Of a stretch of 64,000 nt of DNA, positions 1 through 64,000 are shown in pieces. Under the pieces are notes generated by a model. The model did no database searches and was not told where the DNA came from. It was given only the letters and a program-made list of their open reading frames with translations. The stretch is from Bdellovibrionota bacterium (lineage in GTDB: Bacteria; Bdellovibrionota; UBA1018; CAIPTA01; JAALKR01). Each line of letters begins with the position of its first letter. Positions within the stretch are counted from its first letter, which is position 1. The translations under genes were made by a program, and so were the position numbers. The stretch covers positions 416,001-480,000 of the forward strand of contig CBDBMJ010000003.1 in the NCBI GenBank assembly GCA_965207455.1, read 5' to 3'.

Positions 1-476
1 ACTCCTTGGGTATTCCCCATGTGGGTGAGCAAGTGTCTCGACTTTTGAGTAGTCATTATAAAAATTTGGATAGCCTGATGAATACAAGCGTGGAGGAACT
101 CTCTGAACTGGGTACCATTGGCCCTGTTGTAACCGGGGGTGTTGTAAGTTTTTTTAAAAAGAAAAGTAATAAAAATGAAGTAAAGCGCTTGATTACATTA
201 GGGATTAATCCCAAAGATCGCTCTGCGCCAGAGGGAGGAAGGCTTTCTGGTAAACAGTTTGTGCTTACAGGTAGGCTCCCCACACTTACACGCAAGCAGG
301 CGGCTGACTTTATTTTAGAAAACGGAGGAAAGGTATCCTCTGGTGTGAGTAAGAATACAAATTACCTTTTAGCAGGATCCGTGGAGGGCAGTAAAATGAA
401 AAAAGCCCTCAGCTTGGGTATCCAAATTATCTCAGAAGTCGAGTTCTTGGAGCTTCTAAATAAAAAACAATATTAA
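1..476 (+). CDS. ligA: NAD-dependent DNA ligase, C-terminal part (HhH + BRCT); truncated by window start
   Basis: LGIPHVGE and IGPVV HhH motifs; GKQFVLTG...R...GGKVSSGVSKNTNYLLAG...GSK BRCT signature. Confidence 0.95.
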   Translation, partial: SLGIPHVGEQVSRLLSSHYKNLDSLMNTSVEELSELGTIGPVVTGGVVSFFKKKSNKNEVKRLITLGINPKDRSAPEGGRLSGKQFVLTGRLPTLTRKQAADFILENGGKVSSGVSKNTNYLLAGSVEGSKMKKALSLGIQIISEVEFLELLNKKQY

Positions 477-518
477 ATAAAGGCTAATGTATTTTGACCG
501 TGTTTCCGATATTAATTC

Positions 519-1514
519 ATGGTGAGCTTGAAAATAAAATATAAAAATTCACTAGTTATCGCAAGAGCTATTCTTTTAGGCTTTATGAATCTTTTGCCTG
601 CAGCCCAGGCAGAAAATGGTCACGATTATTATTACACGACGCTTGCTGGAGATACTGTGTATAAAATATCACGAGCAATTTATGGTGACTCTAAAAAGAA
701 AAATAAAATTTATGATATGAATCCTAGCTTAAAAGGTAAAATAAAGGTAGAGGCAGGTGTAAAAGTTTATTTTAATTTTTCTGAATTCAATTCGCCATCA
801 GAAATGTTGACGAAGGAACTAATTTCTCGCTACAAAAAAGAGCTACTGCTTAAAATAGAACAAAGACAAGGAGAAAAGATTCTTAGTAAGGTGATTGTAG
901 AAAAAGGAGATACACTACAAAAAATTGCCCTTCGTGTTTTGGGTACGGTTCGATTATGGACAGAGTTATATATTGTAAACCAAAAAACAATTTCACATTA
1001 CGATCATGTGTTTCCTGGCATGGAGTTAGTTTACTACCCCCCGACCAATACAAGAGTCATTCCTCCAGTGGCAGGCATCATGGGACCAGCCCCTGCACCA
1101 GAGAAAAAAACAGAAGTATCGAGAGAGATTGCAGCAGAGAAGGAAAAGATAGCCAAAGAAATAAAAAAATCGCCATCACCCCCCGTGCCCGTACAGTTAG
1201 CAACTGCCCTGCCTACAGAGGTGAAGAGAGTAACAAAACCGCCTCCAGTGATCAGCAAGGTAAGCAAGGCAGGTGTAAAGAAAGAAAATGCTTTCCGTGG
1301 GGAGTGGAATAAAACAAAAGAAACAGTTACGTCTGCCTTTAGTAATGAAAACAGAAATCAAGTTCTTTATGTGGTAGGTGTAATTGCTCTTATCCTTCTT
1401 GTTGGCTATGGGCTTACCCGCCCCGCAAAGAAAAAACTAGTTGTTACCACCTCTCTGCGACCGTTTCCACCTAAGTATGAAAAAGAGGATTTAAAAAGAG
1501 ATAAGGCAGCCTAA
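519..1514 (+). CDS. Exported protein with two LysM domains, Pro/Lys-rich linker and C-terminal TM anchor
   Basis: GDTVYKIS...IY..N and VEKGDTLQKIA..VLG....W..LY..N...G LysM motifs; signal-like N-terminus; hydrophobic VLYVVGVIALILLVGYGL. Confidence 0.8.
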   Translation: MVSLKIKYKNSLVIARAILLGFMNLLPAAQAENGHDYYYTTLAGDTVYKISRAIYGDSKKKNKIYDMNPSLKGKIKVEAGVKVYFNFSEFNSPSEMLTKELISRYKKELLLKIEQRQGEKILSKVIVEKGDTLQKIALRVLGTVRLWTELYIVNQKTISHYDHVFPGMELVYYPPTNTRVIPPVAGIMGPAPAPEKKTEVSREIAAEKEKIAKEIKKSPSPPVPVQLATALPTEVKRVTKPPPVISKVSKAGVKKENAFRGEWNKTKETVTSAFSNENRNQVLYVVGVIALILLVGYGLTRPAKKKLVVTTSLRPFPPKYEKEDLKRDKAA

Positions 1515-1613
1515 GACAAGGGATTGTTTTGGATTTTATCTTTATGCGTTAGAAGAAGGGCCATACCATTCTTTTGCATATGGCCTTTCTGTAGTCAATT
1601 TCACTCACTTCGC

Positions 1614-1643
1614 GGATGGACAAACGTCCGTCCTATTTATATT
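1614..1643 (+). terminator. Probable intrinsic terminator after ligA-LysM
   Basis: Stem GGATGGAC-aaac-GTCCGTCC (one G-U pair) followed by TATTTATATT. Confidence 0.45.
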
Positions 1644-1705
1644 CTGACGGACTCGTCTCTTCTAGTCAAGCCTAAATCTCCAGACTATGGTATGCCCAAA
1701 GAACT

Positions 1706-3097
1706 ATGGGAGGGAAGACAGCAAAGACACAGTATGCATGCCAGGAATGCGGCCATATCGCTTACCAGTGGTTGGGGCGCTGCCCCGCTTGCTCCAGTTG
1801 GAACACTCTGGTGGAAGAAAAGAACCATAGCGCCATAGCCAAACGAGACCCCCAAGGAATGATCGACACTATTCTTAAAAGTCGGAAGAAAAAAAACAAG
1901 GAAATCACCACACTTGAAAATCTAACCTTTGAAAACCACAACCGCTTATCCACGGGTATTGGAGAGTTAGATTGTGTATTGGGCGGTGGTGCCGTGGAGG
2001 GATCTTTTATTTTAATCGGTGGAGAACCGGGCATTGGTAAATCCACACTACTTATCCAAACATTAGATAACTTATCTCAACAGAAAAAAGTTTTGTATGT
2101 AACTGGTGAAGAGTCACTTTCTCAAGTGAAGTTAAGGGCAAATCGATTGGGGTTGGTCGGGAAAAATTTATTTATGGCAGCGGAAACCTCACTGGAAAAA
2201 ATATTGAGCATTGTAGAAAAAGAACAACCGGACATTTTAGCCGTGGACTCAATACAAACAATGCATACAGATGCTGTTGAGTCGGCCCCAGGGAGCGTGT
2301 CTCAAGTTCGTGAAACAGGGGCTAGATTAATGCATTTAGCAAAAGGAGCAGGGATACTTACTTTTATTGTTGGGCATGTTACCAAGGATGGCGCTATTGC
2401 GGGACCAAGAGTCCTAGAACATATGGTGGATACGGTTTTATATTTTCAAAGCGCTTCTGGAGGAAATTACCGAATTTTAAGAAGTGTGAAAAATCGATTT
2501 GGATCTACTAATGAAATAGGTGTCTTTGAAATGGAGAGAAATGGATTGTCGGAAGTAAAAAATCCTTCAACATTATTTCTTAGCGAACGGGATGAGGGGG
2601 CAGTTGGTTCCTCAGTTGTGAGCAGTTTAGAAGGCACCCGTCCTCTTATTGTTGAATTACAATCCCTTGTATCTCAGAGTTACCTGCCCAACCCCAGGAG
2701 AACTGTTTTGGGCGTGGACCATAATCGTGTTGCTCTGTTAATAGCAGTGTTGGAAAAAAAATGGGACTTGCGCATTGGAGGACAGGATATTTATGTAAAT
2801 GTTGTGGGTGGCGTGCGTCTTACGGAACCAAGCGTGGATTTAGGAGTTATGGCCGCAATGGCAAGTAGCTTTTTAAATAAACCCATTCCAAAGGGAACGC
2901 TATTTATCGGCGAAGTGGGTCTTTTGGGTGAAGTACGGGCTGTTTCCCAACTAGAGAGCAGACTAAAGGAAGCCAAAACACTAGGATTCAAACAATGTTT
3001 TTTGCCGGAAATGAATTATGAAAAAATAAAAAAAACGTGGAGCGGAATGGAGTTAATTAGTATTAAAAAATCTCAGGACATTTTAAATATATTGTAA
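1706..3097 (+). CDS. radA: DNA repair protein RadA/Sms
   Basis: CxxC-x10-CxxC Zn finger, GEPGIGKST Walker A, KNRFG motif, Lon-like C-terminal domain. Confidence 0.97.
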   Translation: MGGKTAKTQYACQECGHIAYQWLGRCPACSSWNTLVEEKNHSAIAKRDPQGMIDTILKSRKKKNKEITTLENLTFENHNRLSTGIGELDCVLGGGAVEGSFILIGGEPGIGKSTLLIQTLDNLSQQKKVLYVTGEESLSQVKLRANRLGLVGKNLFMAAETSLEKILSIVEKEQPDILAVDSIQTMHTDAVESAPGSVSQVRETGARLMHLAKGAGILTFIVGHVTKDGAIAGPRVLEHMVDTVLYFQSASGGNYRILRSVKNRFGSTNEIGVFEMERNGLSEVKNPSTLFLSERDEGAVGSSVVSSLEGTRPLIVELQSLVSQSYLPNPRRTVLGVDHNRVALLIAVLEKKWDLRIGGQDIYVNVVGGVRLTEPSVDLGVMAAMASSFLNKPIPKGTLFIGEVGLLGEVRAVSQLESRLKEAKTLGFKQCFLPEMNYEKIKKTWSGMELISIKKSQDILNIL

Positions 3098-3101
3098 GAG
3101 T

Positions 3102-4586
3102 TCATAGTCGGCAACGTTGAACAGCAATATTCCAACGGTTTTTTTGTCGTTGCCTTTCCTCTTCTGCCATGGAGGGAATAAATTTTTTATCCAATTGCCA
3201 CACACCTTTCAATTCTTCTAAAGAAGACCAAATACCAATGGCCAGTCCCGCAGCTAGAGAGGAACCCAACGCTGTGGTCTCTAAAATTTTTGGTCGAATA
3301 AGGGGAATACCAACAAGGTCACATTGTAGTTGTAGGAGGTAGTTGTTGGCAGCAGCGCCACCGTCCACTTTAATACTATGTAGTGGAGCATGGTAATCCG
3401 CCCTCATGGCAGCAAGGAGTTCATCATTTTGATGAGCAATGCCGGCTAGGGCAGCACGAGCCAAATGATTTTTATTTGTGTTTCGTGTAATTCCACAAAT
3501 CAACCCCCGGGCATTGGGATCCCAGTGAGGAGCTCCAAGACCCGTCATCCCTGGGACAAACGCTAAAGATCCCATATCTTCTTCTTTTGCTGATAAGGCT
3601 AGCGCTTCCACCTCGCTAACGTCTTTTATAATTCCTAGATTATCCCGTAACCACTGGATAGTAGCACCACCCATAAACGCACTTCCCTCCAGAGCGTAAT
3701 GGGTTTGAGAACCGATTTTCCATGCCACAGTGGTGAGCAAGCCATTTTTGGAAAAAAACGGCTTTTCCCCGGTGTTTAAAAGAAGAAAGCAGCCTGTGCC
3801 ATACGTGATTTTTGTTTCTCCAGGCTGAGTACATAACTGCCCGAAAAGGGCAGCTTGCTGGTCTCCTAAAATACCAGCAATTGGAATACCGTCGGGAAGC
3901 ACTCCTAGACCTTTGGTTTTTCCATACACTTGGGAACTGCTGCAAATCTCAGGAAGGGTAGATGGTGGTATATTAAATAACTCCAGCATTTCAGGGCACC
4001 AGGAAAGGTTTTGAATATCCATAAGCGAGGTGCGACTGGCGTTGGTGACATCTGTTTTATGAACAGCTCCCGAGGTTAATCGAGACAAAAGAAAACTATC
4101 TATGGTGCCAAAAGCTAGGGTTCCCCGTTTATGGGCGTCTTGTACTTCGCTTAGGTTTTCCAGCATCCACCCCATTTTGGAACCGCTGAAGTAAGGATCG
4201 AGTACAAGCCCCGTTCTTTTCCTTACCGTGTCCTCCAAACCCTGCTGCTTTAGCTTTTCACACCAGGGGGTGGTTCTCCGGCACTGCCAAACAATAGCTT
4301 TTCCCAGAGGAGCAAGGGTTTTTTTATCCCAAGCACAGCTTGTTTCCCGTTGGTTGGTAATCCCTATGGCAGAGATAGAGGGGCTACCGGCTTCTTTTAG
4401 GGCTTTTTCTATAGTCTGTAGGCTGCTCTTCCACACCTTCTCCAAATCATGATCCACCCACGCCTCCCTAGGGTATTCAGGGAGAACCTCCGTGGTTTGA
4501 CTGGATTGTATACAGAGATCTTCATCTACGATGAGAACCTTAGTGCTCGTAGTGCCCTGATCGATGGATAGGATGTATTTTTTCAT
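3102..4586 (-). CDS. glpK: Glycerol kinase
   Basis: IDQGTTS, GITNQRET, DPYFSGSK, TDVTNASRT, GDQQAALFGQ, TYGTGCF, VDGG motifs. Confidence 0.97.
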   Translation of the reverse strand: MKKYILSIDQGTTSTKVLIVDEDLCIQSSQTTEVLPEYPREAWVDHDLEKVWKSSLQTIEKALKEAGSPSISAIGITNQRETSCAWDKKTLAPLGKAIVWQCRRTTPWCEKLKQQGLEDTVRKRTGLVLDPYFSGSKMGWMLENLSEVQDAHKRGTLAFGTIDSFLLSRLTSGAVHKTDVTNASRTSLMDIQNLSWCPEMLELFNIPPSTLPEICSSSQVYGKTKGLGVLPDGIPIAGILGDQQAALFGQLCTQPGETKITYGTGCFLLLNTGEKPFFSKNGLLTTVAWKIGSQTHYALEGSAFMGGATIQWLRDNLGIIKDVSEVEALALSAKEEDMGSLAFVPGMTGLGAPHWDPNARGLICGITRNTNKNHLARAALAGIAHQNDELLAAMRADYHAPLHSIKVDGGAAANNYLLQLQCDLVGIPLIRPKILETTALGSSLAAGLAIGIWSSLEELKGVWQLDKKFIPSMAEEERQRQKNRWNIAVQRCRL

Positions 4587-4622
4587 TGATTCTTTTACGC
4601 TCCTTGTATAGTAATAAGTCCT

Positions 4623-5423
4623 ATGAAAGCACTTTCAGGTCGCCCTAAAAGCATCTCCGCTCGGAGACAATTATATCATAAAGATACTCCTAACTTTCTG
4701 CTAGAGATTGTTCGTAAATATTTTCGCCTAGAGGTGGAGGGGCTGGAGAATGTACCCAAAAAGGGCAGGGGGCTGGTGGTGTCCAATCACTCTGGAGTGA
4801 CTGCCTTGGACGGTGTGATGATAGGAAACGAGATTTCTCGCACCCATAAGAGAATAGCTCAAATCTTAGCCCACCCCCTGTGGTTTATGGGGCCCAATAT
4901 TCGCATACTGTCCAAAAACATGGGTCTGGTGGAAGCAAAAAAAGAGATTGGAGTGAAATTATTGCGTAAGGGAAGGCTTTTGATGATCTTTCCAGAGGGG
5001 GAGGCGGGGAATTTTAAACCGACCAACGACAGGTATAAACTCAAGGAATTTCGACGGGGTTTTGTGAGAATGGCAATGGAGGGGAAGGCTCCCATTATTC
5101 CCACCATTGTGATTGGAGCAGAGGAGACAAATATTAATTTATCTCAAATTAAACTAACAAAAAAACTTAGAGGGATTATTATTCCCGTTCCTCTAAATAT
5201 ACTGCCGTTGCCGGCAAAATGGAAAATTGTTTTTCTACCACCGATTGACATGAAAAAATATAGCAAAAAAGATACGGGCAACCGTGAGTTGGTACATAAA
5301 ATTTGCAATGAAATTCAAGCAAAAATTCAAGATAGAATTAACAAAGAAATTGCTAAAAGGGAATGGATATTTTTTCCTAAGAGAAAGCCCAGGAAAAGAA
5401 AGAAAAAATCTCCCAAAGCCTAA
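4623..5423 (+). CDS. Lysophospholipid acyltransferase family (PlsC-like)
   Basis: NHSGVTALD (Hx..D), FPEG, PIIP motifs. Confidence 0.85.
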   Translation: MKALSGRPKSISARRQLYHKDTPNFLLEIVRKYFRLEVEGLENVPKKGRGLVVSNHSGVTALDGVMIGNEISRTHKRIAQILAHPLWFMGPNIRILSKNMGLVEAKKEIGVKLLRKGRLLMIFPEGEAGNFKPTNDRYKLKEFRRGFVRMAMEGKAPIIPTIVIGAEETNINLSQIKLTKKLRGIIIPVPLNILPLPAKWKIVFLPPIDMKKYSKKDTGNRELVHKICNEIQAKIQDRINKEIAKREWIFFPKRKPRKRKKKSPKA

Positions 5424-5435
5424 GGAAGTTTTGTT

Positions 5436-7007
5436 TTATATCTCAAGCTCCAAACAGTTCCGAATGGATTCATACTCTTCAAATTTTTCTTCGCTCGCGT
5501 ATCGTATAAAAGTAAGCTCGCGAAGAGTTTTTTGGTATTTCTTTGCCGCTAGCCCGGCCATGGCTTCTTGTTCGTTAATATCGATTCTTAATTCTTCGAT
5601 AATAGCTAGGAGCTCTGGCTTTTTTAGTACTCGCTCTATTTTTTCTTTTATCGCTTTTGGCAGGTTGGTGCTTGCTCGCTTCATAAGTCTATAGTGATTA
5701 TCTGAGCTAGGGATGAGCCTCTGATAATTTTCGATCGATTTTTTCATTTCTACAATAGTCTTTTCCCACCCATACACAAATCTTAATTCTTTTTCCTTGC
5801 GAACCAGGTGGTTTAAAGAGTTCCTGAGCTTATTTATTCCATTAGCTGCAGAATAAAGTACTATGGCTTTATGCCTTTGTTCTGTGGGGAGCATTTCCAA
5901 TTCTAGTTTTAGCTGCTTATTTTCAAGGTGTAAGCTATTATATTCCTCCTTTAGGATGAGGTAGTCCTGCCGCAGAGGAAGGATTTCTTGCGATATTTCC
6001 CACTGTGATCCGCGTATGCTTTTTCTAAGTGCAGCGGCCTTTTCTGTGAGGTATTTTATATATAGCTGTCGCCTAGGATTTTGAGGTTGTTCAAGAGATG
6101 AGGAAGTCTTGTCCGAATTATTTAGCCGATCGTTGTCTTGAGGGGCTAGTGCATTTATCTCAATTTCGTTTTGTTCCAAGAGGTAGTCGATACTCGTCAT
6201 GTGAGTAGTATTTTTATGGAAGTCATACTGTCTTGCATCTTCAAAAGCATCTAGGAGAGGAATCTTGAGTTCTTTTGTATTATTAGATTTTCTCTGCCAA
6301 GTTTTTAAGCTAAAATATTCTTGCTTGTAATGATCAGGTCTTAAGACATTTCCTGTTCTAATAGCTCTTGATAATTTAGTGTTAAAAGAAGTTTGAAACC
6401 GATGGATCCACCCTAGGTTTTCAGCATCTGTTTTTGTTAAGAAACAGACGTTTTTGCTCGTCAGAACCTGAAATTGACCACTGTAGCAGATATCAGATAT
6501 TGTTTGCGTTGTCACCCCATCTGGCAATTTAGCAAGCTCATGCCGAAGATTTTTTGTAGAGAAATATTTTTTATTCCAAAGAGATAAACCGCTCTCACTG
6601 TCCCCGTGGCCTGTTATGTACAAAAAAACCCGATCACCTGGCTTAGATTTTTTTGCAATTTTATCAAAAGCATTTGAAATTGCTTCTGGCATTGCTACAT
6701 CAATAATATCTTCTATGCCATCCCCATCAAGATCATAGACAGAGCCATTAATAAGAGTATTTATGAATGTATTGCGATCGAAGGCAATTTCACTAGGGCC
6801 ACCTGCATTGAGGATGTGAATATTTGCTGCATCAAATTCTTTCTTATTAAGCGCTATAAAAATTCCCCTCAAATTGCTTTGGAATGCAATACTGTTTTGT
6901 TTCGGACTAGTCCCCCCATTGATCAGGAGTGCGAAGTCTGTGGCAAGAGAAAGAGGCGAATAAAATATGGCTATGGCAAGCAGGGGATTAAATAAAATTT
7001 TACCCAT
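5436..7007 (-). CDS. Secreted caspase/legumain-fold (C13-like) cysteine peptidase with C-terminal coiled coil
   Basis: Signal peptide; LLINGG, GDRVFLYITGHG (catalytic His), ISDICYSG (catalytic Cys). Confidence 0.7.
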   Translation of the reverse strand: MGKILFNPLLAIAIFYSPLSLATDFALLINGGTSPKQNSIAFQSNLRGIFIALNKKEFDAANIHILNAGGPSEIAFDRNTFINTLINGSVYDLDGDGIEDIIDVAMPEAISNAFDKIAKKSKPGDRVFLYITGHGDSESGLSLWNKKYFSTKNLRHELAKLPDGVTTQTISDICYSGQFQVLTSKNVCFLTKTDAENLGWIHRFQTSFNTKLSRAIRTGNVLRPDHYKQEYFSLKTWQRKSNNTKELKIPLLDAFEDARQYDFHKNTTHMTSIDYLLEQNEIEINALAPQDNDRLNNSDKTSSSLEQPQNPRRQLYIKYLTEKAAALRKSIRGSQWEISQEILPLRQDYLILKEEYNSLHLENKQLKLELEMLPTEQRHKAIVLYSAANGINKLRNSLNHLVRKEKELRFVYGWEKTIVEMKKSIENYQRLIPSSDNHYRLMKRASTNLPKAIKEKIERVLKKPELLAIIEELRIDINEQEAMAGLAAKKYQKTLRELTFIRYASEEKFEEYESIRNCLELEI

Positions 7008-7231
7008 TATTTTCTCCTTCCTTTAAGTTATCGCATCATATCAAATATAACGCTTAATATCAATATCTGTTTTCACTATGAGTCAATACGACGATACGAT
7101 GAGTTGGCTTATAAAAAAGCGCATTGAAATGGCTTTGAGCGCAATAACATACTAAAAAGATATATTATTAAAGAGGGCACAGCTCAATATTCGTTAGCTA
7201 TGTTTGACTAAATAGGAGGAATAACAGAAAC

Positions 7232-8674
7232 CTATCTAGCCCCATCAGTATCACTCCGGTTTTTCATTGGAAGTGGGCCCATGAACAGATCTGTAACTTG
7301 CCATGATTTTGGTTGGCAGTTCTTTGGCAAAAGCAGATGGGTATCTCTTATTGTCTTGTCTAAGTACTCTAAAATCTCTTTTTTCCTACCTTTTGGAAAC
7401 CTTTCAGCATTTATTCGATTGCTGACATGTTTTTTAACATTTTTGAGGGACTTATACTCTTCAATCTTTTCCCTCATAAAACTTTTTATATTTTCAAATG
7501 ATTTCAATTTACTAAGTGTTGTAGGTTTTTTCAAAAAATTTTCAGTTTCAGAATGAATATCATCCACCATTTTTTCGCAATAATTGTCCATCCACGCAAA
7601 TAAACCTACTCCAGCGTTGTGGGTCCATGTGGCTAAAAGAACGGAAAAATTTATCTCGGATGTAAGAGATTCTGTCTCCCCATTGTGTTCGTACTCTATG
7701 GAGTGCCGTATTGTAGGATTTTTAAACCAAGCAGCCATTTTTTCGAAAATTGGTGGAGATGGTCCAGCCGACGAGATATCGGCATACAAATTTTCAAAGC
7801 GATCCCTGCATTTGCTTAAAATTTTGTTTGATTTCTCCAAGTTTTTTTTAAAATAGCGCATGCTAAAGAGAAGACACAGATAGGGATTTTCTGTAAATTG
7901 ACAGCGTCGTTTTGAGTGTTTCCAGTCCCGGTGTTTATCTCCATTCTTGTCATAATATACAGGCATTTCATCTGGAAATTTTCCGTAGGACTCTAGTACT
8001 CCTTTTTTTGTGACTTCGCAATCAGAGGAGTCATTAAATCTCTTTTTAAAGTTGCTTTTCTTAGGTTCAAAATCAACCCGATAGACTTCATCAATAGAGG
8101 AGGAGGTGATTTGTCCCAAGCAAGAAGCGCCAGTTTCGCTTTGTGCATTCAGGCCTAGACGAGATTCATGGATTAACAGAGGAAGTATATCCTTGGGATT
8201 AACCTCAGTGCATTTGCCCACTTCTGTTAAAGCGCGATGTATAAGTGCCACATATTTCTGATCCGTGCAAGAAGCGTGTCGCCGTCTTCTTTTTCCGCTT
8301 CTCCAAGTTTCCTGTACCCTCAAGTTTTCTTCAGTAAAAGAACCATCCTTTTCTCTTCGAGTGGAATTCTTGTCTTTACAATAGACATATTTATACTGCC
8401 CTAGGGGAGAGTTCAAGGCAGGTAATAAACAAGCAAGCTCTTTACAATCCTCCTCCGTAAGAGAATTTTTGTACCCTTTTATTTTTGCATTATACTCTTT
8501 TATGACCTTTGTTTTTATACCGCAGCCCTTTGTTTCTTTGAACTCAAGATTTTCGCAAGCAGGTATTTCTTTATCTTCAGCTTGCACTAAGCTCAGGTCC
8601 AATAATAAATATACGCTCAGACCGCCCAGTAGGTAAAAAAAGAGAATTACTGTTTGTGTGTATTTTTTTCGCAT
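7232..8674 (-). CDS. Exported Cys-rich protein with SLT-type lytic transglycosylase domain
   Basis: LIHESRLGLNAQSETGASCLGQIT (ES..N..S..GA...Q) and ATWTHNAG (AYNAG-like); N-terminal TM/signal. Confidence 0.65.
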   Translation of the reverse strand: MRKKYTQTVILFFYLLGGLSVYLLLDLSLVQAEDKEIPACENLEFKETKGCGIKTKVIKEYNAKIKGYKNSLTEEDCKELACLLPALNSPLGQYKYVYCKDKNSTRREKDGSFTEENLRVQETWRSGKRRRRHASCTDQKYVALIHRALTEVGKCTEVNPKDILPLLIHESRLGLNAQSETGASCLGQITSSSIDEVYRVDFEPKKSNFKKRFNDSSDCEVTKKGVLESYGKFPDEMPVYYDKNGDKHRDWKHSKRRCQFTENPYLCLLFSMRYFKKNLEKSNKILSKCRDRFENLYADISSAGPSPPIFEKMAAWFKNPTIRHSIEYEHNGETESLTSEINFSVLLATWTHNAGVGLFAWMDNYCEKMVDDIHSETENFLKKPTTLSKLKSFENIKSFMREKIEEYKSLKNVKKHVSNRINAERFPKGRKKEILEYLDKTIRDTHLLLPKNCQPKSWQVTDLFMGPLPMKNRSDTDGAR

Positions 8675-8882
8675 ATTTCTTTCTCTATCCTCTAATTTAT
8701 TTTAATTCAATACACTTAATTTTATAAGGACAAAATTTTTATTACTCTTAAATATTATGTCAAATTATGATAAATTAAAATTATAAAGCGGCCTCTCATG
8801 ATGCCTGGAAAATAAAAAATCTTTTGGACCGTGTATTATTCATAAAATAAAAAAATTGCAGTGAGAAAAAACCGAGAAACAG

Positions 8883-9779
8883 ATGGAAAAGCCAGAAGCC
8901 TATAATTTTATTGAAACAGACGAGTCGAAGTATCGCTTCCTCGTGGTGGATGATGAACCGGATATGCTGGAACTAATAGCAGGTATGCTTAAGGAGCGCT
9001 ATAAAAAAGCTCAAGTTTTCACTGCTGAGGACGGCCTGCAGGCTATTATGAAATTCAAAAATAGCCCGCCTACAGTGTTAATCACAGACCTTTCCATCCC
9101 TAAACTCTCTGGCGACGAGTTGCTTACTAATATTTTAGCACAATACCATGGGGATAATTTATCCATTGTGGTGGTCTCTGGCCTATCCAGAGAAAACCGT
9201 AATATTAGCGAAATCCTCAACGGCCATTTTCGATTTCTCTCCAAGCCTTTTCGTGAGGCAGAGTTTTTGAAAATTATTGATACAGCCATAAAACAACCCC
9301 CACCCATACAAAATAAATTTAAATTGGATGCGGTTTTTCTAATGCCGTTTATACTCGGTCCCATGAAATATTCTAAGAAAGGACTTGAAGAATCGTTAGA
9401 AAAAGAACCGCCCTTTATAGCAAAAGATAATCATATTAGCGGAGATCTTAGCTTTAGTTCCACATTTACCACCAAAGACTTTCAAGGTTTTTTAAGTATT
9501 TGTTTTACAAAAGATTCTTGCCTATATATTCAAAAAAAACAAAACAACGGGGGAGAAGAAATAAATCAAAAAATCATCCAAAACCTGACAGATGATATTT
9601 TTCTATACATTGCGGATGAATTATTAGCGGTTGGCTTTATCGTAAAATTTGAGCATAAAACAAATTGTATTAACAAACCTCAACACCGGGCAATGCCGGC
9701 GCTTCCAGGCAATACTATTGTACTGCCTCTATGTAGTGATCATTGGAGACTACAGCTGGAACTCACCGTTAATTATTAA
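8883..9779 (+). CDS. Response regulator receiver fused to CheX-like domain
   Basis: VVDDE, ITDL, SG, KP receiver residues; C-terminal LDAVFLMPFI...GDLS...F.G.LSICF CheX-like pattern. Confidence 0.75.
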   Translation: MEKPEAYNFIETDESKYRFLVVDDEPDMLELIAGMLKERYKKAQVFTAEDGLQAIMKFKNSPPTVLITDLSIPKLSGDELLTNILAQYHGDNLSIVVVSGLSRENRNISEILNGHFRFLSKPFREAEFLKIIDTAIKQPPPIQNKFKLDAVFLMPFILGPMKYSKKGLEESLEKEPPFIAKDNHISGDLSFSSTFTTKDFQGFLSICFTKDSCLYIQKKQNNGGEEINQKIIQNLTDDIFLYIADELLAVGFIVKFEHKTNCINKPQHRAMPALPGNTIVLPLCSDHWRLQLELTVNY

Positions 9780-9846
9780 AAGCTCCATGGCACCAAACGA
9801 TAGACAAGAATATCATTCTCCACTATCATAGTATCAGAGGTACATA

Positions 9847-10662
9847 TTGGCAATTAAGAAAATACAAGACAGGGGCATTATTTTAAAATCCCGACGCCAC
9901 AAGGAGCGCGATCGTTTAGTCTCTATCCTAAGCGAGCATCATGGCAAAATCACAGGAATTGCCAAGGGAGCCATTCACTCAAAACGCTTTGCTGGAAGCT
10001 TTGATCTCTGTGCCTGCATTGACTTTTCATTTGTGGAAAAACAAGGGCAAGAATTAACCTTTATAGATAGCGCTTCAGTAAAACATGGATTTATGGGCGT
10101 ACAAAGTAGCTTGGAAAACATAGGAGCCGCCTTCTATTTTCTCGATCTCTGTAATCACCTCACCCAAGATAAGTTGCCAGTAAGAAATATATTTATCCTA
10201 TTGAGCCATTATTTATATCTATTAGAAAAAACTCAGATAAACTACGCCCTGCTTCGCTCCTTTGAAATAAAATTACTGGAGCGCCTAGGATATTCCCCCA
10301 TATTCCATCAATGCGTGGTATCGGGAGAGAAAATTTCATGGGATACCCATGAACAGCTTTTTTCCATTGATAAGGGCGGCACTGTTTCTAGAACACACGC
10401 CTCACCCATGAATATAACCATCTCCAGAGAACTGGTTTCTTGGGTACAAGAGGTACTAAACACACCCATCTTGGAATTACCTAAATTGCAGACGATTCCC
10501 CATAGCACCATTGAGGATGTGGGTTTATTTTTAAAAAAATTTTTATCCTTCCATTGTCCTGGTTTTCGTACCTATACGCTGCCGTCTCAGACTTTTGTGG
10601 AATCCTTGCTAGAAGATTCTAGGGCCCAGTCCACTGCAGCCCTCAAGTCATCAGCAATATAG
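9847..10662 (+). CDS. recO: DNA repair protein RecO
   Basis: GIIL...E.DRLV.ILS..HGKI..IAKGA..SKRF; FEIKLL..LGY.P....C..SG. Confidence 0.92.
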   Translation: MAIKKIQDRGIILKSRRHKERDRLVSILSEHHGKITGIAKGAIHSKRFAGSFDLCACIDFSFVEKQGQELTFIDSASVKHGFMGVQSSLENIGAAFYFLDLCNHLTQDKLPVRNIFILLSHYLYLLEKTQINYALLRSFEIKLLERLGYSPIFHQCVVSGEKISWDTHEQLFSIDKGGTVSRTHASPMNITISRELVSWVQEVLNTPILELPKLQTIPHSTIEDVGLFLKKFLSFHCPGFRTYTLPSQTFVESLLEDSRAQSTAALKSSAI

Positions 10663-11168
10663 TGGGGCTGTCTGTTATGAAACTTTTTTTCGGTACAAAA
10701 ACGCCACTCTGAATCCTTGCCCTTGCCCGTGCGAACCAGTATGGAGGTGGCCCCTATATTTAAACCTGCCTCCACATCGGATAGCTTATCTCCAATAAAA
10801 AAGGATTTCTTGAGATCTATACCCTGTGCCTTAGCAATATTTTCCATGAGCTTTGTCTTGGGCTTTCTACACTCACAATTTTCATCTTCATGGTGAGGGC
10901 AAATAAGAAAATCGTCAATGGAAGTTTGCGCTTTTTGAAGCAGAAGATTATTTAAACGTCTATTAATAAGAGGAAGTGCATCGGGAGAAATCAATCCTCG
11001 AGCAATTCCCGATTGATTGGTCACTACAAAAACTTTGTAGCCATGATCCTTAATACGCTTTATGGCCCGGGCAGCACCTTCGATGAGTTCCATGAGTTCA
11101 GGATTGTTGATATACACCCTGTCGAAATTAATGGTGCCGTCTCTATCGAGAAAAAAAGCACCGTTCAT
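10587..11168 (-). CDS. gmhB: D,D-heptose-1,7-bisphosphate phosphatase (HAD IIIA)
   Basis: FLDRDGTIN, VVTNQSGIARG, CPH...C.CRKP, IGDK.SD; start MNGAF overlaps galE stop (ATGA). Confidence 0.9.
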   Translation of the reverse strand: MNGAFFLDRDGTINFDRVYINNPELMELIEGAARAIKRIKDHGYKVFVVTNQSGIARGLISPDALPLINRRLNNLLLQKAQTSIDDFLICPHHEDENCECRKPKTKLMENIAKAQGIDLKKSFFIGDKLSDVEAGLNIGATSILVRTGKGKDSEWRFCTEKKFHNRQPHYIADDLRAAVDWALESSSKDSTKV

Positions 11169-12136
11169 TGACGTACATTCCAGTCCCAAGCGCTTTTAAT
11201 AATACTATCTAAACTATGCTTGGGTTTCCAGTTCCATAACTGCAAGGCAAGTCCCGGCGCTGCCACCAGTTTTTCCGGGTCACCAGCCCTGCGTGGTCCT
11301 ATGGGGATTTCTCCACAGTTATCTGTTATTCGTCCAATAGCTTTTATTACTTCCAGCACGCTATAACCCTTGCCAGAACCTAAATTTAAAAGAAGGGAGC
11401 CGCTATTTTTTTGTAAATGCTCCAAGGCCATAATATGGGCACGGGCCAAGTCCTCCACATGGATGAAATCTCGAATACAAGTTCCGTCGGGCGTATTATA
11501 ATCATTGCCAAAAATACAAACCTTACCTTGGTTGCGGTTGCTATAAAGTTGGAGTACTCGTGGAATGAGATGGGTTTCCGGCTCATGGAGTTCCCCTAGC
11601 TCACCCTCTGAATCTGCGCCAGCAGCATTGAAGTAGCGAAGTGCTGCAAAGGGAATCTTATGGGTATGATGGTACTGACTAATAATTTCTTCTACAATTT
11701 TTTTTGTGTGCCCGTAGGGATTCACTGGATTTTGAGGGTGATCTTCCGAAAGCTCTCCCTGGGGTTCTCCATATACGGCACAGGAGGAAGAAAATACTAA
11801 GGGCACCTTCGGTGAAAAGGATACCATTGCATCCAATAAATTCAATGTGCCGCCGATATTGTTTCTATAATATAGCCCAGGGTTTTCCACACTCTCCATC
11901 ACACAGCTAAGGTTAGCAAAATGAAAAACTGCCTCCGGCTGAAAGGTCTGAATACAATCTTGAATTTCCTTAGGCTCAAGAAGACAACCTCGATAGAATT
12001 CCCCATACTGTAATAATTTTTCAAATCCAGTGGAAAGGTTGTCGAAATTTAAAACACTATGACCCAATCGAACCAATTGCTTAGCCACATGACTGCCAAT
12101 ATACCCGGCTCCTCCCACTACCAATACCTTGCTCAT
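11165..12136 (-). CDS. galE: UDP-glucose 4-epimerase
   Basis: GGAGYIGSH, FSSSCAVYG, YGHTK, LRYFNAAGA, DGTCIRDFIHV; start set at MSKVLVVGG (ATGA overlap). Confidence 0.95.
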   Translation of the reverse strand: MSKVLVVGGAGYIGSHVAKQLVRLGHSVLNFDNLSTGFEKLLQYGEFYRGCLLEPKEIQDCIQTFQPEAVFHFANLSCVMESVENPGLYYRNNIGGTLNLLDAMVSFSPKVPLVFSSSCAVYGEPQGELSEDHPQNPVNPYGHTKKIVEEIISQYHHTHKIPFAALRYFNAAGADSEGELGELHEPETHLIPRVLQLYSNRNQGKVCIFGNDYNTPDGTCIRDFIHVEDLARAHIMALEHLQKNSGSLLLNLGSGKGYSVLEVIKAIGRITDNCGEIPIGPRRAGDPEKLVAAPGLALQLWNWKPKHSLDSIIKSAWDWNVRQ

Positions 12137-12357
12137 TTTCCCCCTTTTTTTTGTTTTGCCTGCCTGGGGGCATGTTTGTGCAGGAGCTTTTTTACATCTT
12201 CTCCACAACCGCCGCAGCCCGTGTTTGCGTTTGTCGTCTTACGCACTTCCATAAGAGTGGTGGAACCCTCTTTAATGGCAGTTACAATTTCTTCCCGACT
12301 GACAGAGTAACAAAAACAAACTAGATCCTTTCGTTTTTTTCCTTTTTCATTGCCCAT
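12133..12357 (-). CDS. BFD-like [2Fe-2S]-binding protein
   Basis: VCFC..V...EI..AI..G.......T.A.TGCGGC. Confidence 0.88.
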   Translation of the reverse strand: MGNEKGKKRKDLVCFCYSVSREEIVTAIKEGSTTLMEVRKTTNANTGCGGCGEDVKKLLHKHAPRQAKQKKGGK

Positions 12358-12362
12358 TTTTT

Positions 12363-12983
12363 TCAGTCCAAAATTACGGTATTGCTGAGCTCATTTGTGT
12401 CGTCTTTTCTCGGCGGAAAATGGTTTTCCACAATAGCGCCACACTCCTCAATAGTGGTACACATGGAGGAGACTAAGGTTTTTTTACGAATTCCGTCTAT
12501 CAGTTTATCCAGCACCGCTTGCCAGTCTTCCTGATCTACTTTCGCTTGGATTCCAGTGTCGCAAAGTATTCTTGCTTTCCTTTCTAGGAGTGAAATAAAA
12601 ATCAAAATACCCGTGCGCTCCCTTGTTTTGGAAACTCCATGGGTCCAGAACGCTTCCAAGGCCCGTTGGTACACCTCTTCCTCCTTTTTATATTCAGCCA
12701 AAAAGAATCGCTTTAAAAAAGAAATCTGACTGAGTAGGTAGCCCGCATACAAGCTTGGGAACTGAGAGGTTAAAATCCATAGAGGCTCTAGAGTAGAGAA
12801 AGTGTAAAGGAGAAAGCTGGATAGGAGGGAGAAGGCCACGGCCATTCTCCAGCGCGCGCCGGGATAGTCGTCACTTTCTTGAAGAATGACGGGAACTATT
12901 TCTCCAGCACATTTTTTTTCCACCTGAGCCACACAGTCTTCAATTTGTTTTTTTTCTGCTTCAGAAAGCCTACCAACCGCCAC
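12363..12983 (-). CDS. TPM-domain membrane protein
   Basis: E..I...V..VE....GEIVPV; T..RTGILIFISL.E....I.CD.GI; FP...DD.NEL.N; likely GTG start at 12983 after GGAGG. Confidence 0.85.
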   Translation of the reverse strand: MAVGRLSEAEKKQIEDCVAQVEKKCAGEIVPVILQESDDYPGARWRMAVAFSLLSSFLLYTFSTLEPLWILTSQFPSLYAGYLLSQISFLKRFFLAEYKKEEEVYQRALEAFWTHGVSKTRERTGILIFISLLERKARILCDTGIQAKVDQEDWQAVLDKLIDGIRKKTLVSSMCTTIEECGAIVENHFPPRKDDTNELSNTVILD

Positions 12984-13722
12984 TAGCACCTCCTCCAGAA
13001 AAACCGCCGCCGCCACCGCCGAAGCCGCCGCCACCAAAACCGCCGCCAAAGCCGCCCCTGCCGCCAAGGCCACCCATGAGTACACTTCCTAAAAGCAAGC
13101 CGTTTACAAGGCCTCCTCTCCTGCCGCGTTTACCGAGAACACGGGGTAAGATGGCAAAAAGCAAAAAGAAAAGGAAGAAAATATTTCCCACCCCTCCACG
13201 ATGGCGACGACCACGAGAGGCGCGCCTGCTTGTTGTGGAAATACCCAAATCACGCCCCAGTTTTTTTGCCACTAATGCTAATCCCATTTGTATGCCTGTG
13301 AAAAACTGCCCTTGCTTAAAGTACGGCTCCATACCCTCTCGAATAATTCGCCCCACGAAAGCGTCGGGAAGATCTCCTTCCAAACCCCCACCCACCTCTA
13401 GGCGTATTTTTCTTTCCTTTACGGCCATAAGAAATAGCACACCGTCGTCCCTTTTTTTATCTCCCAGGGCCCACTTCTCTAAAACCTTTATGGAGTAGCT
13501 TTCCAAATTCTCACCCTCTAAGGACGGAATAATAAGAACACGCACCTGAGGACCCTGGTTTCTTTGTAGGACTTGTAGCTTTGCGCTTAACGTTTGCTTT
13601 TCTGCCCTGGAAAGAAGTTTAGCCTTGTCTACCACAAATCCTGAATTTGTGGGCACGTCCAAAGCAAAAGCTCCGTTGCTAAACAGAGGGAGTAGAAAAC
13701 AAAAAATAAATAGCCTGGGCAT
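12970..13722 (-). CDS. TPM-domain (YgcG-family) protein with Gly-rich tail
   Basis: VVD.A.LLS, SLEGE.LE.YS, G.K.RDDGVL, R.IRLEVG.GLEG.LPD, GGGGGFSGGGASGGW. Confidence 0.9.
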   Translation of the reverse strand: MPRLFIFCFLLPLFSNGAFALDVPTNSGFVVDKAKLLSRAEKQTLSAKLQVLQRNQGPQVRVLIIPSLEGENLESYSIKVLEKWALGDKKRDDGVLFLMAVKERKIRLEVGGGLEGDLPDAFVGRIIREGMEPYFKQGQFFTGIQMGLALVAKKLGRDLGISTTSRRASRGRRHRGGVGNIFFLFFLLFAILPRVLGKRGRRGGLVNGLLLGSVLMGGLGGRGGFGGGFGGGGFGGGGGGFSGGGASGGW

Positions 13723-13724
13723 AA

Positions 13725-14333
13725 TTACAGATCTACTTTAGGCGCATCTTTTAGCTTTTCGATATTTTCCACTGCAAACTGAGGCTTCTTTTTAAACTTT
13801 AAAAAAAGAGAGTTGAACCAGGATTCGGGAGGCACGGTGATATAATTATTATAAACTTTTATGGTTTCAATATACCTACGTCGAGCAATGGCCACCCGAT
13901 TTTCCGTTCCTTCCAACTGCACCTGAAGATCCCTGAAATTTTGATTGGCCTTAAGGTCTGGATACTTTTCCACCACTACCATTAAACGGGATAAAGCACT
14001 GGAGAGAGCGCCCTGGGCTTGTTGCACACGTTGCAGAGAATTTGCATCGAGCTTGTTAAAATTCACCGATGTTTGAGTAGCTTTTGCTCGAGCCTCCACC
14101 ACAGCCTGTAGGGTGTCCTTTTCATGTTTTGCATACGCTTTTACTGTTCTCACAAGATTGGGTATTAAATCTATACGACGCTTATACTGGTTTTGTACCT
14201 CTGCCCAAGAAGCCTCCACTTCGTTATGGGACGTGGGAATACTACGCATGCCACACCCAGAGAGCAAAAGAGTTAGGGTAACGGTTAGGACAAGAAATAA
14301 AGTTCGTACAGGATAGAAAAACAATTGAATCAT
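13725..14333 (-). CDS. lemA: LemA family lipoprotein
   Basis: LSGC lipobox; W..V.NQY.RR.DLIPNLV, E.YPDLKAN.NF..LQ.QLEGTENR...AR..Y. Confidence 0.93.
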   Translation of the reverse strand: MIQLFFYPVRTLFLVLTVTLTLLLSGCGMRSIPTSHNEVEASWAEVQNQYKRRIDLIPNLVRTVKAYAKHEKDTLQAVVEARAKATQTSVNFNKLDANSLQRVQQAQGALSSALSRLMVVVEKYPDLKANQNFRDLQVQLEGTENRVAIARRRYIETIKVYNNYITVPPESWFNSLFLKFKKKPQFAVENIEKLKDAPKVDL

Positions 14334-14388
14334 AAGATTTGGTTTAACAAGAAATAGACGGGGAAACAAGTCATTAAGCCCAATAGAT

Positions 14389-16119
14389 TCAAACATTTTC
14401 TTGCAACGATAGGGAGCGAGCGTATGCGCCATTTTTCTTTACAAGTTCAGTGTGCTTTCCCTGCTCCAGCACCCTTCCATCTTCGATAACCACAATGTGA
14501 TCTGCCTTACGGATGGTGGAAAGACGATGAGCCACGACTAGTGCGGTGCGCCCTTTGAGGAGTTGGTCAATTCCCGACTGTACCAGTTGTTCGTTTTCCG
14601 TATCCAGAGCAGAAGTGGCTTCATCCAGAAGAAGCACAGGAGTGTTTTTTAAAAACGCCCGGGCAATGGATAGGCGCTGGCACTCTCCCACAGAAAGCTT
14701 TTGTCCCCGATCTCCAATTTGAGTATTGAGCTGATTGGGCAAGCGCTCAATAAATTTCCACGCTTGGGCAGCCTTGCTGGCATCGATAATTTCACTTTCC
14801 ATACTTTGGAAATTACCGGCACGGATATTATTGCGAATGGAATCATGAAAGAGAAAAATGTCTTGGGTTACGATGGACATCTGATCCCTTACACTGGAAA
14901 TTTTATATTTTCGAATGTCCACACCATCAATGGTAATAGCACCAGCGTCTGGGTCGAAAAAACGGGGAATTAAACTCAATATAGTTGTTTTTCCCGATCC
15001 ACTGGGTCCCACCAGAGCCACCATCTCACCCTTATTAATGGTGAGGTTAAAGTCCTTGAGTATACTCTGACCATTGTTATAACTAAAGGAAACATTTCGA
15101 AATTCAATGGCTGTTTTTATTCTAGGTACTTCAAGGGCGCCAGTCATGTCCACAATGTCTGGATCCTCGTCAAATACCCGAAAAATTCTTTCTGCCGAGG
15201 CTAAACTCTGGTTGAGCTTTATATTTAATTCCCCAAAGTTTCGCATATTGCTGGCTAAAATAACTAAGGAAGCAAGAACAGCCACAACCACACCTGGGCT
15301 TGTTCCCCCATGAATCACAGCGTAACCACCATAAGATAGAACAATAACGGAGCCTGCGCCCGCAATTACTTCCATGCCCGGTCTTGCCAGTTCCTCTAAG
15401 CGAGTTGTTTTTATAATTCGACGACTCAATTCCCGATTGCGAACCATGAACTGACTTCGCATAAAATTTTCCAGATTAAATCCCTTAATCACACGCATGC
15501 CAGTAACAGTTTCCAACAATATCGAGGACAAATCGGCTAGAGACTCCTGCACTTTCAAAGCATAGCGCTTCACACGCTTACCCGCAAAACCCAAAAGAGC
15601 TCCCACGAGAGGAAGAATCGCCATGGATAGGAGGGCAAGCTTCCAGTTTAAAATAAAAATATAGGTTAGGGTAAAGGTGAAAATGAGCGGCTCACAGATC
15701 AACTTACTAAGGCTCGCAATCCCAACATTTAATTCGTTCACATCTAGAATTACACGAGAAAGGAGCGTTCCTCCCCGGGCTTCACTAAAATAACCAAGAG
15801 ATAGGCGCATAATGTGCTGGTAAAGGTTATTGCGTAGTCTTTGAATAATGCGAACTGCGGTGGCTCGCATAATATAATTATGAAGAAAGCGAACAAAAAA
15901 ACTAACAATCAAAATAGATAAAAATGCTAAAGGCATCCAAGAAAGGGCGTCTTGGTTTTTATTTATTAAAATTTCATCCACAAAATATTCAAACCCCTTT
16001 ACTAGACTCACCCGCAGGGCTGCAATGGGAACCGCTAGGATACTCACCAGCAAAATTGCGGGCCAATGGGGCTTGATGTATGGAAGTAATCGAAGGAGCG
16101 TATTTCGATTTTTTAACAT
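14389..16119 (-). CDS. ABC exporter, MsbA-like (TMD + NBD)
   Basis: Six TM segments; GPSGSGKT, LSVGECQR signature variant, LLLDEATSALD, AHRLST. Confidence 0.9.
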   Translation of the reverse strand: MLKNRNTLLRLLPYIKPHWPAILLVSILAVPIAALRVSLVKGFEYFVDEILINKNQDALSWMPLAFLSILIVSFFVRFLHNYIMRATAVRIIQRLRNNLYQHIMRLSLGYFSEARGGTLLSRVILDVNELNVGIASLSKLICEPLIFTFTLTYIFILNWKLALLSMAILPLVGALLGFAGKRVKRYALKVQESLADLSSILLETVTGMRVIKGFNLENFMRSQFMVRNRELSRRIIKTTRLEELARPGMEVIAGAGSVIVLSYGGYAVIHGGTSPGVVVAVLASLVILASNMRNFGELNIKLNQSLASAERIFRVFDEDPDIVDMTGALEVPRIKTAIEFRNVSFSYNNGQSILKDFNLTINKGEMVALVGPSGSGKTTILSLIPRFFDPDAGAITIDGVDIRKYKISSVRDQMSIVTQDIFLFHDSIRNNIRAGNFQSMESEIIDASKAAQAWKFIERLPNQLNTQIGDRGQKLSVGECQRLSIARAFLKNTPVLLLDEATSALDTENEQLVQSGIDQLLKGRTALVVAHRLSTIRKADHIVVIEDGRVLEQGKHTELVKKNGAYARSLSLQENV

Positions 16120-16131
16120 GTGCTGGAACCC

Positions 16132-17070
16132 TTACTTTTGGGAAAGACTCTCGGACACAATACGGTACTTGTCGTTGCGTAATTGCAGGTAGAGTGTCTT
16201 CCTTCCCCTTACCTCGAAGGCTGTTTTACCATCAGGACGAGTGGATCGGTAGTACTGATTGAAGGTGACAAGATCATATTTCTCATGAAAATAAAATTTC
16301 ACATTCTCCATCCCCACCTCAATGGTCTGATAGAGCTTATTGAGGTTCTTCTTTTTCCGGTAGTACTGAATCCGATTGAGACCGTCATAGATGAACTCGT
16401 AGGCGTATGAGTCGATATATCGCTCTAAATCCTTGGAGGACCAGGCAGTCGACCATCGCTGTATAAAGTCTTTTAGTCGCTTTTGACGCGGACTATTAAT
16501 CACATGCTCTATGTTTTCCGTAACGATAACAAGGGTTTTTTTAGTTTGCACATAAGGCCATATACTCTCTATTTGCTCATTGCTTAACACTACGCATCCT
16601 TTGCTGTCGTATTTTTTTTGGAGACGTGCCGGATCATTGGTGCCATGAATCAAGATATCGAACCCTGTTTTATGCCCCCGCCTATCCAATACGTTCGGAT
16701 AGCCCAAATACAGCGCCATGGATCCAAACTTTGGTTTTAATCCCGTGGACGGCAACGATCGAAACTTTATGAGATAAATGCCATTGGGAGTTTTTAAATC
16801 CCCCTCTACGAGCTTATCCCCCTGGACTTGTCCAAGGGTGGTGGGAAATGTTTTAAATGAAGTGAGGCTTAGGCCGTCCTTGCTGTGACGGGTGAGGTGG
16901 AGTTGGTTGGTTTTTTTATCCACTACGATGATGACCTCTTCTGGCTGTTTTCCCGGCTGTTTCTTTGGCTTTTCTGTTGGCTTATCTTTTGTCGCATAAA
17001 TGGGATCAGCAGGGAGTGCCACAAGGATGAGGAAAAAGAGAAAAAATATGAATCGAGTTATCACTACCAC
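16132..17070 (-). CDS. L,D-transpeptidase/carboxypeptidase (YkuD) with C-terminal NTF2-like domain (Csd6/Pgp2/Bd1075-type)
   Basis: GDK..EGD.KTP.G.Y, YPN..D, IHG...SKGCV catalytic His/Cys; W..AW...D...Y...Y...F and F.Q.Y.S......K.LY......IV.E NTF2 pattern. Confidence 0.85.
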   Translation of the reverse strand: MVVITRFIFFLFFLILVALPADPIYATKDKPTEKPKKQPGKQPEEVIIVVDKKTNQLHLTRHSKDGLSLTSFKTFPTTLGQVQGDKLVEGDLKTPNGIYLIKFRSLPSTGLKPKFGSMALYLGYPNVLDRRGHKTGFDILIHGTNDPARLQKKYDSKGCVVLSNEQIESIWPYVQTKKTLVIVTENIEHVINSPRQKRLKDFIQRWSTAWSSKDLERYIDSYAYEFIYDGLNRIQYYRKKKNLNKLYQTIEVGMENVKFYFHEKYDLVTFNQYYRSTRPDGKTAFEVRGRKTLYLQLRNDKYRIVSESLSQK

Positions 17071-17144
17071 TTAGATTAAGAACCTTATTTTATTTTGTCA
17101 ATATAATGGAAAGGAGTATACAAAGAGAGTGGAAAGGAATTTTT

Positions 17145-18032
17145 ATGCCTGCACCAATACGGATCAGTGGATTTACATTTATACGCAACGGGCAAAAATT
17201 TTACTATCCCTTTGAAGAGTGTATCCGCTCCATGGCACCTGTATGCGACGAAATAATCGTAAACGTGGGAAAAGGGGAGGATCAAACCCTAGAGGTGGTG
17301 CAGAAACTCTCTCAGGAAATACCAAAAATTCGAATTATAGAAAATACCTGGGACGAAAGCCTACGGGAAGGTGGTAGGGCACTTGCCCACCAAACGGATC
17401 TGGCCCTAGCCCAGTGTCGGGGAAAATGGGGCCTTTACCTCCAGGCCGACGAAGTTCTCCATGAGGACGATCTGTCCAAAATACAACAATCCACACGGGA
17501 GGCAGAGAAACAGGATCATATCGACGGGTTACTTTTCAATTACCTGCACTTTTATGGTCACTACTCCATACTGAACCAGAGTCCGTCGAATTACCGAAGA
17601 GAGGTGCGACTGGTGCGTCTCGATCGAAAAGTATTTTCTTACCGGGATGCCCAAGGTTTTCGTATCGACGACGGATCTCCCAAGGGGAGAAAGCTGCGAG
17701 TCCGATGGGCAAATGCCAGGATTTTCCATTACGGTTGGGTGCGACCCCCTCGAATTATGAAAGAAAAAACACTGGCCATTCGCAATTACCACCAAGAGGC
17801 CAACGATACGGGAGATAGCTATACCTACCGTAATGTCTACGGTTTGAAACTCTATGATGGTTCCCATCCTAAGTGCATGGAGAAACGTATCGGTGCCAGA
17901 GCTGGGGAAAAGGTAACCCTAACGTTACAACGAAGATTTTCTTTGAAAGATATGGGGAAAATAATTCGTAGCTATTGTGTGAAGCTCACGGGTTGGCTTC
18001 CCTTTGAATACCGCAACTATCGCTTGGACTAA
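17145..18032 (+). CDS. Glycosyltransferase family 2
   Basis: ISGFTFIRN, CDEIIV.VG..ED.T, YLQADEV, HYGWVR. Confidence 0.85.
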   Translation: MPAPIRISGFTFIRNGQKFYYPFEECIRSMAPVCDEIIVNVGKGEDQTLEVVQKLSQEIPKIRIIENTWDESLREGGRALAHQTDLALAQCRGKWGLYLQADEVLHEDDLSKIQQSTREAEKQDHIDGLLFNYLHFYGHYSILNQSPSNYRREVRLVRLDRKVFSYRDAQGFRIDDGSPKGRKLRVRWANARIFHYGWVRPPRIMKEKTLAIRNYHQEANDTGDSYTYRNVYGLKLYDGSHPKCMEKRIGARAGEKVTLTLQRRFSLKDMGKIIRSYCVKLTGWLPFEYRNYRLD

Positions 18033-18709
18033 TGGGAATGGCGACTTTTTAGAACCTGGTGCTGGGTCTGCTGCTTTAGGTATTCGTAGGATTGGCATCC
18101 TTCGGCAACAAGAAGAACCGTAAGCCCAAGGGCGTCGCCCACCTCCCCATCATGGTCCGTGTCTCCAACAAAAATTGTTTTTTCAGGAGGAAAACCAGAG
18201 GTGGCTAACAGTTCTTTTCCCCGGGCGAGCTTACTTTTTGTGTATTTTTCCGGGCTGCCAAAGATATGTTGAAAGTATTCCTGTATTTGAAATTGAGGCA
18301 ATATATAATCTAGGTGCGCTTGTTCTGCTAGAGATAGGATGGCTTGCTTGGAACCCAGGTCATGGATTGTTTTTAGTAGCGCCTTTGTGCCAGCAAAGAG
18401 TCCCGTCTCCGCAATGCGTTTTTCATATTTTATTAAAAAATCGTCGGAAAGGGTGGAAAAGGAAATTTTAGAGAAGTCAAAACCCAAGCGCTCATAGTAC
18501 GCAGAGACGGGAAAACAAAACTTATTGCGACAATCCTCTGGCGTGGGAACAGGGAGGCTGTGCTGCTCCAGTTGCGCCTTTAGTACTGAAAAAATAAGAG
18601 AGAAGTCATCTAAAAGGGTGCCGTTCCAATCCCATATAATATATTCAAAAGATTGTATTTTTGCTAATAATTCTTGGGGAATTTGATCCTTATTGCTATG
18701 GGTTTGCAT
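18029..18709 (-). CDS. HAD-family hydrolase (phosphoglycolate phosphatase-like)
   Basis: IIWDWNGTL, VGDT.HD; start MQTH after GAGGAG. Confidence 0.88.
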   Translation of the reverse strand: MQTHSNKDQIPQELLAKIQSFEYIIWDWNGTLLDDFSLIFSVLKAQLEQHSLPVPTPEDCRNKFCFPVSAYYERLGFDFSKISFSTLSDDFLIKYEKRIAETGLFAGTKALLKTIHDLGSKQAILSLAEQAHLDYILPQFQIQEYFQHIFGSPEKYTKSKLARGKELLATSGFPPEKTIFVGDTDHDGEVGDALGLTVLLVAEGCQSYEYLKQQTQHQVLKSRHSH

Positions 18710-19853
18710 AGTCCTCCTCGTGTACCACTCCACGGATCCATCCCCCACCGAGCACACGATCGCCGTTGTAAATAACAGCAGCTTGACCGGGAGTAATGGC
18801 TCTTTGTGGTTCTTGAAACTCAATGCATACTTGGTTGCCAGCATAGTTTTGCACCCGAGCTTGCGTGGGCTTCTGTTGGGACCGCACCCGTACCAGCACG
18901 TCCTTGCCTAAAAAACAATCGTCTGCGACCATCCAATTGAACTTGTCCACAATAAATTTTGTGTGTAAAAGTGCCTTCTCGTATCCTAGGGAAACGGTAT
19001 TTTTGTCCGAATCAATTTTACTCACATAGAGATCGCTGGGGTCTAAATTTATTTTCGTTGCCATTCGGTATACAGAATTGGGAATTCCTTTTCTCTGCCC
19101 TATGGTGAAGCGATGTACTCCTCCAGGAGCGTTTAGCACAGAACCGTCGGGTAAAATAAAATCCACATTTTTCTTGATCAGATCGGGTGCCACCCTTTGC
19201 TCTATAAATTTTGCGTAACCAGCACTACCCACAAAGCAAATTTCCTGACTGTCGGGTTTTTTAGAAACACGGAGTAGACCAAACTCTTCTGCCATTTTTC
19301 GAACCTGTATTTTTCGCAAATCCCCTAGGGGCATAATTGTGTGGGATAGTTGTTCTTGGGTAAGCCCAAATAAATAATAACTTTGGTCTTTATGCTCGTC
19401 TGCGGCCTGTAAAATTCCAAAACGGTTTTCTTCTTTATCGTGGTAGATTTTAGCGTAGTGGCCAGTGGCTACATAGTTTGCACCCAGTTCCTTTGCTTTT
19501 TTTAAGAGGAAGTCGAACTTTATATAGTTATTGCACAGTACGCATGGATTGGGCGTTCGACCATTGAGGTACTCACTGACAAAATTATCAATAACAAAAG
19601 CATCAAACTCATCCACCGCATTGACAACAAAATGGGGAACATCTAAGGATGCACAAACCCGGCGTGCGTCGTCCATATCGGAGATGGAACAGCAACTGTC
19701 AAAGCGTTCCTTTTCATCCTTGCTTGCATCAAACGTTTGTACGGACATTCCAATAATATCATATCCCTGGAGCTGTAAAATAGCGGCAGCAACGGAACTG
19801 TCCACGCCACCGCTCATGGCAACCACCACTTTTTTTCCTTCCCCGATTTTCAT
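18696..19853 (-). CDS. mnmA: tRNA 2-thiouridylase
   Basis: AMSGGVDSSV, G.TPNPC..CN..IKF, ATGHYA, KDQSY, DSQEICF, TIGQRKG, TPGQ. Confidence 0.97.
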   Translation of the reverse strand: MKIGEGKKVVVAMSGGVDSSVAAAILQLQGYDIIGMSVQTFDASKDEKERFDSCCSISDMDDARRVCASLDVPHFVVNAVDEFDAFVIDNFVSEYLNGRTPNPCVLCNNYIKFDFLLKKAKELGANYVATGHYAKIYHDKEENRFGILQAADEHKDQSYYLFGLTQEQLSHTIMPLGDLRKIQVRKMAEEFGLLRVSKKPDSQEICFVGSAGYAKFIEQRVAPDLIKKNVDFILPDGSVLNAPGGVHRFTIGQRKGIPNSVYRMATKINLDPSDLYVSKIDSDKNTVSLGYEKALLHTKFIVDKFNWMVADDCFLGKDVLVRVRSQQKPTQARVQNYAGNQVCIEFQEPQRAITPGQAAVIYNGDRVLGGGWIRGVVHEEDYANP

Positions 19854-19857
19854 AAAT

Positions 19858-20241
19858 TTATTCCTCGTTGTCGTCCGATTCAATATCTAACTTTTCTTCG
19901 AGACGCTCAATGCGCGCTTCTAAATTCTTCACCCGTACGGAAACCCATTGCTTCTCTTCCGAAGACACCAGCCCCACAACTTCACTAAATTCCCGAATCT
20001 GGGATTTAATGTTTTTCTTGGCAGTCATGCGCGCCAGCGTGGTGCCCACATCGATAATGTACGCTAAACGAGCCACGCCCTCCTTTTTTAGTACGTCTAT
20101 TAGGGATAGGGGTTCCCGGGCCTGACTTAAAAGCTTCGCAATTTTCTCCACCCCGTTGTTGTGCTTGTTGGAGTGTTTTGCGGCTTTCTTTCGCGCTTTC
20201 TTCTTTGGCGCTTTTTTTCTTTTTATTGTCTTTTTGTCCAT
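19858..20241 (-). CDS. Hypothetical protein, Lys/Ala-rich N-terminus and C-terminal coiled coil
   Basis: GGAGA RBS, tight packing in operon; KKAPKKKARKKAAK; V..LEARIERLE. Confidence 0.6.
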   Translation of the reverse strand: MDKKTIKRKKAPKKKARKKAAKHSNKHNNGVEKIAKLLSQAREPLSLIDVLKKEGVARLAYIIDVGTTLARMTAKKNIKSQIREFSEVVGLVSSEEKQWVSVRVKNLEARIERLEEKLDIESDDNEE

Positions 20242-20252
20242 AGGTTCTCCTC

Positions 20253-21368
20253 TTATAACACACGTTTCTGGCAATGTTGCGCATACTTTCCTACACCCTT
20301 GGCCAGTGCTTTGGCTAGTGTTTGTTGAAATTTCTTGTTTTTGAGCAAGCGCCTATCCGCATTGTTGGATAAATAGGCCAATTCCACCAGCACCGCAGGC
20401 ATAGCAGCCCTTTTTAATACGGAAAAAGGAGCCTCCCGAACGCCCCGGTTCCCCTTCAGAGACCGTCCGCCTGCGTCGGAAATAAAACGCTCCCTAGCCT
20501 CCACCAAGGATTTCTGAATATTTGCAGCTAGATAGGCGCTATCTTGAAGATAGGCGGTTTGCCACACATCACGCAGTATATTTTTTATGGTTTGAGCCTG
20601 CTTGGGTTCCTCCTGTCCATTTTTCATGTTCTCAGAGATGGCCAGTTTTCTAGCTGCCCCATCACTGGCTTTAGAACTTAGAATATAGGTCTCCGTACCC
20701 CGTACCGCTTTTAAAGGGGAGGCATTGGCATGAATGCTAATAAAAACATCAGCTTTCCAGCTTTTTGCCAACTGTGTTCTAGCCCCTAGGGATAGCTGGC
20801 TGTCTTTTTGCCTCGATAGGAGCACAGAAAAGCCTAGTTTTTCCAGCTCTTTTACGGCCAAAAGGGCAAAATCTAGGACAATATTTTTTTCCTTGGTCTG
20901 CTTAGCAGTGGCTCCATATTCTCGCCCACCATGACCCGGGTCCAAGAGTACGCGAAACACAGGGCGCTCTAGGGCGCAAACGGGGTGGCGTGCCTTGGAG
21001 AAAATTGTAGAAATTTCCCTATTCGCCCACTGCTGTTTTTTTTCTTCTATCAGGGGTATCAGATAAGCCTTAATTAAAGCAGCGTCTATATAAATCTTCC
21101 CATTTTTTTGTTGGGGAGGAGTCCTAAGCTGCTGGAATTGTCCGTCGATAACGGCATAATTTTCCCAGGGTAGAAAAAAGGCTTGCTTCTTGTTAGCACC
21201 CTCTAGGAGTAGGCGATTGTTATCGTAATAAGTGCGTATGGAGAAAACTCGCTGTAGCTCCGAGATCTCTATGAGCGGACGGGATTGCACAAAAACCCAC
21301 TTAATTGTGGGGTGGGCATGGGCCTCAAAAGGAGCAAAGAAAAGAACGGCAGAAAAAAGCCACATCAT
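20253..21368 (-). CDS. N-acetylmuramoyl-L-alanine amidase (Amidase_3)
   Basis: LDPGHGG, EK..L, R...A....AD.FISIHAN, VL....MPAVLVEL.YLSN; signal peptide. Confidence 0.93.
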   Translation of the reverse strand: MMWLFSAVLFFAPFEAHAHPTIKWVFVQSRPLIEISELQRVFSIRTYYDNNRLLLEGANKKQAFFLPWENYAVIDGQFQQLRTPPQQKNGKIYIDAALIKAYLIPLIEEKKQQWANREISTIFSKARHPVCALERPVFRVLLDPGHGGREYGATAKQTKEKNIVLDFALLAVKELEKLGFSVLLSRQKDSQLSLGARTQLAKSWKADVFISIHANASPLKAVRGTETYILSSKASDGAARKLAISENMKNGQEEPKQAQTIKNILRDVWQTAYLQDSAYLAANIQKSLVEARERFISDAGGRSLKGNRGVREAPFSVLKRAAMPAVLVELAYLSNNADRRLLKNKKFQQTLAKALAKGVGKYAQHCQKRVL

Positions 21369-21384
21369 AAAAGAATTATACAAG

Positions 21385-21439
21385 TGACTAGAAACTAGAC
21401 AAGAATTAAGTGTCCATGGCATTGACTAAAAAATAGACG
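21385..21439. promoter_or_regulatory. Two 17-bp candidate enhancer boxes: TGACTAGAAACTAGACA (21385-21401) and TGACTAAAAAATAGACG (21423-21439)
   Basis: Near-palindromic, repeated, 60-115 bp upstream of a sigma54 -24/-12 element. Confidence 0.5.
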
Positions 21440-21498
21440 GTATCAAAAAAGACCAACAGTTTAAGGCATTTACGCCATTTTTACCTGTTTGCGGACTG

Positions 21499-21515
21499 TT
21501 GGCATCATTCTTGCT
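21499..21515 (+). promoter_or_regulatory. sigma54 (-24/-12) promoter of the 191-aa lipoprotein gene
   Basis: TTGGCAT-CATTC-TTGCT, exact GG-N10-GC spacing, ~50 nt before ATG with GAGGAG RBS. Confidence 0.75.
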
Positions 21516-21565
21516 TTATAGAACTATGAAAGCAAAAGTTAATTATTAAAATAGAGGAGAACAAA

Positions 21566-22141
21566 ATGAAAAATATGAATTTACTAAGCCTACTGAGTGT
21601 TAGTTTGTTAGTACTTGGTTGTAACGGCATGTATGTATATGATGATGGAGCCAACGATGATGATGGACTCAACACAAATAACACCATCAATGATAACAAC
21701 ACAACAAACGCTAATGAACAATGGACTTGTACGCCACTGAACTACAAAGAAGGCTCTAAAGGACTGTCCAATAACAAGCTAAGAAATGTCACAGCTTGTA
21801 CTAGTAATCAGGACACTAGAAGAATTAAAGTAAAAGGTCTTGAGTATTCTGGTTATTCTTTGAATTTCTGTATTTTTGTTCTTAAAGTTACAGGACCAAG
21901 GCAAACAACAGTAGAGAAAGCAGATCAGAAGAGTTGTCAAAATATATCTTCTAGCAGTGGAGGTGAAGCTATTTTCATAGCCGATGCGTCCAGTGATTTT
22001 AATTTTAATTATGTTGTTGTGTTAAGTGCCAGCGATCGATACGCCTACATAGAGTTCAGAGCGAGCGGAAAGAGCTACTCGACCTATAGGAGCAACGACC
22101 ACCTTGAAGTTCCCCCAGGAGCAGAAGGAGACATTAGATAG
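21566..22141 (+). CDS. Hypothetical lipoprotein with Asn/Asp-rich linker
   Basis: LLVLGC lipobox, DDGANDDDGLNTNNTINDNNTTN linker, four further Cys. Confidence 0.75.
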   Translation: MKNMNLLSLLSVSLLVLGCNGMYVYDDGANDDDGLNTNNTINDNNTTNANEQWTCTPLNYKEGSKGLSNNKLRNVTACTSNQDTRRIKVKGLEYSGYSLNFCIFVLKVTGPRQTTVEKADQKSCQNISSSSGGEAIFIADASSDFNFNYVVVLSASDRYAYIEFRASGKSYSTYRSNDHLEVPPGAEGDIR

Positions 22142-22189
22142 TTTTCCCCCCTAGCCTTTCACGCTCCTCTTGACCCTTTCCTTCCCCCA

Positions 22190-23074
22190 TTAGTGGACAA
22201 GTTGGAGCGTGCCCAGGCTTTCACAAACATTTCCCCGTCGGTATTTTTTCACTAGTTCCGCACTATTGGTGGGAAAGTGGTAGAGCACTCGCCAACCACT
22301 AACATTTTCTTTTTCATCATCCCCATCTTCGTCACTCTCTTCTGGAATACAAAGTACAATATAATGAAGTTTTTTCCCATGTTGAGAGATGAGTGTGAGC
22401 ATTTTATCTCCGTTTCCTTGCTCCAATTCCCAGGCCTCCTCTGGATTTTCCAATGTCTCACTCAACAAAGAGCTATGTTCCTCGAATTCCTTTAAAGGAA
22501 TGTCGCTACTCTTTCGGTAGGAAAGCATTTCTTCCTCCAACTCTTTTGTTCGTTCATCCACGGTGAGTGCCACATGAAAAGGAGTGTCACCTTCGCTGGG
22601 AGGCATACCTCTTTCCATGGGATCCACTTTTTCTCCTCGACGAAAAACGTCCACCAAATCCGGATCTCGGGTGGGAAAGGAAAGAAATATGTAAGTGGGC
22701 TCCCCCTCCATGCAGAAACACATGACTATATAGTGGAACGTTCCCGAGGTGTCCGAGAAGTTGCCAATAAAATAGAAATATTCCTCGCCATGTTCGCCTA
22801 AATCTCTCCATATCTCTTGAGGACTTCCGGTACAGGAGTCTGAATATTTTTCGTACTGAGGGAAGTCCTCTTCGGGAATATCATGGGCTTTTCGTAACTC
22901 CATTTGCTGTTGGTGGTAATAGTTAGATACGGGACCATAGTATTCCTGGATACAGGTTTTACTACAAAAATAGGCACCAGACTGCTCCTCTAAAAAGAAA
23001 ACCTTATCATTGAGTTCCACACTATTGCGGCAGGTATAACAAAAATGTCCATGTTGAATGGATTGGGGTTTCAT
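22190..23074 (-). CDS. Hypothetical acidic protein: N-terminal Cys4 motif plus internally duplicated domain
   Basis: CYTC...FCSKTC; two copies of DIP..F........P.E.W......HYIV.C......FPT....LV..(F/Y)RRG; GGAGG RBS. Confidence 0.75.
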   Translation of the reverse strand: MKPQSIQHGHFCYTCRNSVELNDKVFFLEEQSGAYFCSKTCIQEYYGPVSNYYHQQQMELRKAHDIPEEDFPQYEKYSDSCTGSPQEIWRDLGEHGEEYFYFIGNFSDTSGTFHYIVMCFCMEGEPTYIFLSFPTRDPDLVDVFRRGEKVDPMERGMPPSEGDTPFHVALTVDERTKELEEEMLSYRKSSDIPLKEFEEHSSLLSETLENPEEAWELEQGNGDKMLTLISQHGKKLHYIVLCIPEESDEDGDDEKENVSGWRVLYHFPTNSAELVKKYRRGNVCESLGTLQLVH

Positions 23075-23101
23075 TTGTCCTCCTAAGAGGACTATAGCAC
23101 A

Positions 23102-23374
23102 CTAAGCCTTTTTCTTGACGGCCTGGCTAATTTCTTCCAGCAAAAACCGTAGTTTCTTTTGGGCTTGGGAAAGCTTTTTCATATTTTGCTTCAAACGAAG
23201 AAAGGGCTCTTGGGTGGTCCCATCTTGCTTGTTCTGATTTTCCTTTTGTGCGAGGGCTTCTTGTACTCCCATGGGTATGGGGAAGGGCTTCTCGCCGGTC
23301 TCTCTTTGTCGGAACAATTTGTCCACATTTTTGTAAACGAAAATTATTTTTTGTGATCTGTCTAACGTCGCCAT
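23102..23374 (-). CDS. Small hypothetical protein with C-terminal coiled coil
   Basis: GAGGAG RBS, own sigma54 promoter, LKQNMKKLSQAQKKLRFLLEEI. Confidence 0.7.
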   Translation of the reverse strand: MATLDRSQKIIFVYKNVDKLFRQRETGEKPFPIPMGVQEALAQKENQNKQDGTTQEPFLRLKQNMKKLSQAQKKLRFLLEEISQAVKKKA

Positions 23375-23424
23375 CTTGCTATCTCCTCAACTGTTTTACT
23401 GCTGTCTTCATCTATAATAAACAT

Positions 23425-23441
23425 TGCAAGGAAGATGCCAA
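23425..23441 (-). promoter_or_regulatory. sigma54 promoter of the 90-aa gene
   Basis: Minus strand TTGGCAT-CTTCC-TTGCA ~50 nt before ATG. Confidence 0.75.
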
Positions 23442-23627
23442 CTTTCCAATTCCTGCTCCCAAGGCAGGAGGTTAGGTGTTGATTTTATTGAGGAAAAAAT
23501 GTTTTTTTGGAGAGTTTTTTCCATGTCGACACACTGTCCATTGTAGTTGTACAAAAAATTTTCTATTGTCTAAAAGTTACACAGTTTTTCTTTGCGCATA
23601 ACGGCTACATTTTGGGGAAATAAACGT

Positions 23628-25457
23628 ATGAATAGAAAATATTGTTTATGGATTTTTTTTCTTTTTACTCTTTCCGTGCCCACACTATGGGCTGCGGACA
23701 TTTCCTTGGAATATGAACCAAGCCCCATCCCTATAAAAGTAAGAGCAAACTCATGGGCACCAACGGGCGCCCCAAACTGGTTGGGTAGTGAAAAGTGCCA
23801 GGGCTATGAACTGGCCAATACAATTCAAGCATTGGGTGCAGATATCCATCGTCAAGGACAAGCAATAAAGAAATTATTTAGAGACTGTCGTGGTATACAC
23901 AGTAGTTATGGAAGTCATGGCATCTCTGACCTAACCATATTAGGACGTATCCGTTACGACTTTGTGAACCATCCTCTCATTCGTCCCGTAAAAATTACTA
24001 TTTCAGAAACATTCGAAAACAACAGAGAACACACAACAATTACTCGAGGACTACTCGCTCTGAAAAACGACGACAGGCCACGCCCAATGGTTGTGATAAA
24101 AACAGGGATTTTTTCCTCCACCTCGTCAGAAAAGGCTTTTTTACTTCCCATGTTTCTTATGCACCTCTTTGATGAAACTCCATTCAATGTGCTTTTACTC
24201 AACAGCGATACAGGAAATGAGTACCATATGGATAATAGGCGCCTGTCCATGGGAGGATTTAATGAGGGAAGACAAGTGGAGCAAGTGGCACGGTGGTTGC
24301 GAACCCCTCAATCAGGAGTAAGCGATCGTATTTCCAGTCTCCACTTAGTGGGGATGAGTAATGGAGGTCATGCTGTTTTGTACGCAGCTGCCTACAGCGA
24401 ACGGAAAGAGATGGGAGTGTTTGCAACAAACCCCATAGACAGTGTGATGGCCCTTTGTTCGGTCGTAAATCTCCAAAGATCCATGGAATATGCTTTGCAA
24501 CACTCCGGTTTTTTCATCTCCGGATATTTTCGCGCTCAAACAAAAAACTATTTGAGAAGAGCTGCCGGATATGTGCCGGGGCTTAGAGAGAGAATCGCGC
24601 GCAGTGGCGGTTTAGGTGGAGCTAGGAACCTCATCAATATTTCAATGGGACAGTTATTGAGCTACTACAAAACGCTTACTCCAGAATGGTACTTCTTCCC
24701 TTTTCAGAACGATCAAATTTCTCATACGAATAAGCTATGGAGTATAAACAATTTTATTGGAAAAAGCTCGCTAGTGAAAGTTCCCACCCTCGTGTGGAGT
24801 TCTCAAAACGACAAAATCATTGAATACTTTAGGAATGCTGGACAACTAAAAACAGAGAGCCAAGAGCAGGACTCCAACATAGCTGTATTGGGAACAAGAT
24901 ACGGAAACCACTGCATGCATTTACCCGCCTTTGGTTGGGGCCTGACTAGCAGAATACTTAAATCCTATATACTATCCCATAGCCCAGAGTTTTCCGTGGA
25001 AAAAAATACTATGCCCGTGAACTTCTCATCTTTGCCGTCATTAGTAGGAGGCGTAAAACATACTGTTCAGGAGTGGCGAGCTGCTAAAAACAGCTCGGGC
25101 CTAAAGCTAACTTTTTATACCACTAAGATGTCTGAATTCAGGGCTCTAGACGTAGAAGCACAAGCCAAGACCATAGTGAAGCACTTTGAGGAGGAATTAG
25201 AATCCAATGTAGCGGTCAATGTAATGGTGAGTATGGACTACTCCTTTATCCGCGACAATCTTTATAAACCATTGGCAACGATTGCTATTCCCTATACAAA
25301 ACTACTCCCTCTTAACATTACAGTTCCAACTTCAGATGCAGAAGCCGAGTCTCTTACTCGATGGCTCAATACAAACGTGGAACTCCTAACTTTGGATAAA
25401 TTCCGATTGCACGACTCTTCTGAAAAACCCATGTATATTCGTTGGCAGACCCGATAA
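23628..25457 (+). CDS. Secreted alpha/beta-hydrolase, paralog 1 (intact)
   Basis: Signal peptide MNRKYCLWIFFLFTLSVPTLWA; nucleophile elbow GMSNGG; candidate Asp (SQND) and His (GNHC). Confidence 0.8.
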   Translation: MNRKYCLWIFFLFTLSVPTLWAADISLEYEPSPIPIKVRANSWAPTGAPNWLGSEKCQGYELANTIQALGADIHRQGQAIKKLFRDCRGIHSSYGSHGISDLTILGRIRYDFVNHPLIRPVKITISETFENNREHTTITRGLLALKNDDRPRPMVVIKTGIFSSTSSEKAFLLPMFLMHLFDETPFNVLLLNSDTGNEYHMDNRRLSMGGFNEGRQVEQVARWLRTPQSGVSDRISSLHLVGMSNGGHAVLYAAAYSERKEMGVFATNPIDSVMALCSVVNLQRSMEYALQHSGFFISGYFRAQTKNYLRRAAGYVPGLRERIARSGGLGGARNLINISMGQLLSYYKTLTPEWYFFPFQNDQISHTNKLWSINNFIGKSSLVKVPTLVWSSQNDKIIEYFRNAGQLKTESQEQDSNIAVLGTRYGNHCMHLPAFGWGLTSRILKSYILSHSPEFSVEKNTMPVNFSSLPSLVGGVKHTVQEWRAAKNSSGLKLTFYTTKMSEFRALDVEAQAKTIVKHFEEELESNVAVNVMVSMDYSFIRDNLYKPLATIAIPYTKLLPLNITVPTSDAEAESLTRWLNTNVELLTLDKFRLHDSSEKPMYIRWQTR

Positions 25458-27151
25458 AACCTATCTCAGCCAGGCCCCTTAGAGCCAAAAGAATCGTGGG
25501 CGGGAGTTCTATACCGAACGAACAATGGAGAGTGCCACAGGGGCTATGATGCTAAAAAAATTCAAAGTCTGGGGGGCAAGCCCCATCGCCAGGTCCAAGA
25601 AATGGAGAAATTTTTTAAGCAATGTAGTGGTATACACAGTAAATCAATAGCACTGATTCCCTCGCTCCCTTGACAGAATACAGCATTTTTGCAGCTATGC
25701 GCTATAACTTCTTTAAAAATCCCCTCATTCGTCCCATAAAAATTACTATTTCGGAAACATTCAATAACAATGGAGGACACAAAGCGATTGTTCGCGGCCT
25801 ACTCGCCTTAAAAGATGACAACAGGTCACGCCCACTTGTTGGTTTCATCTGATCGGGCTGCCCTGCTTCCCATGTTTCTTATGCATTTTTTTGATGAAAC
25901 TCCCTTCAACGTGCTTTTACTAAACAGCAGCACAGCACCTGAGTACTTTATAGATAACAGGCGCCTGTCCATAGGAGGCTTTGAGGCGGGAAGGGAGTTA
26001 ATACAAATTGTAGAGTGGCTACGAACTGCTCAATCGGGACTAAGTGACCGTATTTCCAGCCTCCACGTGGTGGGGCTAAGCAATGGAGGGCATGCTGCTT
26101 TGTATGCGGCTGCCTACAATGGATATAGAGAGGTTGGATCGTCTGATAAAAACCCTTTGGACAGCGTAACCGCCCTTTGTCCTGTTGTAGATCTTCGGAT
26201 ATCCTTGAAAAATTCTTTACGAGGTGGCGAAGTACCGGATTATCCTGATTCTAAGCTCTTTAGTTTTCAACGTGCTGACGATCTTGAAATAAGTCATTGG
26301 ACCTCCATTTTTTTTCAGTTTGCAATACGCCAATATTTATATGGAGCCGCTAAATTTATACCAAACTTAGCGAAATCACTGAACGACTTTAACAAACTCC
26401 CTGAAAGAAAATATGTTGATGGGCTTTATATTAAACAGGCATTAAGTCAATATAAAAACCTGCCCACAGAGTGGTTCCTTTCCCCCCTTAAGAATGAAAA
26501 AATTTCCAATGTACGTGATCTATGGCGCGTGAATAATTTTGTTGGAAAAAGCTCGTCGGTAAAGGTGCCTACTTTAGTATGGGGTTCTCAAAACGACTTT
26601 ATTATTAAATACAGTAAAAATAGCGGAGCCTTGAAGGCGGAAAGCCAGAATTCCAACATCGCTGTATTGGGAACAAGATATGGAAAACACTGTATGTACT
26701 CCACCGTTTTTGGCTGGAGCCTCACCAGCAGAATACTCAGATCCTATATACTATCCAATAGCCCAGAGTTTTTAGTAGAAGAACGTACCATGCCCTTAGA
26801 TTTCTTGCCTATAGCGGATCTGAGAGAGGGCGAAAAATATTTTCTCAGAAGTGGCAAGCTAGTAAAGATGAGATAGAGCTAGAATTTTATACCGCTGGGA
26901 AAGATTATTTTTCCAGCGGCCGGTCTCCCCATATCTTTCCTCCACCACCAAAAAAGCCTATACATCAGGGTTTACAACGACTATTTCTTACAAGGAACTA
27001 TCACCGCTTGGAATTATACCCCCAACCCAGATGTGGAAGCACGGGCCCTCACTCGATGGCTCAAACAAATGTGGAGTTCCTAACCCAGGATAAACATCGA
27101 TTGCATAACTCTTCTGAAAACCCCATGTATATTCGTTGGCAGACCCGGTAA
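25458..27151 (+). pseudogene. alpha/beta-hydrolase paralog 2: no start or signal peptide, several frameshifts and stops
   Basis: Fragments GECHRGY..., RYNFFKNPLIRPIKITISETF, GLSNGG, GKHC and ...MYIRWQTR lie in different frames; ends in nearly the same 3' DNA as paralog 1. Confidence 0.85.
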
Positions 27152-27225
27152 ATTATTTCCCTATTATTTGACAACGGCAGGAACTCAATGTATCGTGTCA
27201 AAAACTAAAGAAAGGGAACGTTTTT

Positions 27226-28934
27226 ATGATTATGGGTCGCTATATCTGGATTTTCTGCCTTCTGCTTCTTCCCACGAATACGCTACAAGCTGCAAGTATT
27301 TCCTTGGAATATACTCCCATCCCTACAGGGAAGAAAGAAAATCCATGGATCCCAACGGGTGCTTCCAGCAAAGTGGGAGAGTGCCACAGGGGCTATGCCC
27401 TTCCGAAAAAATTCAAGGTTTGGGGGGAGAGCCCCATCGCCAAGCCCAAGAAATGGAGAAATTTTTTGAGCAATGTAGTGAGATACACCATAAATCTAGA
27501 CACCATAGCCGCAGCCAGCAACATAATATCTATTATGGCCTCTTTGAAAATCCCCTCATTCGTTCCGTAAAAATTACTATTTCGGAAACGTTCAGCGATA
27601 ATAGTAAGCACAAAACAATTGTTCGCGGTCTACTTGCCTTGAAAGACGATAAAAAACCACGTCCACTTGTTATAATAAAAGTGGGACTTTTTTCTTCCCT
27701 TTCGTCAACCCCCCCTCCCATACTTTTTTTCATGCACCTCTTTGATGAAGCTCCATTCAATGTGCTGTTACTCAATAGCGACACAGGAGACGAGTACTAT
27801 ATCGATAATAAGCGCCTGTCTCTAGGAGGGCTTGGCGAGGGAAGGCAGTTAATACAAATTGCCCAGTGGTTACGGACTACCCAATCAGGATTAAGCAACC
27901 GTATTTCCAGTCTCCATATGCTGGGGATGAGTAATGGAGGGCACGCTGTCTTGTATGCGGCTGCCTACAATGGGCACAGCAAGGCTGGAGCATCGTCTAA
28001 TAAAGGCCCCTTAGATAGTGTAACTGCCCTTTGTCCTATGATAAATTTTCAACGATCCACAGAATATATTCTGCGAGATGCTAGCGTATTCCTTTCCGCC
28101 TATTTTCGTCGCACGATGAAAAAATATTTAAACCGAGCTGCTCAGTATGTGCCAAGTCTTGAGGAAAGAATCCGTCTTGCCGGACGCTTAGATAGAGCTA
28201 AGGATATCATTGGCGTTTATACTGGACAGTTATTAGGTGAGTACAAAGGATTTTCTCCAGAATGGTACCTCCCTCCCTTTAAAGACGGCCAAATCTCCAC
28301 AGCAAACCAACTATATAATGTAAATAATTTTATTGAAAAAAGCTCGTTAGTAAAGATCCCCACTCTAGTATGGAGCACTAAAAACGACTCTGTTATTGAG
28401 TATAGTAAAAATGCTGGACCCCTGAAAGCAAAAAACCAGAACTCCAAAGTTGCTGTACTAGGAACAAAATATGGAAACCACTGCGAGTATTCTGCCAGAT
28501 TTGGCTGGAGCCTCACCAGCAGAGTGCTCACATCCTATATACTATCCAATAGCCCGGAGTTTTCCGTAGAGAAAGGCCTTGCACCCATAGAACTAGATAC
28601 ACCAACTCTTCGAAAGGGCGAAAGGCACACCACTCAAGAGTGGTCCGCTAGTAAAAATTCTCCAGATCTACGGGTCACCTTTTATACCTACAGGAAGTTT
28701 AATTCTCCCTTTATTCCCTTTGGCAGTGGTGAAAAAGCCCATATATCACAATTCACTGTTACTGTTCCCTACACAAAGCTACTTCCCCTTGGTATTACAG
28801 TTCCAGCATCAGATGCGGAAGCGCAGTCTCTTACTCGATGGTTAAATATAAATGTGGAGCTACTAACCCAAGGTAAACTCCGGTTGCCTGGTTCTTCTGA
28901 AAGCCCCAAGTATATTCGTTGGCAGAGTCGATAA
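27226..28934 (+). pseudogene. alpha/beta-hydrolase paralog 3, split by a single -1 frameshift at an A6 tract (27406-27411)
   Basis: Signal peptide and N-terminus in the 27226 frame, catalytic body (GMSNGG, GNHC, YIRWQSR) in the 27168 frame; one extra A joins them. Confidence 0.75.
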
Positions 28935-28954
28935 AATCTATTCCTCCTCTGAGC

Positions 28955-28995
28955 AAAAAAAAATGCCGACTCGCTAGGGTTAGCAAATCGGCATT
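28955..28995 (-). terminator. Intrinsic terminator, possibly bidirectional, between convergent genes
   Basis: AATGCCGA...TCGGCATT outer stem, GCTA/TAGC inner stem, flanking A-run (U-run on minus strand). Confidence 0.7.
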
Positions 28996-29021
28996 GATTG
29001 TTTTTATATTATATCGAGATA

Positions 29022-29801
29022 TTAGAGATTCTTTTCAAGGTAGTTTTTAAGACCTTCTTCTATGTTCTCCACGTCAGTGTTTTTGAAGTTGCCATTTTGA
29101 ACTAGGTTTTTAGCACCAACACTTGCAGCAAGAGTGAAGTCGTTAGTGGCTACACCAGCTCCCAGAGCAGCGGCAAATTTTTGAATAGCGTTTTCACTAA
29201 ACCCTAAAGATGCAAGAAATATTGTTGAATCCTGCTCTGTAAGGCTATTGTCGTCCATTTTCTGTTGGAAGTTATCTACGGCAATAGCGAGGTCTCTTGC
29301 GTCCTGTGTACTAAAGCCAATATTTTCCAGTCTGCCTGCACTTCGCAATAGCGACGCTTCTTGGTTGAAAGCTGCTGCTGTTGCAAGATCCTTCATATAA
29401 GTACCCCCTGCTACATTGGAGCGTAGGTTATATACAACACCACTGCGGTCAATGTAGGTGCTACCAGTTCGGCTAACGCGATACCTGTCAGCATTATCCC
29501 AAAACCTGAAAATATTTCCACCTTTTCTGTAGTCATCCAAGTCTACAGCAAAATACTCTTCACCAATGTGGTCGTAAATAACAACATAGTCATATTGATG
29601 TGTTTTTTCTTTTACTAGTTCCACTTCATATCGTGTGTCGCTATTCGTTCTTTTTACAAAATCCCTTGCCAATTGGCTATGAGTATAGCAAGAGTGTCGA
29701 TTACAGCTACCGCTGCCACCACCACCACCACAGGCACTTATTCCAATGACGAGAGCCAGCCCCAAAAGACCAAGCATTGTTTTTTTGTTGTATGTTTTCA
29801 T
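29022..29801 (-). CDS. Hypothetical lipoprotein
   Basis: IGISAC lipobox followed by GGGGGSGS linker; own terminator. Confidence 0.75.
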   Translation of the reverse strand: MKTYNKKTMLGLLGLALVIGISACGGGGGSGSCNRHSCYTHSQLARDFVKRTNSDTRYEVELVKEKTHQYDYVVIYDHIGEEYFAVDLDDYRKGGNIFRFWDNADRYRVSRTGSTYIDRSGVVYNLRSNVAGGTYMKDLATAAAFNQEASLLRSAGRLENIGFSTQDARDLAIAVDNFQQKMDDNSLTEQDSTIFLASLGFSENAIQKFAAALGAGVATNDFTLAASVGAKNLVQNGNFKNTDVENIEEGLKNYLEKNL

Positions 29802-29920
29802 TTTTAATTTCCCTTTCATTTGTTTAGTTTATTTATTGTTCCACATGTTAAACATGTATCGTCATGACTAACGCAGCAGGCGACCCACGTCAACAAAAAA
29901 ATGCCTAAATATTCATTTTT

Positions 29921-32900
29921 TTATCGAATAGGGAGGATTTTTAGTATTTTTTCTCGACCATACGCGCAATAAAAGACAAAAGCCATGCTTTTTTCCCATG
30001 CCGCCGTAACTAATGCGGAGCAGCTTTTTGGGATATGAAGATTAAACTTAGTAGGGAGATATAATTTTTTGTTTCTATCTATTGTTAAAAGGAATAGGTG
30101 TTTTTTCGTAATGGGGGAATAGTTCACTATAAGGGCTGGGCGCAGCGGTCTGCCCTTTCCTCCAAAAAAAGATGGAGTAATCGTTGAATGGAAAAAAATG
30201 CCGGGTAAGAGAGAGGACTTCACCAAAGAAAAGCGGCTATAGACCGGTTCTCTTGAACCAGAGGCAGCCACAAGAACAAGTCCATCTGTTTCTTCAAAGA
30301 AGGTATAGGTTGACTCTTTAGAGGCGAATGAAACAAGAGAGGAATTAACGCTTCGAATTTGCATGTCTTCGAAGATCCTAAGGAGTGCACTACCTGGGCG
30401 CAAATTATAGTTGGAGTCCCATATAGAGGCAAAGGCTAGTGCTGGGCCTTGGATTTGGTACATTGCTAATGGCACGCCAGATTCAAAACTTCTATCCGTA
30501 AATTCAAAAACAGGTCTACCGAAAGATGCGTAAGAGCATAAATCAGGGGAGACGGCCTTGATGTTCTCTGCCTTTCGGTTTAGCAGATCATAATAGCTTA
30601 CGCTCAGTACATAGCAATCGCCATTACTAACTTTAAATAATAGTTCCGTAGTTCCCGTATAAAAATGTTTGTTGGATTGTGGGAGTATTTGTAGAATGGT
30701 ACCGTTTTTATGAAAATCTAGATTTAATTTTTTATCAATATGCTGTTTAAATAAGAAATTTTCAAAAGCATAAAAATTCATCCATCCATGTTTAGTGGGA
30801 TGGAAGTCTGCATAATAAACTCGCATTTGAGGTGATTCGGGATTTTCAGTGGAGAAAATAGAAGAATCCTTATCTGATTCTACTAGTGACCCGTTTGCAT
30901 AAAATACGGGAAAAGCAACTTGCTTGCCATTCTTTAATTCTTTTTTATAAAAAGAAGAAATTTCGCCAGGGTATTCCATCCCAAATGGTAATTGATAGGT
31001 TTGCTGATCCAGTAGAGGTGAGAAATCATGCTTTACGAAACTGTATTGTACTATGACTTTTGGTTTTTTTTGATCTTTAACCTTTGTTTCATAAGAGGAA
31101 ATTATGAGGTAATCGAGCTCACTGTCATAGTTTAAATCTATGCGGATAGTTCTAATGAGGTTAGATGCGCCAGAAACCTCAATGATACCAGCCTTTTTTA
31201 TTCCATGATCCATCGATCGAAAAACATGAAGCTCTAAATATTTTCTATCCTCTCTCAGAGGACTTAGAAACATATATTCAGGTTTAGTGTGAATATTTTC
31301 TGAATGAGTGCTAATAGTTATTGGCGTTATGTTTTTTATGTCTTCTCTTGCTTCCCAACCAACTGGGAATATAAATGGAAGGGAAATGAGGCCTGCATCT
31401 TTTTCAATGTTTCGAGATATATTTATTCGATGGATGAAATTCCCTTGAAATACATCGTTTGCCCAGACGGAAAGCTCAAAAGAAAAATGGCTCTCTCTTC
31501 CAATTTTTCTGATATCTACAGAAACAGGAAAAGTTTCCAGGGCTTCCGGATGTGAAAAATTAAATTCTTTTTGAGCGAATGTGTAGTTAGGTGTATTGCT
31601 TTTTAGCTTCACTCGAATATTTTTTGTTTTTTTCCATAGGCTTTTAATTTTTATATTTAATGGAGAAGTTTCTACCAAGTGATCATCTTTCATAAAAAAG
31701 ACTAATGTGTTTAGCCCTTTAAAATCTGGGCGAACCACTGTTTGTTCTTTTGCCGTTACAGCGTGCCATATTCTTGGCGTTCCATCCAATATGGGCCTGT
31801 TCTTGTTCACCAGTCTATTGGCTGAGACAATTAAGCGAGCCTGTAGTTCATCGGGAGAAATATCTGGATAAATACTTATGAGCGTGGCTGCCATGCCGGA
31901 AACAATAGCCGTAGATTGAGAGGTTCCAGACAGGCTATTATAGTTTCTCTGTGTTTTGAAAAATCTAGGACTGCGGGAGTGCTCTGGATAGGTACTTAAA
32001 ATCTCCACACCAGGGGCAGTTAAATCCACATGCCCGCCGTAGTTGGAAAATTTGGCAATAGCGCCTGTTATAGATGTGGCTCCCACACAAATCACACCGT
32101 TGTATGCACAGGGGAGTATTTGGGTATCATGGGCGCTGTTGCCAGCGGCTGCCACAACAATAATGCCCTTCTTGATTACTTCTGCAAAGGCTTTTCGTAG
32201 AGTCTCGGTTTCCAATACAGAGGGCCATCCAAAACTGAGATTAATTACATCCACATTACGATGAATGGCATAGTACATGGCTTGAATAAATCGGCTGGTG
32301 AGTAGTACTTTTGGCTCGCTTTTTTCTTTGCTCGAAGAGGGTTTTGGTTCAAATACCTTAATGGGAAGTATTTTAATTTTGTTTGAAATTCCAGCCATAC
32401 CCTCACCGTTGTTTGTTTGGGCAGCAATAATACCGGCGAGATGAGTTCCGTGCCCTTCATTGTCGAAAACTTTATTTTTTCTCTGGTTGTTTTTAGTAAC
32501 AAAGTTCCAGCCCATGCAATCACCTGGATAGTCTTTTCCATATTTTTTTGGGTCGGGTTTGGTGGGAATATTTCCATCGCGAGTGCATTCTTTCTTATTT
32601 TTCAGGATCGACCCTTTTAGATCAGGATGATTCACATCTACTCCACCATCGACAACAGCAACAACAACATCTCTTTTGCTAAGTGCCTCCAATTTTTCTC
32701 TTTGCTTCCACCAATCATTTAGGTCTGGACCAAAAGATATGCCCACATCCTCTGGATTTTCACACGTCTTGCTGTCCGTTTTTTTGCATGTTTCTGTATA
32801 AAAATTAATGTCGTTAATATCTCGATTAAGTGTTTGACCTATATTTTTCAGATACCACTGGTAACGAAAGAAAGGATCGGATATGGGATACTTCACCCCC

Positions 32901-33223
32901 TCTACAGGATTGATGGTAGAAAACGTTACGGGCAATTCTATATCTGGGGTTACAAGTTCTATCTTGTCTAGACTTTTGAACTTATTTATAGAATTTTTAT
33001 GGTTAGGACTTAAATGAAGCAACGCTATTCGACTAAAATAGGGATGATCGGGGTCATGAGGAAATAGTTTTTCTATGCTTTTAACAAATGGAAGCGATTG
33101 GATTTCTAAGAGAGTTTTCTCTGATGGGTTAGAATTAAATAAAACAATATAACCTGGATTTGTGGATGCCACACTTAATTGAATTTGGCAGAAGAAGATA
33201 ACTATAAAAACAATTCTTATCAT
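29921..33223 (-). CDS. Large secreted S8 (subtilisin-like) serine protease with ~600-aa C-terminal extension
   Basis: VAVVDGGVD (Asp), GHGTHLAG (His), AAAGN (oxyanion Asn), SGTSQST (Ser); signal peptide and prodomain. Confidence 0.92.
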   Translation of the reverse strand: MIRIVFIVIFFCQIQLSVASTNPGYIVLFNSNPSEKTLLEIQSLPFVKSIEKLFPHDPDHPYFSRIALLHLSPNHKNSINKFKSLDKIELVTPDIELPVTFSTINPVEGVKYPISDPFFRYQWYLKNIGQTLNRDINDINFYTETCKKTDSKTCENPEDVGISFGPDLNDWWKQREKLEALSKRDVVVAVVDGGVDVNHPDLKGSILKNKKECTRDGNIPTKPDPKKYGKDYPGDCMGWNFVTKNNQRKNKVFDNEGHGTHLAGIIAAQTNNGEGMAGISNKIKILPIKVFEPKPSSSKEKSEPKVLLTSRFIQAMYYAIHRNVDVINLSFGWPSVLETETLRKAFAEVIKKGIIVVAAAGNSAHDTQILPCAYNGVICVGATSITGAIAKFSNYGGHVDLTAPGVEILSTYPEHSRSPRFFKTQRNYNSLSGTSQSTAIVSGMAATLISIYPDISPDELQARLIVSANRLVNKNRPILDGTPRIWHAVTAKEQTVVRPDFKGLNTLVFFMKDDHLVETSPLNIKIKSLWKKTKNIRVKLKSNTPNYTFAQKEFNFSHPEALETFPVSVDIRKIGRESHFSFELSVWANDVFQGNFIHRINISRNIEKDAGLISLPFIFPVGWEAREDIKNITPITISTHSENIHTKPEYMFLSPLREDRKYLELHVFRSMDHGIKKAGIIEVSGASNLIRTIRIDLNYDSELDYLIISSYETKVKDQKKPKVIVQYSFVKHDFSPLLDQQTYQLPFGMEYPGEISSFYKKELKNGKQVAFPVFYANGSLVESDKDSSIFSTENPESPQMRVYYADFHPTKHGWMNFYAFENFLFKQHIDKKLNLDFHKNGTILQILPQSNKHFYTGTTELLFKVSNGDCYVLSVSYYDLLNRKAENIKAVSPDLCSYASFGRPVFEFTDRSFESGVPLAMYQIQGPALAFASIWDSNYNLRPGSALLRIFEDMQIRSVNSSLVSFASKESTYTFFEETDGLVLVAASGSREPVYSRFSLVKSSLLPGIFFHSTITPSFFGGKGRPLRPALIVNYSPITKKHLFLLTIDRNKKLYLPTKFNLHIPKSCSALVTAAWEKSMAFVFYCAYGREKILKILPIR

Positions 33224-36200
33224 TTATAAAAAATCCAATAACCAAAGAGCAAAAAATTCTCCGTAAGACATTTCTGATATTCCCAATAAAAAGTCGGTAG
33301 GCCCTCGAACCATCTTGGAAGAAACACGACCCCTAGAATTGCCGAGAATAGTGTGCTTACGGGTATTATACTCCTCTCCTTCTCGAAAACCTGTGATTAC
33401 AGATTGAACATAAAGGTTTTCCATGCCTCCTGCAAAAACAGCAAGTCCATCTAGTCTCATGTGTCCTGATAAGAAATCAATTGCCCTGATAGCGTAATTG
33501 CTGGCAGCTTCAAAGTCTCCAGACAATATGCTGTGGTGGTATTTCCTTTGCATTATTCGAAAACTCTCTGCTGGTCTTATTCCTCTACCTTTTCCTGCAA
33601 TCATGTTGCCAGCAGGATTTGGATTACAAACATATTGAATGTTGTTCCAGCAGTTCTTATGAGCCTTGAATAGTCGCTGCGTATCTAGCCAAGAAGTATT
33701 CATGATATTATGGATAGCTTTTTCATAAAGATTCACCTCCACAACAAAACTGTATAGTTGCATAGCACTCACATCGTTGAATTTTTTCGGATCAAAAACA
33801 GTATAGCCAAATTGCTTATTAATTTCTTTAATTCTCCTTAATATATTTTCTTTATCTATCTCCCATCCTCTCCAGCGGTGCTCCAGCCTAACATAGGGTA
33901 AAATACTCTCACCACTTTGTTCCTCATCAATGATTGCTTCCAGAATACTTTGGTGGGCTTCTGATCTTCCATAAAAAGTATTCCCTGGGTCGCTATTATT
34001 TTGGATTTTCAACGAAATATCTGACTTCAGCCATTCATTTAAGAGACTGGTAGCTGTATTGAGCACTAGTGTGGTGGGGTCTTTACCCACACGACCCCCC
34101 ATATTTGCTCGTATAATCTTCCCTTTTTTACCGTCAGGTTTTTCCACGTTTATTACGGATTGGCTCTTTAATCTTTTAGAAGTGATATGTAAAAGATTAA
34201 AAGTATTTACTTTTTCAGATAGTTTGTGTCGAATTTTCCATGGATTTTGCCAAGTACGAAGCAATTCTAAAGATCCGCCAAAAAGAGCGGATCGTAGAGC
34301 ATGGATATTGTCCATAATCTTTTCATTCTTCTCCATATCTGGATCAATATTTAATTTATAGTGGTCTATGGAGGCGCTTCCATGGACCATGTTTCTAAAA
34401 CTAATTTGAAGAATACTTACATCAAGAAGATTAATACCAAAACCAAAACTGAATCGTAGGGCGTTTCCGAAATCATCGTAAATATGAATGGATTCTTTAT
34501 TTTCTTTATAAATATGGAAGCGGGAAATAATGGTCTCTGTGGCTCGTATCTCCCCATAGATCCTAAGCAATTCCCCCGGGGTCAATGAAGCGTTTAATCG
34601 GCCATAAGCCCCGAAACGGTTGGAAACAATAAAAGATTCTCCGTTCTCCATGTTTTCATGAAAAATAGACATCACCTCCTTGATTTTCTTTTGTTTTTCC
34701 TCAATATCTATTTCGCTAAAATCTCCATCAAGGAGCTCGTCAAATAGTGCAGAATATTTGTTTTGAATCATGGGCACCAAAAGATTTTTAAAAGGAGTTT
34801 CCAGGGATTTCTTAATGCTCTGAACAGGAGTCAAATGGGTATATACCCTAGAATAAAATGCATTTGCGCCAGCACTGAAACTCGTATCTTTCGGTAAATC
34901 CCCATAGGATCCTATGAAAACTCCAGCTTCTAGAGCAAAGCCAATGGAATCAGCTAGCTGAATACGATTGTTTGTGCCTAAATATTGTCCCACTACTATA
35001 TTCCTAGAAGCAATGATATTGGCAGAATAATTAAAGGCAGACCAAGTGCCGAAAGGAACCTCTTTAACCTGTCCTGTTTTAAAATTTTCAACTAAGGTGT
35101 CTAAAGTTTTATTATAGGCAGCCTCTTGACCTTTTGATAAAACATCTGCGATGGGTAGGGATTCATTTATTTCTGTCACAAGTGAAGAAAGGACATTGCT
35201 AATAAATTCTGATTTAAAATAAGCTTTAACTTCACTTCTGGATAGGGGAGAGTCGGGGTCGCCAAAAGCAAATCGGCTAGCATACCCAGGCCAATTCTCC
35301 TTCAGTAATTTCCCCTTTTTTAAGTCTTTTCCTAAGCTGATTTTAGGGAAGAAAGGTATATACTCTTGTTTTACAGAAGATTGGAGCTCTAATTTTTTCA
35401 CAAGATCGTTACGCCGAGAGATAAGCTTTTCCACCAGAACAGCACTTACTGCTTTAGGAAAATAAGCCTCTTGAACAATTTCTTCAAAATCTTTTCTTGT
35501 GAGCGCAGCAACTCTTCGAGCCATCCAATGAATATCAGCTAAGTCTGGTTTGAGATTACTCGCCTCTAAATAGGGCAAATGCAAATGAGCATCCACAATT
35601 CTCCCTAAATTCCAAGAAAAAATATTCACACTTTCTGGGACGTCAGTAAGTGCATAGGGCACCTTAAGGGAGCGAAAAATTCTTCGTCCCTGGTCCATTC
35701 TGGGAGGTGTAATTCCTAGAGCAAGATTATATTGCGGTTCCTTAGCTATAATAATTGCATCTTGCATTTCCAAATAAGTGGCATCATCTTTTGCTTTCCA
35801 ATAAAATGTATCCTCTCCCGAAGCTACATTTTTGGTTACACCCTGTTCAATATTTTTAATCCAACGCTTTGGATCTCCCACCGTATCCTGAGGTATTTTT
35901 CTTCCTATATAGTCGGTCAGTTGAAAACGGTGATCTGTAAAATCCAAACGAAAGGATTTCAAGTAGCCTATGGGAGGAACACTATAGCCTAGCTTTTTTA
36001 AAATCGCTGCTCGAAGCAAAATATTGTGAACCCTTTTACCTAAGAAAACAGTAAATATTTTTTCTGAACCATCCGGTTGACGTTGCTTTACGGAGAGCTG
36101 ATGGAGGTCAGGGGGGTTAGGCGTGGCAGTATCTAAATAGGCGAACGTTTCTCCTGTTTGCCTCACATCCAGATCTGGGGGTGGGGGAAAGCCCTCGTCG

Positions 36201-36442
36201 CGCCATATTTGGGAAGGCTGGGGTTCTAGTTCGGAAATATCCCATGACTCCTGAGACTCCCCCTGTCTGATCTCCTGAATAGTTAGGAGTTTGTTATTAT
36301 AGATGAGGTCTGTAGCGGGTGGACGGAATACATGCTGTTTATCTTCAAGAGGGATATAGTCGGGTATTTGGGAAAGGGGAGACGCACCAGCACTGTATGC
36401 ATAGAGAAGGCTAAGTAATAGACTGGTAATTATATTCTGCAC
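33224..36442 (-). CDS. Large secreted hypothetical protein (1072 aa), abutting the S8 protease gene
   Basis: Long uninterrupted ORF, signal peptide (…AYSAGA), AGGA RBS, stop TAA directly followed by the protease ATG. Confidence 0.85.
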   Translation of the reverse strand: MQNIITSLLLSLLYAYSAGASPLSQIPDYIPLEDKQHVFRPPATDLIYNNKLLTIQEIRQGESQESWDISELEPQPSQIWRDEGFPPPPDLDVRQTGETFAYLDTATPNPPDLHQLSVKQRQPDGSEKIFTVFLGKRVHNILLRAAILKKLGYSVPPIGYLKSFRLDFTDHRFQLTDYIGRKIPQDTVGDPKRWIKNIEQGVTKNVASGEDTFYWKAKDDATYLEMQDAIIIAKEPQYNLALGITPPRMDQGRRIFRSLKVPYALTDVPESVNIFSWNLGRIVDAHLHLPYLEASNLKPDLADIHWMARRVAALTRKDFEEIVQEAYFPKAVSAVLVEKLISRRNDLVKKLELQSSVKQEYIPFFPKISLGKDLKKGKLLKENWPGYASRFAFGDPDSPLSRSEVKAYFKSEFISNVLSSLVTEINESLPIADVLSKGQEAAYNKTLDTLVENFKTGQVKEVPFGTWSAFNYSANIIASRNIVVGQYLGTNNRIQLADSIGFALEAGVFIGSYGDLPKDTSFSAGANAFYSRVYTHLTPVQSIKKSLETPFKNLLVPMIQNKYSALFDELLDGDFSEIDIEEKQKKIKEVMSIFHENMENGESFIVSNRFGAYGRLNASLTPGELLRIYGEIRATETIISRFHIYKENKESIHIYDDFGNALRFSFGFGINLLDVSILQISFRNMVHGSASIDHYKLNIDPDMEKNEKIMDNIHALRSALFGGSLELLRTWQNPWKIRHKLSEKVNTFNLLHITSKRLKSQSVINVEKPDGKKGKIIRANMGGRVGKDPTTLVLNTATSLLNEWLKSDISLKIQNNSDPGNTFYGRSEAHQSILEAIIDEEQSGESILPYVRLEHRWRGWEIDKENILRRIKEINKQFGYTVFDPKKFNDVSAMQLYSFVVEVNLYEKAIHNIMNTSWLDTQRLFKAHKNCWNNIQYVCNPNPAGNMIAGKGRGIRPAESFRIMQRKYHHSILSGDFEAASNYAIRAIDFLSGHMRLDGLAVFAGGMENLYVQSVITGFREGEEYNTRKHTILGNSRGRVSSKMVRGPTDFLLGISEMSYGEFFALWLLDFL

Positions 36443-36562
36443 TTTATCCTATTGCTCGTGAAGTTTATGACAGTATTGTCGCCTCGCATCCTTTTAGCAA
36501 AGGTTTTATGTTTTTGCAAGGCGTTTATTGCGATGCATTGAACGGCCTATTGTTGACTGTTT

Positions 36563-38257
36563 TTATTTATTTTTTAAAGCACGTAAGCCCTGCCAAGAAA
36601 AAACATCCTGGTAAGAAATAGCCTCTTCTGCACTTTTACCAAACATGGTGTGGTTCACTTGCTCTATGGCATCCATATGCTCGGTTAGGGGAGTATGGAG
36701 AGCTAGCATTGTTCTCCTCCGAAAAAAATCCTCTAAAGACAAGGCCATCTCTTCTTTAACAGCAAATGCAGCTTCACCTAAAATGTCGGCCTGAGATGGG
36801 ATAATTTTTTTTGTCCATTCCTCATTTTGCATACTCAGATCCGCAACGGTTCTCCAGCGCAAACCATAACGAGCTTGCAGGTGCATCACCACGTCCTCTC
36901 CCAAAGCTTGCGTATACTTTTCCAGCACGTCCATACGAAAACTTTCTTTGTGAGCCTCCACAATGGGGCGCTTGTGGGTTATGGATCGGGAAAGGTTCCC
37001 ATAAGAGGAGTATTGCCTGTTGAGGTGTTCCACCACCTTATTCACCATCTGCTTTGCCATAACCCGGTAAGTGGTATACTTTCCACCGACGATGGAAAAC
37101 AAACCTCCATTACTTTTTAAAATTTTATGCTCTCTGGATATGTTGTAGGAAATAGCATCTTTAGAACCCTCAGCCAATGGTCGTAGGCCCGCAAAGGCAG
37201 AGAGTATATCCGTATGACCCACGTTCGATTGGGGAAACGCCTTTTGCACTCTACTTAAGAGGTAGTCAATATCATTTCCTGTGGGAGAAATATTATTTAT
37301 ATCACCATCCACACGAGGGTCGTACTCCGTATCTGTGGTGCCCACCAATGTTTTTCCATACCAAGGGATGGCAAAAAATATACGGTTATTTTCTTTTTCA
37401 GTGAGAACACAAGCGCGTCTGTTTCCTAAGGCCTGGTTGTCAAAAATTAAATGCACCCCCTTTGATGGCTTTAGCACAGAGGCAGTGTTCACGTTATCCA
37501 ATCGACGGACATAATCGGACCAAGGGCCAGTGGCATTGATCACTGCCTTTCCTCGAATGAGAATGTCCTTTCCCGAACCTAAATTTTCTTTCTTTAACCG
37601 ACGTACAATCGGGGAAACGTCCCGGACCCAAACGCCAAGTATTTCTCCATTGCTATTCTTTTCAAAACCACGGACTATCATGTAATTGACAGCCACAGCA
37701 CCATAATGAATAGCAGATTTAATATTCTCTAATACAATACGAGAATCATCCATCACCGTATCGGTATACATAACGCCACCTCGAATATTTTCCTGCTCTA
37801 GTGCTGGCTCCTTCTCCTGCATCTTGTCCCGACCATAAATTTTTAAACGATTCATATTGGATAAGGAAAGGGCGCTATACAGACAAGCACCCGCCGAGAC
37901 AGTCGCTAACGAGTGAGGACTCCAATTATAAATTGGTATCATGAAGGGAATGGACTGTGTTAAGTGAGGACTTAAAAAATTACAATGCATTTTTCGCTCC
38001 CGATTAGCTTCAAGCACTAAACCCAATTGCATTCTTTCCAAATATCGAATTCCTCCATGAAGCATTTTTGAACTACGGGAACTGGTGCCTGAGCTAAAGT
38101 CGCCCTTCTCCACCAGAGCAACGGAAAGTCCTCGCATGGAAGCATCCCTTGCAATGCCCGCTCCCGTGATTCCTCCACCAATCACAACCACATCGAAAGA
38201 TTCTTTTTCTAAAGAAAAAATATTGCCACTTCGAGATGGGCGACCCTTCTCATACAT
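36563..38257 (-). CDS. glpD: FAD-dependent glycerol-3-phosphate dehydrogenase
   Basis: IGGGITGAG, GTSSRSSKMLHGG.RYL, INATGPW, KGVHL, GLRPL, SREH, GGKYTTYR. Confidence 0.93.
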   Translation of the reverse strand: MYEKGRPSRSGNIFSLEKESFDVVVIGGGITGAGIARDASMRGLSVALVEKGDFSSGTSSRSSKMLHGGIRYLERMQLGLVLEANRERKMHCNFLSPHLTQSIPFMIPIYNWSPHSLATVSAGACLYSALSLSNMNRLKIYGRDKMQEKEPALEQENIRGGVMYTDTVMDDSRIVLENIKSAIHYGAVAVNYMIVRGFEKNSNGEILGVWVRDVSPIVRRLKKENLGSGKDILIRGKAVINATGPWSDYVRRLDNVNTASVLKPSKGVHLIFDNQALGNRRACVLTEKENNRIFFAIPWYGKTLVGTTDTEYDPRVDGDINNISPTGNDIDYLLSRVQKAFPQSNVGHTDILSAFAGLRPLAEGSKDAISYNISREHKILKSNGGLFSIVGGKYTTYRVMAKQMVNKVVEHLNRQYSSYGNLSRSITHKRPIVEAHKESFRMDVLEKYTQALGEDVVMHLQARYGLRWRTVADLSMQNEEWTKKIIPSQADILGEAAFAVKEEMALSLEDFFRRRTMLALHTPLTEHMDAIEQVNHTMFGKSAEEAISYQDVFSWQGLRALKNK

Positions 38258-39266
38258 ACAGTTGTAACTCGACAAGAAGATTGGGCATCATAAGCTTAAT
38301 ATTTACATTGGCGTTGAGGCGATGCAGAGCCTGTTCTAAGAAAACATTTTTTTTGCTAATCCCAGGCTCTTTTTCCATGGATTGTATTTTTTGAACGATA
38401 CTCAACAAATCTTTTTCCTTATGGGGATAGTACAAAGGAAGACTAATCGAGGGTGGGCTTGAATTTGGGGGTGGGCTTGAATTTTTTTTGCTAGCATAAA
38501 TAATATTTAAATCCCTCAATAAACCCATCCACGCTTGGATTACTACACGCACGTCTTGGGCATTTTTCAACTCATCTATAAATTGTATGGCAGAAACGGG
38601 AATTTCTGGAGCAGATTCCCAAGTTTTTAATAATATATTCACACTGTACTCCACCATCTCTCGGAGCTCAGAATTTTCTAAGTAATCGGTAGCACGACCC
38701 AAAGAACCTTCTGCCCAACAAGCGGCTGTCATATACAACTCATTCTCCTCATTGGATGTGGAGTAATTGTGTCGCAAAATTTGGATCAACTCTTTTCTGG
38801 GAATAAGAGGAAATCGAAAAATTTGACAGCGAGATACAATCGTCGGCAATAAAAGAGAAGCGTCAGCACATAAAAGTATAAACACGGCGTGGGGTGGTGG
38901 CTCTTCTAATTTTCTCAATAAAGCGTTGGAAGCGGAAGGATTCATCCGGTCCGCAGATTCCAGAATAAATATACAGTGCTTGCCCTCCAAGGGAGGATAG
39001 GCGAGGTCCCTTGCCATCTTGCGTACGGATTCCACCTTTAACACGTTCCCCTGGGGTGAAATTATCTTCACATCTGGGTGCTGGCCGCGATCAGCCCGGT
39101 CCATTATTTTCTTTTGCTTCTCCTCTTCCTTGGAAAAAAGACTCGCAGCCAAGGAAAGTGCTGCCTTTCGCTTGCCCACACCATCGGGGCCAGAAAAAAT
39201 ATAAGCTTGATGAAGACGACCTTCCATGGTTTTTATAATAGAACTGTGGTCTAGGAAGTGTTTCAT
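38250..39266 (-). CDS. holB: DNA polymerase III delta' subunit
   Basis: GRLHQAYIFSGP.GVGK, HPDV, A..M...ASNALL..LEEPP, LLPTIVSRC; immediately downstream of tmk. Confidence 0.9.
   Translation of the reverse strand: MKHFLDHSSIIKTMEGRLHQAYIFSGPDGVGKRKAALSLAASLFSKEEEKQKKIMDRADRGQHPDVKIISPQGNVLKVESVRKMARDLAYPPLEGKHCIFILESADRMNPSASNALLRKLEEPPPHAVFILLCADASLLLPTIVSRCQIFRFPLIPRKELIQILRHNYSTSNEENELYMTAACWAEGSLGRATDYLENSELREMVEYSVNILLKTWESAPEIPVSAIQFIDELKNAQDVRVVIQAWMGLLRDLNIIYASKKNSSPPPNSSPPSISLPLYYPHKEKDLLSIVQKIQSMEKEPGISKKNVFLEQALHRLNANVNIKLMMPNLLVELQLYV
38451..38484. repeat. 18-bp-period tandem duplication in holB (NSSPPP/NSSPPS)
   Basis: GGGTGGGCTTGAATTT at 38451 and again at 38469. Confidence 0.8.
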
Positions 39267-39267
39267 G

Positions 39268-39915
39268 TCACAATAAAAACTTTCTTTTCCTAAGGACCAC
39301 ACAAATTTCTTCATGTATTTTCTCAGGGCTTTGATTGGCATCCAGTTTATGACAACGCAAAGGCTCCTCTTGGGCTAACTTTTGATAACCCTTGCGCACG
39401 TCTTGGTGAAACTGTAAACGCTCCTGTTCCATACGATCAAGGGAACGGGAAGCTAGTCGCTTGAGCCCTAGAAGAGGGTCTAGGTCGAAGATAAACGTAA
39501 GATCTGGCTTTAGGTTGTCGGTGGCAATGGTATTTAATCGATCCACAAGCTCTTCACCTAGGTTTCGTGCTATTCCCTGGTAGACAAGGGAAGAGTCGGA
39601 AAAACGATCACACAACACGAGAGTTTTTGCCTGTAGGGCAGGTACAATAACGGCAGCCACATGTTGCGCTCTACTGGCTTCATATAAAAATAATTCTGCT
39701 AGCGCTACCATTCCCTTCATCTCCACACTTAACAGTAAGGAGCGAATTTTATCCGCATGGGGACCACCACCAGGTTCTCGGGTAACCAGAACACTGCGCC
39801 CTTGGCTTTTGTACAACTCTTCAAGCTTGCAAATTTGAGTGGTTTTTCCTGCGCCCTCGCCCCCCTCAAAACTAATAAAGGGTTCTGTTTTTTCTTTTTG
39901 CACTGTTTTTTGCAC
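39268..39915 (-). CDS. tmk: Thymidylate kinase
   Basis: FEGGEGAGKTTQ, TREPGG, LCDRF.DSS..YQG..R, PDLT; start codon approximate. Confidence 0.95.
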   Translation of the reverse strand: MQKTVQKEKTEPFISFEGGEGAGKTTQICKLEELYKSQGRSVLVTREPGGGPHADKIRSLLLSVEMKGMVALAELFLYEASRAQHVAAVIVPALQAKTLVLCDRFSDSSLVYQGIARNLGEELVDRLNTIATDNLKPDLTFIFDLDPLLGLKRLASRSLDRMEQERLQFHQDVRKGYQKLAQEEPLRCHKLDANQSPEKIHEEICVVLRKRKFLL

Positions 39916-39955
39916 TGTCAAGGCCACCTCTAGGCATGGTATATATTGTATTCCC

Positions 39956-41002
39956 ATGGTTGTACCACAGAAAAAAGACTGCGACGTATACGATATCACT
40001 ATCGTTGGTGCAGGCCCCACGGGCCTATTTGCCACCTTTTACGCTGGAATGCGAAAAATGAAAACCTGCATTATCGACAGCCTTCCACAAGTAGGAGGAC
40101 AACTAAATGCCCTATACCCAGAAAAATATATCTACGACATGCCCGGCTTCCCTGCCATACAATCCAAAAAACTAGTGGAGGAACTATGGGAACAAGCGCA
40201 GCTTGCCAAGCCGACCCTCCACCTTAATCAAAATGTGGTGGACATCGAGTCCTATCCCAATAAAGAAAATCGAGAGTATTTTATCCTCCATACGAAAACA
40301 CAGAAACAGGTTGCCTCCAAAACGGTACTCCTCGCACTGGGCATGGGAGCCTTTCATCCACGACCCCTCAAGGTCAGTGGCATGGAACCTTTTATGGGCA
40401 AGAACGTTCGCTATGCACCCAAGCCGCTGCATGAATATGCGGGAAAAAATGTGCTTATCGTGGGAGGAGGGGATTCTGCTTTGGACTGGACCTTGGCCCT
40501 AGGTAAAAAAGAAAACAAAAAACCTTGCTCTGCCCTCACTCTTATTCACCGGGGAGGACGATTCTCTGCCCATGAAGCTACCGTGGAGGCTGTTCACAAC
40601 ACCCCTGCCAACATATGGATGAACCACGAGTTAAAATCACTGGCCTCGGATAATACAAAACTAAAAGCCCACCTTAAGCAGAACCTCACAGGGGAAACAA
40701 AAGATATTATAGTGGATGAAGTTCTCATTTGCGTGGGCTATATTGCCCGACTTTCACTGGCAAAAGATATGGAAATTACCATGAATAAAAATTCCATCCA
40801 GGTGGATGATCGCATGGAAACAAATATCCCAGGTATCTTTTCCGCAGGAGATGTGGTGAACCATCCATCCAAGTTAAAACTGATCGCCACAGGAGTAGGA
40901 GAAGCAGCGATTGCAGTTAATTTAGCAAAAACCCTAGTCGATCCCAAAGCACGAGCTTTCCCCGGGCATAGCACTGATGTTTTAAAAAAAGAGAAATCAT
41001 AG
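39956..41002 (+). CDS. Ferredoxin/flavodoxin-NADP+ reductase, TrxB-like (YumC-type)
   Basis: GAGPTGLF, GGQL.ALYPEK.IYD.PG, GGGDSA.DW, GIF.AGD, KLIATG.GEA, PGHS; no CxxC. Confidence 0.9.
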   Translation: MVVPQKKDCDVYDITIVGAGPTGLFATFYAGMRKMKTCIIDSLPQVGGQLNALYPEKYIYDMPGFPAIQSKKLVEELWEQAQLAKPTLHLNQNVVDIESYPNKENREYFILHTKTQKQVASKTVLLALGMGAFHPRPLKVSGMEPFMGKNVRYAPKPLHEYAGKNVLIVGGGDSALDWTLALGKKENKKPCSALTLIHRGGRFSAHEATVEAVHNTPANIWMNHELKSLASDNTKLKAHLKQNLTGETKDIIVDEVLICVGYIARLSLAKDMEITMNKNSIQVDDRMETNIPGIFSAGDVVNHPSKLKLIATGVGEAAIAVNLAKTLVDPKARAFPGHSTDVLKKEKS

Positions 41003-41078
41003 TGATTTTTTTCTTTTAATTACCTCACTCCAATCAGCTATAGAAACTCACGGGATCGACTGGAAACTCTTTCAACAC

Positions 41079-41095
41079 TCTCTATTTTTTAGTCA
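41079..41095. promoter_or_regulatory. 17-bp candidate enhancer box (reverse complement TGACTAAAAAATAGAGA)
   Basis: 15/17 identical to the box at 21423-21439; ~90-105 bp upstream of the sigma54 promoter at 41184. Confidence 0.5.
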
Positions 41096-41183
41096 GTTCA
41101 GAAGCCCCCTCCTGTGTGGGTTTTGCATATGCAGGTCCCGAGATTAATGTGTAAATAACTGAAAATACCTTTATTGGTGTATT

Positions 41184-41200
41184 TTGGCACATCCCTTGCA
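41184..41200 (+). promoter_or_regulatory. sigma54 promoter
   Basis: TTGGCAC-ATCCC-TTGCA, essentially consensus. Confidence 0.8.
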
Positions 41201-41251
41201 TTAACAAATACATATGACAATTAAACTTAAAATTAGAAAGGAAATATACTA

Positions 41252-41350
41252 ATGACCCTAGCACTGGCACTTGCCATAACCCTATCAACAACTGAATACT
41301 CATACGCAGTTGATAATGCTTGTCCTGTGATTGTCGGCGATGCGGCTTAG
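41252..41350 (+). CDS. Unannotated 32-aa ORF MTLALALAITLSTTEYSYAVDNACPVIVGDAA (signal-peptide-like)
   Basis: Downstream of consensus sigma54 promoter, AAGGAAA RBS 7 nt before ATG; below the ORF-track size cutoff. Confidence 0.45.
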   Translation: MTLALALAITLSTTEYSYAVDNACPVIVGDAA

Positions 41351-41404
41351 CTTGCTCTAAATATTTATGGACTTATTAATATCAAACTTTTTGTGTCCAA
41401 AGAT

Positions 41405-42397
41405 TTATTTCTGCGATCGTGGTTGATGAATTCCATGGAGTACGAGCTTTTGATGGAGGTGGGAGCGGTCTACCTTTAAGTTGCGAGCCATGGAACTAAT
41501 ATTACCTAGAGATTTCTCATAGGCTTGTCGTAGGTACTTCTCCTCCATTTTGTTTTTTTCTTGGCGCATTTCTTTTATACTCGGAGTTTGGACTGCAAGG
41601 GAATCTAAGTGTAATGGATTAGAACATAGGGAGGATGGTGAGAGTAGTTTTTTATATACGGATTCTGGAATATCTTCTAAGCAAATAGGATTCTCTCCCG
41701 GTGAAAATACACTCATGCTTTCCAGCATGTTTCTTAATTCCCTAACATTTCCCGGCCAGGAGTATTGTTTCAATAGATATACTATATCTTCGCGAACTTG
41801 CCTGTGGGGCAGTATCGCTTTTATGAGTGCTTCCATGTCTCCCATCCTACTCCGAAGAGCAGGTACGTTTATGGTAAACCCATTAATACGAAAGAACAGA
41901 TCCATGGAAAAAATTCCTTGGTTTACTAAAGATTCAAGGGATACGTTGCTGGCGGAGAGAAGATGAAAATTTACAGGAACGGTTCTTTTACTTCCCAGGG
42001 GACGCACCTCCTTTGTTTCCAGTGCGCGAAGAAATTGTTTTTGTATATGCATGGGAAGGCTGGCTAGCTCATCTAAAAAAAGAGTTCCCCCTGAGGCCTG
42101 TTCCAACATACCGGGGAATCGCTGATCCGCTCCTGTAAATGCGCCTCGCTCATGACCAAAGAGAAAACTCTCAGTTAAATTGCTGGGAATACTGGCACAA
42201 TTAATAGCAATGAAAGGAGCGTTTCCATTTCCTTGGGCATGGATATTCTGAGCCACGAGTTCTTTTCCAGATCCCGTTTCTCCTTCAATCAGCACGGATA
42301 GCTTGCTACTACCCAGCCGTTGGATTTGCTTTTTTAACGCTATTATAGAAGGTGCGTTTCCAATAATAGTATATTTCTTTTGCTTTGTTATATTCAT
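41405..42397 (-). CDS. sigma54-dependent activator (AAA+ plus Fis-type HTH), no N-terminal sensory domain
   Basis: [55 protein letters not shown]. Confidence 0.92.
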   Translation of the reverse strand: MNITKQKKYTIIGNAPSIIALKKQIQRLGSSKLSVLIEGETGSGKELVAQNIHAQGNGNAPFIAINCASIPSNLTESFLFGHERGAFTGADQRFPGMLEQASGGTLFLDELASLPMHIQKQFLRALETKEVRPLGSKRTVPVNFHLLSASNVSLESLVNQGIFSMDLFFRINGFTINVPALRSRMGDMEALIKAILPHRQVREDIVYLLKQYSWPGNVRELRNMLESMSVFSPGENPICLEDIPESVYKKLLSPSSLCSNPLHLDSLAVQTPSIKEMRQEKNKMEEKYLRQAYEKSLGNISSMARNLKVDRSHLHQKLVLHGIHQPRSQK

Positions 42398-42550
42398 GTG
42401 TAATGGGACTATAACAAAAAACGCCATAATTTTCGACCCAATGCGAAAAATAAATTTTACAAAAGTTTTGTTTTTCGTTGTGTTGCGGGAAAGCCACAAC
42501 AACGGAGAGAAAAAATAAATAGAAAGTATTAAATATTAAACACTTAGAGG

Positions 42551-42566
42551 TGGCATTCTTTTTGCA
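42551..42566 (+). promoter_or_regulatory. sigma54 promoter of the second activator gene
   Basis: TGGCAT-TCTTT-TTGCA, then AGGAAGGA RBS and ATG at 42592. Confidence 0.7.
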
Positions 42567-42591
42567 GTATGTAGAAAGGAAGGAAGAAAAT

Positions 42592-43560
42592 ATGTATAGC
42601 AGCGTATACAGCACATTGAAAAGCATTTCTCAAACCGATTGCACCATCTTGCTTTCTGGAGAAACGGGAACGGGCAAAACCCACCTAGCTGAAGAAATTC
42701 ATCGAAATAGCCCTAGGAGAAATAAGCGTTTTGTTGCTATCAACTTAGCCACTCTCAATGAAAATCTAATGGAAAGTGAATTATTTGGACATGAGAGGGG
42801 AGCGTTCTCAGGTGCGTCCCACAGGCGTATGGGTAAGTTAGAGTTTGCCCAAGGAGGGACGGTTTTACTGGACGAAATTGGTGAATTGCCTTTAACCATG
42901 CAGGCCCGTCTTTTAGAAATACTAAGTAGCAAGACCGCTTGTCCTGTTGGTTCCAATCATTCCATCAATTTGGATATTCGTTTTATCGTTGCGACGAATA
43001 GAAAATTACCTGAGATGGTGCGCTTAAAAGAGTTCCGTGAGGATTTATTCTATAGAATTAATATCTTTGAATACAAGCTGGTGTCACTAGTTGAAAAAAA
43101 GGAAGAAATTCCTGAACTTATGAAAAAATTTATTGGTGAAAGAACCACGGAACCCATCACGCTTATGGATTGCTTTTTATCTAAAATAAATGCACACTCA
43201 TGGCCGGGAAATATTAGAGAATTGAAAAATGTTCTGGAGTATTCCCTAGCGGTACGGAAAGAAAACACATTATTTGCTAGCGATCTTCCTGCCTATTTCA
43301 TGGAAAGCACAGAACCCGATAGAAACTCTGTGAGTTTAGATACCTCATGCCTGCCCACAGACTTTTACACGGCAAAAGCTTCTTTTGAAAAGCTCTATAT
43401 AAAAGCCATGCTCAAGCAGTTTAATGGGAAAATTAATCAGACTGCGCGGGAAATCCAATTATCAAAAGTAACGCTTCTGTGTAAAATACGAAAATACGAT
43501 ATCAACCCGGAGTTCTACCGCGGGCATCAGGTTCCCCAGACTACCAGCAAAAGGGGGTAA
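42592..43560 (+). CDS. sigma54-dependent activator (AAA+ plus HTH), no sensory domain, GAFSGA variant
   Basis: [58 protein letters not shown]. Confidence 0.92.
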
Positions 43561-43807
43561 AGGGGTTTTTTCATTTTTTTTTAGGAAGCTGTAATTTAAT
43601 TATTAAAAAAAATTAATTCTTTTGAGTTTTATCACTGAAAATTACCATGTAAACAAGGCTTAAAGCGTTTAAAAAGTGAAATAATATCCGGTTTTATCGG
43701 TCCAACTGTACAAGGTGTTGAAAACACTAGTATTGAAAAAACTAAAGGAAAGCACTCTTACAGCCGAAGGGAGATACAAGTGCAGAATAACTTTTGAGGA
43801 TAATATA

Positions 43808-46243
43808 GTGTTAACAAATTACGAAGGTGAGCAAATAGAGATAGCAGATAACCTACCCATGCTTCCAGTACGAGACATTGTTGTGTTTCCTTTCATGATA
43901 CTCCCACTATTCGTAGGTAGAGAGAGTTCCATAAAGGCGGTTGAAGAGGCATTGGCTTCCAAAGACAGGCTTATATTTTTGTCTTCTCAGAAGGATACAA
44001 AAGATGAGTTTCCGCAGCCGGGGAATATCTATACTACAGGTACTGTGGCTATTATCATGCGTATGAGAAAACTTCCAGATGGTAGAGTGAAGGTGCTTGC
44101 CCAAGGCATAACAAAGGCAAAAATTAAAGAGTTTAGCCAAACCGAACCGTTCTTGGAAGTATCCATTGAAAAGTCTGTAATTAAGGAAATTACTAGTGAG
44201 GAAATGGTAGAAGCCGAAGCAATTATGCGTAATGTGCGAGAGAATTTGGAGAAAATTATCTCCCTTGGCAAAATGCTTTCACCCGACATTTTAATGGTTT
44301 TAGATGATATCAAAGATCCGGGGCGATTAGCTGATCTTGTTTCCTCCAACCTTGGACTAAAAATAGAAGAAGCTCAGGCGCTATTGGAAAAAGAAGATGC
44401 ATTGGAACGAATTAGAAGCGTGAACGATATTTTAGTAAGAGAGATGGAAGTGCTTTCCATACAAGCTAAAATTCGATGCCAGGCTAAAGATGAAATGAGT
44501 AAATCCCAGAAAGAGTATTTCTTAAGAGAGCAGATTCGGGCAATAAAAACAGAGCTAGGGGATGAAGAGGGTAAGCAAGGAGAGTTTGAAGAACTTCGTC
44601 AGAAAACCTTAGCATGTAAAATGAGTCAAGAGGCAGAGCAAGAGACATTAAAGCAACTTTCTCGCCTGGAGCGTATGCACCCTGATTCCTCGGAAGCCTC
44701 CATTATTAGAACCTATTTGGAATGGATGGTGGATTTACCTTGGAGTAAAAGCACAGAAGATAATTTAGATCTAAAGCACGCTAAAGAGATATTGGATGAA
44801 GATCATTTTGATTTAGAAAAAATTAAAGAGCGTTGTTTAGAGTACTTAGCTGTTCGAAAGCTTAATAAGAACATGAAGGGACCAATACTTTGTTTTGTGG
44901 GCCCACCGGGTGTAGGAAAAACCAGCTTAGGGAAATCTATTGCTCGTGCACTGGATAGAAAATTCTATCGAATTTCTTTAGGTGGTGTAAAGGATGAAGC
45001 TGAAATTCGAGGCCATAGAAGAACCTATGTGGGAGCGTTGCCGGGAAAAATTATCCAAGGCTTGAAATTAACAAAAGTAAATAATCCTGTTTTCATGTTG
45101 GATGAAGTGGATAAATTGGGCCGTGATTTCCATGGAGATCCATCGAGCGCTCTCCTTGAGGTGCTGGATCCCGAACAAAACGTATCATTTCGTGATCATT
45201 ATCTTAATCTTCCTTTTGATCTTTCTAATATTATTTTTCTAGCAACGGCAAACGTTATGGAAACAATGTCTTCTGCTCTAAGAGATAGAATGGAAATAAT
45301 TCATCTTTCGGGATATACGGAAGAAGATAAATTAAAAATTGCACACCAGTATTTAGTGCCAAAACAAATGAAAGAAAATGGCATAACAGACAAACATATA
45401 AAATTTAAAGACAGTGGCATTAGGAATCTCATTGAATCTCACACTAAGGAGGCGGGCTTACGAGAACTGGAACGGGTTATTGGTAGTATGTGCCGTAAGG
45501 TGGCTCGATTGGTTGCGGACAATCTAGAGGGCAAATTAAGCGTAGTAACTCCAGAACTTATCAACAAGCAACTGGGTCCTCCAATATATTCTAGGGAAGA
45601 TCTCCAGGAAAGCGATTCCATTGGCATAGCCACGGGCCTTGCTTGGACACAGTTTGGTGGTGAAATTCTTTATGTGGAGTCTTGCTTAAGTAAGGGCAAG
45701 AGTGGTATTACTCTCACAGGACAGATGGGAGATGTTATGAAAGAAAGCGCGCATGCTGCTCTTGGCTTTATTCGCAGCCATGCCAAGGAGTTGGGGATTG
45801 ATCAAGAAGTATTCTCTGAAAATGAAATACATCTCCATATTCCAGCGGGCGCCATACCGAAAGATGGTCCTTCGGCAGGTATTTCCATGGCCACAGCCAT
45901 GGTTTCTTCCATCAATGGAATACCTATTCGAAGAGATATAGCCATGACAGGAGAAATTACCTTAACCGGGAGAGTGCTCCCCATCGGAGGTTTGAAGGAA
46001 AAATCACTCGCAGCCATGCGTATGGGCATTCACAATATTATCATACCAGCAAGGAACGAAAGGGATCTGGAGGACATACCTGCCGAGTACCGGGACAAAC
46101 TTAACTTTATCCCTGTGAGGCATATTTCAGATGTTTTCTCCCAAGCTTTTACAAAAGAATTTTCTCCTAAGACAGGGAAAAGTTCAGCAAAAAGAAAAAC
46201 AAAGCTGGACAAGAGAAGAAGGCCAGCTAAGGATGTTGCGTAA
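43808..46243 (+). CDS. lon: ATP-dependent protease Lon
   Basis: [47 protein letters not shown] start after GAGGA. Confidence 0.98.
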
Positions 46244-46257
46244 GAAATAGGTAAAAA

Positions 46258-47262
46258 ATGGAACAATTCCCCACTTTAGGGATTTTAGCTTTACTTATCT
46301 TTTCCGGTTTTTTTTCTGCAACAGAAACATCCATCCTAAGTCTAAGCAGCTCAAATCTCAAAGAATTAAAAGAAAAATGGCAGGCTTCGTTTCAGCGTAT
46401 TCGCCACCTGCTGGAGCGCCCCAGTTCTCTTGTGGCTACTATTATGATTGGGAACGAATCGGCCAATGTGATGTTGTCCAATGTCCTTGCGGATTATTAT
46501 AATATTCACTTCCAATCTTGGGGCACTATTGTGGCTCTGAACTTGCTCACAGCCGTGCCTTTGATTATTTTATTTGGAGAAATTACCCCTAGAGTATTTG
46601 CTGCTCAAGCAAATGTGACTACAATTAGAAAGGTCATTCCATTCGTTTGGGTTTTCTATAAAATTACATTTCCGTTGCGATTTATATTGGAATTATTTAT
46701 GAGTATTTTTACGAAAATTTTCAAAGTAAAGAAATATACGATCCCTAATGTAAATGAAGATGATTTTCTGAGTATTGTGGAGGAAAGTAAAAGTAAGGGC
46801 GCTATACATGAGTCAGAAAAAGAGTTGATCGAGAATGTTTTTGAGTTCGATGATGATAAGATATCTGATATATCGATACCCATAAAAGATTTCCCAACAG
46901 TTCATAAAGATACCTATATATCCGCAATATTGAAAGACATCACTCCAGAATTTGCCCCTCGAGTGCCCGTTATTGGTGATTTCCCCAATGAGATTGTTGG
47001 CGTGCTTTACACAAAAGATCTATTGGCTCACAGCCATCGACCGGAAAGCAAAATGAAAGTACGGCATATAATGAAAGAGCCTGTTTTTGTGGAACCCCAG
47101 ACTCCAGTGGAAAGTATATTTAAACGCTTACGTCAACTTCGTGTGCATATAGCTTTTGTACAGGAAGAGGACAATACGGTTTCTGGTGTAATCACTATGA
47201 ATCAGATATTAGAACAAATATTTGGCGATTTTTTAGAGGAGGGTCATAAAAATCATGAGTAG
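46258..47262 (+). CDS. CNNM/DUF21-CBS (hemolysin/CorC-family) membrane protein
   Basis: SGFFSATETS, IGN..AN, LFGEITPR, ENVFEF, CBS pair. Confidence 0.88.
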   Translation: MEQFPTLGILALLIFSGFFSATETSILSLSSSNLKELKEKWQASFQRIRHLLERPSSLVATIMIGNESANVMLSNVLADYYNIHFQSWGTIVALNLLTAVPLIILFGEITPRVFAAQANVTTIRKVIPFVWVFYKITFPLRFILELFMSIFTKIFKVKKYTIPNVNEDDFLSIVEESKSKGAIHESEKELIENVFEFDDDKISDISIPIKDFPTVHKDTYISAILKDITPEFAPRVPVIGDFPNEIVGVLYTKDLLAHSHRPESKMKVRHIMKEPVFVEPQTPVESIFKRLRQLRVHIAFVQEEDNTVSGVITMNQILEQIFGDFLEEGHKNHE

Positions 47263-48508
47263 TTTTTTATTATTCTTTAGCAATAATGCGCTCATCTTCC
47301 TTGCTTTGATCTTTCTCGTAAGCGCTGCCTTTTTTACTTCATCGGAGGTGGCTTTGATTAGCGCTAGTCGCAGTCGATTAAAAAAATTAAGAAAAGAGGG
47401 TAATGCTGGTGCCTCCATAGCGCTTATTTTGCTGGATAATGTGGAGTCCTTACTCATAACCACACAATTTGGCACGAATCTATCCATCGCGAGTGCCACC
47501 ACTGTGCTCACCCTTTATAGCATTATTCACATAGGTAGTTCTGGGGAATGGTATGTGGTGGCTATTATTACACCGTTCGTTCTACTATTCTGTGATAGCC
47601 TTCCCAAAATTCTTGCCCGTAGTTACCCTGAGGAAATTGGATTGCGATTCGCCTACCCGTTGTTTTTTATCCGTGGATTTCTTAAGCCCATAACCGGTGT
47701 GCTTTCCTTCTATACCAAAAGAATTTCCCGTCTCGCTGGAGGTCAAGAGGATAGCCTTACTCTTCGTAGAAAAACCCGGGAGCAACTTAACACTCTCCTA
47801 AGCGGAAGCGAAGGAGAGATGAAATTAACACAAAAAAGAATGGTTCGTAATATTTTGGAATTTTCTCAACAGTCGGTTCGGAATGCAATGCTTCCGCTGG
47901 TAAAGGTGGATGCTATTGAAAGTGAGGCTTCCATAAAAGAGGCCATCGAATTGTTTGAGAATTTGCGCCACTCTCGCATACCTATTTATAGTAATCGAAT
48001 AGATAATATTGTGGGAATTTTAAATTTTATGGATTTATTTAACCAATGCGACTTAGATGACAACGTTACAGATCATATGAGTAGCTGTATCTATGCTCCA
48101 GAACACCAGCGCTTGGAAGCACTGCTGATGAGCATGGAAGAAAAACAAGAATCCATGGCCATTGTGGTGGATGAATATGGAGGTGCTGTTGGTATTATTA
48201 CCAAAGAAGATGTGCTCGAAGAGGTTGTGGGCAATCTTTCCGATGAGTTTGATGAAAACACATTATTTTTCCATCAAATTTCAGAAAACACATTTCTAGT
48301 AAATGTAAATATTGAAATATCTAACTTCAATGAACGCATGGGTGATGAGATTCCCAAAGGCGATTATGAAACCTTATCCGGTTTTCTACTGCAACAGTTT
48401 AACTGCATCCCCAGCCTTGGTTCTGAACTCCACTATGGTAATTTAAAGTTTAAAGTGTACCGGGCCACCTCTAGGGCGGTACAATTTGTTATTGTTTCCA
48501 AGCGATAA
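47255..48508 (+). CDS. CNNM/DUF21-CBS-CorC protein
   Basis: SAAFFTSSEVAL, HSRIPIY, AIVVDEYGG..GIIT.EDVLEEVVG, YETLSGF CorC domain. Confidence 0.9.
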   Translation: MSSFLLFFSNNALIFLALIFLVSAAFFTSSEVALISASRSRLKKLRKEGNAGASIALILLDNVESLLITTQFGTNLSIASATTVLTLYSIIHIGSSGEWYVVAIITPFVLLFCDSLPKILARSYPEEIGLRFAYPLFFIRGFLKPITGVLSFYTKRISRLAGGQEDSLTLRRKTREQLNTLLSGSEGEMKLTQKRMVRNILEFSQQSVRNAMLPLVKVDAIESEASIKEAIELFENLRHSRIPIYSNRIDNIVGILNFMDLFNQCDLDDNVTDHMSSCIYAPEHQRLEALLMSMEEKQESMAIVVDEYGGAVGIITKEDVLEEVVGNLSDEFDENTLFFHQISENTFLVNVNIEISNFNERMGDEIPKGDYETLSGFLLQQFNCIPSLGSELHYGNLKFKVYRATSRAVQFVIVSKR

Positions 48509-48526
48509 GGCTCCTACAATAGCTTT

Positions 48527-48907
48527 ATGGCTAACCCATCGAATAGTGCGCTATTGGTTACCCGGAGTGCGTACTACCGAAAGCATTTAAAGAATCTCCT
48601 AGAGACATTAAAAATTCAGGTCTTAGCAGAAGCCATGGATGGTGCCCGCGCCTACCTATACTACCAATTCCATAAACCAGCCTTGGTGGTGATTGATGTT
48701 CTGCTGAAGGAAAAATCGGGGCTACTGCTAGCTAAGGCCATTATTGCTAAAAATGCTGAAGCCCGGATACTCCTAGTCTCTTCTCTGGATACAAGAAAAA
48801 TACGGGAGGAGGCGTTGTTTTCTGGTGCTAGCGACTTGCTCATCAAGCCCTTTTCTGATACAGAGTTTATGAGTAGTGTACAATACCTAATAGGGGATGG
48901 AAAATGA
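48527..48907 (+). CDS. Single-domain response regulator (atypical acidic pocket)
   Basis: EA.DG, P.LVVID, SG, VSS, GA...L.KPF; first DD pair replaced by TRS. Confidence 0.8.
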   Translation: MANPSNSALLVTRSAYYRKHLKNLLETLKIQVLAEAMDGARAYLYYQFHKPALVVIDVLLKEKSGLLLAKAIIAKNAEARILLVSSLDTRKIREEALFSGASDLLIKPFSDTEFMSSVQYLIGDGK

Positions 48908-49149
48908 TCGTAATACGTCTATTGAGATTGATTAAAACTATTTGTTTTGTTGCTATTGTAGCACTGGCCACGGTTTATATTAGTCGCCAGGAATGGCGAG
49001 GGAAAACTATTGGGGAGCACGTAGTGGAGCAGGTAGAGGACTCTCCACTGCAAGAGATCTATGAGAAGGTCCGCAAGGAACTTTCAGAGAAGTATATGAA
49101 AACCCGGGATCGGGTAAATAATTGGATAGCGGAATTCGGTAAATCCTAG
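48904..49149 (+). CDS. Small membrane protein
   Basis: ATGA overlap with upstream gene; single N-terminal TM. Confidence 0.6.
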   Translation: MIVIRLLRLIKTICFVAIVALATVYISRQEWRGKTIGEHVVEQVEDSPLQEIYEKVRKELSEKYMKTRDRVNNWIAEFGKS

Positions 49150-49158
49150 ATCTACCTA

Positions 49159-49389
49159 TTAATAGCCAGGCTTGCCAAGATTACCACTTCCTGCATTCTT
49201 CTTGATTGCTAGTAGAATTTTGCCAGCATCGCCTAGGTTACAAACCACACCACAGGTGCCACTCTGCTGGCAGGCCCTATTTACGGAACTCATGCTTTGC
49301 ATGCCCAAAGGGTCACTTGCAAATACATTTGCACTGGGAGCCAATATCGCTAATCCTATTGCTATTGCTATTAGACTTTGTTTCTTCAT
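49159..49389 (-). CDS. Small secreted Cys-containing protein (76 aa)
   Basis: AAGGAG RBS, signal peptide MKKQSLIAIAIGLAILAPSANVFA, C-x5-C-x3-C; own sigma54 promoter. Confidence 0.75.
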   Translation of the reverse strand: MKKQSLIAIAIGLAILAPSANVFASDPLGMQSMSSVNRACQQSGTCGVVCNLGDAGKILLAIKKNAGSGNLGKPGY

Positions 49390-49420
49390 GTCGTATTTCT
49401 CCTTTCTATATAATATCTAA

Positions 49421-49437
49421 TGCAAGTATCTTGCCAA
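49421..49437 (-). promoter_or_regulatory. sigma54 promoter of the 76-aa gene
   Basis: Minus strand TTGGCAA-GATAC-TTGCA. Confidence 0.7.
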
Positions 49438-49603
49438 CAGGGGGGAAATAAAGAATTTCCTTTTATTTCAACTACTTATGATGAATTTGAGCAGAATCTG
49501 CCCATGGCTGATGAGAGGTATTTTGTCTATTTTGTTTACAGGTGTAAAAAAAAGGGACTATTTGCCCCTTTTCGACGCTATTTTAGCAGAATGGCAAGCT
49601 CTA

Positions 49604-49825
49604 TTATTGGCCTGTCCCGCTCTCCTCTTGTTTTTTATTCATGATTTCTCGCATTTTCTTGTTAATGGTTTCCTGAGTACAGTGCGCAGCGTGGCTGCCC
49701 TCTTCGCAGCAAGCAGCAATTAACGCTTCCAGATCCAGTTGACCAATATCCTGCGCTGCTGCCACGTTCAGTGCAGATGGGGTAGCGGTAAACATAAGTA
49801 CAGAAACAATAAATATTTTTAACAT
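49604..49825 (-). CDS. Small secreted protein (73 aa), positional analogue of Bdellovibrio hit/Bd0108
   Basis: AGGAGG RBS, signal-like N-terminus, CCEEGSHAAHC; directly downstream of the RHS/YD gene. Confidence 0.7.
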   Translation of the reverse strand: MLKIFIVSVLMFTATPSALNVAAAQDIGQLDLEALIAACCEEGSHAAHCTQETINKKMREIMNKKQEESGTGQ

Positions 49826-49867
49826 AACTAAGAACCTCCTATTATAAACTCTAGCCCACTCATACTT

Positions 49868-51511
49868 CTATATCGGCTGGACACCTGCGGGCCTAATGAT
49901 TTCCAGCAAACCTTGAAACGTTCTCGTGATAGTGGATACAATTGCCCGCTTCCCTTGGGTGCTATTAGCGAGGGATCGTTTGGAACCACCACGAGCAACA
50001 GCCTTAGCAGAGTTCATCTTGCCTGCCTTATCATAGCCTATATCAATAGCGCCCACATTTTCTTGTTCTATCCTTGTAAGTCTAGAGGATTTTCTAAAAT
50101 AGTTGAATTTCACTTTCTGACCTTTCCCGTTCACAAAAGTAGCCAGTCGTCCTTGGCGGTCGTAGACAATCTTTATTTCTTTGCCGCCTGGTCCAGCAGC
50201 TTTTTTCAGGAGACCATTAAGAGCATACCCATAGGTATAGGTGGTTGTTCTTTTCTCCTTTTTATAAAATGTGGTAACTTTCGTGGGCTTTCCAGGAAAT
50301 TTCCTACTATATTGCCAAATAGTTTTCTTTTTAGGAGAGTCTTTCATTTTTAGGCTGCCACTGGGATAATACTCATATGTGGTTACGTCCTTACCGGAGA
50401 GGATTTTTAATGGCTGACTACAACAGCCATTGTATGTGGTTGTTGTCTTTTTTCCGTTAACAGTGCTGGAAAATTTTTTCTTATAAAGAGAGCCATCCTC
50501 TCTTTTCCCATACCAATACTCGTACTCTCTTTTTGTTACTTTTTTACCTGATGTTGTTGTGATTGAGGTTTTGAAGTGGGTATTTTTAGGGTTCGACCAA
50601 TACGTATATCTCTGAGCAAGATTTCCGACCTTCAATTCTTTCACCATGCCTCCCTTGCCTTTTTGAGAACTAGGAGACCAGTAGGTAATGGTTTCCTGCC
50701 TGCTGCTCGGATAGGTAATTTTTGTGAGATTATGAGCCGCATCGTACTCGTATTTGAAGGTATTCCCTATGGCATCTTTGGAGGTGATCAAATCTCCCTT
50801 TCCACACTTATGTTTAATACTGTATTTTTTACTGGGGCAGTATGTATAGCGTACTTCCTTTTTGTCGCTATTTCTTATGGCTTTGACTTTTCCATTGGGA
50901 CCAATGGTGAAGCTCAAGTACCCAGAGCGATTGCTTATTTTTTTCAAATTATTGTTGCTATATTTTATAGTGATAGTATCTTTAGTGGGTCTAACTTTTA
51001 CAATTTTTGTAACTCTATAGCCTGTTTTTTGACCCACAAACCGCTGTTTCGTAGGCAGGATTACTCGATGGGTGAAATAAATTTTTTCTCCATTTGCTAA
51101 AGTTCGTACAAAACCCTTGCCACCAGGAAGAACCTCAAGGTGTTGCTTTTTTCCTCTATTGGAGCTGGTGAGTTTCATTCCTGCCTTTAATTGTCTATTA
51201 GATGAACTGCTATTATGTTCAAATTTAGTTCTTGTGCCACCGCCACTCTCTATAACAGATACCGTGTTTTTATTGGAAACTAACAGGATGGATTCAAACT
51301 CCGTACCCCAGCCATAACCTAGCATGCCGTTGTATTCAGTTTGGCTATTATAGATACGTTTTATCTGTAAAAAATTTGCTCTTTCATTGGTGCTCTTTAT
51401 ATCCACAAAGCCCGTGAAATAATTTCCATTGGCACTGGCCACCAGTGCGTATGCCTTTGGCATAAACAAAAGACTAACAAGTAAAAAAGCAGATTGTATT
51501 GTTCGAGTCAT
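49868..51511 (-). CDS. Secreted RHS/YD-repeat protein (Bd0109-like), no toxin tip
   Basis: Signal peptide; NGN.F...D....L.I.R.YNS...G.LGYGW N-terminal RHS-type domain; YEYD..HNLTKITYP and YD.QGRL repeats; ends FQGLLEIIRPAGVQPI. Confidence 0.85.
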   Translation of the reverse strand: MTRTIQSAFLLVSLLFMPKAYALVASANGNYFTGFVDIKSTNERANFLQIKRIYNSQTEYNGMLGYGWGTEFESILLVSNKNTVSVIESGGGTRTKFEHNSSSSNRQLKAGMKLTSSNRGKKQHLEVLPGGKGFVRTLANGEKIYFTHRVILPTKQRFVGQKTGYRVTKIVKVRPTKDTITIKYSNNNLKKISNRSGYLSFTIGPNGKVKAIRNSDKKEVRYTYCPSKKYSIKHKCGKGDLITSKDAIGNTFKYEYDAAHNLTKITYPSSRQETITYWSPSSQKGKGGMVKELKVGNLAQRYTYWSNPKNTHFKTSITTTSGKKVTKREYEYWYGKREDGSLYKKKFSSTVNGKKTTTTYNGCCSQPLKILSGKDVTTYEYYPSGSLKMKDSPKKKTIWQYSRKFPGKPTKVTTFYKKEKRTTTYTYGYALNGLLKKAAGPGGKEIKIVYDRQGRLATFVNGKGQKVKFNYFRKSSRLTRIEQENVGAIDIGYDKAGKMNSAKAVARGGSKRSLANSTQGKRAIVSTITRTFQGLLEIIRPAGVQPI

Positions 51512-51565
51512 GATTTATTCGTCCCCCATATTTAATTTTATTCTAGTTCCTATCTTTTAGAAACC

Positions 51566-52441
51566 CTAAACTTTAATTTGAATCACTTTAATAATAACAA
51601 AACCACCCACAAACTGTAAGGTAAGGATTAGTCCTGTGAGGAGCCATCCTAGAGGAGTTGTGAATAGCGGAGTAATAAAGTTGGGATCACTTAAGTAGAA
51701 CATCACCCCTAGGCCAAAGGGCATACAGAAGACAATAACCCCCTGACTCACTCCCTGAGATACCATTGCGGAGATCTTCTGTTCCACCTTTATGCGCTCT
51801 CGAATGGTATATACAATTGTTTCAAATGTTTCGGCAAGATTTCCCCCCGTTTCTTTAAGAATAATTACTGAGGTTACAAACATGTTGACGTCCTCTGAGG
51901 GAATTCTCTTTGCTAGATTTTGAAAGGATTCTTCTACCGTCACCCCCAGTTGGTTCTGCTTAAGAATATAGTCGAATTCCTTCGACATAGGGTCGGGCAT
52001 TTCTTTTTTCACCATTCCAATAGCTTGTATAATAGATAGACCAGACTTCATGCCATTTGCCATTAAACTTAAGCCATCGATCATCTGTATGTTAAATTTC
52101 TGAATCCGTTGGTTCACGATGCGGTTCACTACCATCCTGGGCACAAACCACATAACTGCGAACACAAGAAAGCTAAAAATAATGGCAGGCCAGAGTTGGG
52201 GTAATATGAGAAGAAAGATGAGTAGGGCAGGAATACCAGGGGTTAGGATCAGAATGAGTAGAACGCGATTGGGAGAGACCTCTATGAACATTTTGGCCAT
52301 GGCATCCACAATATAATCCCGTGTACCAATGGATTGCCAACGAAGCCATTCTAAGAGTCGACCAATATTTTTCACAGAGACATAAAATATCATTAGGCCG
52401 ACTAATAAGGAAATTCCTAATGGACTAAAGTAATCGACCAC
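51566..52441 (-). CDS. tadB: Tad pilus inner-membrane platform protein (T2SSF domain)
   Basis: F..Q..D.L.LMANG.KSG.S, P.P...EF, ETGGNLAE, IRER, terminal TM pair. Confidence 0.88.
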   Translation of the reverse strand: MVDYFSPLGISLLVGLMIFYVSVKNIGRLLEWLRWQSIGTRDYIVDAMAKMFIEVSPNRVLLILILTPGIPALLIFLLILPQLWPAIIFSFLVFAVMWFVPRMVVNRIVNQRIQKFNIQMIDGLSLMANGMKSGLSIIQAIGMVKKEMPDPMSKEFDYILKQNQLGVTVEESFQNLAKRIPSEDVNMFVTSVIILKETGGNLAETFETIVYTIRERIKVEQKISAMVSQGVSQGVIVFCMPFGLGVMFYLSDPNFITPLFTTPLGWLLTGLILTLQFVGGFVIIKVIQIKV

Positions 52442-52444
52442 GGC

Positions 52445-54667
52445 TTAACTGACCTTCCTTGTTGGGAGGACAGGTTTTACGGTGGGTCGAGCGACCTTGC
52501 TTTGTATGAATAAGGATCGAGGTATTTTTATTCCTCGATTCTCCATGGTTTCCACAAATTTTGGTATAAAACCCGTGGGTAGAATCTCACCAATTACCTT
52601 TCGCCGTTTATCTAAACCGGACTGCTTAAACAAAAATATATCCTGCAAGCTTACTGTGTCTCCTTGCATCCCAACCACCTCTGTAATATGGGTGATCTTT
52701 CGAGAACCGTCCGAGAGTCGAGATTGCTGTACAATCAAGTTTACTGCGCTGGTGATTTGCTCGCGAATGGCTTTTACGGGAAGGTTCATACCCGCCATCA
52801 TCACCAGAGTTTCTAGACGGGAAATGGAGTCTCTTGGATTATTAGCGTGTACCGTAGTTAAACTCCCATCGTGTCCCGTGTTCATGGCTTGCAACATATC
52901 TAGAGCTTCCCCCGCTCTACACTCACCCACTATCACCCGGTCAGGTTTCATTCTTAGGGATTGTTTCACTAGATCTCGAATGGATACTTCTCCCTCCCCT
53001 TCAATGTTTTTTGGACGAGTCTCCAAGCGAACCACATGATCTTGGGCTAAGTCCAGCTCGGCTGCATCCTCACAGGTAATAATTCGCTCAGTACTAGGAA
53101 TAAAATTGGAAAGCACATTCAGGAGTGTGGTCTTACCAGAACCGGTGCCTCCAGACACAACCATGTTGAGCCTACCCTCCACACAAATACGGAGAAAATC
53201 GGCAATTTCTTGGGTCATGGAATTTTTATCCACCAGGTCTCTCCAGGTCATGCGCTCGTCGGGAAACTTACGAATAGTAACGGTGGGTCCCTTGATAGCC
53301 AAGGGAGGAATAATGGCATGGACCCGGGAACCATCGGCAAGACGAGCATCCACATAGGGAGATTTCTCGTCAATACGACGACCTAAAGGCATTACAATTC
53401 TTTCTATAATGTTGATGAGCTGCTGATCGCTAGAAAAGGTGGTGGGGGATAAGATATTTTTACCTGCTTGCTCAATATAAATTCTGTCTCTAGCAATTAC
53501 CATAATTTCTGATACGGTTGGATCGGCTAAAAGATCTTCCAAAGGCCCCAGCCCAAGAGCTTCATCTAAAATTTCTTTCACCAAAGATTGCATAGCATCC
53601 CGACCCTGACCTATGGAAGATAGATCTTCATTATTTAAAATAGATACAATCGAACTTTTACATTTATTTCTTAAAGCATCGTCGTGTATATTCGTTCCTT
53701 CTTTTTTTAAATCCACCTGCACTACTAATTCCTTATGCACACGAAGCTTAAGAGTGGAGCGAGCATCCGTGGGTTTACCAGCGCTACGCGCTTTACCGGC
53801 GCCCTCTTTTTGAGCCATGGGCCTCTTTATTGATGGCCGAGATACTTTTTTCACTGTGGAAAGTTTATACAGGAGTTTGGTTTGTTGTATCTTCCTTACC
53901 AACTCATGGTAAGCCCGAGTACTTGGAGATCGGAGCGCTGATAGAAGGAGGGGACTTCCGGCAGAGAGTGCTGCGGCATTAGATGCGGCATCCTCAGGTA
54001 TCATGGCGTACACCGGATGGCCGATATTTTTTTCTACTGTGGCAGCATTTACGGGTGCATTTGGTGTAAACCGGTTTAATATCACTTGGATCATCTCTTT
54101 GGGAAATAAATTATCAGCAATTCCTTTTATCAATCGACGGCTCTGATGAACTGCTAATAGTTCTGGAATGGTGACGAGAAAAATTCCTGTGGAGCATTCC
54201 ATGGCTTTTATGGTGTGGACGCTCATGCTGGCACCACAGTCCACAACTATTATGGGGTAGACCTGTGTGATAGATTTATAGAATTTTGCTAACGTATCTG
54301 CCTGTAGGGAATTTGATGCATCAGCATCCGTGGGAGCAGCAAGAAAATGCAGGCCACTGGGATGCTGGTTTACCAGTTTTACCATGGCACTCGTATCGTA
54401 ATTACCCACATGGTTGAGTGCTTCTTTCAAACCTTTGGGATTCTTCATGCCTAGAATGAGATTTTGGTCACCACAGGCCACTAAATCCTGATCCACTAAA
54501 AGTGTGCGCATTCCAAATTCTTTATGAAAACCTAAAGCAAGGTTAGCAGCGAAAACACTTTTGCCAACACCTCCCTTACCTCCAACAACAGATATTATAT
54601 AACCAGCCAATGTATATTTCCCTCCTTTTTTATCTATAGCGACGCTTGCTTCGCCTCTTACTGCCAA
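52445..54667 (-). CDS. tadA: Fusion of CpaE/TadZ (MinD-like) and CpaF/TadA assembly ATPase
   Basis: N-terminal GGKGGVGKS deviant Walker A; C-terminal GLGPLE.LL.D..V.EIMV, GGTGSGKTT, LRMKPDR.IVGECR..EA.DMLQAMNTGHDG. Confidence 0.92.
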   Translation of the reverse strand: MAVRGEASVAIDKKGGKYTLAGYIISVVGGKGGVGKSVFAANLALGFHKEFGMRTLLVDQDLVACGDQNLILGMKNPKGLKEALNHVGNYDTSAMVKLVNQHPSGLHFLAAPTDADASNSLQADTLAKFYKSITQVYPIIVVDCGASMSVHTIKAMECSTGIFLVTIPELLAVHQSRRLIKGIADNLFPKEMIQVILNRFTPNAPVNAATVEKNIGHPVYAMIPEDAASNAAALSAGSPLLLSALRSPSTRAYHELVRKIQQTKLLYKLSTVKKVSRPSIKRPMAQKEGAGKARSAGKPTDARSTLKLRVHKELVVQVDLKKEGTNIHDDALRNKCKSSIVSILNNEDLSSIGQGRDAMQSLVKEILDEALGLGPLEDLLADPTVSEIMVIARDRIYIEQAGKNILSPTTFSSDQQLINIIERIVMPLGRRIDEKSPYVDARLADGSRVHAIIPPLAIKGPTVTIRKFPDERMTWRDLVDKNSMTQEIADFLRICVEGRLNMVVSGGTGSGKTTLLNVLSNFIPSTERIITCEDAAELDLAQDHVVRLETRPKNIEGEGEVSIRDLVKQSLRMKPDRVIVGECRAGEALDMLQAMNTGHDGSLTTVHANNPRDSISRLETLVMMAGMNLPVKAIREQITSAVNLIVQQSRLSDGSRKITHITEVVGMQGDTVSLQDIFLFKQSGLDKRRKVIGEILPTGFIPKFVETMENRGIKIPRSLFIQSKVARPTVKPVLPTRKVS

Positions 54668-56195
54668 TAATTTTACGTTTAATATCTGCTGTACCCTTTG
54701 CTGCGTCCTGAATAATTTTGGGAGTAAGAAATACTAAAAATTGGGTTTTATTTGTTCGGAAAGCTCGAGATCGGAGAAGGGTAAGTATGGGATTTCCTCC
54801 ACCCCCGCTCCCACCCGGATCCTTATCCACATCAATAGCCATATTGTTGGAGATCAAGCCGCCTAGAACAGCGCTATCTCCCGATCGAATAAGAATGGAG
54901 TTTTTTAAGGAAGTTCTAGTAGTTCTAGGAGCGCCGGCACCACTTGCACCAGAAGGGGCGGAGAAATTAAATTCTGTATCTTTTAGTTCCAGCATATCTT
55001 TACCCTTTACTGTAGGTTTTAAACTAATGGAAAGACCAATATTGATAAGAGAGGTAATGGGAACTCCATCCTGCACTCCGGAAATATAAGGAACAGAATC
55101 CTGACGGTCTAAGGAGATCAAACTTCCCGATATACCGATTGCTACAGCAGAATGCAGTACTCTCGAATAACCTCCATTTTTCCCCGATTGCAATTTCGGG
55201 AAAAGATCTCTAATCGTGCCAGAAAAAGTGCCTCCTGAGGAAGCGCCAATCCCACCAGTTTCGGATTGACCAAAATTTAAACCTGCATCTGTGCTTAAAG
55301 TTGGGGCCCATTTAAAAAGAGCAGTCTTTGCATATTCTTTACCGATCTCCACAAAATGAAATGTAACACGAACCATTTTTGGTGCTGGCGGTGGAGGCCG
55401 TTGAGTTATGGTAATTAAATTTCGAATAGCTTGTTTTTTAACAGTCTGTAATATTCCATCCGCCACAGACTGAGAAGATATTATTTCTGGCACGTATGTT
55501 CTAGCAATATCTTCTGCCTTTGCTTTACTGATACCATTGCTCACAGTGCCCTCTAGAAAAAGTGTGTTGTTCGCTAGGCGAACTGTTATATTTACTCCCC
55601 AAGGATTTCGATTGATCTCGTCCTGTATTCGCCGTGCCGACTCCCGTTTAGATACTCTGCTAAGTCCGACTAAATTTAAAATGCCTCCCTTGGCACCACC
55701 GAAAGCATTGGCCACATTTATTATTCTATCCAAATCTTTTGGAACAATGAGATCTCCATCAATAATGATTTTTTCTCCCACACTGGTGATAGTAATGCCT
55801 TCCACGTTATCTAATAGCTGACGCATTTGTCGTACCCGTTCAGATAAATCTGTTGTGCGTACGTTGTAGTTTATAATTTTCGCTACATTGTTGTTCAAAT
55901 CTCGAATTAATATATTTGTGCTCCCCTTTTCTTGGGGAAATATATAAAGTTTTGTGGAGCCCGGAATTGGTTGCACCTTTAAAATCTTAGGATCTCCTAT
56001 ATCCACACCACCGGGTTGGAATGTTAGTTCTAAAATTTCCACAGTGCCGGCAATAATGTTTCGTTGCTCGGGTGCCTCTTTTTTCTTTTCACCCGTTAGC
56101 GAAGCTTTATTTTGAGAGTACACGGCAACAGGGATATACAATACTGTGAGACACAGTCCAATCACAAGATTCTGTTTTTTAAAAAAATAATTCAT
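54630..56195 (-). CDS. Tad secretin (RcpA/CpaC-like) with BON-like domains
   Basis: Pilus-formation N-domain (IGDP.I...G.T.I.I.D), I.G.....D...I, C-terminal SG.S.VLGGL...PIL..L.RS..F....T...VF.TP.I. Confidence 0.82.
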   Translation of the reverse strand: MNYFFKKQNLVIGLCLTVLYIPVAVYSQNKASLTGEKKKEAPEQRNIIAGTVEILELTFQPGGVDIGDPKILKVQPIPGSTKLYIFPQEKGSTNILIRDLNNNVAKIINYNVRTTDLSERVRQMRQLLDNVEGITITSVGEKIIIDGDLIVPKDLDRIINVANAFGGAKGGILNLVGLSRVSKRESARRIQDEINRNPWGVNITVRLANNTLFLEGTVSNGISKAKAEDIARTYVPEIISSQSVADGILQTVKKQAIRNLITITQRPPPPAPKMVRVTFHFVEIGKEYAKTALFKWAPTLSTDAGLNFGQSETGGIGASSGGTFSGTIRDLFPKLQSGKNGGYSRVLHSAVAIGISGSLISLDRQDSVPYISGVQDGVPITSLINIGLSISLKPTVKGKDMLELKDTEFNFSAPSGASGAGAPRTTRTSLKNSILIRSGDSAVLGGLISNNMAIDVDKDPGGSGGGGNPILTLLRSRAFRTNKTQFLVFLTPKIIQDAAKGTADIKRKIIGSKRRSKRRYR

Positions 56196-56267
56196 TCCTA
56201 GTATTTAGAGTAACAGAATCCAGAGATAAGCGGCAAGGAACGAAAGCTCAACAAACAATAATAGGGT

Positions 56268-57071
56268 TTATCTCCTGCCACCCCCGGAGGAAACGTTGCG
56301 TTTACTATTGGGTCCCAGCACATCGCTTACGGAAGTAGTTTTTACGATGTTCTCGCCATTATCATCGTTGTGGCGAAGTATAAGGTAAACTCCTCCTAGC
56401 TTACTTTCCGTGAGAACTAATTTTTGGGCATTTACGGGAGTAGCCTCTAATGTAACACTATTAAAGGTCGTGTATCGAGTAAGGTTTACTGTTTTGTTTT
56501 TTCTTGTATCACTGGAGGCTTGTTCTATAATACCCGGAACTGTGTTAGCAATTAATTTCCCTGTGGCCAAGACTAAAACATCTTGAAGTATGGTTTTCAC
56601 CTCGATGAAATCTATATTTCCTTTTCCATAATCAATGACTGCTAACACATCTACTCTATCTCCAGGCTTAATAAGACGTGAAACTCCACGAGAATCATTC
56701 ACTCGAACAGTGACGGCACGCTTGCCTAGACTTATTTGGCGAGATAATCCCGTACGAACACCTAAAAAAGTTACCTTTGTGCGTGTAATTTGCTCACCTT
56801 TAGATACGGGTGCGATGGCTAGACCACCCACAAAGTCTCCAATTCGTCCACTGGTACCGGGCTGTATGAATTTTTTGGGCATTGTTTGAACTGTAAGGTT
56901 CGTTTCGTCTAAAGGATCCAGCTCACCTATATTTTTTCCAGCCACAACAACCGTGGTTTCCTCTTTAAAATCTTTACGGTAGCTTTCTTCCGTGCTCGTA
57001 ACATAAGAATGCACCATCAGTACAGCCAAGAGGGCAATGACAAGAGAGATGGTAAAGGATCGATTATTCAT
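56268..57071 (-). CDS. cpaB: Flp pilus assembly protein CpaB/RcpC
   Basis: VVVA...I SAF domain; G.RAVT..V....GV..LI.PGDRVDV, LQDV.VLA.G, VTLE.TP..A.KL. Confidence 0.93.
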   Translation of the reverse strand: MNNRSFTISLVIALLAVLMVHSYVTSTEESYRKDFKEETTVVVAGKNIGELDPLDETNLTVQTMPKKFIQPGTSGRIGDFVGGLAIAPVSKGEQITRTKVTFLGVRTGLSRQISLGKRAVTVRVNDSRGVSRLIKPGDRVDVLAVIDYGKGNIDFIEVKTILQDVLVLATGKLIANTVPGIIEQASSDTRKNKTVNLTRYTTFNSVTLEATPVNAQKLVLTESKLGGVYLILRHNDDNGENIVKTTSVSDVLGPNSKRNVSSGGGRR

Positions 57072-57072
57072 T

Positions 57073-57579
57073 TTATTGCTCTACCCTTCCACAGTATGCG
57101 CCTAGAGTGTTACCAATCGAAGGTTTTCGGGATGTGCAAATACCAAGGGCAGTACGAATACGAATATGTTGTCGTTGAAAGTTAGATTCTGCTTCATATG
57201 GGTCATTTCTGGCGCCTGGAATATCTCTGGGTTCAACACCTGCACCAAGGCTCACTACGGGAGCAGGCTTAGTGGCACCTCCATCACCGTCATCATAATA
57301 ATCATCGCCCCCTCCTGCATTTGCAGAAACATACAAAAAAAAGGCAGACCGGCTAGATGGACTTTCTTCATATTCTTTCTTTCCAGGGCCGTCTCTATGA
57401 TTTAGCATTTTTAAAAATACATAGGCCCGTGTACTCTTCTGGCCTACAATCGAAGTATTGATTGCCATATTTACCTTAATCAAATGCCAGGTAAACAGCA
57501 TTACAAAAGGAAGCACTACGATAAATTCCATGAGCGCTTGCCCGGAGTGATTTTCGATTATTTTTCGTTTAGCAGCCAT
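57073..57579 (-). CDS. TadE-like pseudopilin
   Basis: SGQALMEF plus hydrophobic helix. Confidence 0.8.
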   Translation of the reverse strand: MAAKRKIIENHSGQALMEFIVVLPFVMLFTWHLIKVNMAINTSIVGQKSTRAYVFLKMLNHRDGPGKKEYEESPSSRSAFFLYVSANAGGGDDYYDDGDGGATKPAPVVSLGAGVEPRDIPGARNDPYEAESNFQRQHIRIRTALGICTSRKPSIGNTLGAYCGRVEQ

Positions 57580-58252
57580 TATCAAACAAGAACTCCTTTC
57601 TTTCTACTCCTTGTCTCCATCCACCCACACCATACGTATCGTACAATTTTTTTAAAAACTTACGACATTCTTTCATAGTTTTCTCACGGCCAAGGAAAGC
57701 GTCGCTGGCGAGAGCGATTTTACCGTCCCAAGGTAAGGAGGTCTGCTCCCCCCTTGGCCCTATCGTAATAGATTTACCCTCCCCCGCTGTCAGGAAGCGA
57801 GCAAACGGCAATAGGAAGAGGCGAAATTCAAAGTTATACTGTACGCCCTCTGCCCAAGCAAAAATACGGGTGGTGCGTCTTTTGTCCTTTGTGTAGGGAT
57901 GAATTCCGATAAAAGCCCCCGGTATGGGTTCATCCCCTTCAGCGATATCTCTTTTGTCATCATCTCTGGGAGAAACAACGGGCGCCAATAGATCCTTTAT
58001 TCCATCGGGCCTTTTTATTAAAGCACGCAGGGTTTCTACAGCATGTTCTCTTTGCTCACTTTGCTCTTCCGTTGCGGAAAGGTAAGCTCTTGCAGCCATA
58101 TAGGTGCTGTAATGAACATAGTGACCCCATGCAAGTCCCCAAGCCAGCTGTATAAAAACAAAGAGCAGAGTTAAAATAACCATTATAACGAGCATAAACT
58201 CTATTAGGGTTTGCCCCTGCTCCCAATTATTTTTTTTTTGCTGTCCTATCAT
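57569..58252 (-). CDS. TadE-like pseudopilin
   Basis: QGQTLIEF plus TM, Y.TY.AAR motif; start set at MIGQQ. Confidence 0.82.
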   Translation of the reverse strand: MIGQQKKNNWEQGQTLIEFMLVIMVILTLLFVFIQLAWGLAWGHYVHYSTYMAARAYLSATEEQSEQREHAVETLRALIKRPDGIKDLLAPVVSPRDDDKRDIAEGDEPIPGAFIGIHPYTKDKRRTTRIFAWAEGVQYNFEFRLFLLPFARFLTAGEGKSITIGPRGEQTSLPWDGKIALASDAFLGREKTMKECRKFLKKLYDTYGVGGWRQGVERKEFLFDNGC

Positions 58253-58260
58253 CTTATTTT

Positions 58261-58545
58261 TTACTTGTCCGAAGGTTTGTATAGATGGAAATTTCTGGAG
58301 TCGGCAGTTCCCGTTGTTTGCAATATATTCTTTCTGGGTCCACCTAGATCCACTTCGTCCCAACCCAAAGCATCCCTGTGCCCATATTTATAATTAAATT
58401 TTAAATAATATACCGCTGGGCTCGTTAGTTCATTAAAGAAGTATTCCCGATCCCGAAACAATTGGAAAAGAGCAAGAATAGCTATAACAATTACCCCAGA
58501 AACTAATATGTACTCGACTATGGTTTGTCCAGACTCACCCTTCAT
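58261..58545 (-). CDS. Minor Flp-type pilin
   Basis: ESGQTIVEYIL plus hydrophobic helix. Confidence 0.8.
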   Translation of the reverse strand: MKGESGQTIVEYILVSGVIVIAILALFQLFRDREYFFNELTSPAVYYLKFNYKYGHRDALGWDEVDLGGPRKNILQTTGTADSRNFHLYKPSDK

Positions 58546-59067
58546 TTAAAACAAGCCTCCATTCTGGTCCAACCAAATTATGGCGACAGTAGCAAGGGTA
58601 ATGGAAACACCAAAACTAAACTTATGATTCTTATTCACATCCAGTGTTGCGGGAGGAAAACCATGCACAATTTTTGATAGAACAAAGTGGAAGCTACTTC
58701 GCATAAGAGGCAGGAGCCTCCCTGAAAAAAGAGTAATGAAAAATGCATAAACTCCCCCGATAGCAATGGATGCTAGAGCTACTTGGAGTGTAAAAGCAAC
58801 GCCTCCCCAGGCACCAATGCTCATGAGAAGCTTCACATCTCCTGCTCCCATAATATTTAAAATATATAGAGGCAAGAATAAAGAAAGGCCCAACAATAAA
58901 CCTAAAAAAGAGTGCCCCAAGCCATCCCAACCTTGCCACCAAAAATGGAAGCCTAGAGCAAGCAGCATTGTTGGAAAGGTCCACCAGTTGGGGATTTTTT
59001 TTGTAAAAAGATCGTAGACGCCCCCTAGGAGAGCTACCCCAAAAATGATTGTGCTTAGTTGTTCCAA
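58546..59067 (-). CDS. cpaA: A24 prepilin peptidase (CpaA/TadV)
   Basis: YDL...KIPN, MGAGDVKL...G, F...I. Confidence 0.9.
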   Translation of the reverse strand: MEQLSTIIFGVALLGGVYDLFTKKIPNWWTFPTMLLALGFHFWWQGWDGLGHSFLGLLLGLSLFLPLYILNIMGAGDVKLLMSIGAWGGVAFTLQVALASIAIGGVYAFFITLFSGRLLPLMRSSFHFVLSKIVHGFPPATLDVNKNHKFSFGVSITLATVAIIWLDQNGGLF

Positions 59068-59315
59068 TTTCCCCCTGCTCCTGCGTATGGATCTTTTGAT
59101 TGAGTTCCCTGGCCAGCAGAGCCGGTGCCGCTTTTCAAATTTTGTTCTAAATGAGTTCCTAAACGAAGCATTGTTTTATTAATTATGCCGCTAAAACCAA
59201 TGTCTTCATTAAAAAATAATGTGGTGGTGAAACCAAGGAGTAGGAAAAGCAGGAGTAAATACTCTATAAGGGCTTGCCCTGAGTTCTTCTTTTTCTGTTT
59301 TCCTGCTTCTTCCAT
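59055..59315 (-). CDS. Minor Flp-type pilin
   Basis: SGQALIEYLLL plus hydrophobic helix; GGAGG RBS. Confidence 0.8.
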   Translation of the reverse strand: MEEAGKQKKKNSGQALIEYLLLLFLLLGFTTTLFFNEDIGFSGIINKTMLRLGTHLEQNLKSGTGSAGQGTQSKDPYAGAGGNWNN

Positions 59316-59366
59316 GATGCAGCCTCCATGTTTCTTTCCTAGAGTGGAATAGGTTTTGTGTTTTTG

Positions 59367-59546
59367 CTATTCAGCAAAAACATCGTCTCTTCTCTCATTT
59401 AATCCTTCAAATAGCTTTTCCATAAAGGTTTTAAGCTTATTTTTAAATTGCATAATGAGAGTTACCACCACGGCTAGTATAAGGATATACTCGGTGGTCG
59501 TTTGCCCCGATTCCTCAAAGATAAACTTTCTTATTCTCAAACCCAT
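59367..59546 (-). CDS. flp: Flp major pilin, 59 aa, missing from the ORF track: MGLRIRKFIFEESGQTTTEYILILAVVVTLIMQFKNKLKTFMEKLFEGLNERRDDVFAE
   Basis: Translated by hand; canonical Flp motif EESG|QTTTEY plus hydrophobic run; first gene of the tad cluster. Confidence 0.9.
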   Translation of the reverse strand: MGLRIRKFIFEESGQTTTEYILILAVVVTLIMQFKNKLKTFMEKLFEGLNERRDDVFAE

Positions 59547-59582
59547 TGATATAGCCTATAACTTTTTCCTCTTCTCCCTACC

Positions 59583-59609
59583 TTTTCGGCATATACGGAA
59601 AAAGCTTGA
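59583..59609 (-). promoter_or_regulatory. sigma28/FliA-type promoter upstream of flp
   Basis: Minus strand TCAA-N15-GCCGAAAA (consensus TAAA-N15-GCCGATAA). Confidence 0.6.
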
Positions 59610-59794
59610 GAAGAATTTCTCTCCCTCTTATTATTTTAACAGAAAACAGCGTTTCGCGTCAACCGCAGATCGAGTAAAAAATCAAATAAATTCAATTGTT
59701 TACAAGTTTTCTTCTCAGCCATGCTAAATCTCCCGAAATAACAAAAAAACCCTTTTTCGTGGCTAATTCCTACCTGCTTTCCTGTGCCCCCCCC

Positions 59795-61774
59795 CTAGTT
59801 CTCCTCCTTTGGAAAAGCCTCATACTTGGTGAGCTTATTCCTGCAGCGGCGTTTATAGTTGTCTCCCTCTGGTGCCACCTTTAAGCATAATTCAAATTTC
59901 TGGCGTGCCTCATCCAGAGAACTAATACTCTCTGCTAGCACAGCTTGTGCATAGATCTGCTTTGCCCTAAGGTGGAGGGCCGATCGTATAGAGCCCAAGC
60001 CGCTTAAAGCACGTTGATTGCTGGACTCCAGTTTAAGCACTTTCCGGTACAGTTCACCACTTTTTACCATGCTCTCAGATCTAACTTTTAGTTTATCCGC
60101 TTCCTCCAATAGGGGATTTATCAAGGCATCGAGCTTGTCTCTAGCTTCTTTCTTTTTCTCCGTCACACGCTCCATATATCGATTTTCCGAGTATTGGAAT
60201 CTGGATAATGTGTTTGCAAAAGCCATGGCTTTAATAAATTCTTCTTTTTGAACAAGCTCTTCTAATACCTTGAATTCGCCTTCCGCTTCTTCCTCCAGTT
60301 TCTTTCTCTGTATCTCTAAAATTTTTGCTTTCCGTTCTTCCAATATCTTTTCTTGTATTTTTTCCTGCCACACTTGGACGGTTTGATTGTTAGGGTCTTT
60401 TACAAAGACTGCTTCTATACCTCTTTCCAATTCTGATCGAAGACTGGGGTCTTTCAAGGCTCTTTGAAATAATTTCTCCAATTTTTTCACCGTTTTTTCC
60501 ACTTCTTTTTGAATCCTAATTTTAATTCTCTCTCTTCGACGCTGGTCTAATTCTTCCTCTCGTCGCTCAATTCCAAGTCTGGCCTCCTCCTGATAAATTC
60601 TAGCGTCTTTAAAGGTGCTAATCAGGCGAAAAATCTTAGATAAATTATCCTGCATTTTTTCATAATTACTTTTTTCACGCGCTAAGATAATTCTCTTATA
60701 GGCATTGAGTACTATTTTTTTATTTTCTTTGTTAAGCGTTTCGTATGTTCGAATAATTTTCCCTGATTTATCTTTGTATACTTTCACTGTCTTTTTTTGT
60801 TTCTCGTTTACCTCCTCATCATTATTGAATAGAAAGATACTCAATAAAGCGGCAATAAAAATAATTAGCAAGCGTTTATTTTTAGGAAGTCCCTTGAACT
60901 GTTGCCAACGTCTTTTTAAAAGGCTTTTCTCTTGTATTCCTGCCGGGAGATTTCCTTCTTGGCTTACACCGGGAACAACTGGTCTATCCCAAGCTTGAAG
61001 GTCGCCCCTTTGTTGTGAAATCAATTCGGAAGGAGATTGAGGTCTCGAAACAGCAGCTTCTTCTGGAACAGGTGAAAACCCGCCTTCTTTTTCAAAAAAT
61101 TCCTTGCTTTCTCCTGTGAATTCTATTTTTATATCTCCAACTTGAATAATGTCTCCAGTTACAAGCTCTTTTTTTGTTATAGGATTATCATTCACAAATG
61201 TTTTATTAGCACTGTCCAAGTCTTTTATATAGAAATGGATTCCTTCACGCCAAACCTCAAAATGTTTGCGAGATGCTTTTTTCTCATTGATGATGATGTT
61301 GCATGTGCTGGCTCGCCCAATTAAGATTTTCTCCTCATTTACTTCGTATCTTTCCCTATTGGCAACGCCTGCCTCGAAACGCAAGCATCCCACAATAGGA
61401 ACGGCCATGACTTTTGTTTCTGAGTCTTCTTCATTAGACTCAGATTCGGCGGGAGATTCTGGAGAATCTTCCATGTTCTTTTCGTCGATAATATTTATCC
61501 GTAAAGAATAGGCACCAACAACGATTTCTTCTCCTCCATGCAATATGGCGTTTTCCACTTCAGTGCCATTTACAGCAAGGGAACCCGAGGTGCTCTCCTT
61601 TTCTATTTTCCATCCTTCTTCCAATAATCGCAGGGTGGCATGGAGGCGGCTGATAGATACATCGGGTAGACGAATAATGCAACCAGGAGCACGTCCTATA
61701 CTGATCTCTCTAGCTCCTTCTTCTTCTATCTCAGAGACTTGAGCGCCATCCATGAATATGGATATGGTAAGCAT
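59795..61774 (-). CDS. Double-FHA, single-TM protein with periplasmic coiled-coil/TPR-like region
   Basis: IGRA..C.I.L....ISR.HA and IGRA..C.I......SRKH...DL.S.N.T.VN FHA motifs; TM LLIIFIAALLSIFLF. Confidence 0.85.
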   Translation of the reverse strand: MLTISIFMDGAQVSEIEEEGAREISIGRAPGCIIRLPDVSISRLHATLRLLEEGWKIEKESTSGSLAVNGTEVENAILHGGEEIVVGAYSLRINIIDEKNMEDSPESPAESESNEEDSETKVMAVPIVGCLRFEAGVANRERYEVNEEKILIGRASTCNIIINEKKASRKHFEVWREGIHFYIKDLDSANKTFVNDNPITKKELVTGDIIQVGDIKIEFTGESKEFFEKEGGFSPVPEEAAVSRPQSPSELISQQRGDLQAWDRPVVPGVSQEGNLPAGIQEKSLLKRRWQQFKGLPKNKRLLIIFIAALLSIFLFNNDEEVNEKQKKTVKVYKDKSGKIIRTYETLNKENKKIVLNAYKRIILAREKSNYEKMQDNLSKIFRLISTFKDARIYQEEARLGIERREEELDQRRRERIKIRIQKEVEKTVKKLEKLFQRALKDPSLRSELERGIEAVFVKDPNNQTVQVWQEKIQEKILEERKAKILEIQRKKLEEEAEGEFKVLEELVQKEEFIKAMAFANTLSRFQYSENRYMERVTEKKKEARDKLDALINPLLEEADKLKVRSESMVKSGELYRKVLKLESSNQRALSGLGSIRSALHLRAKQIYAQAVLAESISSLDEARQKFELCLKVAPEGDNYKRRCRNKLTKYEAFPKEEN

Positions 61775-61775
61775 C

Positions 61776-62759
61776 CTATGGGCTCTCCTGATTTTCTTGT
61801 TTGTCTATTATTCTTAATGCTTCCTTTGAATCTATGTATAGTTTATTCTCAGGATCTTTTTTTAATAAACCCATCACACGCATGTAATGCATCTTTGCTT
61901 CATTGGTGCGCAAAGAGCGTCGCGCCCGGATCGCAGCTTGATAGGAGATTTCTATTTCTTTCTCTAAACGAACGTTGGCTAAGGAAAGGTAGGTTTGGGC
62001 TATTCTATGATTTTGATCTATGGTAACTGCTGTTTTGAAAGCAGAAATAGCGCGACGGAAGTTCCTGTTCTCTAGCTCTCTCCTGCCTTGACGATAAAAT
62101 TTTTCAGCTGATTTATATGTGGGGCTGTTCGTATCCGAAACACCGAGAACATCTTTTATGGCCTCCAGCCCTTCTTGCTTAGAAATTTTCTTTTTTGGTT
62201 TCTCCTCATCCACAAAGCTTACTTTTCCTCTCTCTCGCAATGTTAATATCTTTTCTCCAGAAGAAAAAGCAATAACAAGGAGAATGATTACGCCCAAGAA
62301 AACAACATTTTTCTTTTTCTTTAGTTCTTTTTCTTCCGTCTCTTCTGCTCTCGTGGAGGAAGAGACCTTGGATGGAGAAACAATGCCAGCCACCTGAGAT
62401 TGACTGCCGGGAGCAATAACTTCCATGGTAGTCCCTCCTATGGTCATAATATCTCCTGGTTCGAGTTTAGCAGATTCCACCAATCTTTGATTTACCGAGA
62501 GGCCATTAATGCTATCCATATCTTTTGCGATATATGTGTTTTCCGCCCAAGATAGTTCCACGTGTTGTCGTGATATTTGAGTATCAATTAAAATGATGGA
62601 GCAAGAATCATCTCGACCAATTAGGATATTATCGCTTAATAGACAAAATCCCTCACCAAGATTCTCCCCTTGCACAATCTTTAAGCGCAGGCGCTCTCCA
62701 AATTGAAATCTGCTGGGCATTTTTCCTTTGAAGTGCAATATGGAAGGACTACGAGCCAT
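61776..62759 (-). CDS. FHA-TM-TPR protein
   Basis: IGRD..C.I.L.D..ISRQH...D..S.NG..VN; TM; Y.QG.REL...NF.RA...F..A...D..H..A TPR-like; start uncertain (62720-62789). Confidence 0.85.
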   Translation of the reverse strand: MARSPSILHFKGKMPSRFQFGERLRLKIVQGENLGEGFCLLSDNILIGRDDSCSIILIDTQISRQHVELSWAENTYIAKDMDSINGLSVNQRLVESAKLEPGDIMTIGGTTMEVIAPGSQSQVAGIVSPSKVSSSTRAEETEEKELKKKKNVVFLGVIILLVIAFSSGEKILTLRERGKVSFVDEEKPKKKISKQEGLEAIKDVLGVSDTNSPTYKSAEKFYRQGRRELENRNFRRAISAFKTAVTIDQNHRIAQTYLSLANVRLEKEIEISYQAAIRARRSLRTNEAKMHYMRVMGLLKKDPENKLYIDSKEALRIIDKQENQESP

Positions 62760-64000
62760 ACTCGCCTTCTCCACCAGCCGGGTTAGCAATAAACAAGTAA
62801 GCTTCTATTTTTTCTGGAAGAGAATGAATGGCTAAACATTGTACTCGATGCAGTCCAGAACCAAATTCATAATCCTCCTGAACGTCATCCATACTGCCAG
62901 CGGCACCTTTTTCCATCATATCCACAAATAGAGACATAAGCGCATCATCGCTGATTAAATTTTGAACCGGCAGGGGATTATCTGGATCCCCATGAATGCC
63001 AGAAATATCTTCAAAACTATGACTGACAGCAATTACCTCAGAATTGGAATTTAGTAAAAGCATAGATTGCAGAGAATTGGTAACTAAAAATTGCAAGGGA
63101 GCCATAAAACTCTCCACAATTTGCTGTTCATTATCCGTTGTTGCAACTTCTTCTGGAGAATCTTGGGGGCGCAGATCGGGGATACGGCTAAGAACGCCAT
63201 TGATAGACTCAATTAAACTATCCAGTACTTCAAATTTATACCGTCTGGGAACGACGGCTTCGTTGCCTTTAAGAACCTCATCAATATCGTCACCTAGCCT
63301 GCCGATCATGTTGGTGGTAAGCATACTCATGATATAAATAAAAACCACACCCAGAAGAAGTGAGATCATAAAAGTCTCTAGATAGATGACGCTGATAGTA
63401 CCAACATCTAGAGCGATTCTATTCAGTGAAAAATCCAAAACAGCTAATGCTTTGGGCACATTTATATCTCGCTTGAGAGAACGCACCATTATAGGCACGG
63501 TAACAAGAACCCTTTCTCCATCTTCCGAACGAACCCTATTAAGACTCCAATACTTCTGGTCTCCTGTTTTCATACGCTTTAACATTTTCACCACAAATGC
63601 TTGGGTTACTTCTTCATTTAATTTAAGGGCAGGAGCTTGGATTCGTCCATTAAGATCCGTGATGAAAGCATCCCTTACGGCACGGTCTTTATAGGCAAAA
63701 TCCACGTCTAAACGTTCTCGTTTTCCTTTCGCAATATGTATTTGATTACTCTCGGCCATTTGTCGAGCTATGTAAAATGCTCGTCTCTCCGCTTCGCGAG
63801 TTACGGATTCTTTAGCTGATTCTAGAAGAGGGTAAACGGACATTCCCAAGTGCAGGATAGTGTAGGTAAGAAATAAGCCAGAAAAAATAAAAACCCAGGT
63901 ATGGCGACTATGGAGATCGTAGAAAACAGGCAGCACCAATTCATTGAAACGATAAAATAATTTTTTTACAAAACTCTTTTCTGTCTGGGATTTTAGTACA
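62749..64000 (-). CDS. Two-TM membrane protein with periplasmic and PAS-like domains; N-terminus lies beyond window end
   Basis: Frame stays open from 63939 to 63999 (VLKSQTEKSFVKKLFYRFNEL...); two TM segments; overlaps the downstream FHA gene. Confidence 0.75.
   Translation of the reverse strand, partial: VLKSQTEKSFVKKLFYRFNELVLPVFYDLHSRHTWVFIFSGLFLTYTILHLGMSVYPLLESAKESVTREAERRAFYIARQMAESNQIHIAKGKRERLDVDFAYKDRAVRDAFITDLNGRIQAPALKLNEEVTQAFVVKMLKRMKTGDQKYWSLNRVRSEDGERVLVTVPIMVRSLKRDINVPKALAVLDFSLNRIALDVGTISVIYLETFMISLLLGVVFIYIMSMLTTNMIGRLGDDIDEVLKGNEAVVPRRYKFEVLDSLIESINGVLSRIPDLRPQDSPEEVATTDNEQQIVESFMAPLQFLVTNSLQSMLLLNSNSEVIAVSHSFEDISGIHGDPDNPLPVQNLISDDALMSLFVDMMEKGAAGSMDDVQEDYEFGSGLHRVQCLAIHSLPEKIEAYLFIANPAGGEGEYGS

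Follow-up and report, generated by a model that had tools for sequence, protein, structure and literature searches.

A one-piece Tad pilus, FHA and RHS gene run in an uncultured Bdellovibrionota bacterium as a likely counterpart of two Bdellovibrio bacteriovorus operons

Introduction

What does it mean that genes for a Tad pilus, FHA-domain membrane proteins and an RHS protein stand in one run in a member of the Bdellovibrionota? In Bdellovibrio bacteriovorus, the core tad genes are essential, CRISPRi blocks invasion, and TadZA binds RomR (bioRxiv 10.64898/2026.07.08.737194), and bd0470 and bd0474 mutants show no prey killing (PMC6561027). A 2026 preprint regards it as unusual that B. bacteriovorus keeps its tadC apart and has no TadV, and it offers no explanation for the FHA genes close by. 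The original prediction for the stretch of DNA studied here (64,000 nt, hereafter the window) was a divergent homologue of this predation locus in which the FHA module is physically joined to the pilus/RHS module.

Layout of the locus and its genome

The run of minus-strand genes claimed between 49159 and 64000 is borne out by ORF coordinates and Pfam domains, with the same gene set and every ORF on the minus strand. Spacing in the core is as tight as had been described, with intergenic gaps of -103 to +72 nt and larger ones only ahead of flp (about 248 nt) and ahead of the last gene (214 nt). A tadC gene was guessed to lie just beyond 64000, and it is present there (296 aa; L001:2762-3652, equal to G000:C3:480762-481652), matched by Pfam T2SSF and the best match of the reference tadC (37% identity, E 1e-65). 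It is followed by a DUF192 gene (119 aa, recognised by Pfam; L001:2378-2737), which stands upstream of the first gene to enter the window; both genes lie outside the window but belong to the system. That gene (62749..64000) had been described as encoding a TM/PAS protein. The gene and its PAS domain stand, but the description was incomplete: the protein has 539 aa, starts beyond the window at L001:2368, and carries an N-terminal FHA domain just outside it. In full it consists of FHA, TM, a periplasmic sensor-like domain, TM, a helical linker and PAS, and it occupies the position of Bd0472. Next come an FHA-TM-TPR protein at the Bd0473 position (337 aa; 61776..62789; Pfam FHA and weak TPR, with a weak reference match at E 8e-5) and a protein with two FHA domains, TM and a helical/TPR region (659 aa; 59795..61774), which Pfam and the reference search point to as the Bd0474 orthologue.

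After the gap of about 248 nt, the pilus genes begin with the major pilin Flp1 (59 aa; 59367..59546; Flp1_like E 1e-10), which is 55% identical to the reference Flp. A pilin-like protein with prepilin motif and TM (86 aa; 59055..59315), the prepilin peptidase TadV/CpaA (173 aa; 58546..59067; Peptidase_A24 E 2e-15, both Asp motifs present) and a second pilin-like protein with prepilin motif and TM (94 aa; 58261..58545) follow. The next ORF (57569..58363, 264 aa) encodes a TadE-like minor pilin, matched by TadE at E 2e-4, just under the cut-off, and is the best match of the reference gene at the same position; its true start is probably later. A TadE/F-like minor pilin (170 aa; 57073..57585) is recognised by its prepilin motif and conserved position, and the motif G-Q-x-x-x-E-Y/F occurs in five genes of the locus. 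RcpC/CpaB (267 aa; 56268..57071; Pfam RcpC and SAF), the secretin RcpA/CpaC (521 aa; 54630..56195; Pfam pil_N, BON and secretin), the TadZ-TadA (CpaE-CpaF) fusion ATPase (740 aa; 52445..54667; Pfam MinD/ParA and T2SSE) and TadB (291 aa; 51566..52441; Pfam T2SSF) complete the machine, RcpC, RcpA and TadB also being matched by the reference. The run ends with the RHS gene and two small genes encoding 73 and 76 aa.

A single contig of sequencing run X1 spans 48500-64000 with zero differences; X1 is possibly the source sample, so this match checks the assembly only. Rfam at gathering scores gave 0 matches within the window, and a sigma-70 scan gave 31 sites where 29.3 would be expected by chance.

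The host is an uncultured Bdellovibrionota bacterium with a genome of 2.38 Mb in 3 contigs, 94.7% complete. A host within the Bdellovibrionota or Myxococcota had been predicted, and the closest titled relatives of the RHS protein are indeed Bdellovibrionota assemblies. The RHS-alignment scan of species genomes confirmed 436 relatives; the 79 loci that were kept are titled as Bdellovibrionota (73), Pseudomonadota (4), Myxococcota (1) or without phylum (1). A tree of RcpC, RcpA, TadZA and TadB (63 rows) places the host's class as sister to a family with Bacteriovorax- and Halobacteriovorax-titled loci. Elsewhere in the genome are a RomR-like gene (C1:1396526) and, after recR, an MglA-like gene (C3:200354). 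The latter was found by the Arf family; the Roc family failed its positive control, and MglA regular expressions, which we presume to be correct, gave no match. FliA and RpoN are both encoded, and there are five flagellin-family matches and a type IVa pilin.

Orthology to the Bdellovibrio Tad/hit system

As references we used two loci of the same Bdellovibrio-type genome, L119 for the tad/hit locus and L146 for the tadC-FHA module. The small protein after the RHS gene in L119 has 101 aa, Cys56 and Cys59, and an N-terminus encoded by the published bd0108 primer, and thus carries the published features of Bd0108. L146 contains tadC, DUF192, three FHA proteins and a 228-aa protein; the two sizes checked, 387 and 228 aa, fit published Bd0473 (386) and Bd0475 (228).

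The best matches of the reference proteins in the host genome fall in this locus: TadZA at 48%, TadB at 43%, DUF192 at 38%, TadC at 37%, RcpC at 36%, RcpA at 31%, RHS at 27% and the FHA proteins at 21-22% identity, and likewise one TadE and Flp. For three other small pilin-like and two small secreted reference proteins, the positional partner was not the best match in the host. The large Tad proteins are thus the best matches of Bdellovibrio-type genes, and a grouping with adhesion Tad systems did not come about. The RHS protein, whose orthology to Bd0109 had been singled out as a check, is a reciprocal best match with the Bdellovibrio-type reference (27%, E 6e-53), and the reverse search with RHS found the tad-linked gene in 5/5 genomes. 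On the evidence of these matches and of gene order, the whole run is orthologous to two B. bacteriovorus operons set end to end, bd0470-0474 and the tad/hit locus. The counterpart of the first comprises tadC, DUF192 and the three FHA membrane proteins; that of the second runs from flp to TadZA and on to tadB, the Bd0109-type RHS gene and the small secreted proteins. The predicted homologous locus with joined modules therefore holds in its orthologous parts and their order, and its predation role would follow by way of orthology.

The system is widespread. Of 141 genomes of the phylum, 133 gave a TadZA match at E<=1e-170, and in 49 of 57 loci the RHS gene is the immediate downstream neighbour of tadB. 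The Tad core is also present in family f19, where the search for RHS came out negative in 4 loci. TadV is present in 34 of 55 loci, and together with the joining of the two operons this suggests that a tadC set apart and a missing TadV, as in strain HD100, are strain traits.

The RHS protein and the small secreted proteins

The RHS/YD protein (547 aa; 49868..51511) has a signal peptide and DUF6531 and RHS_repeat domains, and its model shows a YD beta-sheet and a conserved C-terminal helix, resembling part of Rhs cages. Fold matches to T6SS Rhs cages reach a TM-score of 0.39, and the small genes vary strongly between genomes, as might be expected if the pilus exported RHS as a carrier of polymorphic toxins and the small genes encoded immunity proteins or cargo in a Kil-like killing device. 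We regard this as highly improbable: at 547 aa the protein is about half a cage, the motif PxxxxDPxG, which we take to be the Rhs cleavage motif, occurs in 0/53 orthologues, the C-terminus is conserved among orthologues rather than variable, and the small proteins have signal-peptide-like N-termini. Bd0108 and Bd0109 are, moreover, treated as a regulatory pair in published work. By its sequence features, then, RHS is no toxin cage and not a toxin carrier. Of 53 orthologues, 49 contain a helical segment of 58-94 aa. The protein here has 15 aa at this place, lacking an insert of about 50 aa that most orthologues share, and three proteins of family f13 have 7-9 aa.

Arrays of small proteins after RHS have already been noted (PMC10469934), and in most of the loci listed 1-3 short proteins with signal-like N-termini and Cys follow the RHS gene. 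Here these are the 73-aa secreted-type protein (49604..49825), 42 nt after RHS, and the 76-aa one (49159..49389), each with three Cys. The likeness of the small proteins to Bd0108 is one of position after RHS, not of sequence. The Bd0108-type reference had no match at the locus, and the 73-aa protein lacks CXXC. Against 1.84 billion representatives this protein matched only itself, and it aligns at 30% with the gene in the same place in G001, a genome of the same family. The 73- and 76-aa proteins thus correspond by position, and not by sequence, to Bd0108 and to its neighbour, the second small gene (bd0103-type). B. marinus likewise has no Bd0108 homology (PMC4267844), so a Bd0108 homologue appears to define the genus rather than the system. 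A complex prediction of RHS (residues 24-547) with the 73-aa protein (25-73) scored 0.28 against a mark of 0.32, with controls not folded. Elsewhere in the genome, a Bd0108-like match at C1:224310 (E 1e-4) lies antisense inside a cluster of cell-wall (mur) genes and was dismissed as a chance match.

The FHA module, its PP2C-like gene and the promoters

Orthologues of the 539-aa protein have FHA in 42/42 of those aligned and PAS in 15/42. Its model has a pLDDT of 88, and the top fold match is WalK over 427 columns, at a TM-score of only 0.21. All four FHA domains of the module keep the G-R and S-x-x-H residues, which we presume to be the functional motif. The host genome has two Ser/Thr-kinase matches, one of them a full kinase, and one canonical PP2C. 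Weak FHA-profile matches upstream in L119 and L120 do not represent the module, which in each of these two genomes is located hundreds of kb from there.

The space ahead of flp is occupied in most joined loci by a gene encoding about 240 aa. Pfam PP2C_2 matched 4 of 5 such gap proteins tested and did not match the one in L146, whose 10-member family nevertheless aligns with the other PP2C-like proteins at an HHalign probability of 99. By a rough column count, none of 31 PP2C-like members keeps all five metal-binding Asp positions, and ten members of the f17/f20/f22/f24/f25 group keep none of them. Given this family similarity and the lost Asp positions, Bd0475 is probably a pseudophosphatase with a degenerate PP2C fold; PMC12034629 calls it hypothetical, and the word phosphatase is absent from its main text. 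The host genome has evidently lost this gene of the module: the gap of about 248 nt holds no remnant, and only the canonical PP2C was found elsewhere in the 94.7% complete genome. In family f18, the FHA module is followed in 3/3 genomes by a gene in which Pfam gives only a receiver domain and which we call RomR-like from an architecture that we assume. This neighbour is in line with the reported link between TadZA and RomR.

Two promoter motifs recur, judged by what we take to be the sigma-28 and sigma-54 consensus and against mononucleotide shuffles. A sigma-28 (FliA)-like site precedes flp in 15 of 50 loci, including this one (59583..59609, minus strand), against 4.2% of shuffles. A sigma-54-like site with at most one mismatch lies within 1 kb after RHS in 30 of 48 loci, against 2.9% of shuffles, and stands ahead of a small gene where inspected; here a -24/-12 site (49421..49436, minus strand) precedes the 76-aa gene. 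The flp1 promoter has been shown to be under FliA control (PMC5430801).

Joined and split loci

The 60 tadZA loci fetched comprise 20 relatives and 40 more picked for long contigs and family spread. The host's class contributes 25, three of which are cut off too soon to be informative. Among the 22 that remain, 21 show the joined form, which can be followed as far as tadC in 19 and is interrupted by the end of the contig within the FHA genes in 2; the sole split locus is that of G001. The joining of FHA genes to the pilus is therefore no rarity, being the rule in the host's class. Outside the class, direct joining occurs in families f12 (2 loci) and f16 (1). Searching 25 further genomes for tadC placed it about 15-16 kb from tadZA, with inserts, in f19 (twice) and f21, which brings the families with the joined form outside the class to four; 21 genomes are split, in f13, f14, f15, f17, f18, f20 and f22-f25, and 1 is ambiguous. 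The lineages holding cultured predators have the split form.

In an unrooted gene tree of TadZA and TadB (30 rows), three split clades stand between the joined lineages. Unweighted parsimony on this tree needs three changes (one split, one re-fusion and G001), and four separate splits cost one more, which speaks for a secondary re-fusion, in the host's class, of operons already split. Such a history, which would alter nothing else in our reading, seems rather unlikely. The host's class, f12 and f16 share one junction and gene order (2xFHA, optional PP2C, flp). The genes after the FHA module differ among the split lineages. Holding the 14 split rows as one clade (G001 left out) was rejected (p-AU 0.004), so that either history needs several events there, and splitting is cheap at a junction with a predicted internal promoter, as the case of G001 illustrates. 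The shared junction in distant joined lineages, the differing neighbours after the module in split ones and the junction's own predicted promoter argue that the joined form is probably ancestral in the Bdellovibrionota and the split form derived. The one-piece arrangement is not described in the literature searched; comparable synteny may be depicted in Supplementary file 2 of Seef 2021 and in the figures of the 2026 preprint.

Function and significance

Orthology to the B. bacteriovorus machine suggests a polar Tad pilus for lasting attachment and invasion. We consider it very likely that the locus encodes the type IVc pilus with which the host attacks prey, bringing both B. bacteriovorus operons into one run, although the role in predation is one that we infer from orthology only. 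If the B. bacteriovorus system is a guide, the FliA promoter would drive flp to RHS in the swimming phase, TadV would mature the pilins, and TadZA, acting on TadB and TadC, would power pilus extension and retraction by way of RcpC and the secretin. Through its TadZ half the machine would be tied to the RomR-marked pole, and the pilus would keep hold of prey long enough for an attack. More weakly, the three FHA membrane proteins might pass contact signals at the TadC platform via phospho-threonine binding, and periplasmic RHS with the 73-aa protein might tune pilus extrusion, like Bd0109 with Bd0108.

Tad pili elsewhere serve adhesion (PMC12428579), and in a small-genome member of the phylum that is no predator, the same machine might instead serve to cling to a surface or to a eukaryotic host. 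A genome of 2.38 Mb at that completeness would fit, as would the loss of both the PP2C-like gene and the RHS insert. So would the single family S13 D,D-peptidase (three ORFs in genome G119), a count by which the prey-rounding enzymes look absent in the host. One S13 peptidase is also all that a closed f17 genome has, and 22 of 61 genomes of the class have none; such counts were rejected as a marker, since they do not tell lifestyles apart. Genome sizes of 2-3 Mb occur commonly in the phylum, and the host keeps the full set of predation-gene orthologues with RomR, MglA, FliA and flagellins. A non-predatory use is accordingly improbable in our estimate, and we retain the pilus for attacking prey.

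A wider reading of this pilus can be offered tentatively, and we would put it slightly short of an even chance. The one-piece run may be the ancestral operon of the predation pilus in the Bdellovibrionota, in which TadC, DUF192, the three FHA proteins and the PP2C pseudophosphatase (Bd0475) would be integral subunits of the pilus base and form a phospho-threonine contact sensor there; its receptor (FHA-TM-sensor-TM-PAS) would resemble a sensor kinase without the kinase. The split form lacking TadV would then be derived, and the host form a trimmed one, working without the pseudophosphatase and without the helical arm of RHS.

The machine itself is largely known; what is new is the one-piece arrangement, probably older than the split one. 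The joined loci suggest that the separate tadC and missing TadV are derived in B. bacteriovorus and that the FHA proteins form part of the pilus, give Bd0475 a predicted fold as a degenerate PP2C, and point to a predicted sigma-54 promoter on the second small gene.

Comparison with known systems

The original prediction also likened the locus to the Kil system of Myxococcus xanthus, a Tad-derived machine with associated FHA proteins, as here, and Seef 2021 grouped the Bdellovibrionales system with Kil. That likeness was not sustained, as the Myxococcus Kil features that could be tested were all absent. KilF is an FHA-ATPase, whereas the ATPase here is a TadZ-TadA fusion with a MinD/ParA-like N-terminus and is not of the Myxococcus Kil type; KilC is short and without N0, whereas the secretin here is 521 aa long and includes pil_N and BON domains. 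T6SS Rhs cages and teneurin YD shells share the YD-repeat beta-sheet fold with the RHS protein, but the latter has half their length, a signal peptide, no cleavage motif and no toxin tail. A canonical adhesion Tad locus has separate tadZ and tadA and adjacent tadB-tadC; here TadZA is fused and tadC lies about 12 kb from tadB.

The tad loci of Halobacteriovorax and Bacteriovorax hold TadV inside the locus, as here, and its presence in Bacteriovorax-like genomes and absence from Bdellovibrio have already been published (PMC5430801). Their RHS neighbours are small and without Bd0108 homology, again as here (PMC4267844). Their tadC-FHA module lies elsewhere, followed by a PP2C-like and a RomR-like gene, whereas it is joined here. 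Unlike B. bacteriovorus HD100 (bd0108-bd0119 and bd0470-bd0475), the host has both operons joined, a TadV gene in the locus, no Bd0475-like gene, no sequence homologue of Bd0108 and an RHS protein without the helical insert. The two nonetheless agree in gene content and gene order within each operon, and share the TadZA fusion, an RHS gene following tadB, small secreted genes behind it, a FliA-like promoter motif before flp, and RomR and MglA genes in the genome.

Genes flanking the locus and its counterparts in relatives

The minus-strand Tad/FHA/RHS locus at the window's right end is met at its end by convergent plus-strand genes (window 46258-49149), comprising two CNNM/CBS genes, a receiver-domain gene and an 81-aa gene. 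Many Bdellovibrionota loci that were examined carry the receiver gene after their small secreted-type genes. In family f18 of this phylum, a tadC-FHA-PP2C module leads directly into a gene labeled RomR-like by its architecture, Pfam showing a receiver domain only (L150:1433-2755, L151:1435-2583 and L152:8350-9576). In the same-family genome with a split arrangement, a TadA paralogue comes next after the detached tadC-FHA-PP2C module (L165, on G001:C34). Four loci of family f19 (L124, L125, L139 and L141) have the Tad core, with pilin genes interrupted by inserts of 1.3-4.7 kb, and no RHS gene was found after tadB in them.

Elsewhere in the window, the minus strand encodes a 1100-aa subtilase adjoining a 1072-aa protein that has no Pfam match (window 29921-36442). 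On this strand too, an L,D-transpeptidase with an NTF2-like domain (window 16132-17070) and an N-acetylmuramoyl amidase (window 20253-21422) could target the cell's own wall or that of prey.

Beyond the window, the assembly carries a tandem duplication that spans L001:5607-14000 and continues further (G000:C3, about 483400-494300); it may be a real expansion or an assembly artefact. The duplicated unit is about 4.7 kb long, and its copies are 99.7% identical. It encodes two proteins without a Pfam match, one of 477 aa and one of 627/651 aa; the latter is of secreted type and contains many Cys-rich repeats, each some 24 aa long.

Related genes elsewhere in the host genome

Further FHA proteins are encoded on contig C1 of the host genome (1137383-1138354 and 1680818-1682794), one labeled by inspection as FHA-GGDEF and the other as FHA-TM, the latter looking like a gliding-motor component.

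The same contig holds, behind a type IVa pilin operon, two PilD-like prepilin peptidase ORFs that are nearly identical and separated by 4 kb (1819360-1824436), and two lone Flp-like pilin genes away from the locus (693112-693339 and 1182703-1182960). Such lone pilin genes are on record for other predators of Bdellovibrionota. A second secretin and a TadA paralogue, with a Ser/Thr-kinase-like gene immediately next and a T2SSF-like gene close by, lie at C1:1529317-1536085; this secretin and TadA paralogue are similar to the rcpA2-tadA2 module of B. bacteriovorus.
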